Assembly (NCBI GenBank): GCA_021613535.1
Contig: CP075492.1
Coordinates: 4,836,001 to 4,900,000 of the forward strand
Direction: 5' to 3'
Origin: Adineta vaga
Lineage: Eukaryota; Animalia; Rotifera
DNA length: 64,000 bases
Part shown: one piece after another, positions 1 through 64,000 of the stretch
How the letters are laid out: the number at the start of each line of letters is the position of its first letter
How positions within the stretch are numbered: position 1 is the first letter of the stretch
The notes under the pieces: model-generated
What the model was told of the DNA's origin: nothing
What the model saw: only the letters and a program-made list of their open reading frames with translations
Databases searched by the model: none
Translations under genes and position numbers: made by a program

Positions 1-164
1 ACAGAGGTGCTATAGGATGTTGCAACAGAGAATTCAACATTTACAAAAGTAATTTTCATTAATCTCGTGGTGGTTATCCTAGTTGAAGGCTCATCAAGAA
101 TATTTCATATTAATTTATGATATCTATAGAAAATATCATAAATTTTCTACAGATAAACAAATAG

Positions 165-392
165 AAGGTCGATTTATCGACATTTATGCCATTTACGATT
201 CGGAAAGCTATGCGTTCAGAACGTTTGTTCGTTAAAAATGAAATCAAAACTTGTGCAGCACTCACTTTGCGTCATATGGAATTTGAATTTGTGGAGATTA
301 ATTCAATGCTAACACAAATGACTGGTCGTGTCGGATTTGGTATTGCACCTCCGTACAAGAATGTCCAAATTCAATATGGATATATTCATTAA
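165..392 (+). CDS. Probable terminal exon of an unknown gene that starts upstream of the window
   Basis: Open frame after AAATAG (159-164) reads KVDLSTFMPFTIRK...GRVGFGIAPPYKNVQIQYGYIH*; no family recognised. Confidence 0.3.
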   Translation, partial: KVDLSTFMPFTIRKAMRSERLFVKNEIKTCAALTLRHMEFEFVEINSMLTQMTGRVGFGIAPPYKNVQIQYGYIH

Positions 393-499
393 GAATGAGT
401 TTCTTCGTCTTTTTGTTTTAATCAATTAGTAAAGGCGTGATAGGGAAACAACACAACTATTATACACACAACATAGAAAAGTCTAGTAGAACCATCGGA

Positions 500-1468
500 T
501 TAAACACGAGAGTTTTGTAAGATAGCGCCAGTTATCATAGTACCATTTCCAAGATATGTATGTCTTGATATTTTATAATAAACAGTTTTAGCTAATTTAT
601 AAAAATCTCGACGAAATGATTTTGACGCAATAAAATAGGTGTAGAAAGGTATTGTACTATTAGAAAATAATAAGAGGTATGCAATATTAAGTATGAAACC
701 TTCAATTTGTGAATACAGAATACTTTTATTAGATAAACTATTTGAACTAATTATTGTTTCGAGAAGAGTAATTGGATATAATAGTGTCGTAACAATATAG
801 GTAATTATTTCAGCAGAAACAATGAGTAATAAATCTCGATCTTTTCGTTGCAATGTATAATTTCGTGCCATTGGTCGAACACGAATTCGTACTTTCTGTA
901 TATTTTGATAAGTTAAATAACCGAATAGAGCTGATGTGATAGTTGGAAATAGACTAACAAATAGAAGTGCGAAAATAGTTGAATAAATACCAGATGCAGC
1001 ACATCGTCCATTTGTCACGGTTCTCATGAGAGGAACATGTAGAGTAAATACTGACCAAAAAAGAAAAGAAAACAAGATGAAATATTTTGCCCGTTTAATT
1101 GTAGAAAATGCTCGAACATTAATACGAACACTTGTAATCAGAAAACGATCAATACACGCAAATAGAAATATTGTTTTCGCTGTTTGTCCAAGAATATTTA
1201 ATACATAAGCAGATACTTTACAAAAAATTATCGAATTTAGTGTTCCACTACTACAATCAAAAGGAAATATTTGAAAATAAGCATTCACCGTTAAAAATAC
1301 CGCATTGACAACAGCTGCACTTGTTATATAAAATGGACATGCAGTTTTACATTGTCGACTAAACATAATAATGATAAATATATTACCAATATTTCCCATA
1401 ATTGTAAAAATTGCATTTACATAAAGATTGAGTTGATTTTGAATAACTATTAAAGTTGATGAGGCCAT
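500..1468 (-). CDS. Intronless rhodopsin-like (class A) orphan GPCR
   Basis: Seven hydrophobic segments; GNIGN in TM1, C-K at top of TM3, IDRF (DRY-like), PFYTY...SKSFR (NPxxY/helix-8-like). Confidence 0.9.
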   Translation of the reverse strand: MASSTLIVIQNQLNLYVNAIFTIMGNIGNIFIIIMFSRQCKTACPFYITSAAVVNAVFLTVNAYFQIFPFDCSSGTLNSIIFCKVSAYVLNILGQTAKTIFLFACIDRFLITSVRINVRAFSTIKRAKYFILFSFLFWSVFTLHVPLMRTVTNGRCAASGIYSTIFALLFVSLFPTITSALFGYLTYQNIQKVRIRVRPMARNYTLQRKDRDLLLIVSAEIITYIVTTLLYPITLLETIISSNSLSNKSILYSQIEGFILNIAYLLLFSNSTIPFYTYFIASKSFRRDFYKLAKTVYYKISRHTYLGNGTMITGAILQNSRV

Positions 1469-2804
1469 TTGTTCGTTTATAATGATTACAAATTATTTAA
1501 GATACAATTAAACAACTGTTTTTATCTAGAAATTAAAACAAAACTAAAAATAATACAGTATACTTTGATGATTAGTCGTTGAACTTTGCTTATGTTTTCT
1601 ATCTCTCGCATATATGAATGTAATAAGTAATAAAATCATGTATTTTGAACAACTTTTGTTCTACCCATATTTTTTATCCAAGACACTTTCTTGTGTTCGA
1701 CATATGTAAATCAATTCGTTACATTTAATCACGATTTTATGAAAAGTCTTTTTCTAATGTATATGTCAAATACAGAAAAACAAATTCAATTTGATAAACT
1801 TGCCTATAGCATACCGGCTGCTTTCCAAGACGAAATACACCATGTTCTCAAAATTGAAACAGTTGAGATATATATTCTCTTCTTCTTCTTTTCCTCTGTT
1901 TATATATACATTGGCAAACATAAGTAATACACTTAGCTTTTTACATTTGATTATCTCATAGATAAGACTTACACCTCATATTTATAGAGCAGTTATATAC
2001 TTTTATCGGCGAAGTCTTTTACGAAACCCTCAAAACAAACGTATCGAAGCGCATTTAACTTGTCAATCTTATTCTCAACATAATTAAATGTAAGAAAAAT
2101 CAGACGCATCACTTAATTCCATTAGAAGGACATATGAGTTCATAATAATTCGAACTTTTATTGTTTTATGAAGAAACTATAATCTGTAAATGAACTGTTT
2201 TCTATAATTTTTCTACTCCCATTTGTTCTCAAAGTGTAAACTTCACATCGGAAGAAATCGGCAATGAATAGAAAGAATATTATATACTTCCTTGCTTTTA
2301 TATAATTTTAGATTATCCGTTCTTGTTTTAATTAAAAATAGTCGTCATTGCATTTGATTACTTATTATCTCTACTTCATATTCCTAATGTGTCTATGATG
2401 AGCAGCAGATGAGATGTTCTAATTAGATCTTATTTATATTCCCAACATTGATTACTCTCATGTCCTAAATATAGTACATATCAAGTTTCCTTCACATCTC
2501 TTTTTTGCTCAACTTTTTATCAATCGTTAACATATTCGATCGAATGTAAACTTTTGAAAAAAATGCATCAATATGCAAAGAATAGTATCATTTGCATTTC
2601 TTTTGTTTTTATAGTACTCAGCTGTCTGGTAAATTGTATTCTATGATTTATTAATCATTCTGAGTAGAATTTTCAAGTCAAGTTTATTTGATATGTTTAC
2701 ATTGAACAATACTTAGATTTGAACTAAGACTTGTATTTTAGGAATCAACACTGCATTCGTAAATGATATATTTATAATATGCATGTTAACTATTTTTTGT
2801 ATAG

Positions 2805-2936
2805 GATGGTCTCACCGATGCCCTGCATCATACACGAGACTTGCACACGACTTCTGTTTTACTGTATGGAAAAGTTTTAGTTACCGGCGGTGAGAATGAT
2901 AATGGTTGGCTTTTGAACAATGTAGAATTATATTAA
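2805..2936 (+). pseudogene. Orphan Kelch-repeat terminal exon remnant
   Basis: After acceptor TTTTTGTATAG it reads DALHHTRDLHTTSVLLYGKVLVTGGENDNGWLLNNVELY*, one Kelch repeat (R..HT.SVL..GKVLVTGG...ELY); no upstream exons recognised; absent from the ORF track. Confidence 0.7.
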
Positions 2937-3659
2937 CCATTTTTGAATAAGAGATAAGCATAATGCAAATCTTTCTGATATTTGATAGAATTAGTCTCTC
3001 TTGAAAATGCAAATGTTTGCGATGGAAGAATATCACACATAAGACAAGTGAGCAAAACAGTCTGAAGATGTCTGTAGAATTCTATCTTATCTATTTTCAT
3101 CGTGACCAATGCAGTTCACATTCATTCTGTTATCTAAAGACAATAATAGCGATTTGATAGTTAGTTTTTTCGAAAGAAAACATTCTAGATTATTTCAATA
3201 GTACTAGTCAGATCTACTTCCTATTAGCTTTGTATAACTTCAACAATATAAAAGGGAATCTGTGAAGATTGAATTCTGAACATTGCCTGATTTAATAACA
3301 TATTTTAATTTATGTACATGTCGATGAATAAAGTATACTTTTATCAAACAATTTACTGAAATTTTTTAAATAAATAACAACAGAAAAAGAAATGTTATCA
3401 GTTATCGAAATATCTAAATATAACAATAGTAGAAAGATTTATTTTCACTTTATGGATATGGTTATAAACGGATCATAGGATCCGTATTATTCAATGCTTA
3501 TCCTCACAAGACATCGAGTTTTGTTGTTTTTCTTCTGAAAGCAGAGGAAAATGCACATCTGCTTCTCATTCCCATTGATAAAAAAATCGACTTTGCAATC
3601 AGAATAGTGATTCTATTTGTCAATCTTGATTTCTTTCTCATAAGCTTCATATTTCAGAG

Positions 3660-3667
3660 TATAAATA
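3660..3667 (+). promoter_or_regulatory. Candidate TATA box of the M23 gene
   Basis: TATAAATA about 40 nt upstream of ATG 3705; AATAAA at 4195-4200 follows the stop. Confidence 0.45.
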
Positions 3668-3704
3668 TCCAATCTGCACGTTTTTATGCATAACATCAAA
3701 TCAC

Positions 3705-4148
3705 ATGATGACTAAACTGTTCTTCGTTTCACTTCTTGCACTTTGTGCAGTCGTCGTCGTCGCTCATTTACCTATTCCAAGTAAACCAGTTACCACTCCA
3801 TTTGGTAAAAAAGGTAGTTGGGCAGCTGGCTATCATACCGGTGATGATTATGCTTGTCCCGTTGGAACAAGTGTTCGTGCTACAGCTAGCGGTACAGTCA
3901 TCAATGCAAATTGGGGTGCTGACTACGGTACACATGTTGTTGTTGAATCTCCTGATAAAATTCGTCAACTCTATGCACATTTAAGTAAGAAATCAGTCAG
4001 TGCTGGACAAAAGGTTTCAGCTGGACAAGAAATTGGAAAAAGTGGAAATACAGGACGATCAACTGGTCCACATCTTCACTACGAAGAACGAGTTTCTCCA
4101 TATGCATATAGAAATCATCGAAAACCACAATTAAACAAGGCACATTAG
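3705..4148 (+). CDS. Secreted M23-family (lysostaphin-type) zinc peptidoglycan endopeptidase, bacterial-type
   Basis: Signal peptide; HTGDD (HxxxD), YAHLS and GPHLHYE (HxH) Zn motifs; intronless. Confidence 0.93.
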   Translation: MMTKLFFVSLLALCAVVVVAHLPIPSKPVTTPFGKKGSWAAGYHTGDDYACPVGTSVRATASGTVINANWGADYGTHVVVESPDKIRQLYAHLSKKSVSAGQKVSAGQEIGKSGNTGRSTGPHLHYEERVSPYAYRNHRKPQLNKAH

Positions 4149-4501
4149 AAAAGATATTTTTCTAAAGTTTCATTTCGAAATGTTTATGCTTTCAAATAAA
4201 ACTTATAATAATGATTCATATAATATCTTTATTATATCAATGTCTCTTCAAATACAATTCTATGGTAATAATATATAGATTTGTTTCATAGTGTCGGAAA
4301 AAATGAAGACGATAGTGAATAGTTTATTGACTTTTGTTCTATTACATCTGCAAGACTAATATTACATACGTGTCACAATTCTTAAATGTTACTTGATCTC
4401 TTTCCATCAAATCTATATATATATGTCATGACTGATTATAATACTAGTAGATTTTTTTTCTTCCCAATTATTTGTTTCTAAGAGTAAAGACAATTATAGT
4501 A

Positions 4502-7500
4502 ATGAAGATAATAAAAACAATACTCTTCGTAATTATATTTCCGTTAGTTGATGTAACTGTCTATTTATATAATACTATTGATAATCCTTCAGTCGAATTC
4601 TATGATTGTATTCAACACGAAGATTTGTTTTATTGTTTACGTCCAAAAGAACCAATAACGTTGAATCGAAGCAATAATCAGTATGAAATGTGATAATGAT
4701 GGAATTGAACATTTATTCTCAGAACTTCAGTTTAAAAATATCAGTATCAGCATGGTATTACATCAATATAATTCAAGTGTTACAGCAGCTGAACAATATG
4801 CTCACTATCTGAAAAATTCAAATCAAGTTGACGATTATCTATGTGAATGTACAAATCCTAAATCATTTGGAACATATTGTGAATATTTGTTATTTGAAGG
4901 TACAACATTCGCGGAAACTCTTAGTTTACAGACGATGATAAAAGAAAATAATTTACCTGACGTTCAGTTCTATGGTAAAATTGTCTGTTATGAAACATTA
5001 AAATGTTATTCAGGTCTTCTATGTTTGGATTGGAGAGATATATGCGATGGTCTTCAACAATGTATGTTCGGATTAGATGAAGAACATTGTGATAAACTCG
5101 AATATAATGAATGTGAAGATGATGAATATCGATGTATGAATGGTATGTGTATTCCGGAAGAATATTTTCTTGATGGACAGTTGGATTGTTTGGATTGGAG
5201 TGATGAAATTGCCTATTATGATGATTTAAATTGTGCAAAACAAAGTGCTAGTATGCAATGTGATGATCGAATTTGTCCACCATATGAATTTTCGTGCGGT
5301 GATGGACAATGTATTTCTGATCGATTTGATTTTCAAATTAAACAAGGAGATAAAACAGAATGTCGAAGTCGTCGGGAACAATTTTTTATCTGTGAAACAC
5401 ATTATATCAAAGATATGTGGACATTATCTAGTGGACGTTGCTTCGAAGGACATAAATATGAAGAATCAACTATGATCAATCGTACTTGTATTGAAGAATG
5501 TCAATACATTCTATTATGTGATTTAGCTGGAGCAATTGAAGCAAATTGCCCTTGTGGTGGAAATAATACCTATTGCAATGATGAACTCAGGAGTGTATGT
5601 TCTTCTAATTATACTCAATATCCAAAAGAAGGAATAATGGCTCCATATGTTTTATTTATGTATCCAACCAACTATTCATTAAGACCCAGTTTCATGTGGA
5701 TCAATGGAACAATAAAATGTGATGGAATAGCTACTTTTATCCCTGGCATTGAACTTATATTCAATTCTCAACTTCGTCAAGTGCAAGAATATATATGTCA
5801 ATGGGCAAGAAATAGGTCTTCATCGAATAATCATTCTGTTCATCAATGCTACTATCAACACTCTTTGAGTTTCAATAACCATCCGTATAATATGACTAAT
5901 ATCTGTAATAATTCAACTACATGTGTTTCATTATATCGAATTAAAGATGGATTTATGAACTGTCTGGATAATATGGATGAAATGACGAATATATCTGTAT
6001 CGGAAATATGCTCTCATCTCGAACGTTATCGTTTTCGATGTTCAGTGAATGAACCTACGTGTTTAACTGTTAATACTCTTGGCAATCATCATCAAGATTG
6101 TACAAATAAATTTGATGAACTCTGGTTCGGTACAAAAACTAAAATAAATGAAATTCGTTGCAATGCGGTATCGAAAGATCAATGTCAAATGCTTCGACAA
6201 TACATTGAAAAATCGTGGACAACAGATCATATAAACGAAGTTACTGGACAATATCAAATTCCATTTCATTACTATTGTGATACATTCTGGGATTTAGGTA
6301 CGAAAGACGATGAAAATTTAATTGAATGTAAACATCGGTGGATTTGTTCGAATAACCAATGGCAATGTAATACTGGACAGTGTATTGATGAAAAATGGGT
6401 ATTGGATGGAGAATGGGATTGTTCCGATGGATCGGATGAAGGTGATATTTTTTTCCATCGATTTCTCCACAGAATCTACCTGTTATAGAGCTTGTCGAGC
6501 TAATGAATCGATTTACAACGTTAAACACAACGATTCCATTTTCAAAAATTTGCAATTTGAAAACTGAATTTCCATGTCTTGTAGTCAATATTTCTGAATC
6601 AGTAACGAATTTTACACGTCATCATCTTTGTATCAGTCGTCAACAGATTGGCGATGATCGTATTGATTGTTATGGAGGTATCGATGAACGCAACAGAATG
6701 ACACATTGTGATCAATCAACAATGCTTGGATATGATTTTAAATGTAATTCAAACGTTCAATGTATTCCCTATCGAGATCATTGCTTTGGACAACGATGTG
6801 AGAATAGTTTAGATGATCATTTCTGGTGTCATCTCCGACAAAATTTACATAGTTGTTATAATTTTTCGGATGCCGTATGTTTTAATAAAGAATGCATTCG
6901 ACAAGGACGATGTAATGGAAAAATAGATTGTCTATTTGGTGAAGATGAATATATGTGTGAACATCAAAGTGTTATAAAATCAACAGGTTCACATTATCGT
7001 CAAGATAAAGAAATTGGGGTCAAAAAAACGGAACGTAAACTTCAATTAATTCATTTTCCGACAAATTCGAATATTACTAAAATAACGATGAATTCTACTT
7101 CTGTCACAGAATCACTATTTATGGGACCATTGGATCTTATTTCAACACGAATTATTTATGAATGTAATCGAGGTATTGGTATACGAATGCATACGAATTC
7201 CATTGCTTGTTTCTGTCCACCACAATATTATGGTGATAGATGTGAATTTCATACTGATCGCATCATTGTACTTCTTCACCTGAATTATTCTGAATCGATT
7301 TATGCAATGATTACCGATGATAAATTAGTTCTCAAAATATTAGTTCTCTTGCTTTTCAACAACGAAACAATTGCTAATCATCTTTTTCATTCTCGACCGA
7401 CAAATGAACTACACACTTTTTCAAAGAAAACAATACATTTTCTCTATTCCCGTGCAACTCGATTTCTTCTACATAAACAACAACGATATGAAAATCATTC

Positions 7501-9936
7501 AAATATCATTAATGAACAGCCCTATTCAATTCGTATCGAAATATATGAAAGACAGACTTCGGAAATGCCATTACGTATTGCAGTTTGGCAATATCCAATC
7601 TATTTTGATTATTTACCTGTATTTCGTTTCGCTAAAGTTCTTCGTTTCTCAACATTAACTACGAAACATAATCCTTGCTCCAACAATCCTTGTAACAACA
7701 ATCAAGAGTGTTATCCATTACTAAATGAGAGATCGAAATATATCTGTCTTTGTAAAAGCAATTTTACAGGAGAAAATTGTTCTATCGAAAATCAGATTTG
7801 TACTAGTGGTTACTGTTCATTTGGATCAATATGTAAACCAGATTATCAAGGAGTATTACTTGGAAATCAATTACCTTATTGTATTTGTCCATTTAATCGA
7901 TTTGGTGAACGATGTTATTTGACATATGATCAATGTATATATTTAAATCGTTGCAAAAATAATGGAACTTGTTTTCCAGCTTCGAAACCTGATAGTTATC
8001 AATGTTTATGTACTGATCAATATTATGGTAGAAATTGTCATTTGAAAAAATCAGAAACGACATTACATATAAATAAGACTGTTAGTTATAGTGCAGCTGT
8101 TATTCAATATTTTGATATTGATTTTCTTTTAATGAATCTTGTACTTGCTCAACAAGAAGTTTATCAAACACTTCCTGCATTCCATTATTATCGACATACA
8201 CAAAATACAGCACCAGAACTTATTCTAATCAAACTATACTCTCAAGAAATCAATGTTCCTGCTGAAATTTATCTACTTTCTGTTCATATCGATGTAACGT
8301 CCATTTCTGCAACTACTCAAATAATCGAACAAAATCGATGTGTAGATGTTCATTCATTGATTTCTGACAATATCACAGATATTTCTGACAATTACTTTCC
8401 AATTATATATCATAATATCTGCCAGAAAAATGAGAATCTACTGTGTTTTAAAGACGATGTCTACCTATGTATCTGTAGTGAAGAGCACAATCGAGTTGAT
8501 TGTTTTACTTATGACAAACATCTTGATCAATGTTTCGATTGTTTAACCAATGGTCGTTGTATAAAAGGAAATCGAACTCAAATGAATCATTTTCTGTGTC
8601 TATGTCCGCCATGTTACTCCGGAGCTAGATGTCAATTCAATTCAAATTCATTTGCATTTACTCTTGATCAACTCTTCTTCGTAGATCTTACTTCAACAAA
8701 ATCGAAGATCCTTATGTATTTATTAATCATCTTTTCCATCATTATGTTTCTGATTGCATTACCAAATAATATCTTCTCGTTTATGACATTTCGTCGACAA
8801 AAATGTCTTTCTAGTGGTATTGGTCAATATCTATTTTGTATGAGTGTTGTCAATCAAATTAATATATGTGTTCTCGTCGCACGTCTCATACATTTAACTG
8901 TTATCATCACGGGTATCAATGGAAATCAAACTATTGATAATATTCTTTGTAAAGTATTGAATTACTCATTGACATGTTCTACACGTATGGTCTATTGGTT
9001 AGTATCATTTGTCGCAGTTGATCGCGTGTATACAGTCGTCTTTTTAAGAGGGCAATGGCTGAAAAAACCTTATATCGCTCGTCGTTTGTTAGTACTGACA
9101 TTTACCTTACTTGCTATCTCTGGTGCATATGAACTCACATTTATGAAAGTCATTCAAATGAATAATATGAATAGTCGTAGCAGTATGTGTGTCATTGAGC
9201 TACCGTTGACTTATCAAAATATGTGGATACGTATTCATCAGATTGTGTCAATTCTAAACTTTATTTTACCGTTAGTAATCAATATTTGTTGCACTATTAC
9301 AATTATTTATATAATTATTCAAACAAAGATGAATATTCGTACATCAGATAATTGTAAGTATCAATATCATTTCGATTGTCATCATTAAGAGTATTATTCT
9401 TCAAATATAGTTCTCAATGCAGACACAGGAGAACAGCAGCAAAATCAATCCGTTGAAAATAATTATAGGAAAAATGCCTTTCAAATTTCAGGTAATGAAT
9501 ATTTCCGAATATGTCTTAAAATAACATTGAATACTTTTTAGAGGATATAAAAACAAAAGAAACACGTTATCGATTTAATGTATTACGTGATGTATTAAAT
9601 GATCATAAAGAAATGATCGCACGACCTGCTGTTACACTTGTTCCTTCCATGTTTTCATTGTTTTCAATGCCAATCTTCATTGCTTCATTCTCACTTGGAT
9701 GTCAAAATCTAGAAAATAATCCCATTCGTTATCTTTTAATTGTATTATATTTCATCTCATTTATTCCTCAAATGATTACTTTCTTTCTCTATGTATATCC
9801 ATCTTCACTTTATTTTAATGAATGGCGTTTAACAAATATCGGTCAACGGTTATCAACTTCTCGAGAACAAAGTCATCAACAAAATACCGCATTAATTTAC
9901 ACTATTAAGGAAGAAATATTAGATAATGCCTTATAG
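4502..9936 (+). CDS. Large LDLa-repeat + EGF + 7TM GPCR, with two apparent frameshifts (~4685 and ~6450)
   Basis: Signal peptide at ATG 4502; LDLa repeats (CDGLQQC..DE, DGQLDCLDWSDE, DGEWDCSDGSDE); EGF repeats (CFCPPQYYGDRC, CLCKSNFTGENC); 7TM with VDRV; last exons 9411-9491 and 9542-9936 join in frame via GT-AG introns 9354-9410 and 9492-9541. Confidence 0.85.
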
Positions 9937-10273
9937 GATGTGAATGATATTCGACATGTTTAATACGCAAACTCATTCATTTTCTTTTTCATAGCTTTTG
10001 TTTGTTTGAATAAAATCAAGCAAGAAGAGATGCCGTCTCTTTAATATCGTATAAAATTATATGATTGTGAGGAATAAACCAAGTTTGATTTAAACAACAC
10101 AAAAGAATGATATGAGAAAATTCCGAAATCGTTAAAATTTTCTTCTTGCAATTCATTTGACACACTGAAACTTTAATCTTAACCAAATAGAAAGAAAGAA
10201 AAACTGCATATATAATGCTTGCCATTTTTCTTCTTCATTCAAAACAAAAACATCATAACAACATCGCTCTGCT

Positions 10274-10603
10274 ATGCTAGATGCAGCCATCAAAAGATTA
10301 TTGTATGATTCATGCTCTGGTAACCATTATGCAACCTTTAGAAACCATTTATCTTTATCAGAAATTAATACACCTTTGGATGATGAAGACAACACTGCTT
10401 TGCACATTGCAACATTTCATGGTTATGCAGATATTATTCGTTTGTTATTACGCTACCATGCAAATCGAACTGTAGTAAATAATGAAGGAAAAACTCCTGA
10501 GCAGATGATAACCGATGAGGATATCAAACAGATGTTCGAAAGCAGCTCTCTTCAATTTGCATCGACTCCTACAGATAATCAAATTGAATGTGATCGACGT
10601 TAA
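10274..10603 (+). pseudogene. Short ankyrin-repeat ORF, probably a truncated remnant of a longer ANK protein
   Basis: NTALHIATFHGYADIIRLLLRYHANRTVVNNEGKTP is an ankyrin consensus; the frame ends abruptly and further stops follow. Confidence 0.6.
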
Positions 10604-10805
10604 CAAACAGATCTTTCGTGAGGATGTGGATGAGGAAGACAAATAAACACTCACACCCGTCTTTCATACACATTGCTAATTCGGAATAAACAAGAACTTT
10701 TATATATATTTTTCTCTCGTAATATTTCATTTATGGTATTAATTTTACTTTTCGTGTTGAAACAACTTCTAAATATAAGCGATGATACAATCGTATAAAT
10801 GACTT

Positions 10806-13506
10806 TCAAAAATAAGTTCGCACTGTAACTGAAAAATACAATGTAATTAAAATATATAGAAGTCTAAATGATGCGTTGAAATCAATACTGGGTACTGCTG
10901 TATTCATCGCTTGTTCTACATATGTAAAGTTATGAATGATAATTTCGAGCGATTTACCACCACTAGGGGAACGACTGTTACTGTCATTGTGATATATCCA
11001 AAGATTCATACGAACAGGTGCTGTTAATTGAGGCACAGATGCTGCATAGTTGTCTGGCGATTGCCACGAATGAAGTAGACTATCATTATTGGTCGAAAAT
11101 CCATCGAAAGACTCGAACGAGACTGATGCTGATAACCATGTGATTTGATGTGTCGTAAACGGACTAGTCTGATTGTAGACAAATGAAATAATATGTTTCG
11201 TATCATTTACCGATGCTGGCCAAATGTCATAAAAGAGATTGGGTACAGTCGAGCTATTTTGACCCCAACGAGAGAATTCAATATCGATCTTATTTATATC
11301 TTTCACGTTAGTTACCAATGGATCATGTAAGACTAGACCCAGAACGACATTAGAATCCATCGTGTCCATTCGTCCTTCGATTTGCCACTGAAAGGTACCG
11401 AATGTAAACTGGTTATGTGTATATAATTCAGCGTATGTCCAGACATCTGACGAATTCGTTATTTGAAGATGTAACAAATCATTATTATCAACCCAAATAT
11501 TATTTGCTACGTAGTTGTTTGACTCTGTAAAGAAACTTATGATGAAAATAAATGAAAGAATATGCCTCCGTTAGTTTTCTGTACTATGAAAATCATCAGA
11601 AACTACCATCATCCTAGTATCACATTTGCTCTATAATTATTGGTAATTTCTCCGATGCATTCGGTCAAATTAAATTAGGAAGACATACCTGTACTATTTA
11701 CTCTGAAACATTGACGAAAGACAAAGATCAAAAAACAAACCTCTTTCATTATTAATATCGCTGCGTAAACACCACGTATAATTTTTCCATACAATTGAAT
11801 TCGATGCACAAGTGGTGTTTATTCCTAGAACGAGAATAGTACTTTCGAATTGTCTTATAGAATAACGAAATCTTAGAGAAAATAAAAAATTGAAACAGCA
11901 TAAGTTTTCACTGTATTTATACGTGCGGGACAATGTGTCGAAGAAAATGGCGCAGGTGTCGCTGTAGATATGTTCCCTTCACCTACACCACTCAATATAT
12001 TTGTTGTTATGATTATACCTGTGCCTGCAGATGTAGCAGGAATGACGCTCGTTGCTAAAGATGCAGTAGTGATCTCAGATGCTGTAGTTGATACCGACGC
12101 GTTATTTGAAGTAAATATTGTCTCAGATGCTGTGCTTGTACTTATTATCAAGTCTGATCGTGTCTCCACATTTGTAAATGTTTCGGAAGTTGACTCTAAG
12201 GTTGTTCTTATATTTGTCGCAGATACAGGCTCTGTCATCTTGCTTGTAACTGTTTCTGATGTAATCTCTGATTCAGAATTTGGGGTTATTACGAACACGG
12301 TTTCTATTGGCGCGATTGATTCTGAGTTTATCCGCGTCGTTATCTTTGCAGTTGTGATGGAATCAGTGTTCGTCGTCGTTGTTGTTGTACTTTCTACATA
12401 TGTTGTTATAGTACTCTCAGTGAACGTTGTTGTTGTACTTTCACTGAACGTTGCTGGTGTACTTCTATAGGATGTTGTCGTTGTACTTTCAGTGGGCGCT
12501 GTTGTTGTACTTCTCATGGTTGTTGTATCAGTTGTCATTTGTACTATTTGTAACAGAAAAAATACAAAAACATTCTGTTACATGAAGTCAAACCTAGTTG
12601 CGTATATCCTATACAATTGTAATATTACGTTTCAAGTCGCTAACTATCGATATACATTGATAAATGAATTTCTGACAAATTATAGATAGAAGACATTTTT
12701 TAAGGAAAACACTTCTTCTATTCCGACTATAAGAAGAACGCGACTACAATAGAACTCTTCATTTCAGATGAGTAAGCTATTTAATATTCTCAATGATCAA
12801 ATACTCACACGAACAAATATGATTGTCGTTACAATAGTTACTCATGCAATCCAATGATTGTTTACAACGTTGCCTTTCTTTACATTTTGGACATGTGAGA
12901 CCACCACAATCAATATCTGTTTCATCTTCATCTTTTCTCTTATCATTACATGAAACAAATGCTTAAAAGGAAGATGAATCTATCATATCAAAAACACAAT
13001 ACTTACCAAGACATTTTTTATTTTCACAATTGTCACTGAGACAATCACAATTTCTCTTACATGCTTTATCATCTACACATTTCGAACACTTGACACCACC
13101 GCAATCGACATCAGTTTCATCTCCATTTTTAATTCCATCCATACAACATGATTCTAGAAAATGATACATACTCATATTCATTTTTATCCTCAAAATTGTT
13201 ATTATTGATTCATTTTTTCAATGATTATGACTTTGGTAGACAACAAAAGACGACAGACTATTGAGAACGTACCATCGTTGTGCACAGAGATATGTTCTTC
13301 TGAACTTGACGAATCAATTGAAATCACTATTCGACCTGCTGCCGTCCAACTGATATACCAGTAACAACAAAATATGAGCCAAAGATACCATGCATTACTG
13401 TACAAGAGAGAGAAAAGACATATGAACTAGTCAAAATTGTTGAAATTGTTAGAGACAGATGTCACGAGTTCGTTTTTGTTTTCTATTACCTGAATAGGAA
13501 ATGCAT
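10806..13506 (-). CDS. Multi-exon surface protein: signal peptide, 2 Cys-rich ETDxDCGG repeats, Ser/Thr mucin stalk, GH16-like domain, hydrophobic C-tail
   Basis: Exons 13506-13490 (MHFLFS), 13397-13273, 13153-13007, 12961-12809, 12543-~11924, 11824-~11742, ~11524-10806; GH16 signatures NIWVD..LHLQI, FGTFQW, NVVLGL, KIDIEFSRWG, RMNLW; the last junctions are less certain. Confidence 0.8.
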
Positions 13507-15135
13507 AATCTGAAGTTCAAATTCAATTTATAAAGCTCAATCAGAAGGACATACTATACAGCATAAAAACAAGATACAATTTTAGAATAGAGAGAGAAAA
13601 AGAAAATGTAATCTTTTTAGACAAATATAAATAGTCATTTTATAATGTGCATAATAATAATGTAACAGTTATTTGTTTTTTTTCCATGCATGTATTTTAG
13701 TTTTGTTGCGATGTTTATTTTAATACTAATGATGAGAATGTTCTGCATCTCGAATGTTTTTTCATCGACAGATTATCAGCACGGAATCACTTAAAGATCG
13801 TCATTTACTTACTAAAAATTGCGCGCACAACATTTTATGATTCTCTCGTTCTCTTCCTACACAAGGTAAATCGCTAGCGTACTTTTAACGCAAATTTCTT
13901 TTCTTCGACGGATAGAATTTTTGAATGACAAAAACGAATATTCCTGATTTCAAATGTTGATGAATATGTATGTCAATGTTCGTAGTTCTAAATGGCTTCA
14001 GAAATAACTTATTTTCGTCGTCAACGATAAAATTACTTGTTACTTATTCATATATAATCAAAGTTTCGTATGAATCATAGTCAATAGATTCATTCATAGT
14101 AAAACATTATAGTATAAATAAGACTATTGAAACAGAACACTTGAGTACGAATCTGTTGACGAACATTTATCGATCATTCGATTTCGTAGAGAAATTAATT
14201 AGTATGGATCGTATTTTTCTACAACTTGTATGATTTGTTAGATATAAAACATATGGATAAGAATCTCAATGACCCACTAATCAAAACAAACAAAATCTAT
14301 ATAGATTGGAGAAAATTCCACTAAGAATATGCATTAATATCTTGGAAAAAAAGGAATTCCTAGTATATTTTATTGCATATTCGTTTAAGAAAAAAAAAGA
14401 ATCGTTTGTCTATATGTTCCTTTTACTTGTGTGAAAGTGAAAAAAAAGGTATTTTGATGTTTTGAGAGTTATACATCAATGATGGTTGCTTTGACACTTG
14501 TTTTTCAATTCTGTCTTTTTATTATGGTAAAACCATACAAGTTTCTCGCTTGTTATTCAATTCTTCCAGTTTTCGATCGAAAAACGAGATGATGAAAAAA
14601 CAATCTATTTATTTTAATGAGAGATGAGAATGTCAGAAGTTGTATTCATATATTCGGCGAATAAGCGTAGATTTTAAAGTAATTTGACTGTTATTTTAAA
14701 TTGAAAAAAATAACTCAAGTTTGAGATTATGTATCATTAATATTAAAAAAAAATATGAAGGTAGAACGGTGAGTTTTCAATCGAATCTAAAGAATTATGG
14801 TGAGCAATGATGAAATAGTTGAGTCCTGGCAGTATGAGGATCAATATAGAGGAGTGATTTACGAGTTCTTTAACATGCACTTGAGATGTAATTTGCGGAC
14901 ATTTTATATGAGTCTTTTCAGATCCTCATGTTTTCTCTGTGAAGTTCGCTGAGCAACGCGTTGAACATTCATAGGATACGAACACTATGTTGTTGATGAT
15001 GATCATCATCATTTCTCAAACAGTCTACTATGATTCTTAGTTAAGGTGAATGTGCTATTTGTTTACAGATTAAATTTCAATCGAAATTTACAAGCAGCCT
15101 GTTGATTGGATTGAATCGAAATTAACTTTTGAACG

Positions 15136-18100
15136 ATGCATTTTATATCCAGGTAATTTATTTATTTATCTGTCAGTTGGTTGTGCATGAAGTCCCTGTT
15201 GAGGATAAGAGTGTGTATGGAGAATAGACCATCGTCTAGCTGTATTAACAATATAACCACAGGGGATGAGCGAATAAGGGAATAAGATAGATGAGCGTGT
15301 CACGTCACCTATATAAAAATCATTGTCCCTTGTTTTCTTTGGCTAGTTATTCATGGTTATTTGGTTTGGCCATTTGGTGTTGGTTTCATGTGGTTCTAAC
15401 CGATGGTAGAACAGTGATCACAATTGAATCGTCCAGCTCAGAAGAACATCGACCGTCGAGAAATGAAAGTATGTTACGTATTCGAGTTGTATACTATAGT
15501 ACTCGTTTCCTACCACATCGCTTTTTGAAAGGTCTTCTTTTTGAGACAAACTAACAAAATATGCTCACTTATTAGTGATGATATCTGAAATAGTCAATTT
15601 TCATTGACAACTCGATAACATATTTGAGAAGGCACAAAAGACGTAATTTTGCTTCGGAAGTTTATACAGACCTATACGGAATAAATGGAAGAAAGATTCG
15701 AACAATCTTTTTGTTTGTACCAGGTCGCATTTCCTCATTTTTGAGGTCATTAGTCTTTTTCTCCGATGTAATTCTAAACTAGTTACATTTAATATCTAAT
15801 CTTGAGACCTTTTTATAACTAAGTCTTAGCAGCAGCAATACGAAGTAGATGTCAAATCCGAATCAATCATATATGTGTATATAGCCAACGATAAAATACA
15901 TGCATGGTTCATTCTAGGATGTTCTTGTACCGATCATATGAAAAACCAAGATGAAACCGATGTAGATTGCGGTGGTTCCAAATGTCCGAAATGCGAAAAT
16001 ATGAAACGTTGTCGAGTTAGCTGTGATTGTCTCAGTACTATTTGCTACAATAATAAATGTGTCCGTAAGTATCGCATTTTTGTAGATTTACATCTTGTAA
16101 AAGTACTTTTATTGTAGCACCAGAATCATGTGTTGACAATATAAAGAATCAAGATGAAACTGATATCGATTGTGGCGGTCACATTTGTGCAAAATGTAAC
16201 GATACGAAAACTTGCTATATTCCGTATGATTGCATTAGTGGTGCCTGTGAGAATCATATGTGTATTAGTAAGTACTGTATGCTTTCCTCATTTTATATGC
16301 AATAAGGTCTTTCATCTCAGCACCTGAATCATGTACCGACAACATCAAGAATCAAGATGAAACTGACATTGATTGTGGTGGTCACATGTGCCCAAAATGT
16401 ATGGACACGAAAACATGTAGTCACTCGGACGACTGTCTCAGTGGCAATTGTGACAACAATATATGTGCTCGTAAATGCTGTATGATATCCTCATTACGTA
16501 AATAGCAAGATCTTTTATTTTAGCACCTGAAACATGTACCGACAACATGAAGAATCAAGATGAAAGTGATATTGATTGTGGTGGTCACATGTGCCCAAAA
16601 TGTATGGACACGAAAACATGTAGTCACTCGAATGACTGTCTCAGCGGCAATTGTGACAACAATATATGTGCTCGTAATTACTGTATGATTTTCTCAGTAT
16701 ATAAACAGCAAGATGTTTTATTTTAGCACCTGAAACATGTACCGACAGCATCAAGAATCAAGATGAAAGTGATATTGATTGTGGTGGTCTCATTTGTCAG
16801 AAATGTATGGATACGAAAACATGTAGTCACTCGGACGACTGTCTCAGTGGCAATTGTGACAACAATATATGTGCTCGTAAATGCTGTATGATTTTCTCAT
16901 TATGTAAACAGCAAGATCTTTTATTTTAGCACCTGAATCATGTACCGACAAGATGAAGAATCAAGATGAAAGTGATATTGATTGTGGTGGTCTTATTTGT
17001 CCAAAATGTATGGATGGGAAAATCTGCAATACTAGCAGTGATTGCGATAGCAATCAATGTGGTGCGAATGTTTGTCAAAGTATGTAATATATTATTACAG
17101 CTCAGAACGAATATGCTACGTTGAGTAACTTTTAACAGCAATGTACGTGTTGAGACTATAGTCGCATCTGAATCAGTTATTCGCAGCATCTTCACGAATT
17201 AAAAGTGCTATTTCTGTCAACGCTTGACTTTTCATGTTCGGATTGAAGCGATTATCATAGAAATGTTATATACTCGATATATGCAGCGTATAACGTGAAT
17301 AATATCTAAACTATAGAAAATTTGTATCTACTTTTACCACTACGACATTCAGACTTTCTTAAATGTTAGTTTAGTAGATGTGAGGCATTGATAGACGAGT
17401 TAAGTTGAAATCATGATTCTGAATAAAATCTCGTTCAAGTCTCGTTCAGTCGTAGAGAAGGAGAAGGGTTAGTATCATTGTTCGAAAGACATCTGATTCA
17501 TTCTTCATCGTTTTTCTTCAGCATGTTCGTTGAATGGTTTCAGTAATGGTGGATTCGAATCTGGCAATAGTAATGGATGGACTATCGGTGGTGGCGTACG
17601 AACTGGAGTATCATCATCTCAAATTCTACCGCAAGATTTTCTACCGAATGGTCCACTATATATAGCAAACATTGCCGCATCACATTCAGCAGTTGTTACA
17701 AACGATAGTGATCCACTCCTTGGCACATTGATGCCAGGCATTGTTCATAGTGGTCAAAACGCCTTCCGTATTGAAGACTTGATAAAAGGAGGCTATGCAT
17801 CGGTTATCAGTCGACAAATTAATAGCTACTTTTGTTTGGATATATATTTTGCATGGTTAGCTGTTGTAGAAAATGGTGATCATACTTCTAATGAGTCCAG
17901 TATTATGATAGTTGAATTGAAGGATACGACCAATAGTGACACTCTTATTTCGCGTCGTTACGATGCCGGAGCAGGCTCAACTGGTGTTGACAATCGCTTC
18001 CGACAGAAGGATGCATATTTCTATACACCATCTTGGCAAATAGAACACTTGGCTATTGGAAGCGATCGCATCGGTCATAACTTTACGTTAACTGTTCTAG

Positions 18101-18171
18101 CTGCAGATTGTAAACCAGCTGGTCATGTAGGTTACGTGTATATCGATAGTTTTAGTGGTATTGCACCGTAA
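15136..18171 (+). CDS. Secreted paralog: signal peptide, 6 Cys-rich ETDxDCGG repeats, bacterial-type beta-sandwich C-terminal domain
   Basis: Exons 15136-15152 (MHFISS), 15347-15468, 15918-16064, 16118-16267, 16321-16470, 16524-16673, 16727-16876, 16930-17079, 17522-18171 splice in frame; last exon reads NGGFESG..GWT ... LAADC...GH.GYVYIDSF. Confidence 0.85.
16118..17079 (+). repeat. Tandem array of 203-bp units (150-nt exon + 53-nt intron), 5 exon copies
   Basis: Exon starts CACC(A/T)GAA at 16118, 16321, 16524, 16727 and 16930, exactly 203 apart; the inner introns are also similar to each other. Confidence 0.95.
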
Positions 18172-18834
18172 CTTCATCTGATGTCATAGCAACTTTGCTT
18201 CAACTAAAAAGCTGAACATGATAACAATTCTCCCCATGTTTTCAAAGTTTTCGCATTTTTTTTAGTTTTACTATGTTCACATTTTTCGTCATAAAAATCC
18301 TTTAATCTTTTAATGATCTCAGTATCTTTTCAATTCGCAAAATTCACTGCTTGCTTAAATCTTCGAATTTCTCTTCCATTATTTAGTTTCTAATTCTACA
18401 GTTGTGTTTATTCAATAAAGTATTTCTTTTAGATTGTGTTTTATTATAGTATATGTGAATAATTTTGAATAAGTGAAAAAATATAGAGAGATGAATGTGA
18501 GATGAGTAATATTCCATATAAAAAGATGACTGTATACGTTTTTTTAACGAATATACTTAACATATTCGAATTTAGCGAGTTGACATACATTGGATCACAT
18601 AACGAATAGATTATAAGGCATCAAATTTTGATTTTGTTTTTCCTCAAAAGACAAAAGACAATACACACCTGATTTTACTTTCATCACGAAATGCTTATAC
18701 TTTCAAATAAACTCACCCATATTCATTATATTCAATTAGAAAAAAAATAGAAATTAAGATAAAGAAAAAGAAAACATTTTGAGCATGATACAGTTCACTT
18801 ATTGTTTACATATTTGAAAATAATAATTTGTTAT

Positions 18835-21800
18835 TCAAGTCTTACATGTATTCAATGTGATAGATGCTGTGTTAGAAAGTGTATTAATTGCAATCAAGTC
18901 GAGTCGTGTGTCGTTGTTAAAGTCACCTGCTAATAGAAAACTAGGATCACTGTCAGTTGTAATACTATCGATAGTGTCAAAGCTTCCATCACCATTACCA
19001 AGAAATAGACTCACAGTATTGTCAACATAATTGCTCACTGCTAAATCCGCAATACGTATCATTATTCAAATCATATGATATAATAGAATATGGACTGCTA
19101 CCAACAGAATAATTTCTAGAAACAGTAAAGGTTCCATCTACGTTCCCCAATAAAATACTAATACTGTCACTATTTTTATTGGCAATAGCTAGATCCAAAT
19201 AGTTATCAGTGTTGAAATAATTTGCCGTTATGAATGTTGGATAGGCACCAACTTTATAAGTCTGTTTCGCTGTGAATGTTGTATTACTTGAACCTAACCA
19301 TATAGTGATGGAACTGTTATCTCGATTAGCTACAATGAGATCTGGTATTTTATCTTGATTGAAATCGTTGGAAAGTAAAGCAGATGGTGAGCCTCCCACT
19401 GAGAAGTCCATAAAACGAGTAAAATATCCATTTCCTTTGCCTAATAATATAGTAACACTACTACCGGCTGTATTAGCTGTTGCAAGATCAAGAATATTAT
19501 CATTATTGAAATCTTTGGTTAAGATAAAATCAGGTTGAGTACCAGTTCGATACACTCGTGGTCCTTGGAAGATTCTATTTGCACTACCATATACCACGCC
19601 TACGGTTTTGGCATCTCTATTAACGATAGCAAGATCAGTTCTGTTGTCATTATTGAAATCATTTGCTATGATAGAATTAGGTGATTGACCAGTGGCATAT
19701 TCAGAATGAGTTTGAAAAGTACCATTTCCTAAGCCTATCAAAAAAGTGAATACATCATCGTCAAAATTGGTAACGACTAAATCAAGTTTTCCATCATAGT
19801 TGAAATCACCAGATGTAACAGATGTTGGAGAATTTCCAACTGGAAACAATAGTTGAGGTTTAAAAGAACCATTTGTATCGCTAAGTAAGATGCTAATCGT
19901 ATTATCACCATTATTAACAACAACCAAATCTTGATGACTATCATTGTTGAAATCGTTCGATGCAAGAAAATATGGGCGTGCACCAACTGTATAATTGACT
20001 ACATTCCGAAAAGAACCACTTCCATCACCAAACAAGATACTTATCGTTTTGTTCGCACGATTAGCCACAGCTAAATCTAAGTTGCTATCGGCATTGAAAT
20101 AATTTGATATTATGGAAGAAGGTTCATAACCAACAGTATATGGAATTGGTGGTATCTGAAATGTTCCATCACGATTACCAAGAAGAATACTAATGAAATT
20201 ACTGTCGCAACTTGTTACTGCTAGATCTAATTGTTTATCGTTATTGAAATCTTTCGATGTAATTGAGCAAGGACTAAACTCAATTGCATAAGGTTGGGAA
20301 ATGTTAAATGGCTCAGGAGGACGATTGAATGATACAAGAATTGAATTACTCTCTCGAATGGTTACTGCTACATCCGTAAAATTATCGTTATCAAAATCAC
20401 CTGTAACTAACGACGAAGGATTGAACCCAAGAGAATAGGAGAGTTTTTGTCCAAAAATTCCATTTTTCGTTCCTGGAAACATAGAAATACTTGCGGCACC
20501 AGCATTAGTCACCATAAGATCGAGATATGTATCATTATTGAAATAGCCTGATACGATAGATCGAGGAGAAGCATCAGTTTGATAAAATGCTAATTTAGAA
20601 GATGTTCCATTACCGAGACCCAGCAGAATACTAACAAGGCTGTTTCCATAATTTGTGACCGCGATATCTAATATTGTGTCGTTATTAAAATCAGCTGATA
20701 TGATAGAGGTTGGCCGAGTTCCAACTGGATATCTTGGATATGAAGGAAATGTTCCATTTGCAGTACCAAAAAGCAGATTAATCGAGTTACCACCATTGTT
20801 GACAACAATAAGATCTATGAAATTATCAGAATTGCATAGGCCTGCCACAACAGAGATTGGAAATTCACCAACATTATACGTAACGTCTGGCGCGAAAGTT
20901 CCATTTCCAAAATTAATCAGCATGCTAATTGTACCTTCGATATAGTTGACAACGGCTAGATCGGTACTATTATCATTGTTAAGATCTTTGGACACAATAT
21001 GATATGGACCAGTGCCAACATTATATTTTGTTTGATTTTGAAACGTACCATTTGTCATACCAAAAAATACACTAACAGTATTATCACCATAATTAGGTAC
21101 TGCAACATCCATGTAATTATCGTGATTGAAATCACCAGCTGTAATGGCATTAGCAGAAAAACCAGCAAAATAGTTTGCTATTAACCAAAAAGATCCATTT
21201 CCATAGCCATATAAGAAACTCACGATGCCATACAAACTATTCACTGCTACTAAATCTATATGTGTATCATTGTTGAAATCATATGCCACCAAACCTACGA
21301 AATTTTCATAGGCAGGAATATTTAATTGTATGCCAAACGATCCGTTTCCAGAGCCAATTAATATACGTATGAAAGGTTCTTCGGATTGGACCACTGCCAA
21401 ATCAATTATTGTATCATTATTGAAATCAGCAGAAACGACCGCTGTTGGTGTGGCTCCAACAAGAGTTATTTCCTGTTCGTGGAAAGTTCCAAATCCATAC
21501 CCAAGTAATACGCTAATTGAATTACTATCTTGATTAACAACTGCTAAATCTGGTATAGTGTCAGAATTAAAATAATCTGCTATTATATAGACTGGATTTG
21601 AACCAACCGAATAAGCTGTTGATCGTTGAAATGTTCCATCGCCAGTACTAAGCATCACTTCGATAACACCATCTTGTTGACTACATATTACTAGATCGTT
21701 CTTTTTATCGTTGTTTAAATCATAGAGTAGTGCATAACTGGGTTGAGTTCTTGTCAGAATAGTGGCTTGAGTTTCAAAATTTCCCTTTCCATCGTTTAGC

Positions 21801-23389
21801 AAGAGAACTGCATCACTGTCTTGTTGATTCAACACCATGACATCCAAGTCTTTGTCATTATCAAAATCACCTAATGTTGCAGAGATAGGACTACGGCCAA
21901 CAACAAATGATTTTTTGCCGCTTGTAAAAGGTGTTTTACATCGTTGTACTATAAAAGAAAACAAATACACAATCAAAGCTGACTAAACATATCGATCTTT
22001 ACATAGAGCTCAGATACGTACTTCCATTATTATTGTTATTTGCTCTAGATTTTATTCCTAAAACAACACCAGTAATAACACCTACAATCGCCAAGGTTAC
22101 CAATAAACAAACTGGAATAGAATATTTTTTCTTATAATACCAAGGTTTTCTAATAAATATAATAAATGAGAAACGCAATATAACGTAAAAAGACCTACTT
22201 GAGCTTTGGAAACACATGTGCACCTATAAGTAGAGACAATAAATAAGATTGTGATGAAAAATGAAATGATATCAACGATATAGATATGTATACCTTCAAA
22301 TGGTGGTTGAAGTAGAGCTTCTTCAGGAATAACTTGTTTCAAATGAACAATATGAAGTTGAGGTGCTGGACTAAAGAGTGATTGAACTATCATATGTGTA
22401 CCAGGAAGAAGAAGAAGTTCATCTTCTGTAACGAAATGCGAATGTGCACGAACTGTTCGACCATTGATTGCTTCAACTGAAAATAAAGTTCGACTTCCAC
22501 TATTACCCAAATACATATTATTTTCCAATACAGTTAATTCTGTCGTACAAGATGAAAATGCCCACCAAGTGACAGGTGTTCCAGGTGGAAATTCTTGACT
22601 CAAATCTTTCGTCACACCTCGCCAAACAGTTAATGGTGGAACACATGGTAATTTGACAAGAGCAGTGATGAATAATTTCATATATTTGAAATAAGGTCGA
22701 AGTTTTTCACGAGGTTGAGTTTTAAGAGTATAATTAAGCATGGAATAAAGACTTCGATGTGGTTTATCCCATTCGATCGTATATAAACGAATAGCAGCAC
22801 TTTCATCAACAGTAAGATTATCAGGTGGTTCTGGAGGTGTTTCTTGTAGTGCGAGTTCGACATAGAATGTTAGATTATGTAGTATATCATCGAGAGGAGC
22901 ACAGGCTTCAGCAAGTGGTAAGATGGGTTCATCAGCATATTCGATGAGAGGTTCTGTTGGTTCGATTTCTTCCGAAGTAGTATTAGTAGCTGTCTGATTT
23001 TGTTGTTTAAGATCATCCGGTTCTATCGTTCTTTCACCTTCATTCCTCAACTCGCTAATCGTATTGTCTCTACCTTGTGTTAGTGATGTTTCTGTGCCAA
23101 ATTCATTTTCAGTAAGTTTATCTTTATCATTGAAATTTTGATATGGTATATTTGCTGTATACGGTGGATCATTAATGATCTTGATTGATGTCCTCTTAGG
23201 ATTTCGATGATACTGCATTGCTTCATTCCCAACGCCAATAGATGTTAATTCCGTTTGTATGCGAACATTTTTGCTAGGGGGTGCTCGTTGATATTGTCTA
23301 AGTTCATAACTAAGTGGGATAGCTGTTTGTTGAGTTTGTATACGAGCATTTTTCATCATAACTCTTTCCTTCTGTTCTTGATAATTCAT
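18835..23389 (-). CDS. Type II membrane protein: cytoplasmic R-S-E ADP-ribosyltransferase, TM helix, 21 extracellular FG-GAP/VCBS repeats (1-nt frameshift at ~19054)
   Basis: Exons 23389-22294, 22223-22199, 22149-22022, 21948-18835; ART motifs TVWRGV, WAFSSCT, EDELLL; TM IPVCLLVTLAIVGVITGVVLGI; 21 DFNNDxxxDL-type repeats counted. Confidence 0.9.
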
Positions 23390-24444
23390 CGTGTTCTTGT
23401 AGTTTTATCGATGAGTATTATTGATTTTCACGAGATCTAAAAGAAATCCGCTATTGATTATAATACATGGTTATCTAATCGTTCTGTACGATATTCATTG
23501 TTCTATTAGAAGAATATCAAATATGTAATGATACATGACACGAGTTATACTCAGAGAACATTATCTACTTGAAACGATTATGCGTATCAAGAGATGATGA
23601 AATATCGATGATGTAAAAGTTAAAAGTAGATATTTTCCTGTGAAAAACTACATTATGAATTCGTCATCGATCAGTGTTAACATTCATGCCGATGTATATA
23701 ATATATAATATGTGTTGATGAAGAAATTAGTACTTTCACATAACTAAGAGATGTTTTCTTATCATCATCGAGAGGAACAAATAATGAATGTATATGTATG
23801 AAAAAAGAAGTGCGTACGTACCGGCGAATATCGATGGTGAAATGAATCGATACCTGTATTCAGTAGTAAATAATGAAAATAAACTGAAAGGTTACATCGA
23901 ACTAACATAAATGCACAGTTTTGTATATGTTCTTTCTTTACATTTGACGAGCAGCCATGCATAGAAATATTTTGTTTATTTGCGTAGAATATATAATATG
24001 AAATCAAAAAAAAAAGAAAAACAATTTGTTATTCATATCGTTGATAGATGATATATATACGCCATACCCGTCAATGAGTTGGAACGCACGCTTTTTTTTC
24101 TTATTCAAAATATTTACCATAACGAAGTCATTTACAGATAAGAAATATAATTACTAATTTATTTATTCAGTCTACAGCAATTGATAAAATATCTATCGTC
24201 CTTTCATATGTAAACAGAATAAGCAGAAAATATAAAGGTGTAATTATCTATACAGGTAGTCAGAATTTGAAGTAAAAGTATAGAGAGCAAAACGACATCT
24301 GACACAAATCGAAAATTGGAACGAGATAGATTGAGGGTGGTGACCATTTCAGTTGATATATTCTGATATTTATTGAAATTGAGAACATAAAATATATATT
24401 CTTTTTTTCAAAGACATGGAAAATATAAATTCACAATTTTTTTT

Positions 24445-24771
24445 CTAAATAATCATAATTATTGAATGAGATCTTATAATTACGTCAAAATCAGTAAGAA
24501 TATTTAAATCAGTTAATTTATAGAAGTTAATATCATCTTTTTCAAAAATTTCCATTATTTGCATTTCTAATAAACGAGACGCATTACAATCAATACGATA
24601 CGAACTCATTGATGTAACATTAGGAAAGTAATATGAAAGTTCTTGATTTAGTTTTCTATTGGCAATACTTAAAATAGTTACATTATCATAATTCATTAAC
24701 GTAGAACAATCCATTTCAGTAGTTGATTCCATGATGAATATTTCCAAAATATATGGTACGGTATAGATCAC
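24445..24771 (-). pseudogene. Possible remnant of a divergent F-box/LRR-like family gene
   Basis: IYTVPY and YFPNVTS recall the C-terminal part of such rotifer proteins; no intact gene model found. Confidence 0.25.
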
Positions 24772-25135
24772 TAATACGTCATTTGATATTGAATATCAAG
24801 AATTCATTGTGAAACTCTTCAAATCTTATATCAACAAGTCTAGACTCCGTATTTATGTAGCAGAATTTAAATTTCAAGAAGTTTAAATGAATTAACAATG
24901 TAGTTTGTTAGTCCTTCCTATGATTTAGTACACATAGAATCGGTCAAATAATCCATTTGTCAACTTTGATGTTTGCCTGAACAAACAATCCAGTACATGG
25001 AGAGAACCAATACATGGGACGATATCCAAGTGTTTAAGATGGAGAGTAAGATTAGAAGAAATAGTATCATAATTTATAGAATTTCGTCACTTATCGTAGA
25101 ATTCTACTTTTAAATATTTGAGATCAGGTATATAT

Positions 25136-25235
25136 CTCAGTCGTACCTGAGTCGTACTTCAGTCGTACCAGTCGTACCTCAGTCGTACCTCAATCGTACT
25201 TTATTCGCACTTTATTCGCACTTTATTCGTACTTT
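25136..25235. repeat. 11-bp minisatellite, about 9 units
   Basis: CTCAGTCGTAC units grading into TTTATTCGCAC units. Confidence 0.85.
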
Positions 25236-25835
25236 AACTTACCTCGAATACTACCTGAGAATTTGCCAAGATGCATGTTTGTTTGATAAATGTAATGAGT
25301 AGAATTGAGATATTCAAAACATTCAATGAATATTTCATTTGGTAATGATTTTCTTTTCTGTCATTCATATTGTCAATAGTTTTCTTTTTCTATAACTTAT
25401 TTCACATCTCATATTTTAAGGTAGATTTTCATGTGTAAATCTTGGGAATATTTGTTCATTTATCGATTCATAAGTAACTTCTGACTGAATATATATTGAA
25501 ATAACGTTTGAAAGCTTATATAATTTAATACGTTAAAAGTTTGCTATGATCGTCGGTAGATTTATATATTTCAATCAAAATATTGTTGATTCGGTCATTA
25601 TGTTTTTCCTTTCTTTGAATAACATATATCAAAATCAATTTTTAACGGTATGACGTCAAGTAATGTTTGTTATCATTGGAATAGTAATACATACGATTGG
25701 TTAAATGCAATATCGATAATATATTGTAATGGAAGTTATGTCACTAAATATAACTTTATACTTATTCAATAGAATCTATTACAAAAATAAAAATCGTATA
25801 TATCTCAAAGTTTTTGATAATGCATTTATTTATTT

Positions 25836-26469
25836 CTATAACGTTCGTATACTATCACTACAATGTGCATCTAAAACTGGAACAGCACGTGATGTAAAGT
25901 CCCAAATTTGAAGTAGAAATAATATTTCTATTAGAATGTAGTTGCCACTAGTTAACATCAATCCTGAACGCCATGTAGCATATGATCCGTAGTTGATATG
26001 ACGTGCGAATGAAAACAATCCTTGGGCATAATTACGTCCTTTATTAGCCGGATTGTCTTTGAAACGTTTTTGTTGAGGTTCAGAAATAAATTCTGTGGAT
26101 ATTCCTGCAAGAAACAGACCAACACCGATACATCGACTTGTAATGGAAGGATAAAAATAGAAACTGGACAGAGTTGCTAAAGAATTATACACGGTACTAG
26201 AAGTTGGTGCAATAACAGCAATAGAAAGATCGATTTTCTCTTGCATAATATAACACACATTAATAATTTGTTTGATAGCAGCAACAGAACTCATAAAGAG
26301 GATGAGTTGTTGATGTTAATTTAGAAACAATTTGTTGCCCGTACATAGTTAGTAATGAATATTGAATGTATGGATCGAGTGAACGAAGCAAAGCATAGAT
26401 TGTTCGATTAATTGGTGAGAAACCTTTATTTGAACGATTGAAAACATCACGTGGTATTTTACTACACAT
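25836..26469 (-). pseudogene. Frameshifted DUF1295 / steroid 5-alpha-reductase-like membrane protein, fungal-type
   Basis: SE.QQKRFKDNPANKG..Y..GLFSFARHINYG.Y..WR.G motif; N-terminal LRSLDPYIQY lies in another frame (shift near 26295); the expected C-terminus is missing. Confidence 0.75.
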
Positions 26470-26766
26470 GTTTTTATCGACATCAACAGATGAGAGTTTG
26501 AAATGTTTGTCTAAAAAACTTTGTTGCTTTATTATTCACTGTAAAGCATTGGTTCGGGATCAATCACTAAATACAAGACATTGAGTTTGCTATATCTATT
26601 TTTTGATTATTTGACAACTTATACAAAAACATTATGAAATAATTTCGAATTTATTAATAAAAATATATGTTATTCATAACGACAGTATGACAGAGGTCTT
26701 CAGTTAACATTCTAAATATGAATGCAGATGAAACATCTGATAAAATCGTGAGATGTTTTTCTTTTA

Positions 26767-29700
26767 TTAATGAATAGAATCCTTCAACAAAATCTCATTA
26801 TTGTCCAATACTAATGGTTCGTGAGAAAAGAAAACCGACGTAATGTTCCGCCGTGATTTTCGATTACATTCGTCTTGTACTCCATTCCAAAGAAATTTTA
26901 ATGGAGTGTTCGATTCGGGACGAGTTTCTAACGCTTTTCGTGGTTGAACATTGCTGGAAAAAGGAGAAGGAGTAAATATAGCTGTTATATTAACCTTCAG
27001 CCGTGCTCCCGATGCTTTCATCGATCGTCGTTTGTAGTCCTGACAAAATTTCTCGAATGAATTTTTGTTCTGCTCCATACGTTTGGAAAACTCTGCTTTG
27101 TATTCTTGTAGTTGCTCTTTCGAATAGGAACAGCGAGATGAATATTGTTTCTTATTCTTCTTTTTCTTTTGATGATCTTCTTCAGAATCGTCATCCTTGC
27201 TTTTCTTTTGATAATTTTCTTTGGAATCTTTATCTTTTTTCTTCATGTCAATTCCAGAGATGAAAACAGCATCAGAATGGATTGATTCATCATGTTTCAT
27301 TGTTTCTTCCTTCTTAATTGTTTTTCTCAATTTCGATTCGTTATCAGTAGAAGTTTTTCGACTACTATTTGGTGATAAATCAACCATTGGAGAATATGAT
27401 CCAACATCTGCTGATAGATAAGTTTTTTGTACGACGATATCAAGAATTGGAAATGGTGCATCGTTAATATCACCTGTATATGTAAATGGAGGAATATTCT
27501 TTTTGGTCGGGTTGAGCATTATTCTATTAATCCATTGCTTTAACAATAATACGTCAGTGTCGCAGATTTGGAAAAGAGTGACGACTTTTTGTTCATGATC
27601 GAAATCGGTAGTATGACCTAAAGTATTACGAGATATAGATACGACTTTCTCGATTGTAACAAAGGAAAAAATCAATTGACTATATCAAGGAATTGGACAA
27701 ATCTTTCATTACAAATCTTTTCTTACGTGAGTTATTATTATCAGGCATAGCAACACTCTTTTTGTCGTCGTCTTTTTCCTTATCAAGATATTCTCTATCT
27801 TTAATCATATTATGAACTTGTTTGATAAGAATTTGTCTCTCGTCATCTTTAATTCTTCCACTCTTCGAATTGATCAATTTCTTCACTAGTTCATCATAAA
27901 TCAATTTGCGTTGTTTTGATGTTAGGAGAAAATGCAATTGAACAGAGTCTCCTTTCCACTGGGTTGATTTTAACGACGAAGTAGAACTACATTTGATATT
28001 CTGGAACTAAAAAAAAGGAATGAATGATTAAGTGACAATGATCAGATATTCAAAAGTAGTGACTTACAATTTTCAACAATAATTTATCGAATTGTAAATT
28101 GAAATTATCTTGCGATCCAAAGAATGGTAAACAAATCTGCTGTTCAGTTATTTTCCGCAATAATCTGATTGGTTGACAGTATTCTACTTTGATCGGAATG
28201 ATATTTTTCTGTTTTTCATAAGCATATTTAGCTTCCTCTATACAATTTCGATCGTTGAAATAATTCGTACTCAAACATAGAATGAACAAATCCGATCGAT
28301 CAATTTTTGGAAAGCTGTTTTCGGACGAATCTGATCTCATCCAAACGAAAAACCCTTCATTTGTTAGACATGTTCGTAATTGTTGACAGATAGCAGCATC
28401 ATCTATAGCATAACTCAACACTATTTTGAAACTGTTTGGAATACTTTTCAATGCATTTTGATCTATAGATAACCGCATTTGCACTAAGGCATCAGTGAGT
28501 TCATATTTTTGATAAGCTTGATTCACATTAGCAATAGGCCCAAATAAAACAAGCTGTTGTTGATCATTTAGTTGTGGTAGAACCGATATTTCACGACAAT
28601 ATGAATAGAATCCATTGATTACATCTTGATTCCATTCATTGCACTTGCTGGACAACACTTGTCTACACATTGATCTTTCGAAATAGTGTTTGATTTTCTT
28701 GTCGCATTGCGTAAGGTGTTTCTTGTTTGTTGCAGTAAGAGTAATCGTTGCAACTATAGTAAGAACAAGCTCTCGACCTTATAGAAATGAATTGCTATCT
28801 TACTTGACGTTGGGCAATAGAAATTTCCGTAAGTTCTATCGTTGGTTTGAAGAGTTTGAACAATATCAATAAACTGCTTGTATAACTTTTGTTGATCTGC
28901 TAAGAAAATAAATGATACATTGAGTAAGATAGTTGTTGTTTGTCGAATTTGTTCGATAGTTTCATCAACCATCTCTTCTGCAATGATTTGATCGTGTTGA
29001 CATGAATCTGGCATTGCAATTGCAATGGATAACGTTTGACGATCGGATCGTCTTTCATTTTTGAGCACATATTGAATGATCTTAGATATAAAGAATCGAA
29101 CTGATTCGCTTAGAAAATCTTCATCGGCTAATTTTCCTGGCATTGACCAATTGACAAATAGCATTTTCTTGCAATTCAATCTTCCAGCTGTTGTCTCAGT
29201 AATAAATGGCATTGAATTGTCATGATGAGTTCTCGTATGTTTTGATCGTTGTTCTTCAAGATCACCTGCTCGTTCGATTAAATATTCTTTCAATCCTGAC
29301 GACAATGATGGAATTATGATAATGTCAACCTATAGAATTAGCATTAGAAATAAGAAACTTAGTAGAAAAAAATGGGCTTACTTGTTGCTCAGCGATGTCT
29401 CCAGAAGAAACAGCAATAGATCCATTGGATAACTTGGCTTCGCAAGAAAAAAATGGTAGAGAATTAGGTGAATTCATCATGAGCGGAACAAGTGCAAGAT
29501 CATCTTTTTGTTTGCATAGAATTGGAAAAGGTTTATATTTTCTCGTGAGTTTAAATTTACAATAACAATGATTATCTTTAGCTAGATGTTGTATGTAAGA
29601 AATTGTTTTCTCAGCAATATTATAATAAAATTCAGTTGTATCAATGGTAAGTTTTTTGAAACTTGATAGTAAAGTTTTCAGTTTTAATTGAACATCATTT

Positions 29701-31376
29701 AAGAGATATTGTGGCGCATGAAATTCCTGTTTTTTCAAATCGATTTTGACACCGTCTTTACGCAAGTTATTTTCAATTTTTCCCACTGCTTTCCAACCAA
29801 TCTGGATCAAACAATCGATCTAAATAGATAATACCATGTAAGTCCATCAATGCAATTAAAACTATCCGAATGTGTCATGTATTTTTAAAAGAGAAACTTA
29901 TCGATAAATTGAAACTTACTTGTGTTGATGAAAGTTGAGTGAATTTATATTTGTATAATCGATATTTTTTGAATAAATGTTCAATTTTTGTTAACAATGG
30001 ATTGACCACATTTTTATGTCCAAGTATATCAATAATAGTTTGATCGCTCTTTCTAGTGGATATGTTTTCAGTAATCGATATAAATGAACTATTTCGTTGT
30101 TGAGACTGGATGATTTCATCGAATTCCTTTCGATATTGATTTACAGCATAGATTTTCTCCTTCTGAATAATTTGACATGTATCTAGATCCATATATTCAA
30201 CTAAAAGAAATTCATCCGTCACAGAAATGAATAATTTCTCCTGCACAATCTGATGTTCAATAATATTATCAATTTCAATAGCTTGATGAGAATTATTGAA
30301 TTTATCATCATTGAAATGGACGATTTCTAACGTTGGTGCAGATGTCTCATACTAAAAGATAAGTTCTTACTAGAACATAATGTCACAATTATACCGTTGC
30401 TTTTGGCAGTGTATTTGATCGACATATTATGAACATATGACTATCACGATCGATGATTTTTTGTATAATGCCAACAGCTGATGTATTGGAAAACCATTGT
30501 TTTACTGAAATACAAAGTATAGATGACAAATAATGCCTGTTTGCTCTTTCTACCTTTTCGTTGTTTGTATTTGCGAATTTGTACTTTTTTAAATAACTTT
30601 TCGATAAAATTTATAATCGTCTGATATTGTTTTTCTGTACCAGTCAGTTTGAGAGTATACTTTAGTGAAGACCACTCATCATCAGATGTTGTCTGATCAA
30701 TCTCAATCCGAATAGGACCTCTTTCTCTATCGACATAGTCAATAAAATATGAACGAAACTTTTGATTTTGAAGAAATTGAACAAGATTATCGTCATCGAT
30801 AGTATATTTGTACTGACGTTTGACAGTTACTAAATCATCTGTCTTAGTTTTCGTCGAATTATTTGTTTCGTGATGTCTTTTCTAGAAGAGATTAACAATT
30901 TGAGTGTATGAATATCGATCAAATGATTACAAAACAGTAATACTTACATGTAGGTTACTAGGATTCTCAGATCTTGATCGTCGTTTGTGATGATTACTAA
31001 CGATTTCTGATGAAATTCTAGCACGGTCATCCGCGTATTGTGACGATATACTCGAATTTACGTCAACTTCTTCAACAAGGACTCTTCTCAAATCGATGAG
31101 TTTTTCTCGAAATCGACTTTGAGTTCCAATCGTAGGTTTTCGAATCGTCCCATCATCCTGTAACTCAGAGAGTACCTTTGCAATATCTTCATCGTTCAAT
31201 GCTACCAGAGCATTACCGTCGATGTTTAATTCTATAAAGTTCAGTTATAATAAAGATTAAAAGACAAAGTTAACATAATTAAAAAACATAGATTTACTTT
31301 TAAACCTTTTAATATATCTCTTAAATCCATTCGCTTTCAGCCAATGACTAACTTGGTCTACATTCCACTTTGTCAT
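26767..31376 (-). CDS. Multi-exon SAM - KH-like - Macro - TIR - unknown C-terminal domain protein (gene C)
   Basis: SAM: MTKWNVDQVSHWLKANGFKRYI...NIDGNALVALNDEDI; Macro: SIAVSSGDIAEQQVDIIII...TTAGRLNCKKMLFVNW...SIAIAMP; TIR: IVLSY...SDLFILCLSTNYFNDRNCIEEAKYA...IIPIKV; the exon joins I checked are in frame. KH-like call is inference. Confidence 0.85.
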
Positions 31377-32689
31377 GATTGATCACGTAAAATAAACCTT
31401 TGGAGCAATCTGAAATCGACGAAATCTCACGACTATCTTAGAGTTTTTGCGAACGAGGTTAAGTAAATGCAACTGCACATATAGCTATGTGTCAATTCCA
31501 CATCTGCATTCTCACCCAACTACAACTTCATGATTTATTTACATTTATGACGCCAATACTTACAACCAACAATTATTCTACAAACATATCTCCGAAATGT
31601 TTTTTCCAACTTACCCATGTTTGATGTTTTTCTGTTCTAACGTACCTGGCATTGTTGATTGACGATTATTATTCCTTTCTTTTTTTTGGTGGATCAAAAA
31701 TAAAAAGTTTGTATGTTTGACTGCAACCAACACATTCTCACTACTGCGTAATACATTATTAGTGACTTATTTTATCCGGATAAATCAGCTATGTTCTTGT
31801 GTGAATTTCAGTTCTCGTCAATCTCCATAGATCTTATCGGCAACTCACATTTTCTCCTTCTATTTTTTAATGTTTGTACAGACATGAAAACCCTCAGAAT
31901 CAACTCTAGATTGAAAACTTTATTGATAAAGCAACCGGTATGTTATTGTGTTATTGTGTTATTGCTTATTTATTAGGATTCACTATAAAAATAATTGATG
32001 TGCTCATGGAGTAACTTAACTATATAAATCTGGAAAACAATCATTTGATAAGAATATTTTATTCTTCAATTTCTTTTTAGAACATATAAATGAACTATTG
32101 ATCAACAGAAATATAACACTTACTTGATCAGTTAAAGGTGACTATACTTTCTTTTCTATTATTTATTTCGCGAGCAAATGCTTATGAGAGGCAAAAATTT
32201 CTTCTTTTCTCTTTTAAAACATTTTTTTCACGACTTTCTGTTGCAAGATTTATTCAGAGAAAAGGAAATGTAAATAGTTATAAAATGAAGAAAAATACAT
32301 ATTCGTATGTAAATATTTTTATGTTTCAGAGTAACAGCGACGAGTATTACGCACAATAAATCAGTGGTTTTATTAGCATGACTCTTTCACAATATAATCC
32401 ATAGATTTTTGTAAGTCTAGACGTTATAAAAGAAATGGAATAACATACAGAACGACTGACTCTTCTGTCAAATTCTTTATACATTCTTCCTTACTTTTTA
32501 AGGATCTGAATACTATCGTTTCTAAGGGCCTTGTCGAGTCCATTTCGAGGAAACTTCAGACTAGTGAAATTAGTCAGAAATATCTGATCGAAGAGCAATG
32601 TGATTATTGACATAGAATAAATTTTTCATCTGTGTTTGCCTTCACATAGTTATAGTCTGATCAATGTTGTTCATAATCCCAGATATCAT

Positions 32690-32717
32690 TCTTCTTCTTC
32701 TTATTATTATTATTATT
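32690..32717. repeat. (TTC)n(TTA)n trinucleotide microsatellite just before an AG acceptor
   Basis: TTCTTCTTCTTCTTATTATTATTATTATTCAG, ending 8 nt before ATG 32729. Confidence 0.7.
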
Positions 32718-32728
32718 CAGATTTATCA

Positions 32729-35700
32729 ATGGCAAATTGGACTTTGAAACAAATCATTGAATGGTTGCAAATAAATGGTTTTGAAAAGCATATACAAACG
32801 TTTATAGGTAAGCAATTGATTCATTGAATGTGTGTGCTGCAAGTATATGCATGATCTTTTATGCCATAGATGAAGATATTGATGGAGCAGCACTCATGGG
32901 TTTACGCGACGATGATATTATAAAACTACTTGCTGTGGTGGATCAAAAAGGAGTACGAACAAATCCGACGATGAGAACACTACGAAAGTTTTTGGCCAAA
33001 CTAGAAGAATTGAAGATATTGGGGAACAAAGAACAAAAGAGAGAAAGAAGACGCAGCGGGTAAGTGAATTTATTCTGTCCAAAAGTTTTTCAGACTGTGA
33101 TATTCTAGTGCACTTCATTCATCCATGATGACTGTTAAGCCTATTGGTCATACAGTTAATGATTCAAAATCACATTCTCAAATATTTATTGTTCAACCGA
33201 GAAGCTCGCAAATTAAATTTTTCCAAAGTGAATTGATCTGTAACTATTTACAGGAGTATTTATCGACAAATTTTGATGTGACATGCAACATACCTATGAC
33301 AATTCTGTCCATATCAAATACTGACTTGTTAGTACGATTGTCCGGTCATAAACAAGAGGTGCAAGCTGCTCATCAAAATCTTCAATCATTATTTGCTACA
33401 TTACATACCACAATTTTGAATGAAAACAATGCGAGTCCAAAAGGTTAGTAGTTCATTGTATATAGAAGAAAAACAATAAATACATTTCGTTTAATAATAT
33501 CTCTTTAGTAATCAAATGGTCAAAGAACATCCATTGTGACTTAGCTCTTCTTGTACTTCAGAAAATCTTTATTGATAAGAAGTTATGCACTGTTTGGGAG
33601 AAAACAAGTGTGTTGTCTGGATACTATATTGTTCATTATCTAACTGGTAATCATGATCCCAGTGCCTCGGAAGAATTTATCAACCATGTATTAAATCATG
33701 ATATATCCTTCGTCAAAGATATCACTGTATCGAATGCTCACAAAAGATACCATAGCGAATTGGATGAATTTATCCAAAACAAGAAGAATGCTTCACAACA
33801 AAATCAATCCATGGCTGTAATTTCCTTACAATATCCGTCTCAAAAGGACTTCAAAATTAGTCTTTTTGGTTTGAAAGATATTGTTCAAGTTACAAAAAAA
33901 CAATTAAAATTACTAATCAATAAACATCAGATGAAAACGACAAAACTCAATCTGGATTCAAAACAGGTAAGAACTGCATATTCTCTAGATGTCATCTCGA
34001 TAAATAATATTGTTTTAATTTTAGCGTGAATATCTATTGGACAATTGTACCTCTCATTTGAGAAATATTGAATTGAATTATGAAGATGATAATGTTAAAA
34101 TTCAAATTCGTGAAAGTTTATTTACTTCACCTCAATATCTCGTAAAAATAATTGAACAGCTGATTCTATCGATGATTTTCCAAACAGTGAATTTAACTTT
34201 CAAATCGATCGAAAATGCATTTCTATTGACAGACAGTGATCGTTTACAATTAGAAACTCTTGCTAAAAACTGCAATTGTGAAATAAACCACATCGAAGTA
34301 AAAACAGAAGAAGAATCTATCATAATACCTAAAGGAAACATTCCTGCAACACCTGAACATCTCGCAAAAGACTCAAATCAAGTTTCTGCTACATTATTTG
34401 TGCCAAAATAGTATCTATATCGAACAACACACTAGAAATTCGAAAGACTGATCAATTAAAGGTTTGCTTTTTCTACTAAACCATTACATTCCACGAGGGA
34501 TTTCATTTGATTGATTTTAGACTGATATCATAGTACTATCAACAGAAGATGATTGCATTCGAGAGAAAATTGAATCTAAGAATCAAGTTGGATATTATCA
34601 AACCAATACTGGTAAAAATTTTCTTTATATACCATGGTCACCAACACAATTCAAACAATATGACGATCGACCAAAATCTATTCTAAAAGAATCAATAAAA
34701 CAGTTCATATCTCACTCATTAACACAATTAATTCAACATAGTGATGCGAATGTAAAAACAGTGGCATATTCAACAACGAAATGGGAGAATTATCCACATC
34801 GACAACAATTTATCCAAATATTTATTCGCCAAATGAAATTACAATTGGAATCTGAACTGTTTGCGAATCGTGGCTGGAGAATTATACTTCCTTTCCATCA
34901 AAAACAATGTTTCTTATTTAAAATGTTTTCAGACATCCTATCAAAATCAAAAACTCAAAATAATAGTGATGAACAATTCTCATGTCCAATATCGAGTAAG
35001 TATAGAGATAAAGGCATCGTTTGTTTTATGTCTATTCGTTGCTTTCTAGTAAACACACTTGCACTAAAAACCTCGAGCGATAATAATATTGTCAAATGCC
35101 AAAAAGTCATCAGCAATTATATCGAGACAAATGTTTTCATAACAGTGAAAATTGATAAACCATTTGATTTACATATTTGGAATCAATTTATGATTAACGA
35201 TTATTACAATTACTGTTTACAAGAAATGATCTTACCCAATTTCTTTCAAACAAACTCACAACCGCAGTATCTGGAACTAGCTGGTCCAGTAAAAAAAGTT
35301 CATATAGCAAAAGAAAAGTATGAACTAATGTCTCAAATTGCTCATCTGAAAAGAATACCTGCAAATCTCGTACCTATCAAAGATCATCAATCGTCGAAAG
35401 TTACGCTGAAAACATCCAAAGAAATATCAAATCAATACAATATTCTCATAAGTTATTGCTCTTTAGATGGAACATTGCCTCTGATTCTTGCTGATCATTT
35501 TACTGATGAAGATTATATTGTATTAACTGAAGCTTCCGATCAAACATCTTCGTCTCATATTGCAAGCATAAATAGAGCAGATGTTATTGTCATTTGCTTT
35601 AGTTCAAATTATTTCATGAATGCGAATTGTAGAACTTCACTACGAACAGCAATCGAATCCTCGCAGAAAACAATCATACCTGTTGTTCTTCTAGCAAATT

Positions 35701-37248
35701 CATCAGATCAACCGATCAATTGGCTTGAATGGATTGATGTACAAGAATTATATTATGAAATATTTCACGAAGAAATTAAATTTAAACTTAACACAAATTT
35801 TGATCTTAATTATGAAAGATTATTAATTGAATTGGTAAGCTGAGCAGTTTCTTAAGTATTCATTATTATAGGATAAGAATTGAAAGGCAGCATTATTTTC
35901 ATTTCCACAGATTCGCACTCATTCTCTTTACTAATTAGAGCTTTCTATTTATAGCTTCAATATACTAAACCAGGTGTATTTGGTCATAAATATCCAAAAT
36001 CTAGTAATACTTCCGTCGAAGAATCTACGCAAAATGAAGATGCTCATCATCACGATAAAACTATCGAATTAACAGCAGTAGAAATGCAAACGAAAAGACG
36101 AATCTATGAAGAGCGTATTCAGAAAATTGTTCAAAGCCAAAAAATTTCAGAAAAGGAAATGAAACAACTGATTCGTAGTTTAGAAGTTGTATTGAAATCA
36201 TCGTCAAGTCAAGAAAGTTCAGATACATCGGAAGAAGAAAATTCAATAATATCCAGTGAAATTTCTGAACAGTCTGAAAATAATATGAACGAAAGAAATA
36301 AACAAGGTCAGTAATTAAAATTCCATTATGAGAGAAAAATATTATAGATATCATGAAGACAGATGACAAGAAGATGATAGATTTTTATGAGTTAGATACT
36401 TTAGAAAAAATGGTAGAAGTATCCTGAGTGCTTTATATGAACTTCTCAGATGTATTTATCGTAGTGTTTTATTGTATTTGTTTTCAGAAGAATTAAACAT
36501 TTGTTCTGAGTACTTGCATGCTTTCTTCTTATTGATACAACGTTGGATGGAAGAAGCATCAAATAAAACAATGATTCGGGGTAATTTACCACCATTTACT
36601 TTGTCTGGAGATTATAATGATGCTATATTTCCACTCCCATTATCGAATAAACTTCCCTGGTGGGACGTAGAAGATAGTATTCAGAATATTTATCGCTCAA
36701 AATTAAAAGAACTTGAGCTATTTCCAGAAGTGAAAATGATTGGAGGATGGTTTAATTGTGATGAAGCACATTTTTACTTTGAAAAATTAATTGATCCTGA
36801 TATGCAATTTCGAGAAGAAAGGAAAGATATAGATGAAACAACATCTGATGAAGGAAAAAACAACATAATATCTAGAACTTATATGAAATTTAATACGTCC
36901 GTACAGAGACATATCTCAGTTTGGGATCGTGATCAAGATGTCGAACTCTTAAAAGAATACAGAAGACGTTTAAATAACTCGAAAACGGATTTACCTGACG
37001 ATCTTCTAGAAAGATGGGATCATTATTGGTCTACAAACGCACAGCTTATACGAGATATGGTATGGGGAAAAGTTGAAGCTCAATCAAGATCTAGAGAAGA
37101 ATGTCGAAAACTTGAAATGCTGGATGATCCAAACAATGAACTGTGGAAAAAGAAAAAAAGAAACCGTGGATGTCGAAAATTTGTTAAACAGAAAATACGA
37201 AATACGATTGAATGGCAAAAATTCTTAGACGTACAAAAAGATGACTAA
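32729..37248 (+). CDS. Divergent paralog SAM - KH-like - degenerate Macro - TIR(E to S) - unknown C-terminal domain (gene D), apparent frameshift at ~34408
   Basis: SAM: MANWTLKQIIEWLQINGFEKHIQTF...DIDGAALMGLRDDDI; TIR: ILISYC...INRADVIVICFSSNYFMNANCRTSL...IIPVVL; shares NLPPFT.SGD.NDA.FP with gene C; junctions at 36.3-36.5 kb not resolved. Confidence 0.8.
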
Positions 37249-37386
37249 AAACAAGTTAATCAAGTTGACCATTGTATCTCGAATATTCTTTTTTCAATAA
37301 ATTGCCAATTCTACTTCTATAATTGTATAACTTTGATTCCACATTCTTATAAGACATTTCTATTTTTAGATAAATCAATTCTTTAC

Positions 37387-39776
37387 ATGACTGCTTTACT
37401 TCAAACATCTAAAAATGGTTCAATTACAGGTTTACTCGAACTATTCGATGATGTTGTTTCATTTCTCGATAATAATACTTACGAATCAACGCTTGGCTTA
37501 CACAAACTAACCGCTATTTGTAATAAATTCATTGGCATTCATGCCTTGGATCTATTTGATAATCCACTAATTATGAAACATAGACTTTTCTTCTTACTCA
37601 GTCGAACATTCAGCATGTTGTTATCAAAAATGATATTGGTTCCATTGACATCGGTCGATCAGGAATGTTTAGATGCAATTAGCTCATTTGTTGCTAATCT
37701 GTGTTTGTACAAGAATAAAACCATTGATTGTTTCTATACAGGTTTTAACGAAGAACTTAATCCAGAATCATATGAACAAATCTTTTTTACTAAACATTTC
37801 ATAGACAAATTTATTCGAATGGTAGAACATGATATTTCCGTCCATGATTATCCATCACCATATGATATTAAATACAAAATAACTGATCGTTTACTTCGTC
37901 TCTGGATGAAATTACAACATATGAATTACAAATGTATTCTTGATGCAGTAGTTAATTGTTTGATGTCGAGTAGTTATCTGAATGCATATGAAAGTATTGA
38001 TCTTCATAATCCAATATTAACCCCAAAACAATCATTATTTCTGTATCAATGTCCGAAATTTATTCGTCTGATGTCTTATGAACGGCAGGAAGCTATATCA
38101 CATATATTATGTGAAAAGATTTTAAGCGATACCAATGTCATACTTCGAAAGTACTTACCTGTTATTTTAGGACGTGAATCAAAACTAGTGCGAGAGACTA
38201 ATAAGAAGCCAAAAGAAAAAGTATTTACATGCATACCAGCTGGATTGTTTGACGATGAAAGAGGAGCAAAAATGCCTGCTATTGCTTGGAATATAGAATT
38301 ATTAAATTATTTTGCTTTGACATCAACAATAGCCATACGAAGTTGTTTTTATACAAGTATGTAATGATGTCAGTTAATCCTGATAAGAATAAAACAGATT
38401 TATATATTTTTTCGCTTAGATCATGATCGCAATGAGACAATGGTTGATCAAATGCTTGCTCTAATAAGTGAAGAATCTTTAATTAAAAGTGTTAAAGTAC
38501 ATGTTCTATCGTTCCATGCCGATGTTGCTCTTATGTCATATTCACTTGTACTGTTATATAATTTGGTATTTGACGAAACAATACATCGACATATAAAAGA
38601 CAAAAAACCATTTGATGCTCTCAAAGAACTTTATGTAGCGAAAGATAAAGTAATCCAATTTACATCACGCACATTAGCTGCAATTTTAAGAAAAGACAAA
38701 ATCGATAAAATTGATAATCCAGCGAAAATTGCAAAATCCTATTTATATTTGATCGAGAATACTCTTGAAGATCCATCATTGATATTTCATGGAATTAAAT
38801 TGGATGGAGTATTAACCAATTTGGAAAGTAAGTTATTATACACTTATATTTCATTATAGTAAGTATCATACGATAGTTGCGATATTTGAATGAGAAAACT
38901 TCAGTGGAGTGTATAAATAAACAGACCATTGTGACTAGAAAGAGTAACTTTGTTCCTTTTATTTTAGCTGTTGTTCAAAATGATGACGTGAAAGAAGAAA
39001 TTGTCAACGAAGATGGTATCAATTTGATAGGAGATATTGCATATCGTGAAGATCTAGATGAGAAAACCATACGTGATCCTACTATTCGAATTATTGAAGG
39101 TCTCTCGTTCGCAAAGGAAGGATATAAAAAAATTCTTGAAAATGAACGCTTATCAGCTTATTTGGATACATTGTTGCACGATAGAGATGCTGAGAAGAGA
39201 TCAATAGCAAAATATATCAATTGGAATGTTAAAGATCAGAATACTTTTATAAAAGACAAAACTTGCGAAACAGAATCTGGGCGAGCAGAAAACATACGAC
39301 CAAAAAACCTATTTGACATTAACAAAGCCATTTATCAATACGTTCCAGGTGATTACAAGTTTCGTTTGGATGATGAAAAAAGGTGGAAAAAAATCAATAT
39401 TCGAATTAGTTGTAGTCAACAAGATCAAAAGATATGCAATGATATTTACAATAAATTGATGGAATCCGACTTATACAACGTATCGTTCGATACATCCAAC
39501 TCACAACGTCCAGATCCTGAAGTACTGGCCAATGAAGTTGAACGTTCCTCTGTCGTTATTATATGTGCGTCAAATACATATCAAAATTCGTATCCATGCC
39601 GAATAGAAGCTGTTTATGCTAAGAAGAGAAATCGAAAAATTATTGCGGTTAAGTTCAATGACTATATTCCTTCAAAATGGTTAACTCGTATTATAGAAGA
39701 AGAACCTATTGTGTTTACACCCTCAAAATTTAATGAGGCATGGGCTCAATTACATGATACAATCAATAAAGAATAA
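37387..39776 (+). CDS. ARM-repeat-like solenoid + C-terminal TIR protein (gene E)
   Basis: Exons 37387-38356, 38420-38827, 38968-39776 in frame; helical ARM-like segments (LVLLYNLVF, VKEEIVNEDGINLI); TIR: IRISCSQQDQKIC...VERSSVVIICASNTYQNSYPCRIEAVYA...IIAVKF. Confidence 0.85.
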
Positions 39777-40029
39777 GAAAAATACTGAAACAGAACGCTA
39801 TAGTAGACGAAAAGATACCTTTTTTAAACTCTAACCTGCATTTGATAGTGACATTAACAATAAATATGTGATGCCGAAGCAATTCTTTTAATACACTATA
39901 ATTAGTTTTATCCTTACATATATCAATGTATCTTTTGTAGATAAAAATCTTTTTCAACCAACGGCGAATTCGTACAAAAGACAAAACAGTATTATTTGAT
40001 TAGAATATTTGTATCCTTCGAAGTATATC

Positions 40030-42090
40030 ATGGCTGAAAAAGAGAACACATTGAACAAAATGTCAACTCAAAATTCATCATCAGCGAAAATAGTTAAATG
40101 TAAACAAGAAATGACACAACAAAAAATTCTTGAAAATTGTATTGTCCTCTGGCTAGATGAAAATCTTGATTTTTCTACTGATCATAGTCAAAAATGGATT
40201 TCTCAACTTCGAAATATTGTCAATACCATCGAAACGTTTAATGATATCGATATATGTCTTGAATATTTAACTCAGCTCAAAGATGAGAAAATCTTCTTCA
40301 TTGTTTCCGCTTCTTTATTAAACCAAATTGCTGTTCTCGAAGACAAATTCATTCAACTCACTTCAATTTATGTGTTGTGTGACAATGCAGTAGCAACCAA
40401 TGATAATGTCAAAGCATTTAAAAAAGGAAAAGGTATCTTCACAACTATGAATCATCTTTGTAGCGAATTACAAAACGATGTTCGTCAAGTGGAGAAAAAT
40501 TTGACTTGCAGTACTACAATTTCGTCATCACCCAACTTAGATCCTAATGAACTTCCACCAACATTTATGTACTGTCATTTATTAAAAGAAAAATTCTTTA
40601 AACTTGAAGATGATCCCAATGCGAAAGACGAATATATCGAATATTGCAAACCACAGTATGAAAAGGATAAACATCAAAAATATTTAGCAGAACGTTTTCT
40701 GACGACGTATGATCGCGCATCTAAAACAGAATCACCTATTTGGTGGTATACAATGGAATGTTTCTTATATAAGATGCTCAATCATGCATTATGGACACTC
40801 GATATTGAGATTCTTATGAAAATGAGCTTCTATATTCGAGATCTTCACGAACAGATCAGTGAACGATATTCAAATCCAAAAGAAAAACATCCATCAGTTG
40901 TATATCGAGGACAAGAATTGTCGGAAGCAGATTTTAGGATGTTAAAGAAAGGCGATTTATTTGCATTCAATAATTTTCTTTCGACAACTATCGTTGAAGA
41001 AATAGCACGCAAATTTCTAAAGGGACCAAGCGGCGGACCTGATAGAGTTGGTATTCTATGGAAAATAGAAATTGATTCATCTGCTTCTTCCGTACCTTTT
41101 ACTGCAATCGAAGATATTACTGCTATGAAAAAAGAATTCGAAGTTCTTTTCTCCATTGGAGCGGTTTTTCGTATTGGTGACCTAGAGGAACGTGAAGATA
41201 ATGAAACTAATTTCTGGCAAGTTAAATTAACTTTAACAGATGGTCGTGATCCATCATTAAATCGTATAACTGATTGTATTCGAAGATCACTTGGTCCTGG
41301 AACTGGTTGGCGTCCATTGGCTCAACTAATGATCAAAATGAATCATTTTAGCAAAGCAAAAGAAATTTATGAGAAATTAAAGCCTGATGATAAGACTGGT
41401 GACAAAGTAGAATTAACTTTCTTTCATAATCAACTTGGTTATATTGAAAAACAAATGGGTCATTTAACTGAAGCTCTTGATCATTATCAAAAGGCTATTG
41501 ATTCTAGTAAAGAATGCATGTCTCCGAAAGATGCTCGCCTTTCCAGTGTATATTCGAATCTTGGTGCGATTCTGAAGAAGCTAAAGGATTTTGATGGAGC
41601 ATTAAAATATTTTGAACTTGTTCTGGAAATTGATCGTACTACAGCGGATCCCAATCGACTAGAAATTGCAATTGATTATAATAACATTGGCTCAATACTG
41701 GATGATCAAGGCAAATATTCTGAAGCTCTCAAGAATTATGAAAAAGCATTAGAGATTAAACTAGTTCATCTGCCCGCTCATCATCCATCTTTAGCCAATA
41801 ATTACAGTAACATTGGTGTAGTTCATCGTAAAATGGGTGATTGTTCGACAGCTTTGTCATACTATAAAAAGACTCTTACTATTCAAAACAAAAGTTTGCA
41901 ACCTAATCATTCTGCATTGATTGTTACACATAGTAACATGGCAACGGCATTGGAAAATCTTGGTAGGATTAACGAAGCGATTGAACATGCAAAAATGGCT
42001 GCTAACATTGCAAAGAATGCATTTGGAGAGAAACATTCTGAAACAAATAGACGGGCACAAATTTTACATGAACTTGAAAAAAGACGATAA
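40030..42090 (+). CDS. R-S-E ADP-ribosyltransferase + TPR protein (gene F), intronless
   Basis: VVYRGQ, NNFLSTT, EFEVLF catalytic motifs; PIWWYT..CFLYKMLN; about 42-aa kinesin-light-chain-type TPRs (YNNIG...QGKYSEALKNYEKALEI). Confidence 0.92.
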   Translation: MAEKENTLNKMSTQNSSSAKIVKCKQEMTQQKILENCIVLWLDENLDFSTDHSQKWISQLRNIVNTIETFNDIDICLEYLTQLKDEKIFFIVSASLLNQIAVLEDKFIQLTSIYVLCDNAVATNDNVKAFKKGKGIFTTMNHLCSELQNDVRQVEKNLTCSTTISSSPNLDPNELPPTFMYCHLLKEKFFKLEDDPNAKDEYIEYCKPQYEKDKHQKYLAERFLTTYDRASKTESPIWWYTMECFLYKMLNHALWTLDIEILMKMSFYIRDLHEQISERYSNPKEKHPSVVYRGQELSEADFRMLKKGDLFAFNNFLSTTIVEEIARKFLKGPSGGPDRVGILWKIEIDSSASSVPFTAIEDITAMKKEFEVLFSIGAVFRIGDLEEREDNETNFWQVKLTLTDGRDPSLNRITDCIRRSLGPGTGWRPLAQLMIKMNHFSKAKEIYEKLKPDDKTGDKVELTFFHNQLGYIEKQMGHLTEALDHYQKAIDSSKECMSPKDARLSSVYSNLGAILKKLKDFDGALKYFELVLEIDRTTADPNRLEIAIDYNNIGSILDDQGKYSEALKNYEKALEIKLVHLPAHHPSLANNYSNIGVVHRKMGDCSTALSYYKKTLTIQNKSLQPNHSALIVTHSNMATALENLGRINEAIEHAKMAANIAKNAFGEKHSETNRRAQILHELEKRR

Positions 42091-42290
42091 GTACAGTGTG
42101 AACTCTACATAGTTTTATTACATAACTTAGCTAGGATAAACATGAACAAAAATACAAATGAATTCAGTAATAAAACAAAGTGATTATATCGAAATCATTT
42201 AATTGACGAGAATATAAACGAAAGTCATCAATCATTCCATCAAATAATTTTGTATTGTTTAATCCATAGATACAAACGAATTGCCCAATG

Positions 42291-43591
42291 TTAATTGCAT
42301 GGACATGTTTCTTTCATTTGTACACCGTATTCATACGAACGAAGACCGCTCGTCGGGGAATAAGTAAATGCTACATATGACCATGTACGAGTTGAAATAG
42401 AATATTCGAAATTTATATCAATATATGTAGATTCTGAAGAAGTACGATGTCGCAAAATAAATGTACCAAGCTCAGTCAAACTAAGTAAAAGAGCATATGA
42501 TGAATCTTCCCATCAAGAATAGTGCTATTCGTAAATATATAAGCATATATCCAGAATGAGAAAGAATAGGATTGATTTGATGTATCGAAAAGTGCAGAAG
42601 TGGTTGTTTGAAAATACGATAAATTTGTATTAGAAGATATTGATTCATTGAATTGACCATCATTGGATATATTCACATTGATTGCTGTACAATTGATCTG
42701 ATTTGGTCCTACATGAAGAATTATCATGAAAGATAAAAGAGAATATAAATTGCACAATATCCTTACCTGAATCATAAAGAAACTTATCCGAATCGAATGT
42801 ATAGTGAAAAACTAGAGTTGCATCTTCAAGAATTTCCACTGGATCTTTCACTCGTGTGACTAATGATAATTCATCAATTAATCCATTGAAATATGTATTT
42901 AATTTTGGTGATCCTCCAATCACCAATGACGCAGTACTGGATCCAACATATGAACCTGAATTAGTGCTAAAACCACTTAATATACCATTGATATAAATGA
43001 GTTGTTCTTGTTTATCTGTATCATGTACAAATGCAACATGTGTCCAAGTATTCATTGGTTTACCATAGCTTAGAATGATCTTTAAACATTAAAATGGTAT
43101 ATTGTTAGTAGTATCAGAGCATTGTGCAAATATGAGAAAACCATTGAAAACCATACCAATACTAGGATTGATCCATGCTTCAATAGTAGAACTCGGTTGA
43201 CGAGTGAAAGTGTCGGTGTTGGAATTTCTATGTATTGTGAGCTTCGAGCAGCTACTGAGAGTGCACTACCAGAATTAGTTATACCAACAGACGATGAAAG
43301 ACTAGCTCTATGATGAGAAATCCCATTGTAAATATTATAAGAATCATTGTAATTGTTATCAAACGATCAGAATATTTTTGTAATCAATTCGCTTGGATAT
43401 TCTGATGGAATAGATGGGATTATTGTATTCGATGAAAAGTCACGACTAAGTTCTGTATTATTCAAATATATGATTATCGGTTGAATATTTTGAATGATAC
43501 AAATGCGAAGAGAACCACCATTTAGCAACCAATATTGAATTACACAAAATACAATAAGAAAAGCTGCAACTCCAACAAACGCTAATTTCAT
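42291..43591 (-). pseudogene. LamG/concanavalin-A-like tandem-domain pseudogene
   Basis: N-terminal hydrophobic segment; IF*SFDNNYND (Trp to TGA); frameshift before TIEAWINP; WTHVAFV...IYING...FNGLIDEL; second domain WSYVAFTYS truncated. Confidence 0.8.
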
Positions 43592-43698
43592 TTTTCTGTT
43601 CAATTAGCACTTTCTTTTGAAGAATATATAGACGTCTAAATTTATATAAGTTGCTCGCTGCCAACAACGGTAATGACGGCAATGCAGTCGAATTTATT

Positions 43699-45416
43699 TT
43701 ATTTTAGAATCAACCTACATATATTTGTATAAAACTCGAGAACCAATGGGATTTTTCTTTGTTCAATCAAGATTACGAATACTATAGAGCTTATAAAATA
43801 AACACTAAAAACTGGATACCACTTTATTCCAAGTGATTCTATTGTTCTTTCGAAATAAAATCGATTATTCTTATTATACATATGTTGAATATTTATTAAT
43901 CGTTTTTGATGTATATTATAATAAACATCCATCCAATTTGGTACATTTCTATCAATATAATTAATGTATGAATGTTTTGTTGAATCAGTATACAAAGTCA
44001 CATATACGTCATCTAACCAATTCATCTGTTGTTTTTCTTCTTCTTGATCATGCCAATAAACCATAAACTGTATACCAAATTTATAATTTCGATGTGGAAA
44101 TGCTGTCCGATCAACTGGAATTGTATTCATATATCCATTCCAAGGACTAAATCCCAAAACAAGTTGACCACTACCTGATGCTAATCGATCAATAAATTTA
44201 TCAAGACTATGATCACTTATTGGTTGATTATAGAATAAATGTTTTGCTTTGAAGTAATATGTTGGATATGATAAGTTTTCAAGTAATAATTGTCGATGAT
44301 CACCATTGAGTTGACCAACATCAGAACTCTCATAGATAAAAGTAAGCCAATCTCGTTCACGTGCAAGTGTTTTGTTTGGAGTAGGCAATGTCTGTAACAA
44401 GAGCGATATCGTTCTATTAAATTCATCTGATTCCATTCCAAAATGAGTGATCGAAATTAGTATATGACTAGGATTCACACCCATTTGCCAAAATATCTAG
44501 TTACTTAGATTGAATAAATTTTCATTGAATAAAAGTGATTGATATTGTTGGATTACTAATTTTGTGACATTTGCGTGCCAAGTGAATGAATAACTTTTGA
44601 CAAGTAAAGGAGATTTAATTAAACAAAATTTGAATTCTGTTACAATAACAAATAAACCTCCACCAGCACCACGCAATGTCCAAAATAATTCTGGTTCATG
44701 AGTTTCATTGATTGTCAATAGTTCACCTAAAGTCAAATAGTTGACTGTTGATGTATCAATGAAAACAAAACTGTACTAACCTTGAGCATTGACAACTTTC
44801 ATTTCTAAAATATTATCGGCTAGTAATCCATGTAATCGAACAAGATAACCATAAACACCACCGAGTGCAATACCAGATAGTCCAACCCATCCACAAGATC
44901 CAGCATTAATTGTATAGTTACCTTTTTCATATGTTCTATAATAGATTGGACCCCGTCTTGCTGATTGATGTTGATATGATTGATTGCTTTCATATTAATG
45001 ATAATATTGTTATGCATTGAACGTAAACCATAAGCTTCATAACTGTGCCCACCACCCAATGCATTTACAATATAATTTAATTTATTTGCACATCTAACAA
45101 CAGTTTGAATGTTGCCAGTATCTTCTACATAAACAACAAGAGCAGGTGAATGAGAAATTCGACCACCATGAATGCTTGATAGACTAATAACACTGAATTC
45201 ATTGTATCAATATTTTGAATTGTTTTGATGTGTTAATGTATCACATGGATAAACGGTTCGTACTGATGATGGCAATGATAGTGATAGGCATTCAAGTAGA
45301 TCATCATTGTTTGTTCGTGCGAGTTTTTGATTAGTATCATCACTTTTGGTCGTGCAAGTCACTTGAAAAACATACACGGATAGAATGAAGTATGGAATCC
45401 AGTTAAATTTAATCAT
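43699..45416 (-). pseudogene. Secreted FAD-linked oxidase (berberine-bridge-enzyme-like) pseudogene
   Basis: GGGHSYE FAD-His motif, ELFWTLRGAGGG.F.IVT, TAFPHR, SYINYID..Y..NNRF BBE tail; frameshift/deletion near 44955 and in-frame stop at 44497. Confidence 0.85.
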
Positions 45417-46328
45417 TATAGTATAAAAAAAGATGAATTTATTTCTATCAGATATGATAGAAACCTAAGTAAGAACAATATGTATGACGGAATATTCGAT
45501 GAGGAAATTACAATTACCTTGTATGCTATCTTCACTATAGTGTTAATAGAGAATACGTGCAATAATATATGAGAGAGAAAAGAATAGAGAAAATATTTAT
45601 TGGCGTAGCTTACCTTTTCGATCAATGACTATAAAATATATTGAATCCCTGGGCATGAATGAATATTTATCGAATCAGTGAAAAAAGATAGACGGGTAGC
45701 GTTGTTGAATTAACAAGTGTTTATTACATCTATACATGTTTGTATTATAAGAAGTCGAGCAAGAAAAGGGCACAAAATAGGAGGACGGTGTAGGTGTGAT
45801 AAGGGACCAACATTCACATTCAAGAATTTATTCTTTTCATGAGCAAAAAACGAAAATATTGAAAATTTCTTCTGATATTTTCAATGGCTTCTTTCACAAT
45901 GCCATTGTTTCGGATGATTTCAGACTTTGTTGTTATATGAAGGAGCTTTTGAATAATTACCAACTATAAATCATGTGTTTGACCAGTATTGTAGTAGAAT
46001 CCAGGAAGATCAGAATAATGCGAAGGTAAATTTTTTTATCCTAATTTTAATTAAGTAGTAGGATATTCAAGTGCTATTGTTATATTGAAAAAAAAAACAT
46101 TTAAAACTATTGCTAATTATATATTTGATTTACATTTTTCTTCAAAAGAGTGAAAGCGTGTTGAGAGTGATTAAGAGTGACAGGTCTATTTCATACCGAC
46201 ATTCTCTCAATTATTTATTGAATTATTTTCCAAAAAAAGTAATTTTAGTATAGAAAATCATTGAATACAAATACGAAGTGCAGTAGAGTAATACTATCAT
46301 ATCCTTAATTACAACGATTTTTTAAATT

Positions 46329-47660
46329 CTAAAATCTATCACTAGGTTTTATATCCGTGAGTTTCATTAGTGTATGCGCTAGTTTAAATATTGCAGCGAA
46401 ACTAGCAACATCTGTTATGATATTTAGAGAATAGATGACGACGGACACGGTTAGATCAGTAGCAATATATCTCATGTGATAGATATCTCGTTTACATTCA
46501 GGTGGTGGTTGTGGAGGTAGAGAAGTAGGAGCTCTCATTTGTTGATATTCTGTTTCGATACCAAACAGAAACTGTTTGAATGGATTCCACCATTGAAGAA
46601 CATTTGTTGTATATTGCGTGGACGATTGTTGACGGACTACTTCAGGTAGCATTCGAGGAAATGCAGCAGTATGGTCAGTTGAATAGAGTTCTTGAGGTGA
46701 TAGTGACGTTTCTGTCATTTTCGTGGCAGAATTCACTACGTGAGAAGTGTTTGAGTTATCAGCTGATGACAATGTTGAAATTTGTGTAGTACTTTGGGAT
46801 GAATCAAGATCTATTGGGATTGAATTGATTCTTGATGTAATCAAATCAGTTTGAGATGTCAGTTTAATATGTTCTTGAGTAGTGAAATATGTATGATAAT
46901 TTGTCCATGGTTCTGTATTCGTTACGATAGGAGTAATCGTTGTTAACGGATTATCTCCGTTTGTTGTTGTTGTTGTACTATTGATGGCAGACCAAATATC
47001 TTGTAATTTTTCGGGTATAAGATCGATTGATTTACGCAATAACAACGAGGTGACAAGACTTATATTTTGTAGATATTTATCATAAATTTCTTGAGTTGTA
47101 TTAGCGACGGGGATCCACCAATCGAGAACGTTTGTTGAGGTACCATTTATCGTTGTGTTGTCAATGATTCGATCGGTATCACTGACGAATGTAGGGATAG
47201 ATTCAATCAATTGCCAGAGACGTATTTGTTGTTCTTGCTGTTTCTGTAACAAGTACGACTGCCGTGAAGCTGATACTAGTCTAGTATTAGTCGTAGCTTT
47301 CAGACAGTCTTCATAGGTATTCTGTAATGAGTGCCAAGCTTCTGTACATTCTGTATCATTTCCTACTTTATAATAGCAAGCCTCATATCGTGTGTTTGTC
47401 AGTTGTTCAAAATTTAAACGTATTGTGTATAAATAAGTTGAGCCGACCAATTCTGGAAGCGATCAGAAATGTCTTCAGTCCAATAAATAATTGTAAGTAG
47501 ATCTTTTTCTTTGTGCAAAGACAAGCTAGACCAATAAGAGGATCAATAATTTTAAGACAAGCAGTGAGAATTTCATAGATAAATGTTGCAAAATATTTGC
47601 TGCGATCGAGCATTTTTGTATTTCGATCAGCATTAATTTTTGATACACCATGAGAACCGA
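46329..47660 (-). CDS. Unknown multi-pass membrane protein with a large Thr/Ser-rich extracellular loop; apparent frameshift near 47460
   Basis: 373-aa ORF with Cys and T-rich stretch and C-terminal hydrophobic helix; upstream hydrophobic helices in another frame after acceptor TTTGTTTCAG; 5' exons unresolved. Confidence 0.5.
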
Positions 47661-48594
47661 CTGAAACAAATTAGACAAAAAAAGATGAAGATACAATGTA
47701 TGACATAGTTCTTATAAGAGCATTGTGGATATAAAGGTAAAGATCTTATTGTGGTAACTGCTCATCTTACGTCTATTAATTATACTCGCGTACATAGATC
47801 AAGCTTACAAAAATATGTTCTATCGTTAACTCGTTCGTGCTGTAGTTGGAAGAAATTCTTTTACAGTACATTACTTACTCACTAAAGTTGAAATACCCAT
47901 TAATAATGAAATAACTAACCAAATTTTTAGTCCCCAATTTTTTGCACTTCGTAGAAAGCCCATTTTCTCCTTCAAGCTGTTCGTATTCAATGATCAGTTC
48001 CGAAAATGAAATGAGAATAAATATGCATTAATACAGTACAACAGTACCAATAATCCATATTAGTTTTCATGATTTCACTTTTTCTAGTTATTTATGGTAA
48101 AGATTAGCATCTGTTAAAACAGAATTTTTAAATGAGCTTCTGTTGACATCTAGTTTCATAACGCATCTAAAGTTACAATATTTTAATCGCTTCATGGTCA
48201 TATCTGACAAATAAGCCGTAGTATATAAGATTACAATAAATATGTTGTTGGTAGATAAAACACTCTGATAAAATACTCGAATGAAATGTATATGTCTATA
48301 AAACATTCAGCAGAGTTCCATGAAAATAAAACGTACCATAGAGTGTAAATATCATAGATTAGGTTAAATGTAGACGAGAGAATCTCTTCTTTACTCTTTA
48401 ACTCATTGAAAACGACGATATTGCTGTTCCTTTTTTTCGATAATAAATGAAGAATGTGGAAAACAATCAAGTGAACAATGTGCTCTTCGTATATAAAGCT
48501 TGTTGTTAACAGCTGACTCAATTCGTAATTTATTTCGTAAACAGACAAGTTTTATATCTCATGAAATTTAGTGCATGGAAAGAGATCATGTGCT

Positions 48595-49411
48595 TTATTT
48601 AGAAAACGAATGCCCACATAATGAACAAAAATTAACTGTTAGATTTGATCGTAGTGCATTACATTGAGAACAAAATCTTGGGAATAGATCAGAATACAGA
48701 GGCGGTTGAGAATCATCTTGTTGCTCAAACGTTAATATTGAATCTGGCGCAACTTGATTTGAATGATGGATTGCGCCGTTTACAATTGTAGAATGGCCAA
48801 TATCAATCACTAACTGAAAAGTATGAAAGAAAAGAGTTAATATTTCTTGTAATACAAACATTTTTTTCAATAAATAAACAATACTTACATGACCGAAGTC
48901 GTTTGGACCTTCATTGGCAACTAATCTCCAAGTGCATGATGTTGACGATCTGCAAGAATATTTGATGGATTCTTTGGTGACTGCTTGTAGAAATTTCCTA
49001 TCACGTCGAAATTTTATCATGAAACATGCACAACAAGAAGACCATAAGCCAACATGAGCTGATAACATTCCTATGTTGAGCAATACTGTATTCAGAGAAG
49101 TATCCTTAGTTGTTGTCTGTGCACCAATGATAAAACATATTCCAAAGGTGACAAGTACAAGGAAAAAAATACATATATAGTAAAATTTCTTTTTGTTTGA
49201 CAAAACTGGATGATTTATTCGATCTAGTGAGTCTAGAAATTCCACTGGACCAATAATTCCAACTAAATCAGTTGGATACACTGAATCAAATCCGGTATTA
49301 AAACATACATCTGAAACTTCAGAAATAAGAATATGTTAAACAGAAGAATCAGAACATACTTTTATGAAGTGGTATATAAATGGAATGTGGACGTTGGGAA
49401 CTATTGATCAT
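48595..49411 (-). CDS. ERF4/GOLGA7-like N-terminus, 2 TM helices, PPxY motif, C-terminal zinc ribbon
   Basis: FDSVYPTDLVGIIGPVEFLDSLDRIN; QPPLYS; CSQC...CSLCG; three exons with canonical introns. Confidence 0.7.
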
Positions 49412-49538
49412 AGTATGTATTTAAACTAAAACAAAAAAAAGCTTCACTTGACAATTAAAAGAAAATTCTATTAAGATCCATAAACAGAAAACATCTATTT
49501 TCACAAAATTTTTTATTAGATATCAAAAGAAAATTTCT

Positions 49539-50392
49539 TCAATATTCATCAAATGATTGTCCACATGATGAACAAAAATTAGCTGTCAAATCACGTCGTG
49601 GTACACTACATCTGGAGCAAAATCTTGTATTTGAATCAGAATATGATGGAAGATCATCGAAATCTTGCCGTTCAAAGGGCACCTCTGTCACAAAAACATC
49701 TGCATTAGAATCATAGATTGAATTGTAGTGAACGCAAGAAGCTGAAGAACCAATATCAATTACTATCTAGAAAAGAGAAAACATTTTGAATAAAATTTTG
49801 TAGTTTTTATTCTTAAAAACAATCAAGAAAAGAATACTTACACGACAATATGTTATTTTACAATATAGGAATAATGTACAACTATCAAGTTGATCCTCTA
49901 ATCTCCAGGAACATGTCCCTGGTAATCTTGAACCATAATTCAATGATTCTTTAGTAATTGCATTGTGCATTCGTTTAAGATTGATCGGTCCACTTATCAA
50001 GAGAATAATCGGTGATATGCAACCGACGGTGAGTAGAATCATGGTGAAAGTAAATAATGGCTTGGGGGGAAATGAGTCAGATATATCTGTTTTGTCCAGA
50101 TAGAGTAAGAAACATATAAATGAACCAATGAAACTAAAAATAGTGCTTAAGAGACAGTGAACGTATAATTATTTATTAAAATAAGTATTCGATTGATTTT
50201 TTTCATCGATTCTTCAAATTCATTTGGGCTAATTATACCAATCAACTGAACTCGGTATGTCGAATCAAATTGTGCGGTCATACCTCCAGCTAAAATACTG
50301 TCAAAGTAGTGCTTTTATGAATGAGAAAATGTTCTCTTACTTAGAACAACCGGAATTGAAATCAGGTTAGGAAACATAGAAATATGCATCAT
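49539..50392 (-). pseudogene. Tandem paralog of the 48.6-49.4 kb gene, disrupted near 50170
   Basis: FDSTYRVQLIGIISPNEFEESMKKIN; TCSWRL; LPSYSD; CSRC...CSSCG; same intron layout; frame break before TM1. Confidence 0.7.
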
Positions 50393-51624
50393 TGTGGAAT
50401 TGTCGAGATCAACAATTCTTGGATCAAAACAATTAATAATAGTACCTTATCTTACTTGTATCTAGAAATGAAAAGTGTATCGAGCGACTATATATTTACT
50501 CATTAATAGTCTAGACTGATAAAAAGAAAAAAATACATCGACTTTTTATCGAAAATTAAAAAAAATATAGAAAAAGTATTAATCTCTCTGTTTCTCTCTC
50601 TCTCTTTCTCGATATATATGCTTTAGATAAGACTTCGTGGATAAAATTAATGGAGGTTAATAAATTCTCAAATAAACAGCTTATTATTATTATATAAAAC
50701 CAATGCATCACTCGAGAGTGTATAAAGTTAAAAGAGGACATGAATTCTTACTTACTTTAGTTTATCTGGTGCTTTACCTAAGATTTGAGCGAAGATGAAT
50801 GTGAACCTTCCAAATGACTCATAAATATCTTATCCTGATAAATGGTCATCGATTACGGGAATACAAATTCTTCATATCATTACGATAATCTTGTTTACGT
50901 ATGTTTACCTAACTATGATAGACGATTGTAAAACAACACTTTACTTTTCAAAAATCAAACATAAAAACAATTGATCATAACGATGTCAGATATATTATAT
51001 GAAACCAACAAAGAGAGAAAAGAACAGACACATATGCGCATCTGAAGTAGAATCAAAAGAGATGGATGGAAAATATTCGAAGAATTCAACTTTTTTACAT
51101 TAGCAAATTAACAATAAGAATAAACATCATACTAGTCAAAAATGATTTCATTTGATCTAATTAAAGACGAAAATAATTCGCTCATTTTGATAGCATGTTT
51201 CATACTATGTCAAATGAAAAAAGACGTCGTTTTTTCCTCTTCTCTATTGCATCCGAAATATCATCTAATGATTATATAAAATTTATCGTTACTATAACTC
51301 TTTCTATAGACAGGTTAGTCATCTATTTTGCTTTTAGATCTCAAAACAGATTGGTTTAATTATTTTACTTTTATTCTCTAGATATGAAAAAATTATCAGA
51401 TAAAAATAATATTATTTTTCTTTCATTCTTCCTTTGAACATACACATTTAAATAGTTCTGAGGAAGCATTTCTATATTTATCGTAAAGAGTATATAGTAT
51501 GTATAACAATCAAATATGTTGTGAGTATTGATGAAAAAATAATAAAAAACTATGTCTATTAGTTTTTTCTTCTACTATATAGTCTTTTCAGTCATTCTAT
51601 CCTTGAACTTGAATTTGGTCGTGG

Positions 51625-51770
51625 CTCGATCAACAGGCCTTTGGAAATCGATAAATATGATGAAGAGTTTGACTAGTTCCGAGCTGTATGATCCATCGGC
51701 AAAACACTAGACTACTACTGAGCTTTATAATTCAGGAATCCAAACACCAACGTACACGAAAGCATGGCTA
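51625..51770 (+). pseudogene. Degraded Kelch-repeat remnant
   Basis: STGLWKSINMM and SELYDPSAKH*TTTELY resemble the Kelch ELYDPSTG.WT motif, with stops and deletions. Confidence 0.5.
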
Positions 51771-52173
51771 ATCCAAAAGCTTAAATTCCTGATCAATGTG
51801 TTAGTCTTTTCGTTTCTTTTCCATTGACATCGAAAACTTTCTTATTGTACTTCTTTTTTGTCAAGTTGAGCGTGCAAGTGATACAACCATATCTCATCCA
51901 CATTCATGCTCTATAACATAAGTAAGCAATACATTTATAGTTTTCCATCTTAACTTAGGACACATTGTCTTAGTAACACTAGACATATAGTTAACAAATA
52001 TTATTACGACACCATACTCGCTTCTTTTCACACTCTTCAAAATTTTTCATTTCGCCTTTTTATAACACAAAAAGATGGTAATTAGGCAAGCCATATATCT
52101 TGTATAAGATAGCGACAATCAAAAGAGTATGTTATGCATTCATTTTCTATAATATTCTGTTTTTGTTAAAAGT

Positions 52174-52673
52174 ATGAATAATATATTTTCTCCGCCAACG
52201 ATCAAACAATGAGCTAGAGCACCTGATAACGTGTATCAGGTAAAGTTTTTTGACTGAAATCAATCTAATTTTGTTTTAATATATTCTAGTTAGATGATTA
52301 CCTTCGTCGAGCAATGACTCTTGGAATCAATGAATATTTTCAATCGATTCCAGCACCAAATGAAGAAAACACATTTACTGTTCAAGAACCTGAGCAAATA
52401 TCGATAACAAACGGTAAATTGAATTATTGTAATATATGATCAACTCAAATAAAACTATATTTCTTCCCTATAGATTACCTTCATTTGATATTTACTAAAT
52501 TCGGACAATTTCTCAAAGAGGCTTTTCAAATTTGTCGATTTGAAATGATTCTAGAAGGCAAAAGTCCAGAAAACATATATCGCGTCCTGTTAAAATATTC
52601 AAATCGGATAGGTAATTTGCAAGATAGAAATAAAACTGTAGAAAACATCAACACCTTTTATAAAAACAAGTAA
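52174..52673 (+). pseudogene. 3' exons of an unknown gene fragment
   Basis: Canonical splice sites join DDYLRRAMTLGINEYFQSIP...ITN to YLHLIFTKFGQFLKEAF...; the upstream exon is unresolved and one frame has a stop. Confidence 0.35.
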
Positions 52674-52718
52674 TCATTCAAAAGATTTATTTAAATAAAA
52701 AGAACTATAATCCGTTAA

Positions 52719-53618
52719 TTAAACTTTATCGACTAAGTCTTCGATTATTTCATCTAATAATTCTTCTACGCCTTTATTAAACAGTTTATTAGGAATCATT
52801 TTTTTCACCAATGATGTGGCCAAATTCGTTTGTTCATTATCTACGATAGCATATACAATAATAACAATTAATTGATTATGTTCAATTTTCGATTTCATTT
52901 TAAAAATAATATCGCTTGATTCATTATTTTTTGATGATCTATAATCAGAAATATTTCGATTACATTTCACTAAGGCTTGTAAATTGTTTTTAATAAATTC
53001 TCTAACTGTTATTGGCATATGATTTTTTAATAAATACTGTTCCAAATAATATGTGCCATCATATGAGAGAATTTCTGATACGAAACATTTCGTTGAAATG
53101 CCCACAACATCAAAATATTGTTGTAATCCTAAACATCTTTTAAATTTCTCATCGAGATCTGCACGTCTTAATGTTGCTGTTCGTTGTTCAACTGGTAAAG
53201 ATGGAGTAAGTGCTATAGATATAGTAGATCATACTAACTTATCTCATTAAATTAAGATAGAGAACTTACTAATGGTAATTACTAGAGTATCATTTTGATT
53301 TGGTTGAATCATCTACAATCAAATTCAAAATGAATATATATACATATATATGAGAATATAGTCCTATACTTCATGATCTTGATCTTCTTTAATGAACAAT
53401 TCTATTGTTTTGTTGGCACTTGACATTAATTGATGAAGAACATCTTTTGTTAGTTCTTGAAAATTTCCATTCTTCGCATGATACATGAGAATGTAAGGTG
53501 TGGATCCAAGATGAAATTCAGCTGAAATAGCTTTATAAACATAATCTAAACTATCCGTAGTGTTTAACAAAATATTAGCTGCTTGATCATTTCTATGTAC
53601 AATGGCAATAACTTCCAT
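52719..53618 (-). CDS. Unknown protein, possible ubiquitin/PB1-like N-terminus
   Basis: ATG 53618; exons linked by short introns to the 52719-53105 ORF; the fold call is weak. Confidence 0.5.
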
Positions 53619-54819
53619 TATGAAAAATTAATTTTCGATCTAAAACATATACAATATGCGATTCAAATCGAGTTCTTAGTATACGAATAATACTCTATCA
53701 TAAGAGGTTTCGACAACAGAATCTATTATGTGAATCAAAATCGTAACATATTTTATATGGAACAGAAACTTGTTATTGTTTAGTACAAAAATTAGTAAAT
53801 GCATCAGATAGCTTATCAATTGTGCAAGAATAATTGAGTAAATATAGGTGATTCATCATTTTCAAAATACGCCATAACAAAAACAAATATATATGTAATA
53901 ATTAAAGTCCAATACAAAGTAATATACAAGTTATTTTTCACATATACTTTACCGTGAAATGGAGAAAAAAAACGTTAGCAATATTTTTGCGGAGTAACTA
54001 GGAAGAGTGACGTCAACAGTTATCAACACCTACACCATCAAGATTCGATTGAATAGTACATGATGAATTGGTGTTGGAGGAGGATATGGTCGTGAGTCAG
54101 TTATGAAATTTTCATCGTCATCGGAATACAATGATTTTTTTATTATTCAATAAATAGTACAACAGAAATGATGAAACTCGTCTAATTGGAATGTCTCGTA
54201 ATTCAATTACAAATGATGTGACAGTGAAAAATTAACAATGTTTTTTATGTTTTTTTTACAAAGATTTCAGAATCGAGATCAGTAATTGTTATTATTTTCT
54301 GTTTATTTCTTTATAAAGATTTGTCTGATTATAAAATTTAAAAAAAAGTCAAACTGTTTGGCGGTCGAATTAGTTTCCTAGGAACAGTGAATTTTTGATT
54401 TATCACTATCGATAGAGAAATCAACAATACAATCATTTTTCAAAGGATCACTTATAATTCTTTACTGCATAGAATTTTGTTATCTCCTTCCATATTAGAA
54501 ATTCATGAAGGCCTCTAATCTTGCCAACGCTAAAATTTTTTGGAGGCAACTGCTAAAGTGTTCTATGACTTTTAAATAATGCAAATATCCAAATTGTTAG
54601 TTCCGTTCAAACTTTTTTCAGGTGATTATGAACATAATTTTGAATTTTAAACACATTTTAACCTCAGAATTTAATTCTTTTTTAAACTTGGCTATGAAAA
54701 AGATGCAAAAGGTTCCGAAAAAAGCACTCCAAAAGATTTTAAAACACGGATATTTTTATATGATTCTCTTAATCGAAAGCTAAAAAGGAAACTTCTAGTA
54801 TTTGGGAGGAGCAATATAT

Positions 54820-54866
54820 TTCGGTTCGGTTTGATTTTGCAAAAACACGAACCGATCCCATCACTG
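54820..54866 (-). mobile_element. Possible single DNA-transposon (hAT-like) terminus
   Basis: Minus strand starts CAGTGATGGGATCGGTTCG with internal inverted repeat TCGGTTCG/CGAACCGA; abuts a 5'-truncated gene; no partner TIR found. Confidence 0.3.
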
Positions 54867-54882
54867 ATGTATATGAGAATAA

Positions 54883-55820
54883 TATAGTACGAAAAGTTAT
54901 AGTACAGTTTATGAATTTCTTCATGATAAACGTACTGAGTTATTTAAAACACAATATGCAGAGAATAAGAAATATGTTGAACAAGCAAAAGAAAAACATA
55001 CGATTTCAAAGAATTTTTTGTCGAATCTTTGCTCAACAAATCGTGATGAAATAAAAACATTTTTAATTGAAGAAAATCGAGGAGCAGGAGGAATATCAGA
55101 ATCACGAACTGTTTGTCTTATGGATGCAACAGTTTCCAGACTCATTTGTTACATAAATGTAAGCATACAGTAGATATTATGTTTGAACGTGCATCGGAAA
55201 TCTTAAGAGATTATCAAATGAATACCAACTCATTTCAAATTCAATTTGCTGTCTATCGAAATTATAATAATCGAGAAGATAAACTTCTTCAAAGTTCTCC
55301 TTGGGAAACTAAACCAAATAACTTACGTGCTTTTATGAATACGATTAATGTTGATGGTGGATGGGCGAATGAAACGATAGAAATAGGTTTATGGCATGCC
55401 AATAAGGAACATGCTAGAGAACCTATTACACAAGTTATCTTAATCGGGGATGCACATCCAAATAGTTTAGAGGATGTTCAAAAGAAAAGAAGCAAATTTG
55501 GAGAAAAATATTGGAAAAAAACGAAATTTTCTCGACCAACTTATTATGCAAAAGAATTAGATCAATTAATAGAAAATCATATTCTCGTACATGCTTTTTA
55601 TGTAGAAACGCGCGCAAAAGAAAAATTTAAAGAAATAGCGAATCGAACAGTGGAACGATGCGAAATGTTAGATATTAATTCAACTGATGTAGGAGCGGAT
55701 ATGTTAACAGATTTAGTCACCGAGCAAATTTTAAATAACATTGGAGGAGAAAGTAAAGGACAAGAACTTATTAATGCTTACAGAAAGAAATTTCCAAAGA
55801 GTTATACTAGTATTAAATAG
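54883..55820 (+). pseudogene. 5'-truncated, frameshifted vWA-domain gene fragment
   Basis: SRTVCLMDATVS (degenerate DxTxS MIDAS), then a 1-nt shift at ~55138 into THLLHKC...FAVYRNY...GGWANE.IEIGL...QVILIGDA.PN. Confidence 0.75.
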
Positions 55821-56137
55821 ATCGGATAATGACTCATAAAGTTTTCGGCATACAAGATTATCAAATGTTATTTATTGCATGATATTTTCACTGATTTGTA
55901 TTGCTTACGTATAATTATTCTTATTCTTTTCTATAATCTCGAATTTTTTTTTACTATTATTTTATTTCTGAATCTGTTACAAATTAATATTTTATTCGTA
56001 ATTTTTTGTAACAAATTTTTTTTTATCTTTGATGTAATAATTAATTGAGCAAACGAGGGTGGGTGCGAATATTATCTTCAGTTTGTATACTACACCCTCA
56101 AGATTTTCACAAGATTGATAACGAAACAAAAGAAGTT

Positions 56138-56719
56138 TTACTTACCGAAACAATATTGTATAAGTATACATATAACATTTGATTGATTCACAAAATGTTG
56201 TAAGTTATAAACTGGGACGGATGCGCTTAAATGTTGAAAATTTCCACCAGCTATGTAGAACATTACGGGTAATAAGGATGAACTTGTTGATCGTGGTGTA
56301 AATACATTTAAGTATAAACAATCTTCTGACATGTACATATGAAGATATAAAGATATACATGCATTTCAAATACGTAGGACTTCTGGGCACATGATTGGTG
56401 GTAAACTACAATGTGGCTGTGACGCATTGATAACTTTTGGTGCCCGTTTAGAAACAGGTACTGGACGTTTCTATCTGCAAATATTTATATAAAACAAGAA
56501 CTTTTTTTGTTTATAATCAAACCTCAATGTATCTACTGGTGGTTGAGCATATGAAATTCCATAAAAAATCCGAGCTAGATCTGTTTTATAACCTTGAATG
56601 TCACCATAGTCAGTATGTACGATCACAGATTTGCCAGCACTTACAATCGATCGACAATAAATCGCAATAACACAACATATAAAATACACTGATGTCATTC
56701 GGAATATTGTGTCTTCCAT
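56138..56719 (-). pseudogene. Type-B carboxylesterase pseudogene, 5' part only
   Basis: GISYAQPPVDTLR*K.P (Trp to TAG), SEDCLYLNVFTP signature, PVMFYIAGG; no exon with GxSxG downstream. Confidence 0.85.
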
Positions 56720-57174
56720 ACTTTATTTTTACTTTTAAACTGATTTTGTTGATATATTCTGATAACAAAATGCAAGTCGCTAAAAGATGGTAGAGACTTG
56801 TTATCAAGTAGAATAAAAACTAGGTTATTTTTTTCACGTATCAGCAGTATATTTTATTTGCTTGCAAATTTAAAAAATGACTATACAATTCTCTATTATT
56901 GACGTGATTTCATAATAAATTCTCTTTCGATCACGTTTTACTTTCGACTATAAACAGAGTATAGAAGAGAAAAAGAAAATGCTATGTTTTATTTGTTTTC
57001 CGTCTGTCACAAACTTAATAAGATTGTCAATCATTGGACATTTCGTCTGAAGAAAAATTACTTCCTAGTTTATAGAATTGCGTCATCAATTCTACGATTT
57101 CAATCTACGTCGTTCGATTCTATTAAATTTCTGTATAAAATCTCATGCATTTTTCTTTGCATTGTAAACATAAA

Positions 57175-57384
57175 ATGTCGTCCGAATCAGATTTGAAGAA
57201 AAACAATAGCTCATCTACGACTATTCCTGTCACATGCAAGACAATCAAAATTATCAATCGTTTAATTGGTGTAGATGGTATAACATTAGGAGTTGAAGTG
57301 CAAGAAAGTGAATGTCAAACAACGAATTTATTCAATACATATAACGCTCATAACAATCATTTTGGTCGAACAAAAGCAAATTAA
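57175..57384 (+). CDS. Possible small unknown protein (69 aa)
   Basis: AAAATG context and open frame MSSESDLKK...; no motif. Confidence 0.25.
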   Translation: MSSESDLKKNNSSSTTIPVTCKTIKIINRLIGVDGITLGVEVQESECQTTNLFNTYNAHNNHFGRTKAN

Positions 57385-57651
57385 TATGGAAGAATTCAAT
57401 TGATCTGTATATTTGAACTCAAATTTCCTCTATTTGTATATAACTTTCATCTCTCTATCGTTATTTTTTTATCGTTAAATACACGTTTTCTTTCTTTGAC
57501 TCACAATCAAAACATTTCATATGTGTTTTTCTTTTGTTAAACTCTTCTTTGATAATAGCATACTTTATCTACAATCTTGCCTTTTCCAGCACAAATAAAA
57601 CAACACCACTCATCTGTCATTGTAGTACGTAATTTTTTTCAAATTAAACAC

Positions 57652-58464
57652 ATGAAAAGTAGTATTTCGATCGATTCTCTTGAATATCCATATCCAACTT
57701 ATATTCCAAGTAAAACAGCAGCAGGTTGTGTTGCTGCTTTAGTTAGTATATCACTTCTTGCTTGGTTTATTCAAACATGCCAACAACGTTTTCAACCGCG
57801 ACGTATATCTTTTCTTCTACTTATTTCACATATGACGATTTTTATTGAACTTATTGTTCGTGCAACTGTTCCTTCGAAAAATCAAAACTCGAAAGCTGTT
57901 TTCTCTATAATCAATATACTGTTTGCAATTGGTCAAAGGATGATTATTGTCGGAAATTTTGCTTTTATCACAGAAATGCATCATAAAAAATCACGTTTCA
58001 TTGTTCTTAGTGCTATTTTTTGTGTAGTAACATCAGGTATTTTAATGGTACCAGCGAATATGTTATCATACAAATCAGATACCATTAATACAAGTTATAT
58101 TTTTCGTGAATTATCTGCCGTAGTATTACTTTTTATAACCTTACTTTTCTATCCAGTTTGGTATTGGAGTAAAACTATTAAAGATATGAATAATCAAGCA
58201 CTTATTCTTATCAGTATTTCCAGTATTATGTGTATTACAGCAGCTACGTTTAATGTTATTCAATCATTATCAACTTTTTATACAGAAATCAATAGTACTG
58301 AAGGATGGTTCTATGCTTTTCAAATGACACCGATTATATTTGCCCATTTTACTTGGTCAATTTTTCATCCAAAACGCAGTTTAGTTTCGAAACATCCATT
58401 GATAGAACGAACAAAAAGTGAACAGATAATAACGAACGAAGAACTACCGGTGGATACAATATAA
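57652..58464 (+). CDS. RTA1-like 7-TM protein, fungal-type
   Basis: Y.PS..AA N-terminus, ELIVR, and E.WFYAF...P......W..FHP C-terminus match the RTA1 pattern; intronless. Confidence 0.75.
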   Translation: MKSSISIDSLEYPYPTYIPSKTAAGCVAALVSISLLAWFIQTCQQRFQPRRISFLLLISHMTIFIELIVRATVPSKNQNSKAVFSIINILFAIGQRMIIVGNFAFITEMHHKKSRFIVLSAIFCVVTSGILMVPANMLSYKSDTINTSYIFRELSAVVLLFITLLFYPVWYWSKTIKDMNNQALILISISSIMCITAATFNVIQSLSTFYTEINSTEGWFYAFQMTPIIFAHFTWSIFHPKRSLVSKHPLIERTKSEQIITNEELPVDTI

Positions 58465-58546
58465 TTAGAAGGAAAAAATTTGTTATTCGTTTCTTTTTTT
58501 GCGTCTATTTTTTTTAATGTTTACGATACATAGATCTATTGAAAAG

Positions 58547-60003
58547 TTAATTACATTCTGCTAGTAGCACGGCCATCGCATTGTTATCTTGATTAAGTAT
58601 AGCTAAATCAAATAGTCCATCCTCATCGAAATCCGAAGCAATTATAGCCTTCAATGAATGACCTGCTGATGATAATGTTTGTATTCCACCAAATGTTCCA
58701 TTTCCATAACCATAATATGTAGATATATTACCAAGTTGATTACTAATAGCTAAATCCATTACAGCATCACCATCAAGATCTTGAATAGCAATATCAATAG
58801 GATTGATTATCGATGTTGTATAGGTAGAAGAAGACAATCTAATGAACATACCCATACCATTATTAATGAAGATATTGATTGAATTTGAATCGAAATTTCC
58901 TACAACCAGATCCGAGATCAAATCTCCATTGAAATCTTTAGTTCGAACTAAATATGGTGTTGATTCTGTTGCATAAACAGAAGCAGTACTTTGAAAACTG
59001 CCATTTCCAAACCCAAAGAAAATCGATAAACTATTACTGTCTCGACTAACGACAGCTAAATCGATCTTTCCATCATTGTTGAAATCAGCACTGGCAACAG
59101 ATGAGGGTAATGCTCTGGCTGCGTAGGACTCGCCAGGTAGTTGGAAAGTTCCATTACCATAACCAAGAAAAGTCGTGATATAATGACTACCTGTATTGGT
59201 GACAATTAAATCAAGTTTCGTATCATTATTGACATTTGCAGTGATTACTGAGGAAGGTAAACTACCATTACTCGAGAAGGGCATAACCGGCATGTAAAAT
59301 GAATCATTACCTAATCCACATAGAAGGGAAATGGTATTCGATGCTTCATTGCAAACCGCTAAATCAACGTTTCCATCATCATTGAAATCTTCAGCAACAT
59401 GCCAATAAGAATTGGTTCCATTGGTGGGAAAATTCAATACTGTGAGCTCAAATGATCCGTTACCTAAGCCTAAAAAGATTGAAATACTATTTGCATTTGT
59501 GTTGCTGACTGCTAGATCGACATGACCATCTTTATTGAAATCAGATGACACTGCACCTATCGGTCCCGAGCCAGTAGCACGAAGCGTCGGTGGCTGTTGA
59601 AAGTTGTATTTGGAACAGGCTAGAATGGAAAGAGATTGACAAAAGTTTGTTACGAATAAAAATCTGTAAGAAACTTACGAATCCACGTTTCATTAGCTCG
59701 AGTGATTACAGTCGTATTTTTATTGGACGGTAACTTGCCTAACCATTGTTCTTTTATTGTCGCAGAAAATAATAAGCAACGTTGATTGAAACTATAATAG
59801 GTAGCAGTGAGACATTGTGAGTTACCCAGACATTGACAAATGCATTGATAAAGAGAATTTATATTAGAAAGTTCGGCAAATTTTACACTATTCGCCGATG
59901 ATATTAAATGAGCGTTATTTATTTTAGCGATACGTATTGTGGATATAGAAAAACAACCAATGAAGAGAATAAAAATCAAACGATAGAACATTGTAAAAAA
60001 CAT
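58547..60003 (-). CDS. Secreted PAN/Apple + 7 FG-GAP/VCBS repeat protein
   Basis: Signal peptide; QCICQCL...CLTATY....RCLLFS (PAN); one ~60-nt intron near 59620-59680; seven DFNxDGxxDL repeats. Confidence 0.88.
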
Positions 60004-60418
60004 GATTTATTTTTTAATACAAACTATACAAATAAGAATTTAATAAAATGGAAAAGTACCGATGTAGACAGTTTGAAATAACAAAGAATCAATCAAATAT
60101 TTTCTCACCACTTGTAAGGGAGCATTTCAAAATGTTTGCCATCCTTTCGGCCGCTTTGTCGCAGTATATACTTTAAAAAAGGCAGTTATCTATTTTATTT
60201 ACATTATTTATTTCATCTGCTAAAAAGGAATGTACTTCAATAGAGAGCTTTTTTTTAAATATTTTTATGAACATTGACCCAGTAAAACTTTTCATTTTTT
60301 CTCCAATTATAGATGCAATCATCTAACTATTAGGATAAAACATGAATCTCTTCTTTATTCACTTATATAAAAGAAATATTACATTTGTAGTAAAATTAAT
60401 AGATGTACACAAATTGAT

Positions 60419-60871
60419 TTAATTATCCAGAGATTTTTTTGTTGATGATTTTAGAACTTCTCGTTTGAAAAGTTCACAAAGAATATCTCCATGACATGGC
60501 GCAGGTTTACACCAACATCCTAATTGTTTTCCTGCAAGTTCATGAAGATCATCGAGAAGATTATTTTCATTGGATTCAATATATTTTCTATAACGATTTA
60601 AGACTTCATCACGTCCATGTTGTTTGACTGAATATGGATTGTGCCATTTACTCTGTAGCAATTTCCAACCACCCATATTACAAGCACGACCAATATAGAT
60701 ATCACAATCTTGCACAACTTTACCTTTTAAACGACGTAAATGAACAACAGTTGGTGCGCGAAGAATCGATTGAGTTTCATCAGTTGGTTTATCTAATTTG
60801 ATGAATTTCGAACGAATATCTGTTTGACTACATTCGATATGTTTACGTTTGTTACTGTTTGATGACGCCAT
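60419..60871 (-). CDS. DUF4326-domain protein with a basic N-terminal extension
   Basis: VVHL...DIYIGR...SKWHNPY...L.EL.GK.LGCWCKPAPCHGDIL; intronless. Confidence 0.85.
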   Translation of the reverse strand: MASSNSNKRKHIECSQTDIRSKFIKLDKPTDETQSILRAPTVVHLRRLKGKVVQDCDIYIGRACNMGGWKLLQSKWHNPYSVKQHGRDEVLNRYRKYIESNENNLLDDLHELAGKQLGCWCKPAPCHGDILCELFKREVLKSSTKKSLDN

Positions 60872-61240
60872 TACGATTGTAAACTAGTTACTGAAAAGAA
60901 AATCACATATACAAGGAGAATTAAAAAAAAAGAAAGAAAACGATGAGTCATCATCGAGTAATTTCATAACAACACGTCATATATTCTTTTCCTTTTCGAC
61001 TGCGAAGAGAACATATCTATGAACAACAATAACAACAACAAAATGTAGAATAGCATTATCTAAAGATTAAAATAAATATATCTGTTCGATATATCACTTC
61101 TTACGAGTACCTTTTCTTGTTAATCTTACCTAAATATCGATGTACATCTGTCGTTATGTTGATATATTCTTCTATAGCACTTGAGAAAGAACGAATAAGA
61201 ACTATTTCGATTTAGTCTGTATCTATTGAAATCAAATTCG

Positions 61241-63262
61241 ATGTTTTCATTTATCTGTCTATCAATCATTGTTTGTTTATGTCAATCATTTGAAATCAAA
61301 TCGAATTTAACATTGGATGATTATTTTAATTATACAGAATTTTCATCATTGAGTTTGTCCCCATCAGGTCAATATCTTTCATATAAAACAATACGACCAG
61401 CATGGAAATCAAATTTGTTTGAATACACACTATGGTTATATGACATTAAATCATGTCAGAAAAAATCTCTTGTTTCATCGTTTGGCCATTCTTTCAAACC
61501 ATATTGGTCACCAAGTGGAAATTCAATTGCATTTATTCACAATGAATATTTACCATCGAATTCTACTAATGAGCATCCACGTTCATCTGAAAAGATGTAC
61601 TATATTTACTTGTATTCAATTTTAACTGAAGAATTACATTCAATTGAAATGACTCTCGAATCTCCGTCTACAATGGCATGGTCTGACAAAGATTCGTCTC
61701 TTTATTTAGTTACAACGACATCAAGATTTATTAAAAATCCAGAAATCATAACTCCCTATCGAGAACATATAAATAATCATATTAGTACAATACATCGACT
61801 TGATATCGATTGGAACAATCGACCATCATTAAAAACGTTCACTTCAATTATAACAATTCCATTTCTTATCAATGAATTCCTATATGTTCCACTCGAACAA
61901 AAACTTATCTTTACATCCGGATCCACATTGATTGATGATTTGAATAATTTTGAAATCTATTCTCTTGATCTAAGAAATCGTTGGTCATTAAAAAGATTAA
62001 CGCATAATCAAAGATTTGAAATCCAATTGCAATTATCTCCGGACGGTAGACATATTCTTTTTCGAGATTATACACGGCGATCAAGTCGACCAGAATTCAA
62101 TGATACACAACGTCGATTATATTCATTAGATTTAACTAATGGACAGACTGAACGTTTGGGTAAAGATTTTCTTGGTAATATTGTCGGTTATGTTTCGAAA
62201 TCCGATGGTGGTGTTTATATTCTTGGACAACTTCGAACAAATGTTCAAATCTATGCACAACAATCATCAGAAGACAATTCGCAACATCAACTTGGTTGGA
62301 ATGGTACTTATGAACATATTTCATTATCAGCAAATCGACCTGGTTCGATGGCATTTGTTTATTCATCATTTGAAAGACCTAAAGAAATTTATTATGTTGA
62401 TGATATCAACCAGCTTTCACTTGCGAGAGCAATTACCAATGAAAATCATTATTTTACAGAAAAAGATATTCCAAAAGCGAAAGTTTACACTTGGAAAAAT
62501 GAACATGATGATGAAGTTATTGAAGGAATTCTTCATTATCCACCTGGAAAATTTGAATCGAAAAATCTTCCACTGTTCGTTCTTATGCATGGTGGCCCTT
62601 ACGATGCAAGTATCAATGCTTTTCAAGCTAATTGGTACAGTTGGGCTCCATTAGCTGCTGTACACGGTTGGCTTGTTCTAGAACCGAATTATTGTGGATC
62701 ATCAGGATATGGCGATCAATTTGTCAATGAAATTCGTCGGCAACCTTTAACTCGTCCAACACGAGATATTCTTTCAGGTGTTGATCAACTGATTAATGAT
62801 GGAATAGTTGATTCTACGAAATTAACCATTGGTGGTTATAGTTATGGTGGTTTTCTAACGAATTGGATAATTACACAAACTCCTCGTTTTAATGCTGCTC
62901 TTTCTGGTTCGGGTTCAGTTGATCATACTTCAGCTTGGGGTACAATGGATTTACCTGTACTTTTTAATCATTTATTTGGAGGATCTCCTTGGGAAGAATC
63001 ACATATTTACCAAACACAATCTCCTATTTATCAATTAGATCGAATACGTACACCAACATTGATTGTTACTGGTGAAAAAGATGTACGAGTTGATCCTGCT
63101 CAATCGTATATGTTAGAACGTGGTTTACGTTATCTTGGAGTACCAGTAAAATTACTCGTTTTTCCTGGTGAAGGACACGAATTAGATATCAATCCATGGC
63201 ATGGAAAAATAAAAGTTCGAGAAGAACTCAAATGGTTACAGAAATATGGTGATCAAATATGA
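61241..63262 (+). CDS. Secreted S9-family serine peptidase (acylaminoacyl/dipeptidyl peptidase), bacterial-type
   Basis: Signal peptide, beta-propeller (LSPSG, WSPSG, LSPDG), HGGP, GYSYGG nucleophile, DVRV Asp, EGH His; intronless. Confidence 0.93.
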   Translation: MFSFICLSIIVCLCQSFEIKSNLTLDDYFNYTEFSSLSLSPSGQYLSYKTIRPAWKSNLFEYTLWLYDIKSCQKKSLVSSFGHSFKPYWSPSGNSIAFIHNEYLPSNSTNEHPRSSEKMYYIYLYSILTEELHSIEMTLESPSTMAWSDKDSSLYLVTTTSRFIKNPEIITPYREHINNHISTIHRLDIDWNNRPSLKTFTSIITIPFLINEFLYVPLEQKLIFTSGSTLIDDLNNFEIYSLDLRNRWSLKRLTHNQRFEIQLQLSPDGRHILFRDYTRRSSRPEFNDTQRRLYSLDLTNGQTERLGKDFLGNIVGYVSKSDGGVYILGQLRTNVQIYAQQSSEDNSQHQLGWNGTYEHISLSANRPGSMAFVYSSFERPKEIYYVDDINQLSLARAITNENHYFTEKDIPKAKVYTWKNEHDDEVIEGILHYPPGKFESKNLPLFVLMHGGPYDASINAFQANWYSWAPLAAVHGWLVLEPNYCGSSGYGDQFVNEIRRQPLTRPTRDILSGVDQLINDGIVDSTKLTIGGYSYGGFLTNWIITQTPRFNAALSGSGSVDHTSAWGTMDLPVLFNHLFGGSPWEESHIYQTQSPIYQLDRIRTPTLIVTGEKDVRVDPAQSYMLERGLRYLGVPVKLLVFPGEGHELDINPWHGKIKVREELKWLQKYGDQI

Positions 63263-63322
63263 AATAAGTTTTATTAATTAAGTAAAAATCAAGTTAAAAA
63301 GACCAGTAAAAAATCATCACCT

Positions 63323-63842
63323 TTAGGCTTGTTTCTTCTTTATTTTTTGAGCTCGTTTTTCTGCTAAGACTTGTAAAATCAATAATACGATTAATAATGC
63401 TCCCATAATTGCATGATTGTTTGCTATATCTTTCAAATATCCTTCTTTTGTTCTGTTGTTTGCTTGAACATCACCTGCAAGTGATTCAACTGATTTTTTG
63501 ATTTTCAATAAAAAAATGCCGATAACTCCGAGAAATACTGGAGCACTTAAAGTATCATAAATAGTTCGTACAATATTTCGAAACATGATCAAAGCACCAA
63601 TTAAAATAGGAACAAATGCTGTCACTGAAGTATACCATGGTTGACGAAAAGCATTTTGATAATATGAAGTACATGTATTCAATTGAAAAGATGTAAGGGA
63701 AGGTGATACAAGTGAATAATGATCACAAAACATATCAATAGCCAAAAGACCTTAGAAAGAAAATATGAGACAGTGAATGATTTAGGTCAAAAAAAGTATA
63801 GGTACCAAGGGCAAACGAAATGATACATGTTGATAAACCCAT
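63323..63842 (-). CDS. SHR3-like 4-TM ER membrane chaperone, fungal-type
   Basis: Exons 63842-63806 and 63750-63323 (55-nt intron); MGLSTCIISFALG...YDTLS...LKDIANNH.I...LL..LILQ; C-terminal KKKQA dilysine signal. Confidence 0.6.
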
Positions 63843-64000
63843 TTTGATATTACTTACAGATGACCTGAAAATGAAAAGAACACGAAATTTATATGATGGT
63901 GTTTTATTCTTTCTTATCAAAAAGTAAATTAATCTTCATTTGAATAACCTTTTGACCAATAAAATAACAGTAGAAACCTGATGTAAAAGATGAATGTATA

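Follow-up and report, generated by a model that had tools for sequence, protein, structure and literature searches.

A conserved four-gene block encoding TIR, macro-like and ADP-ribosyltransferase domains in bdelloid rotifers, probably an NAD+-based immune-type unit

We found that four adjacent genes of the bdelloid rotifer Adineta vaga, termed here G2 to G5, form a conserved block with the organization G2(-)|G3(+)G4(+)G5(+). In our judgement the odds lean somewhat toward a bdelloid-specific conserved module of NAD+-using immune-type proteins, which a fifth gene, G1, adjoins by chance. Their order has survived old duplications and is shared between rotifer genera, so that G2-G5 probably function together as an NAD+-based unit of immune type, the label "immune" being one that we infer only from the domain types and the fast divergence of the genes. 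The block lies in a stretch of 64,000 nucleotides of contig CP075492.1 (positions 4,836,001 to 4,900,000), hereafter the window, from the first letter of which all positions below are counted unless a chromosome is named. A sequence-only reading of this DNA had described a locus of five large genes with two ART, two Macro and three TIR domains as well as FG-GAP and TPR arrays. The five genes proved real, the locus bounds hold (18838 is the end of G1 and 42090 the end of the G5 stop codon), and the ART, TIR, FG-GAP and TPR domains were all recovered. Our searches used as queries single exons or the database proteins P0241, P0283 and P0302.

The block is found repeatedly outside the window. A paralogous copy (regA) is located on the same chromosome, 608 kb off (C3:4.254-4.268 Mb), with the same order and strands and 30-55% amino acid identity, and two further partial copies in A. 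vaga are a mirrored G2/G3/G4 triad (C3:14.26 Mb) and, on C1, a decayed pair. Collinear blocks occur in A. ricciae (two copies), R. sordida, three more Rotaria-type assemblies, one other assembly and two metagenome contigs; the flanking genes differ in every copy compared. No match to G5 was found in assembly L029, where G2, G3 and G4 are present, or in the A. vaga copy regB. The block-linked ART-TPR proteins form one clade (SH-aLRT 100), and that of regA groups with Rotaria, which implies that the duplication predates the Adineta/Rotaria split. At the two nearest outgroup ART-TPR loci we detected no TIR neighbours. Identity to A. ricciae is 45-65% for the block genes and 90% for a peptidase gene close by; between the two A. 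ricciae copies, dS is about 0.10 and omega 0.33, with omega elevated in the ART domain. Synteny in other bdelloids, the check that the sequence-only reading had suggested, indicates that the linkage of G2-G5 is non-random and long kept, so that the proposed clustering beyond chance stands for these four genes and falls for G1.

The expansion of both families that the sequence-only reading had cautioned about was confirmed, the genome holding at least 418 ART candidates and 105 TIR matches. In a circular-shift permutation with 150 of the at least 418 ART candidates, genome-wide co-location of TIR and ART was not significant (p about 0.15), and the linkage is therefore specific to the G2-G5 block. 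Six genomic loci have at least three TIR matches, half of them (3/6) being copies of the G2/G3/G4 triad.

Sequence comparison identifies G2 (26770-31376, minus strand) and G3 (32729-37245, plus strand) as divergently arranged paralogs on a macro-PARP-like scaffold, homologous to rotifer macro-PARPs. From N- to C-terminus, G2 encodes a SAM domain (30930-31376), middle exons, the Macro domain, a linker, a TIR domain (28077-28424) and a conserved C-terminal domain with no fold assignment (26770-27684). G3 has the corresponding SAM (32729-33060), Macro (34519-34995), TIR (35442-35747) and C-terminal (36486-37245) domains, with introns at 34996-35049, 35834-35953 and 36305-36485; for its C-terminal domain the Atlas search gave no usable match. 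Its annotated product is P0241 (1242 aa), which carries SAM and TIR_2, P0283 represents a partial G2, and P0302 is the A. ricciae orthologue of G2 (1312 aa). The claim that both Macro-TIR proteins bear SAM domains is upheld, by Pfam matches which are borderline here (SAM_1 E 7e-5 for G2) and stronger in orthologues. Profiles of the KH-like exons of G2/G3 found nothing in PDB, and the only sign of a KH domain was weak Pfam matches to PARP14-KH in two paralogues. The head-to-head layout is repeated in the A. vaga copies regA, regB and regC, in A. ricciae and in assemblies L029, L030 and L035. Start codons were read on both sides of the intergenic region of about 1.35 kb (31377-32728), which presumably serves as a bidirectional promoter.

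As for the Macro domains, the claimed fold was recovered by profile, hhalign and AlphaFold/Foldseek comparisons, without a Pfam Macro match in the window or in its exons and without the Gly-rich loop. The G2 domain (28757-29329 and the end of the upstream exon) matches, through its 28757-29329 exon, genuine Macro exons elsewhere in the A. vaga genome. The G2-clade profile hits the second macro domain of PARP9 (E 0.0015), a wider rotifer profile scores 1e-16, and in Foldseek the AlphaFold model (pLDDT 75) matches the second macro domains of PARP9 and PARP14 best (prob 1.0, TM about 0.6). With the G3 domain aligned to that of G2 by hhalign at 98.7%, profiles and model agree on a predicted divergent PARP9/PARP14-type macro fold in both proteins. 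The Gly-rich phosphate loop (G-x-G after the central strand) is lost in both: where the macro-PARP exons of rotifers have AIGCG, the G2 clade has AMPDSC, AVPDSC, AVSNLC or AVSDSC, and the G3 clade, whose domain is the more degenerate, STTKWE or STTNWE. The N-terminal Asp of the first macro strand is kept (D2 nearly invariant). In view of the loop loss, the macro part of any NAD+/ADP-ribose logic may be vestigial. The nearest rotifer relatives of the G2/G3 scaffold show the same order in the form Macro-linker-PARP, and none of the 82 PF00644 (PARP catalytic domain) matches in the genome falls in the window; by this alignment of architectures, the TIR that follows the linker in G2/G3 occupies the position of the PARP catalytic domain.

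The three TIR domains are recognized by Pfam TIR_2 (E 1.4e-14 for G2, 4e-9 for G3 and 7.4e-10 for G4, where the domain spans 39405-39674 on the plus strand). As a single-sequence query against PDB, the G2 TIR matched no TIR; a clade profile did, recovering the TIRs of Cat1, MyD88, RPS4 (E 9e-5), Roq1 and, weakly, C. elegans tir-1/SARM1. The notion that these TIRs are Glu-dependent applies to two of them. The catalytic Glu (C-x-x-E, the WCxxEL equivalent) is kept in all four G2-clade and all five G4-clade sequences, in the same alignment column as the Glu of WCWDEL in Cat1, whereas S, A, V and V replace it in the four G3-clade members compared. The TIRs of G2 and G4, with the catalytic residue intact, are thus candidate NADases. 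Complex prediction for the G2 and G3 TIRs gave a score of 0.17 (mark 0.34), from which we draw no verdict.

G4 (37387-39773, plus strand; introns at 38357-38419 and 38828-38967) precedes its TIR with a helical N-terminal region of about 500 aa. The sequence-only reading had taken this region for ARM and regarded the SARM1 modules as split over ARM-TIR and SAM-TIR genes. An ARM-like identity was not confirmed: ARMC9_ARM (E 0.007-0.009) stayed below the cut-off, Hsm3 reached no more than E 0.05, and profiles of exons 1 and 2 matched nothing significantly in PDB, leaving the ARM half of the split without significant support in G4.

G5 (40030-42090, plus strand) is a single-exon gene for an ART-TPR fusion. 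Alignment with the arginine-ART Vis (E 6e-6) places its ART in the arginine type and shows the R-S-ExE triad to be intact. The ART domain (about 40740-41230) reads YRG, STT, EFE against YRG, STS, EAE in Vis; Pfam ADPrib_exo_Tox and ART fall just under the cut-off, and G5 homologues carry Pfam ART. It is followed by a TPR_12 array (about 41290-42087, Pfam E 5.8e-41) and preceded by an N-terminal domain (about 40130-40510), which AlphaFold and Foldseek describe as flavodoxin/receiver-like. The idea that this domain senses a signal, as a SLOG-like or TIR-like fold might, was set aside, the model showing a generic flavodoxin/receiver-like fold only (best E 5e-4). In the Atlas it falls into rotifer-only clusters without names.

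G3, G4 and G5 are all transcribed, as judged from RNA contigs, the depth of which cannot rank expression. Spliced contigs were found at G3 and G4, and the mRNA contigs of the single-exon G5 start at 39939-39955. With regard to an operon-like transcript or SL trans-splicing across the three genes, the gaps between their mRNA contigs are only about 50-100 bp, but none of the contigs listed joins two of the genes; contigs cannot show 5' ends. The source RNA runs involve no known pathogen challenge.

G1 (18838-23389, minus strand) encodes an N-terminal ART of the R-S-E type (about 22397-22831, Pfam E 5.6e-6, above the cut-off), a transmembrane segment and a long FG-GAP array (18838-21982, FG-GAP_3 E 2.9e-92). 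Its translation contains VWRG, FSSCT and EDE, so that the R-S-E catalytic motifs are present (WRG, SSC, EDE). The gene belongs to a family with more than 7400 matches (best identity 38%) and has no counterpart in any related locus compared, whether paralogous or orthologous. Because it is missing from every other copy of the block, G1 is, on this comparison, a bystander adjoining it; together with the huge family, this absence rules it out as a member of the unit. Between G1 and G2, where nothing but relics had been noted, there is a partial DUF1295 match (25839-26315, minus strand, E 2.3e-12), a fragment that may be a relic or an unannotated exon. In A. ricciae, too, a short match lies on the downstream side of the G2 orthologue.

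If G2-G5 act as one unit, G3 could be a non-catalytic sensor or regulator partner of G2, for which the plant pair RRS1/RPS4 offers an analogy only. SAM and TIR contacts would drive assembly, upon which G2 and/or G4 would cleave NAD+, the output being either NAD+ depletion or a nucleotide signal. The co-inherited ART-TPR G5 might supply a second NAD+-dependent output, by ADP-ribosylation of targets, or a sensing arm, and the ligand of the G2/G3 macro domains, if any, may be ADP-ribose or a TIR product. In an extended version, the block would be the animal equivalent of the defence operons of prokaryotes. Its tightly packed genes, possibly transcribed together, would place an active Macro-TIR (G2) and a second TIR enzyme (G4) under the control of a dead Macro-TIR sensor (G3); the NAD+ product or depletion would be coupled to an arginine ART-TPR effector (G5), and the cassette would have arisen by a PARP-to-TIR swap on a macro-PARP. 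We regard this version as unlikely.

The same linkage could stem from descent only, i.e., from independent fast-evolving receptor/effector genes that were duplicated as a segment and never separated, with no joint mechanism. The great expansion of the ART and TIR families, their lack of general co-location and the two copies without G5 fit such an origin, as does the copying of neighbours by segmental duplication whatever their function; the order of a segment copied whole persists even without functional coupling, which counts against reading the block as a joint unit. Yet the flanks have been rearranged in every species and the block has not, its linkage has outlived at least two ancient duplications and the genus split, most copies keep all four genes intact, the active/dead asymmetry of the G2 and G3 TIRs is fixed, and the nearest outgroup ART-TPRs are unlinked. 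Descent only appears to us a serious but minority possibility.

The circuit of the sequence-only reading, in which ADP-ribose is written by the sensor ARTs (G1, G5) and read by the G2/G3 Macro domains, SAM drives oligomerisation and the TIRs then fire, is improbable. Every domain type that it requires is present, the macro fold and SAM included, the ART triads of G1 and G5 are intact, and type II Thoeris sets a precedent for a macro domain reading an ADPR-derived signal. It suffers, however, from the failure of G1 to be conserved with the block, and it is weakened by the degenerate macro loops, given that AMPDSC replaces AIGCG in G2 and that G3 has degenerated still further. Very improbable, in our estimation, is a non-defensive role, with the module serving an endogenous programme of stress response, cell death or repair linked to NAD+ (e.g., for desiccation or DNA damage), as with SARM1 in axon degeneration. 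Expression in RNA runs for which no pathogen challenge is known, the macro-PARP relatives of the scaffold and the appearance of PARP-type genes in the titles of A. vaga stress-transcriptome papers would suit it; the fast divergence, the birth-and-death copies with pseudogenes and the elevated ART-domain omega are more typical of conflict genes, and we found no tie of the block to stress.

The NAD+-using module favoured here resembles several known systems in part. Vertebrate PARP9 and DTX3L are arranged head-to-head with PARP14/15 adjacent, and G2/G3 are likewise a head-to-head pair inside an NAD+-related cluster, with PARP9/PARP14-type macro domains by profile and fold and weak PARP14-KH hints in paralogues. 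Unlike vertebrate macro-PARPs, they have a TIR after the linker in place of a PARP domain, an added SAM and C-terminal domain and no phosphate loop, and the transferase linked to them is an R-S-E ART, not an H-Y-E PARP. G2 shares SAM and a TIR with Glu at the catalytic position with SARM1, but the latter has ARM-SAM-SAM-TIR on one chain, whereas G2/G3 have one SAM, no ARM and a macro-PARP-like middle, in a multi-gene layout that includes a Glu-less partner. Thoeris (the TIR protein ThsB and ThsA with a SLOG or Macro sensor) is similar in that linked genes, compactly arranged on one strand, encode TIR, a macro fold and another enzyme that uses NAD+. It differs in that the rotifer locus is eukaryotic, spliced and represented by separate mRNA contigs, with Macro and TIR on one chain and no SIR2 or transmembrane effector, and homology is limited to domain folds. 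In paired plant TIR-NLRs such as RRS1/RPS4, too, paralogous TIR genes lie head-to-head and only one of the two has the catalytic Glu, but G2/G3 possess a SAM and macro scaffold instead of NB-ARC/LRR, and a sensor/executor split is only inferred in the rotifer. Among R-S-E ARTs (Vis, C3-like toxins, ecto-ARTs), G5 aligns with the Vis motifs and G1 passes the Pfam ART cut-off; G5 stands apart in being cytosolic and fused to KLC-type TPRs and a flavodoxin-like N-terminal domain, and it comes from a rotifer expansion that numbers at least 418 candidate loci in the A. vaga genome.

Animal genomes contain few conserved clusters of genes that are related in function but not paralogous, and to our knowledge the innate immunity of bdelloids is almost unstudied; in the literature on bdelloid TIR, ART or macro clusters we found no description of the G2-G5 block. 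The block brings together TIR, ART and macro, the three main types of immune domain that consume or read NAD+. G2/G3 appear to be a natural case of PARP output exchanged for TIR output on a macro-PARP scaffold and, in an animal, a pair of TIRs in which the active/dead contrast has become fixed, the activity being predicted. Being a defined set of four genes, G2-G5 would lend themselves to direct tests, in bdelloids, of whether NAD+ is depleted or a nucleotide signal made.

The A. vaga assembly comprises 100.8 Mb in six contigs at about 31% G+C, and introns are short in the genes of the window. In G1 (23389-18838, minus strand), an ART domain that passes the Pfam cut-off is joined to a transmembrane segment and a long array of FG-GAP repeats. 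G2 (31376-26770, minus strand) combines SAM, middle exons with no assigned domain, a macro domain of divergent sequence, a linker, TIR_2 and a conserved C-terminal domain, and its head-to-head paralog G3 (32729-37245, plus strand) has the same layout; the N-terminal SAM of both gives borderline Pfam matches. They are followed by G4 (37387-39773, plus strand), with an N-terminal helical region and TIR_2, and by G5 (40030-42090, plus strand), an ART-TPR gene in one exon. A DUF1295 fragment (25839-26535, minus strand) lies between G1 and G2, downstream of G2, as it does downstream of the A. ricciae G2 orthologue, and may be a small unannotated gene instead of a relic. The remaining genes are unrelated to the cluster (GPCR-like, LDLa/EGF, peptidase S9), and we found no further TIR, ART or Macro in the rest of the window. 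Spliced gene models were searched singly, exon by exon, with exons left unjoined; database proteins served as whole-protein stand-ins (P0241 for G3, P0283 for partial G2, P0302 for the A. ricciae G2 orthologue), and close homologues were attributed by their sources to Adineta and Rotaria.

The sequence-only reading had proposed that all five genes act in one candidate NAD+/ADP-ribose immune circuit. Genome-wide clustering of ART and TIR genes above background was not borne out: with 105 TIR_2 matches and at least 418 candidate ART matches, of which at least 150 were scored, circular-shift permutation revealed no general co-location (p = 0.15), a scored ART lying within 20 kb of 7 of the 73 TIR loci against 4.4 expected. 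ART density is locally raised on C3, the contig of the window, so the adjacency of G1 is unremarkable. Its FG-GAP family has more than 7400 database matches, the best at no more than 38% identity, and G1 matches nothing in the related loci compared; its membership of the circuit thus falls away.

The expectation of synteny in other bdelloids held for G2-G5, the linkage of which is conserved. In A. vaga, a paralogous copy, regA (C3:4.254-4.268 Mb; 30-55% identity), has the same order, strands and spacing; position C3:14.26 Mb carries a mirrored G2/G3/G4 triad, and contig C1 a decayed pair. Collinear versions of the block occur in A. ricciae, as two tandem copies (dS ~0.10, omega 0.33), in R. 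sordida and three other Rotaria-type assemblies, and on two metagenome contigs; in one additional assembly only G2, G3 and G4 are collinear. Block-linked ART-TPRs form a single clade in the tree (SH-aLRT 100) with three sub-lineages, and the regA ART-TPR clusters with Rotaria; therefore, the block duplication predates the split of the genera, linkage persisting in each lineage. No relatives of G2, G3 or G4 were found at the two nearest outgroup ART-TPR loci. The complete four-gene copies of A. ricciae (L025 and L028, on CAJNOJ010000186.1) lie ~27 kb apart, and omega for G5 is 0.79 in the ART domain versus 0.12 in the TPRs.

When window ORFs outside 25.8-42.1 kb were compared with those loci, none matched except a peptidase M23 gene, sited elsewhere. 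This ORF (3630-4145, plus strand) shares 90% protein identity with an A. ricciae Peptidase_M23 gene a few kb from the block and, being far better conserved than the block genes (45-65%), serves as a reference for how quickly those have diverged. A peptidase S9 gene is found near the block both in the window (61226-63259, plus strand) and on a block-bearing metagenome contig (L035:14486-19366), which hints at regional synteny wider than the block among Adineta-like genomes.

In an alignment of 13 TIRs drawn from both paralogues and orthologues, every G2-clade and G4-clade member keeps the glutamate of C-x-x-E, which is absent in all four of the G3 clade (S, A, V and V instead). With the TIR profile, which also matched the RPS4 TIR, this column falls on the Glu of Cat1 WCWDEL, and we interpret it as the residue that TIR NADases use for catalysis. 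Aligned to the Vis arginine-ART, G5 retains Arg, STS and ExE; the G1 ART motifs are WRG, SSC and EDE. At the sequence level, the predicted catalytic residues are intact in G2, G4 and G5, and G3 is fixed as Glu-less. In-frame stops occur in the G3-type partners of the C3:14.26 Mb copy (L007:9260-9727) and the C1 copy (L011:5152-5916), and the compared macro and TIR exons of the adjacent G2-type genes are free of stops. The pattern is suggestive of birth-and-death turnover, with the Glu-less partner decaying first.

Pfam Macro has 27 matching places genome-wide and none in the window. Nevertheless, the macro fold is confirmed in G2 and G3: the G2 exon at 28757-29329 matches genuine genomic Macro exons (E 1e-11 to 1e-7), a profile of 16 rotifer exons finds PARP9 macro 2 (E 1e-16), as does a G2-clade-only profile across almost its full length (E 0.0015), and the top Foldseek matches of the AlphaFold model of the G2 macro (pLDDT 75) are PARP9 and PARP14 macro 2. 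The G3 and G2 clades match at 98.7% by hhalign. ADP-ribose binding by these domains is doubtful, because the glycine-rich loop is replaced in both clades (AIGCG in rotifer macro-PARPs versus AMPDSC in G2 and STTKWE in G3).

The Macro-TIR proteins appear to descend from macro-PARPs by exchange of the output domain for a TIR, since PARP catalytic matches come after genomic Macro exons, and the G2/G3 macro and its ~100-aa linker match loci with a PARP domain after the linker. Around ten Macro-PARP loci are the nearest non-TIR relatives of G2/G3 in the genome; one, L019 (C3:4927468-4929081), 27-29 kb past the window's right end, is a macro-PARP gene with two tandem Pfam Macro exons and then a PARP catalytic match. 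The family is narrow: among 1.84 billion representatives searched, no more than 102 proteins match the G3 macro-TIR exon. The C-terminal domain of G2/G3 (26770-27684; 36486-37245) is a conserved ~290 aa with the motif PPFT-x-x-GD-x-NDA-x-FP and no match in Pfam, PDB or Atlas. The G5 N-terminal domain (40130-40510, residues ~35-160), common to rotifer ART-TPR proteins, is modelled as a five-stranded flavodoxin/receiver-like alpha/beta fold; it belongs to no Pfam family, and ESM Atlas shows rotifer clusters only.

G3, G4 and G5 are transcribed. Contigs from three runs of one study have GT..AG joints, hence derive from RNA, and cover spliced G3, spliced G4 and the start of G5, their depth not being comparable among genes. 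Gaps of ~50-100 bp separate contig ends between genes, and none of the listed contigs spans two genes.

We found no description of this locus in the literature. Its scaffold resembles macro-PARPs, its SAM-TIR arrangement SARM1, its TIR-plus-macro logic Thoeris, and its active/dead head-to-head pair plant paired TIR receptors; lacking a defining feature of each, it is a member of none. The order in which ARTs write and macro domains read is possible, though weakened because the macro loops are degenerate and G1 is excluded. In the mechanism we propose, G3 would regulate or sense for G2, assembly would be driven by SAM and TIR contacts, and the output would be NAD+ cleavage by TIR, with G5 as a second, co-selected NAD+-dependent arm.

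Follow-up and report, generated by a model that had tools for sequence, protein, structure and literature searches.

Introduction

Innate immunity consumes NAD+ through two main arms, ADP-ribosyltransferases of the PARP14 type and TIR NADases. TIR NADases require a conserved glutamate and TIR-TIR association; a 2',3'-cNMP synthetase activity has been reported for plant TIRs, and MyD88 is a non-enzymatic adaptor. On the PARP side, ADP-ribose-binding macrodomains hold the diphosphate and distal ribose with a glycine-rich loop 1 and a G-x-G loop 2, and RNA-binding type I KH domains use a GxxG loop between helices 1 and 2. In PARP9 and PARP14 a macrodomain interrupts a KH domain and splits it. The KH domains of PARP14 bind RNA and mediate contact with DTX3L (PMC10450202, PMC13224862). 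In oysters, proteins with a DED-TRADD-N-KH-RRM-macro-ART order join a KH and macro scaffold to immune adaptor domains in lineage-specific expansions (PMC8195603).

Here we describe a gene of the bdelloid rotifer Adineta vaga, located in a window of 64,000 nucleotides (the whole stretch of DNA that was analysed), whose product shares parts of its layout with each of these systems. Like PARP14 and PARP9, the protein carries a type I KH-like array and a macrodomain of the PARP9 macro 2 and PARP14 macro 2-3 type, followed by another KH-like module; unlike them, it has one macrodomain rather than two or three, with the glycine loops lost, an N-terminal SAM domain where they have RRMs, and a TIR domain and long tail instead of a WWE and an ART domain. 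It resembles the oyster proteins in combining KH and macro modules with immune adaptor domains, but whereas invertebrate PARP14-like expansions retain the ART and vary the N-terminal adaptor, in the rotifer protein the output domain itself has changed. As in SARM1 and C. elegans TIR-1, a SAM domain lies upstream of a TIR_2-type TIR with a glutamate in helix alpha-C; yet the protein has a single SAM instead of a tandem pair, no match to their ARM autoinhibitory domain, and about 750 residues of KH-like modules and macrodomain between SAM and TIR, and it is not an ortholog of these. The gene stands head-to-head with a KH-bearing relative, as do PARP9 and DTX3L, which share a bidirectional promoter (PMC13224862). 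In gene layout only, this arrangement is also like that of plant paired TIR-NLRs (RPS4/RRS1), a head-to-head pair with the glutamate present in one TIR and absent from the other, although the rotifer proteins contain neither NB-ARC nor LRR. Our literature search found no paper describing a SAM-KH-macro-TIR combination, in line with the initial annotation, to which no characterised SAM-Macro-TIR animal protein was known.

Gene model and domain order

The locus is one minus-strand gene with ten exons and nine introns that encodes 1337 amino acids (Table 1), and the start and stop codons proposed in the initial annotation proved exact. Spliced RNA-derived contigs (runs X1 and X2) cover the gene from 26679 to past the 31231/31298 junction and skip all nine introns, each of which has GT..AG ends on the minus strand once two small contig-versus-genome letter differences are resolved; the ten exons join into a 1337-residue frame with no stop. 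Since the contigs bridge every intron, the locus is a single transcript rather than the two that the initial annotation had named as a possible objection. The gene is expressed, and its product is a cytosolic multidomain protein. Public annotation begins only at residue 525 (UJR07881.1, 813 amino acids, 100% identical to residues 525-1337), as one might expect if the model were an artefact, either fusing two or more distinct genes (SAM-KH at the N-terminus, then macro-TIR) or reading a pseudogene in decay. We rejected both versions and regard the chance of either as negligible: overlapping spliced contigs run from exon 1 to exon 10 across every intron, the frame is unbroken, and full-length orthologs and paralogs of 1260-1351 amino acids are present in six other bdelloid species.

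Table 1. Coordinates of the gene, its predicted domains and its upstream neighbour within the window
Feature	Position	Strand	Remarks
Whole coding region	26767..31376	-	ATG 31376, TAA 26769-26767; 10 exons
Exons 1-5	31376-31298, 31231-30948, 30881-30554, 30504-30395, 30351-29920	-	spliced RNA contigs
Exons 6-10	29819-29382, 29329-28804, 28753-28068, 28006-27727, 27617-26767	-	spliced RNA contigs
SAM domain	31053..31370	-	aa 3-86, split by intron 1 (31232-31297)
Low-complexity linker, probably disordered	30831..31052	-	aa 87-138
KH-like module 1	30591..30818	-	aa 143-218, beta-alpha-alpha-beta-beta-alpha, contains LKLTG
KH-like module 2	30253..30584	-	aa 221-300, beta-alpha-alpha-beta-beta-alpha, spans introns 3 and 4
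Module 3	29962..30249	-	aa 302-397, three extra strands then beta-alpha-beta-beta-alpha, contains IDILG
KH-like module 4	29655..29955	-	aa 400-466, beta-alpha-alpha-beta-beta-alpha, spans intron 5
Macrodomain	28856..29450	-	aa 535-715, split by intron 6 (29330-29381)
Post-macro KH-like module (MID)	28467..28724	-	aa 743-828, contains LVLFG, alpha-beta-alpha-beta-beta-alpha (AF2)
TIR domain	27983..28427	-	aa 842-969, spans intron 8 (28007-28067)
C-terminal tail	26770..27982	-	aa 970-1337: helical stretch, K/S/D-rich low-complexity region, two conserved motifs
Spacer between divergent start codons	31377..32728	.	1.35 kb, candidate shared promoter
Head-to-head paralog (UJR07882.1)	32729-37245	+	tblastn vs window

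From the N-terminus, the protein comprises a SAM domain, a probably disordered linker, four KH-like modules and the macrodomain, followed by a fifth KH-like module, a TIR_2 domain and a tail of 370 residues. Pfam, family profiles and AF2 folds agree with the SAM-KH-like-Macro-TIR architecture that the initial annotation had proposed, and its domains were confirmed by profile searches. Pfam was run on single exon pieces and single family members, with the macrodomain requiring the family profile and predicted folds, and AF2 was run as two models with a break at residue 525, which places the helix ahead of the macrodomain (residues 475-493) and the post-macro module in separate models; the N-terminal one was made on the A. 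ricciae ortholog (54% identical).

The SAM domain, already assigned in the initial annotation, is matched by Pfam SAM_1 on exon 1 (E 7e-5) and by SAM_1 and SAM_2 in paralogs (E 1e-7 to 6e-8), and the AF2 model of the A. ricciae ortholog, mapped onto the window protein, shows it as a bundle of five helices. The N-terminal fold of this ortholog scored Z 11.8 to the Scm SAM and Z 11.6 to the SARM1 SAM in VIA, and Foldseek placed it at probability 1.0 with the Shank and SAMD1 SAMs. The nearest SAMs by structure form oligomers or heterodimers, those of SARM1 and TIR-1 among them. The linker that follows has pLDDT values of 30-39 in the ortholog model, is weakly conserved and varies in length across the family alignment.

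A KH-like scaffold shared with macroPARPs

The alpha/beta repeats with LxLxG patterns noted in the initial annotation are present, at residues 198 (LKLTG), 374 (IDILG) and 800 (LVLFG), and their predicted folds suggest a type I KH-like array that flanks the macrodomain as in macroPARPs, with moderate scores. Module 1 superposes in VIA on hnRNP K KH3 (Z 7.1, rmsd 2.8, 74/76 residues), PCBP2 KH3 (Z 6.8) and N4BP1 KH (Z 6.7), and the tandem FBP KH3-KH4 structure matches model residues 152-312 only weakly (Z 6.8 at an rmsd of 18.5). In a Foldseek search with the 575-residue N-terminal model, the best KH match reached a probability of just 0.51 (N4BP1); the top rows, to ribosomal uL6, were set aside as spurious (rmsd >12). 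ESM Atlas gave a more uniform picture for the KH region, as all ten nearest clusters having a Pfam family or name were KH-repeat or Macro-PARP proteins, the nearest being a rotifer PARP-Macro-WWE cluster and the second carrying KH_PARP14 families. Pfam KH_PARP14_8/2/5 produced weak, sub-threshold matches in 3 of 18 family members. In hhalign, module 1, module 3 and the post-macro module gave only weak repeat signals with one another (E 0.0016-0.0034, with module 3 against module 1 at 0.003 and against the post-macro module at 0.0034) and the other KH-like modules gave none, so that internal repeat homology is based mainly on fold. The GxxG motif is absent from all five modules, which are not markedly basic; given this absence and the moderate fold scores (Z about 7), nucleic-acid binding by the modules is uncertain.

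Comparison within the genome ties this scaffold to the macroPARPs. In one A. vaga KH-macro-WWE-PARP gene (locus L014), the profiles of modules 1, 3 and 4, of the macrodomain and of the post-macro module find their matches in the same order, with E values of 3e-6 for module 1, 7.5e-5 for module 3 and 4.7e-10 for module 4; the module 2 profile found no match there. The module 4 match lies directly upstream of the L014 macrodomain and is also recovered by pairwise BLASTP (E 3e-4), and the post-macro profile matches L014 and a second such locus, L015, directly downstream of their macro matches (E 2.7e-16 and 3.2e-17), a position equivalent to that of the last KH domain before the WWE in macroPARPs. 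In L014 the post-macro match shares a reading frame with the WWE, and a PARP domain follows in both loci. Colinear homology with the A. vaga macroPARP gene at C2:2.2205-2.228 Mb covers the macrodomain and four of the five KH-like modules. No fewer than 16 family-like macro matches have a PARP catalytic match within about 2 kb. Pfam found neither PARP nor WWE in the exon pieces or family members, and the same models do match L014 and L015. The TIR thus sits where WWE-ART sits in the colinear macroPARP gene, in line with the initial annotation, which had described a PARP14-like scaffold with TIR as its output. This colinear homology indicates that the protein is a macroPARP-type sensor scaffold in which a TIR has taken the place of the NAD+-using ART output and an N-terminal SAM has been added.

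The macrodomain and the TIR domain

Pfam did not detect the macrodomain in single exon pieces or single family members, but the family profile matched only PARP9 macro 2, PARP14 macro 3 and PARP15 in the PDB (E 3e-6 to 7.5e-5), and the AF2 model (pLDDT mostly 85-95) reached Foldseek probability 1.0 and a VIA Z of 18.7 to PARP9 macro 2. By BLASTP it finds its counterpart in an A. vaga macro-WWE-PARP gene (E 2e-18, 31% identity). The macrodomain had initially been described as retaining GDI, and it does so within a GDIA at residues 551-554 (Asp552 codon 29399-29397, minus strand). We rejected a role as a hydrolase, since the catalytic loops are absent.

The TIR domain is detected by Pfam (TIR_2, E 1.8e-14). 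Its candidate catalytic residue, Glu906, is encoded by GAA at 28235-28233 (minus strand), exactly as first annotated, in the motif STNYFNDRNCIEE; C903-I-E-E906 reads as C-x-x-E within an S-x-N-Y...C-x-x-E motif on helix alpha-C (model helix 377-388), and by motif and helix position E906 appears equivalent to SARM1 E642. VIA aligned the domain with Hydra TRR-2 (Z 16.9), SARM1 (Z 15.9, rmsd 1.9 Å over 119 residues), C. elegans TIR-1 (Z 15.7) and the RPS4/RRS1 TIR heterodimer (Z 15.4). In a phmmer search of the PDB, the window TIR alone returned only chance SKP1 matches; the family TIR profile gave MyD88 as its best sequence match (E 2e-4), with Gln in the position of E906. Within the family the glutamate is kept in 34 of 67 TIRs, including those of the closest relatives of the gene in A. 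ricciae, A. vaga and Rotaria, and lost in the other 33, some of them paralogs with an intact GDIA macrodomain; catalysis is thus not required family-wide. Given the conserved glutamate and the predicted fold, the TIR of the gene described here is probably an NAD+-cleaving unit.

Gene pairs and proposed function

The gene belongs to a multigene family that, as far as could be seen, is found only in bdelloid rotifers. Its RNA contig depth stops near 31410-31535, within the spacer that separates it from the divergent paralog, and the same head-to-head layout recurs at three other A. vaga loci and in A. ricciae. The paired paralog has neither the TIR glutamate nor an intact GDIA. The gene and this second family member form a conserved cluster with an ARM-like TIR gene and an ART-TPR gene.

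We propose, with a probability of about 0.58, that the protein is an innate-immune sensor-effector built on a macroPARP-type scaffold with TIR output, an immune role suggested solely by the types of its domains and by the genes around it. The KH-like and macro scaffold would hold a ligand or partner, whether nucleic acid, a modified protein or the head-to-head paralog, and this would favour self-association through the SAM, in the manner of SARM1 and TIR-1. Self-association would gather the TIR domains and form active sites around Glu906, and the assembled TIRs would cleave NAD+, leading to NAD+ depletion or a nucleotide signal, with the neighbouring paralog that lacks the glutamate possibly serving as a regulatory partner.

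Several other readings start from the same domains. The TIR might be a non-enzymatic adaptor that, like MyD88, only recruits TIR proteins into a signalling assembly, such as the paired paralog or the product of the ARM-like TIR gene that lies two genes off, with Glu906 incidental. That MyD88 is the best PDB sequence match of the family profile, that half of the family TIRs lack the glutamate and that two more TIR genes lie less than 8 kb away all point in this direction; the retention of the glutamate in the closest relatives and a TIR_2-type domain that superposes so closely on SARM1 argue against it, and we hold it to be a minor, though real, possibility. Alternatively, the KH-like array could hold RNA or ssDNA and the TIR act on nucleic acid rather than on NAD+, in the way of the 2',3'-cNMP synthetase activity reported for plant TIRs. 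A KH-type array does stand upstream of the TIR, and for PARP14 both RNA binding by KH fragments and ADP-ribosylation of nucleic-acid ends by the catalytic fragment are on record (PMC10450202), but the missing GxxG in each of the five modules and their not markedly basic character make this reading very unlikely.

The initial annotation had favoured an NADase gated by ADP-ribose or RNA, possibly self-amplifying since the TIR makes ADPR. Gating by RNA would have to work without a GxxG loop in any of the KH-like modules. As for gating by ADP-ribose bound to the macrodomain, this paralog type conserves the adenine-contacting Asp552 of GDIA, which the partner type has lost, and the nearest macrodomains, PARP9 macro 2 and PARP14 macro 2 and 3, are ADP-ribose readers rather than hydrolases (PMC13224862). 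Both glycine-rich phosphate loops, however, are missing: loop 1 (IIIPSLSSGLKE) falls about five residues short of that in PARP14 macro 3 and PARP9 macro 2, with no Gly-Gly and a single glycine in place of their glycine-rich turn, and loop 2 (AMPDSCQ) is also shorter, with PDSCQ replacing their GTGN. The loss of loop 2 is specific to the TIR family, as the A. vaga macroPARP macrodomain keeps IGCG. We consider gating by ADP-ribose, and the self-amplification that would go with it, weakly supported and unlikely.

By analogy with PARP9-DTX3L, the two head-to-head paralogs might be expressed from a shared promoter and form a KH-mediated heterocomplex that couples recognition of nucleic acid or ADP-ribosyl marks to TIR NADase firing, a suggestion that we offer tentatively and think doubtful. 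Were it true, animals would have in this complex an equivalent, built on a PARP14 chassis, of the paired TIR receptors of plants, and together with the ARM-like TIR and ART-TPR genes next to it the pair would make up a single NAD+-centred immune module. More generally, provided that both proteins interact, the conserved pairs of an active and an inactive gene would carry the paired-receptor logic of plant TIR-NLRs over to animals.

Within this one genome, the output of one NAD+-consuming arm has been exchanged for that of the other while the sensor scaffold stayed the same. This exchange suggests that the front end of KH and macro modules is a portable unit for sensing, with a swappable output, and the genome offers a natural TIR/ART pair for asking what such a front end senses.

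C-terminal tail and sequence variation

The C-terminal tail had no match in Pfam or ESM Atlas. It contains two motifs, one with the core NIPPFTYTGDINDAPFP at 27498-27448 and the other at residues 1231-1248, both of which are conserved in both paralog types across bdelloids. Among the SNPs listed from other A. vaga samples, synonymous and non-synonymous changes in the gene occur at a ratio of about 1:1 (9:10 and 10:10). Eight of the ten non-synonymous changes among the SNPs listed from the RNA contigs fall in the tail.

Gene structure and transcription

On the minus strand, a chain of exon-like pieces (stop-to-stop frames; GC ~31%, introns of 43-109 nt) is covered by contigs from two sequencing runs, X1 and X2, that skip nine stretches over 26300-31900. 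Seven of the nine joints have clean GT..AG ends on that strand, two of which need the 2-nt shift that the alignment allows. At the remaining two the contig has 1 or 3 additional letters, explained as single-base strain differences beside the GT..AG introns 30352-30394 and 29820-29919. Because the introns have been removed, these runs hold RNA-derived sequence, and the gene is transcribed and spliced. The joined exons run from an ATG at 31376 to a TAA at 26769-26767, 1337 codons with zero stops, at coordinates identical to those of the initial annotation. The public Adineta vaga (bdelloid rotifer) protein from this gene, UJR07881.1 (I4U23_012163; 813 aa), matches only aa 525-1337 of the joined model, at 100% identity, so the first 524 residues are missing from the public annotation. 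Starting at aa 525 (window 26767-29476), UJR07881.1 is without the SAM domain and KH-like modules (29477-31376); the spliced RNA contigs, which form a single tiling path through all ten exons (Table), show that both parts belong to one transcript.

The joined 1337-aa model was used for the frame check, coordinates and local comparison with other proteins, and searches were run with single exons, with UJR07881.1 for aa 525-1337, and with the A. ricciae ortholog (54% identical, 1312 aa) standing in for the N-terminus. The genome searched was G000 (A. vaga, six contigs, 100.8 Mb), in which the window is C3:4836001-4900000.

Domain architecture

All the features observed in the initial annotation were borne out: the coordinates, a SAM domain, modules with LxLxG patterns, a macrodomain with GDI, and a TIR domain with a Glu at GAA 28235-28233. 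Exon 1 matches SAM_1 in Pfam (E 7e-5; paralogs down to 1e-7), and in the AF2 model of ortholog residues 1-575 (mean pLDDT 74.9; residues 1-80 at 86-93) a five-helix bundle forms the SAM, which aligns with the Scm SAM (Z 11.8), the SARM1 SAM (Z 11.6) and TIR-1 (Z 11.2). Beyond a low-confidence linker (model residues 82-149), three of the four upstream modules show the beta-alpha-alpha-beta-beta-alpha order of type I KH domains, and one has three extra strands followed by beta-alpha-beta-beta-alpha. The alignment of KH-like module 1 to hnRNP K KH3 covers 74 of 76 residues (rmsd 2.8) at a Z of 7.1, which is moderate by itself; PCBP2 KH3 and the N4BP1 KH also align with this module. The ESM Atlas cluster closest to the KH region is rotifer PARP-Macro-WWE, the second has KH_PARP14_1 and KH_PARP14_2, and the remaining neighbours are vigilin, FUBP and BICC1-type KH proteins. 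A fifth KH-like module (aa 743-828) lies C-terminal to the macrodomain. The LxLxG patterns are real and occur in modules 1, 3 and this post-macro module, the same three that hhalign links weakly; a motif check of all modules found GxxG in none.

Pfam did not detect the macrodomain. The TIR-family macro profile searched against the PDB matches only PARP9 macro 2, PARP14 macro 3 and PARP15 macrodomains (E 3e-6 to 7.5e-5), and in the AF2 model of UJR07881.1 residues 1-480 (mean pLDDT 84.8) the domain gives alignment Z values of 18.7 with PARP9 macro 2 and 17.9 with PARP14 macro 2. The TIR domain matches TIR_2 (Pfam E 1.8e-14), and in the same protein's model it aligns with Hydra TRR-2 (Z 16.9) and SARM1 TIR (Z 15.9, rmsd 1.9 A). 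The 370-aa tail contains no known domain in Pfam or the ESM Atlas; its two motifs are kept across bdelloids in both paralog types.

A scaffold shared with a macroPARP gene

The PARP14-like architecture, proposed from sequence alone, gains much firmer support from an A. vaga KH-macro-WWE-PARP (macroPARP) locus, L014 (C2:2.2205-2.228 Mb), where TIR-family profiles and Pfam models match in the order listed in the Table; the module-2 profile has no match in L014. This ordered series means that both genes have a common scaffold from module 1 through the post-macro module, and on this profile comparison the exchange point is placed immediately after that module, with WWE-ART in the macroPARP versus TIR and tail in the studied gene. 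The comparison agrees with the KH arrays that surround the macrodomains of PARP9 and PARP14 (PMC10450202). Across the genome, 33 sites match the TIR-family macro profile, and for at least 16 of them a PARP catalytic match lies no more than ~2 kb away.

The A. vaga macroPARP expansion is large (82 PARP catalytic matches across the genome), and some of its genes carry a tandem pair of macrodomains. Macro-PARP genes matching the TIR-family macro profile lie at G000:C3:4927384-4929081, ~27 kb past the window end, and in at least 15 other places. At a further locus (G000:C1:5607000-5614500), modules 1, 2 and 4 and the macrodomain of the TIR family match at 5608374-5609930, with no recognisable TIR, WWE or PARP in downstream frames; judged from these matches, it may represent a third output type of this scaffold, or else a copy that has been truncated.

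The literature searched, subscription-only papers being outside its scope, held no description of a macro-TIR or KH-macro-TIR protein or of such Adineta TIR genes, the nearest published parallel being the oyster DED-TRADD-N-KH-RRM-macro-ART expansion (PMC8195603).

Probable catalysis and proposed ligand gating

The initial annotation proposed an ADP-ribose- or RNA-gated, possibly self-amplifying NADase, a functional reading that the analysis supports only in part. NADase function is plausible, at a probability of about 0.55-0.6. E906, the Glu encoded by GAA 28235-28233, lies within STNYFNDRNCIEE in a helix (model residues 377-388) after strand C, a position that plant and bacterial TIR NADases fill with the catalytic Glu of their S-x-x-Y...W-C-x-x-E motif; MyD88 has Gln opposite this position in the profile alignment. 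Glu occupies it in 34 of 67 family TIRs, including the closest relatives of the studied gene. The head-to-head neighbour UJR07882.1 has Ser there instead, and most members of its paralog type carry other residues. In DNA contigs of run X7, from another A. vaga sample, window 28238 is G rather than C, so that Glu905, adjoining the candidate catalytic residue, becomes Gln; E906 is unaltered.

Gating by ADP-ribose is doubtful on the macrodomain sequence. Asp552 of GDIA is retained, but canonical macrodomains hold the diphosphate and distal ribose with two loops that are both lost here: loop 1 reads IIIPSLSSGLKE versus NSTSNSFNLKAGVSKA in PARP14 macro 3, and loop 2 reads AMPDSCQ versus IGTGNA. A short loop 1 is also found in the rotifer macroPARP macrodomain, whose loop 2 keeps IGCG, so that losing loop 2 is a trait of the TIR family alone. 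Loss of both loops, together with the lack of GxxG in the KH-like modules, argues against the proposed ligand gating.

Table. Locations of features in the window, at L014 and elsewhere in the A. vaga genome
Feature	Location	Strand	Evidence or remark
Overlapping contig	26679-30320
Overlapping contig	30006-30881 and beyond
Overlapping contig	30554-31214
Overlapping contig	31027-31231		plus 113 nt of exon 1
Tail motif 1	27448-27560 (aa 1075-1112)	-	W..K..N...K.N-I-P-P-F-T-x-T-G-D-I-N-D-A-x-F-P
Tail motif 2	about 27036-27089 (aa 1231-1248)	-	F-x-K-R-M-x-x-N-x-x-E-F-E-x-x-C
UJR07882.1 (paralog, 1242 aa)	32729-37245	+	SAM, KH-like modules, TIR_2
ARM-like/HTH/TIR_2 frames	37333-39776	+	weak ARM-like match; HTH_60 E 2e-5; TIR_2 E 7e-10
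ART-TPR open frame, 693 aa	40009-42090	+	many TPR matches; TPR_12 E 6e-41
Open frames	42660-43055 and 43699-44484	-	Laminin_G_3 E 2e-14; weak berberine-bridge-like match E 3.6e-3
L014 KH-like module 1	2932-3276		profile E 3e-6
L014 module 3	3288-3839		profile E 7.5e-5
L014 KH-like module 4	3797-4216		profile E 4.7e-10
L014 macrodomain	4210-4755		genome profile search E 2e-25; Pfam Macro 4e-7; BLASTP to studied gene's macro E 2e-18, 31% identity
L014 post-macro module	4787-5272		profile E 2.7e-16
L014 WWE	in frame with post-macro module		Pfam E 2.5e-5
L014 PARP catalytic	5248-5965		Pfam E 4.8e-14
Head-to-head pair	C3 4.257/4.261 Mb
Head-to-head pair	C3 4.865/4.870 Mb		the window's own pair
Head-to-head pair	C3 14.265/14.269 Mb
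Head-to-head pair	C1 11.448/11.451 Mb

Family and genomic neighbourhood

Among the matches found, homologs occur only in bdelloids (A. vaga, A. ricciae, A. steineri, five Rotaria species and Didymodactylos carnosus), along with a few metagenome fragments. The A. vaga genome holds four head-to-head pairs; in the window's pair, neither GDI nor the helix-1 segment remains in the macrodomain of UJR07882.1. The pair also occurs in A. ricciae, where a TIR gene and then a TPR gene come after it. The window shows this succession too: its ARM-like/HTH/TIR_2 gene spans 37.3-39.8 kb and its ART-TPR gene 40.0-42.1 kb. The three adjacent open frames of the former are probably one gene, and the equivalent A. 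ricciae position (L001:2307-4726) holds a 752-aa TIR_2 gene; the latter has weak ADP-ribosyltransferase matches ahead of its TPRs (ADPrib_exo_Tox E 2.4e-4, ART E 6e-3), and A. ricciae has a TPR gene in the equivalent position. The minus-strand frames beyond appear unrelated to the TIR cluster.

What the first reader, a model, noticed from the sequence alone, without database searches (positions are those of the whole stretch)
26767..37248. Divergent active/dead TIR pair resembling plant paired NLRs
Seen: paralogs with ATGs 1.35 kb apart (31376 and 32729) and matching early intron positions. Gene C has NCIEEA and GDI. Gene D has NCRTSL (Ser at 35637-35639) and no GDI, yet keeps long open exons despite very deep divergence. 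Known: head-to-head sensor/executor pairs such as RRS1/RPS4 share a promoter. Inference: D is an inhibitor or decoy partner of executor C.
Basis: partly seen in the sequence, partly recalled or inferred. Interest (0 to 1): 0.85.

Follow-up and report, generated by a model that had tools for sequence, protein, structure and literature searches.

The report
Paired live and dead TIR genes
Two back-to-back genes of the rotifer Adineta vaga encode look-alike SAM-macro-TIR proteins: one keeps the key enzyme residue, and the other has lost it yet is still transcribed and conserved, which suggests an untested enzyme plus non-enzyme partnership.

Summary
Gene C (minus strand, 31376 to 26767) and gene D (plus strand, 32729 to 37248) of Adineta vaga are full-length paralogues. 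Their start codons lie 1,353 bp apart, and both have a 79-nt first exon. C has Glu at the TIR catalytic position (NCIEEA) and a macro domain with GDI. D has Ser there (TCA, 35637-35639) and a degenerate macro domain.

- It is fully transcribed and spliced in runs from three studies.
- It is under purifying selection (pN/pS 0.14; omega 0.32 between two A. ricciae copies, against 0.39 for C).
- None of the 22 representatives of its subclade, from Adineta and Rotaria, has Glu.

The head-to-head pairing recurs four times in this genome and also in A. ricciae and Rotaria.

The "executor plus inhibitor/decoy, like paired NLRs" reading is only partly supported. These are not NLRs, I found no decoy domain, and I have no evidence of binding. 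Sister modules include a Glu/Glu pair and a pair in which neither has Glu, so the pairing is older than the loss of Glu and does not depend on it.

Most likely D is a non-catalytic partner subunit. First readers of this scan had already flagged two paralogous pairs elsewhere on this chromosome, and a follow-up report covered one of them.

The parts
26767..31376 (-). Gene C: SAM, three small alpha/beta middle domains, macro, linker domain, TIR and a K/D/E-rich tail; about 10 exons
   Evidence: Collinear with the A. ricciae orthologue P0062 over aa 1-1312. The C-terminal 813 aa equal the annotated protein P0043. The exon 1-exon 2 junction is seen in three RNA-like runs.
31298..31376 (-). C exon 1 (79 nt, start of the SAM domain); intron 1 is 31232-31297
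   Evidence: The loose ends of RNA contigs at 31298 carry the exon 2 sequence; the intron is GT..AG.
28805..29417 (-). C macro domain, with an intron at 29327-29378
   Evidence: AF2 model of P0043:1-445 (pLDDT 76.7). Its best Foldseek matches are macroH2A and PARP9/14/15 macro domains (E 8e-8, prob 1.0, TMt up to 0.70). Pfam finds no Macro family by sequence.
29394..29402 (-). GDI motif at the start of the C macro domain
   Evidence: The motif is GDI in the other three C-type rows and ADI in the two A. ricciae rows, and it is absent from all D-type rows.
28068..28430 (-). C TIR domain
   Evidence: Pfam TIR_2: 55.1 bits against a cut-off of 28, E 1.4e-14.
28233..28235 (-). C catalytic-position Glu (GAA; E382 of P0043) in NCIEEA
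31377..32728 (.). Divergent intergenic region (1,352 bp), presumed to hold both promoters
   Evidence: No transcript contigs lie here except one short piece in X12. No block is conserved with A. ricciae or with pair 2. The loose ends at 32215/32216 point to a structural variant between haplotypes or strains.
32729..37248 (+). Gene D, 9 exons: 32729-32807, 32870-33059, 33109-33443, 33509-33966, 34025-34461, 34521-34995, 35050-35834, 35955-36306, 36488-37248. Architecture: SAM, middle domains, degenerate macro, linker, Glu-less TIR and a D-specific tail.
   Evidence: One 3,939-nt transcript contig (X10) spans all eight introns. Seven of them show as GT..AG joints; intron 2 (33060-33108) I read from the sequence around a nearby SNP. 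Five of the joints are seen in all three RNA-like runs and none in DNA run X1.
34404..34404 (+). Site where the window lacks one A compared with every read set (an A-run); without that A the frame breaks
   Evidence: 'Put in behind A' at full depth in X10, X12, X14 and DNA run X1. With the A the CDS has no stop; without it, 53 stops.
34429..34994 (+). D macro-like domain, with an intron at 34462-34520. It has TDQ in place of GDI and lacks 18 residues of the GL.E..IERAG loop.
   Evidence: Alignment A2. The AF2 model of the A. ricciae orthologue P0104:471-925 (pLDDT 76.3) matches PARP9 macro 2 (prob 1.0, TMt about 0.52).
35436..35834 (+). D TIR domain
   Evidence: Pfam TIR_2: 37.4 bits against a cut-off of 28, E 4.2e-9.
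35637..35639 (+). Ser855 (TCA) at the catalytic-Glu position, in NCRTSL
36488..37245 (+). D-specific C-terminal region. It shares only the ~40-aa PPFT.[ST]GD.NDA.FP motif with C.
   Evidence: 35% identical to the D2 and R. socialis D tails over about 270 aa. No Pfam hit and no usable Atlas hit.
39393..39764 (+). Context: TIR domain of the next gene downstream of D (ARM-TIR type, starting near 37333). It keeps Glu (CRIEA).
   Evidence: A TIR_2 gene follows D in A. ricciae, R. socialis, R. sordida, Rotaria sp. Silwood2 and R. magnacalcarata.

Best explanation
C and D are an old, divergently transcribed paralogue pair specific to bdelloid rotifers. Both encode N-terminal SAM, middle domains, a macro fold, a linker domain and a TIR domain.

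C keeps the macro GDI/ERAG segment and the TIR catalytic Glu. It is therefore predicted (not shown) to be an NAD+-cleaving TIR enzyme whose macro domain binds an ADP-ribose-type ligand.

D lost the macro ligand-binding segment early in its history. In the lineage that includes this gene, it also lost the catalytic Glu. It is nevertheless transcribed, correctly spliced and under purifying selection, so it has a function that does not need TIR catalysis.

The most likely function (inferred) is that of a non-catalytic subunit that co-assembles with C through the SAM and/or TIR domains and tunes or scaffolds its output. It may also do so with the Glu-bearing ARM-TIR gene next door. All this would take place inside a conserved NAD+/ADP-ribose gene module. 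Whether D inhibits, senses or co-activates is not determined.
For: **Paralogy and conserved pairing.**
- Four head-to-head C/D pairs exist in A. vaga.
- The same arrangement is found in two A. ricciae loci, in R. socialis, in R. sordida and Rotaria sp. Silwood2 and in R. magnacalcarata.
- Adineta and Rotaria belong to different bdelloid orders.
- C and D form two clades, each with 99% SH-aLRT support.

**Catalytic column.**
- The column aligns with the WCxxEL Glu of Cat1.
- All four A. vaga C copies have Glu. D1, D2 and D3 have S, A and V, and D4 is truncated.
- Glu counts by clade: D-gamma 0 of 22, C clade 20 of 24.

**D is functional.**
- A full-length spliced transcript is present in runs from three studies, and none of its joints appear in the DNA run.
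- Variants are 16 synonymous to 9 non-synonymous: pN/pS 0.14, binomial p 2e-6.
- Between the two A. ricciae copies, omega is 0.32 for D (TIR 0.29, macro 0.17) and 0.39 for C.

**Macro folds and the D-type deletion:**

**Precedents.**
- TIRs without the Glu are inactive and may act as sensors or hetero-oligomeric regulators, as RRS1 does (PMC12452931).
- Macro domains receive TIR products in type II Thoeris (PMC11204291 and bioRxiv 10.1101/2024.01.03.573942; titles and abstracts only).
Against: - No test here shows that C and D touch each other.
- Glu status is not fixed across sister modules: Glu/Glu in R. sordida and neither in R. magnacalcarata. D4 is truncated in A. vaga. The partnership, if real, therefore does not rest on an active/dead split.
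- No NADase activity has been measured for C.
- The C macro domain lacks the canonical glycine-rich loops and no Pfam Macro model detects it, so ligand binding is uncertain.
- Adjacency could persist through shared regulation alone.
- The intergenic region diverges at about the synonymous rate (89.9% identity between the A. ricciae copies, against dS of 0.12-0.145) and shows no conserved blocks.
Confidence: 0.45

Rival explanations
1. D is an independent, MyD88-like scaffold or adaptor TIR protein with its own pathway. The head-to-head arrangement is a legacy of an inverted duplication, kept because the genes share a bidirectional regulatory region. No C-D complex forms.
For: - Most animal TIR proteins are non-catalytic adaptors, and the best PDB sequence-profile matches of the family are MyD88 TIR domains.
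- D has its own conserved C-terminal region that C lacks.
- Pairs in which both or neither partner has Glu exist.
Against: The pairing has survived at least three module duplications and the split between bdelloid orders. That is more than expected for mere neighbours, especially as the intergenic DNA itself is not conserved.
Confidence: 0.28
2. One reading: D is an inhibitor or decoy that holds the executor C in check, as RRS1 does for RPS4.
For: The genomic geometry and Glu status match. PMC12452931 notes that non-enzymatic TIRs can act as sensors like RRS1 or regulate TIR complexes.
Against: - Neither gene has NB-ARC or LRR domains.
- I recognised no integrated decoy domain. D is collinear with C except for a tail of unknown fold.
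- Pairs exist in which D keeps Glu or C lacks it.
- Nothing here shows that C is toxic or autoactive.
Confidence: 0.15
3. D still carries out chemistry through other residues or another TIR activity, so it is not a dead enzyme.
For: TIR domains have several reported products and activities (PMC12452931). The D TIR is as constrained as the rest of the protein (omega 0.29).
Against: - The catalytic column varies freely within the D-gamma subclade (S, A, V, N, Q, H, Y).
- No acidic residue is conserved nearby in the helix.
- None of the 15 Arabidopsis TIRs lacking the Glu was active (PMC12452931).
Confidence: 0.07
4. D is a decaying duplicate (pseudogene) whose open frames are a coincidence.
For: The window as assembled has a frame break at 34404, and the public gene model P0001 skips two stretches.
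Against: - All read sets restore the frame.
- The full spliced transcript has no stop over 1,290 codons.
- pN/pS is 0.14 and omega is 0.32.
- Intact orthologues of about 1,300 aa exist in five or more species.
Confidence: 0.02

Closest known systems
Arabidopsis RPS4/RRS1 (and other head-to-head paired TIR-NLRs)
   Same: Two paralogous TIR genes are divergently transcribed and co-inherited. One has the catalytic Glu. The other lacks it but is retained and functional. PMC12452931 describes non-enzymatic TIRs as possible sensors like RRS1 or as regulators by hetero-oligomerisation.
   Different: There is no NB-ARC, no LRR and no recognised integrated decoy. The architecture here is SAM-macro-TIR, the lineage is an animal one, and the active/dead split is not constant among sister modules. 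TIR-TIR heterodimerisation is untested.
SARM1 / TIR-1 (animal SAM-TIR NADase)
   Same: It is an animal protein that combines SAM with a Glu-bearing TIR domain. Oligomerisation driven by SAM is the accepted route to TIR activation (my own knowledge; PMC12452931 uses the SARM1 SAM domains to drive TIR activation).
   Different: Here there is a single N-terminal SAM and no ARM domain. A macro fold and other domains lie between SAM and TIR. The gene comes as a pair with a Glu-less paralogue. No PDB sequence match to SARM1 was listed.
Type II Thoeris (TIR signal producer plus macro-domain receiver)
   Same: A TIR domain and a macro domain occur in one functional unit, and the macro domain is the receiver of an ADP-ribose-derived TIR product (PMC11204291; bioRxiv 10.1101/2024.01.03.573942, titles and abstracts only).
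   Different: Thoeris is bacterial and its two domains lie on separate proteins. Here they are fused in one animal protein, and ligand binding by the rotifer macro domain is unproven.
PARP9/PARP14/macroH2A-type macro domains
   Same: These are the best structural matches of the C macro domain (Foldseek E 8e-8 to 1e-6) and of the D orthologue.
   Different: Sequence identity is only 10-20%. No Pfam Macro model hits. The glycine-rich phosphate-binding loops are not recognisable, and D additionally lacks GDI and 18 loop residues.
MyD88-type adaptor TIR domains
   Same: These are the top sequence-profile matches in the PDB (E about 1e-4), and they have no Glu at the catalytic column, as in D.
   Different: There is no death domain, and the pairing with a Glu-bearing paralogue is not a MyD88 feature.

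Membership tests
TIR domain (Pfam PF13676 TIR_2) | Score above the Pfam gathering threshold | tested here: met
   C scores 55.1 bits and D 37.4 bits against a cut-off of 28. The orthologues P0062 and P0104 score 52.8 and 34.1 bits.
NAD+-cleaving TIR enzymes | Catalytic Glu in the helix after strand C (WCxxE-type motif), in gene C | tested here: met
   NCIEEA; the profile column aligns with the Glu of the Cat1 WCWDEL motif. Glu is present in 20 of 24 C-clade representatives.
NAD+-cleaving TIR enzymes | Catalytic Glu, in gene D | tested here: not met
   Ser855 (TCA, 35637-35639). None of the 22 D-gamma representatives has Glu.
NAD+-cleaving TIR enzymes | Measured NADase or cyclase activity | not testable with these tools
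   This needs a recombinant protein assay.
Macro domain | Macro fold | tested here: met
   C model: macroH2A, PARP9/14/15 and bacterial macro domains, prob 1.0, TMt 0.55-0.70. D-orthologue model: PARP9 macro 2 and others, prob 1.0, TMt about 0.5.
Macro domain | Sequence membership (Pfam Macro models) and canonical ADP-ribose-binding loops | tested here: not met
   No Macro family was found at E <= 1 for the window's macro exons, nor at E <= 0.05 for P0043, P0001 and the orthologues. C keeps GDI but not the NAAN or GGG-type loops. D lacks GDI and has an 18-residue deletion.
Plant paired NLRs (RPS4/RRS1 type) | NB-ARC and LRR domains | tested here: not met
   Pfam finds only SAM and TIR_2 in the C and D proteins and their orthologues.
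Plant paired NLRs (RPS4/RRS1 type) | Head-to-head arrangement conserved across species | tested here: met
   A. vaga four times, A. ricciae twice, R. socialis, R. sordida, Rotaria sp. Silwood2 and R. magnacalcarata.
Plant paired NLRs (RPS4/RRS1 type) | Integrated decoy domain in the sensor partner | tested here: inconclusive
   D is collinear with C up to the PPFT motif. Its roughly 200-aa D-specific tail has no Pfam or Atlas match, so its nature is unknown.
Plant paired NLRs (RPS4/RRS1 type) | Physical heteromer of the two partners | not testable with these tools
   This needs co-IP or structural work.
SARM1 family | ARM, tandem SAM and C-terminal TIR architecture | tested here: not met
   There is a single N-terminal SAM, no ARM domain, and a macro fold before the TIR.

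The most novel reading that the evidence does not exclude
C and D form an obligate hetero-oligomeric NAD+/ADP-ribose signalling switch. D is a conserved double pseudo-domain subunit, with a ligand-blind macro domain and a Glu-less TIR, and it gates or templates the TIR enzyme of C (and perhaps of the adjacent ARM-TIR). This would be an animal counterpart of plant sensor/executor TIR pairs that also uses a Thoeris-like macro receiver, arisen independently in bdelloid rotifers.
Probability: 0.25. Interest if true: 0.8.

Novelty: new variant of a known kind. Interest (0 to 1): 0.55.

Why it matters
Enzymatic TIR signalling is well worked out in plants and bacteria. In animals it is known mainly from SARM1.

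This locus is a family found so far almost only in bdelloid rotifers, and it fuses SAM, a macro fold and a TIR domain. It has been inherited as a divergent pair for a very long time. One partner has repeatedly given up catalysis while staying under selection.

If the two proteins work together, this would be an independent animal origin of the catalytic/pseudo-catalytic TIR pairing seen in plant immune receptors. It would also offer a tractable system of two genes, two domains and clear point mutants for asking how dead TIR domains control live ones.

The natural variation among sister modules (Glu/Glu, Glu/none, none/none) amounts to a ready-made mutant series.

Tried and rejected
- **Single-exon PDB searches.** They gave nothing useful; a family profile was needed.
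- **Complex prediction.** I ran complex prediction on C linker+TIR (P0043:205-445) with D exon 7 (window:35052-35834). The result was "no answer", which counts neither for nor against binding.
- **Shared promoter.** No intergenic block is conserved between A. vaga and A. ricciae, or between pair 1 and pair 2.
- **Atlas search of the D-specific tail.** No usable hit.
- **Literature searches.** I found no paper on this family.
- **P0103.** It was not on record; I recovered its locus through P0123.
- **Pseudogene reading.** Rejected.
- **Membership in the NLRs or the SARM1 family.** Rejected.
- **Fixed active/dead rule.** Rejected after the R. sordida and R. magnacalcarata modules.
- **C-type TIR motif in Rotaria sp. 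Silwood2 (L040).** It has a 2-residue gap, so I could not call its catalytic column.
- I redid it by reference.
- **dN/dS between A. vaga and A. ricciae.** Not attempted, because synonymous sites are likely to be saturated at 52% protein identity.

Full report
**What the window is.** The window is chromosome-scale contig 3 (positions 4,836,001-4,900,000) of a six-contig, 100.8-Mb genome. Gene D's public model is "hypothetical protein I4U23_012164 [Adineta vaga]" on a contig of the same length. The region is 31% G+C with short introns.

**The observation.**
- Gene C runs on the minus strand from ATG 31376 to the stop at 26767. Gene D runs on the plus strand from ATG 32729 to 37248. The start codons are 1,353 bp apart.
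- Both genes carry a Pfam TIR_2 domain above threshold (C 55.1 bits, D 37.4 bits), and the orthologues of both carry an N-terminal SAM domain.
- The genes are collinear paralogues from residue 1 to a shared PPFT.[ST]GD.NDA.FP motif. Their A. ricciae orthologues are 23% identical over 1,205 columns, and the TIR exons in the window are 29% identical.
- Exon 1 is 79 nt in both, so the first intron sits at the same position and phase.
- A profile of the seven A. vaga TIR regions aligns this column with the Glu of the WCWDEL motif of the TIR NADase Cat1. MyD88, which is not an enzyme, has Gln at the same column.

**The "GDI".**
- In C the string marks the start of a domain that AlphaFold2 models (pLDDT 76.7). 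Foldseek places that model among macro domains: macroH2A, PARP9/14/15 and bacterial ones (E 8e-8, prob 1.0).
- No Pfam Macro model detects it by sequence.
- In the alignment, no D-type sequence has GDI, and all lack 18 residues of the following GL.E..IERAG loop. A model of the A. ricciae D orthologue still matches macro folds, but more weakly.
- D is therefore degenerate in two domains, not one.

**Is D alive?**
- Contigs of three RNA-like runs from three studies lie on D. One 3,939-nt contig spans all eight introns, and seven of them show as GT..AG joints. Five joints are seen in all three RNA-like runs, and none appears in a DNA run.
- Intron 2 is 33060-33108. I worked it out from the sequence around a nearby synonymous SNP.
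- All four runs, DNA included, have one more A after 34404 than the window. With it the transcript-defined CDS is 3,873 nt (1,290 codons) with no stop; without it the frame breaks. This is most simply a homopolymer error, or a strain difference, in the assembly.
- The discrepancy explains why the public model P0001 skips 16 residues there. P0001 also wrongly removes 33 residues before the TIR.
- Of the 25 best-supported differences between the runs and the window inside the CDS, 16 are synonymous and 9 are not. That gives pN/pS 0.14 and a binomial p of 2e-6 against the neutral 20:80 expectation. The tool listed only the best-supported sites.
- A. ricciae carries two diverged copies of the whole locus (L036 and L037). 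Between them D has dN 0.046, dS 0.145 and omega 0.32 (TIR 0.29, macro-like 0.17). C has dN 0.047, dS 0.120 and omega 0.39.
- D is thus at least as constrained as C.
- The exon 1-exon 2 junction of C is present in the same three runs.

**Is the pairing conserved?** Within A. vaga there are four head-to-head C/D pairs:
- the window pair;
- C3:4.254-4.264 Mb;
- C3:14.262-14.272 Mb (the whole locus inverted);
- C1:11.445-11.451 Mb, where D is truncated after the start of the macro domain.

In other species:
- In A. ricciae, the C orthologue P0062 (Glu; NCIDEA) lies 852 bp from the D orthologue P0104 (Val), head to head. The second locus is the same.
- In Rotaria socialis, from another bdelloid order, a C-type gene (LCEQEA) faces a D-type gene (NCTKAL).
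- In each of these other species a further TIR_2 gene follows D. In the window that gene keeps Glu.

A tree of 63 linker+TIR regions splits into a C clade (24 rows) and a D clade (39 rows), each with 99% support. The C/D duplication therefore predates the duplications of the pair. Apart from one weak TIR-only hit from amphioxus, every named relative I looked up is from a bdelloid. Only 102 proteins among 1.84 billion representatives match at E <= 0.001.

**Glu status across the family.**
- All four A. vaga C copies have Glu. D1, D2 and D3 have Ser, Ala and Val.
- The D subclade that holds D1 and D2 (I call it gamma; 22 representatives from Adineta and Rotaria) has no Glu at all. It carries S, A, V, N, Q, H or Y there. 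That free variation is what an unconstrained former active-site residue looks like.
- Two other D subclades keep Glu in 12 of 17 representatives.
- The C clade has three small Glu-less lineages. The minimum number of Glu/non-Glu changes on the tree is five.
- In the Rotaria sordida module both partners have Glu. In a R. magnacalcarata module neither does: C has Thr and D has Gln.
- The pairing is therefore older than the loss of Glu and does not depend on it. What is constant is the geometry, an intact GDI-type macro in C against a degenerate macro in D, and the neighbouring TIR gene.

**Mechanism.**
- Shown: paralogy, conserved divergent pairing, transcription and splicing of D, purifying selection on D, loss of the catalytic-column Glu in D and its subclade, and macro folds in both with a D-specific deletion.
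- Inferred: C is an NAD+-consuming TIR enzyme regulated by its macro and SAM domains. D is a non-catalytic subunit that co-assembles with C and modulates it.
- The inference rests on published precedent. TIRs without the Glu are inactive, and non-enzymatic TIRs may serve as sensors like RRS1 or regulate TIR complexes by hetero-oligomerisation (PMC12452931). Macro domains receive TIR products in type II Thoeris (PMC11204291; bioRxiv 10.1101/2024.01.03.573942, titles and abstracts only).
- I put this at 0.45.

**Comparison with known systems.**
- The pair works like plant paired TIR receptors only in geometry and Glu status. It is not an NLR: there is no NB-ARC and no LRR.
- It is not SARM1-like in architecture either.
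- Its macro domain is a structural member of that fold, not a sequence-level one.

**Limits.**
- The joined spliced models of C and D were built only inside local scripts, for translation and for counting codon changes. They were not sent to any search or folding tool. Searches used exon references or database protein ids.
- Splice junctions of C other than intron 1 come from homology and from the partial public model P0043, not from reads.
- The D structure model is of the A. ricciae orthologue.
- The tree is a quick search with SH-aLRT support only.
- All runs laid were Logan contigs, so no expression level can be stated.

**Earlier notes of this scan.** First readers independently flagged the paralogous pairs at C3:4.26 Mb (s1-498481) and C3:14.26 Mb (s1-498508) in the same terms. 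A follow-up on the 4.26-Mb locus (s1-498418) described a conserved four-gene TIR/ART module. My own searches found these loci independently and agree with those notes.

Noticed in passing
window 34404: The assembly has one A fewer in an A-run than all four read sets, DNA included. This breaks the frame of gene D and distorts the public model I4U23_012164 (P0001). That model also wrongly splices out 33 residues at 34996-35150.
   Followed up: yes
window 26767-31376: The only public protein I recovered for gene C (P0043, 813 aa) starts in the middle of the gene. Homology with the A. ricciae orthologue and the exon 1-2 junction in RNA contigs indicate a protein of about 1,300 aa with an N-terminal SAM domain.
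   Followed up: partly
window 32215-32216: Contigs of DNA run X1 and of X12 end here with long unrelated tails. This suggests an insertion/deletion or haplotype difference inside the C-D intergenic region.
   Followed up: no
window 37333-39764: The next gene downstream of D is an ARM-TIR-type gene that keeps the catalytic Glu (CRIEA, TIR at 39393-39764). A TIR_2 gene follows D in every other species I examined. It may be the catalytic member of the module.
   Followed up: partly
L031+L029+L030 (G000:C1:11445676-11451355): This is a fourth C/D pair in A. vaga. The D copy matches Rotaria sordida P0013 over residues 1-472 and then stops, so it has lost the rest of the macro domain and the TIR. 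The C copy is intact and has Glu.
   Followed up: partly
L041 (Rotaria magnacalcarata, GCA_965140935.1), 2310-15199: A head-to-head pair in which neither partner has Glu at the catalytic column (C-type Thr, D-type Gln), although the C-type keeps the macro GDI. A PPR/DYW-deaminase gene lies next to it at 17774-23891.
   Followed up: partly
L038 (Rotaria sordida) 5967-7115: A beta-lactamase-family gene (PF00144) is called about 3 kb upstream of the D-type gene, where the C-D intergenic region should lie. No C-type match was found in the 10 kb upstream within L038. In L039, from another R. sordida assembly, the C-type gene lies about 4 kb upstream and no such gene is called.
   Followed up: no
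window 36488-37245: D has a conserved C-terminal region of about 250 aa (WW..., GGWF..DEAH, DDPNN..W motifs). It is absent from C and has no Pfam or Atlas match. C instead has a K/D/E-rich tail that is conserved among C-types.
   Followed up: partly
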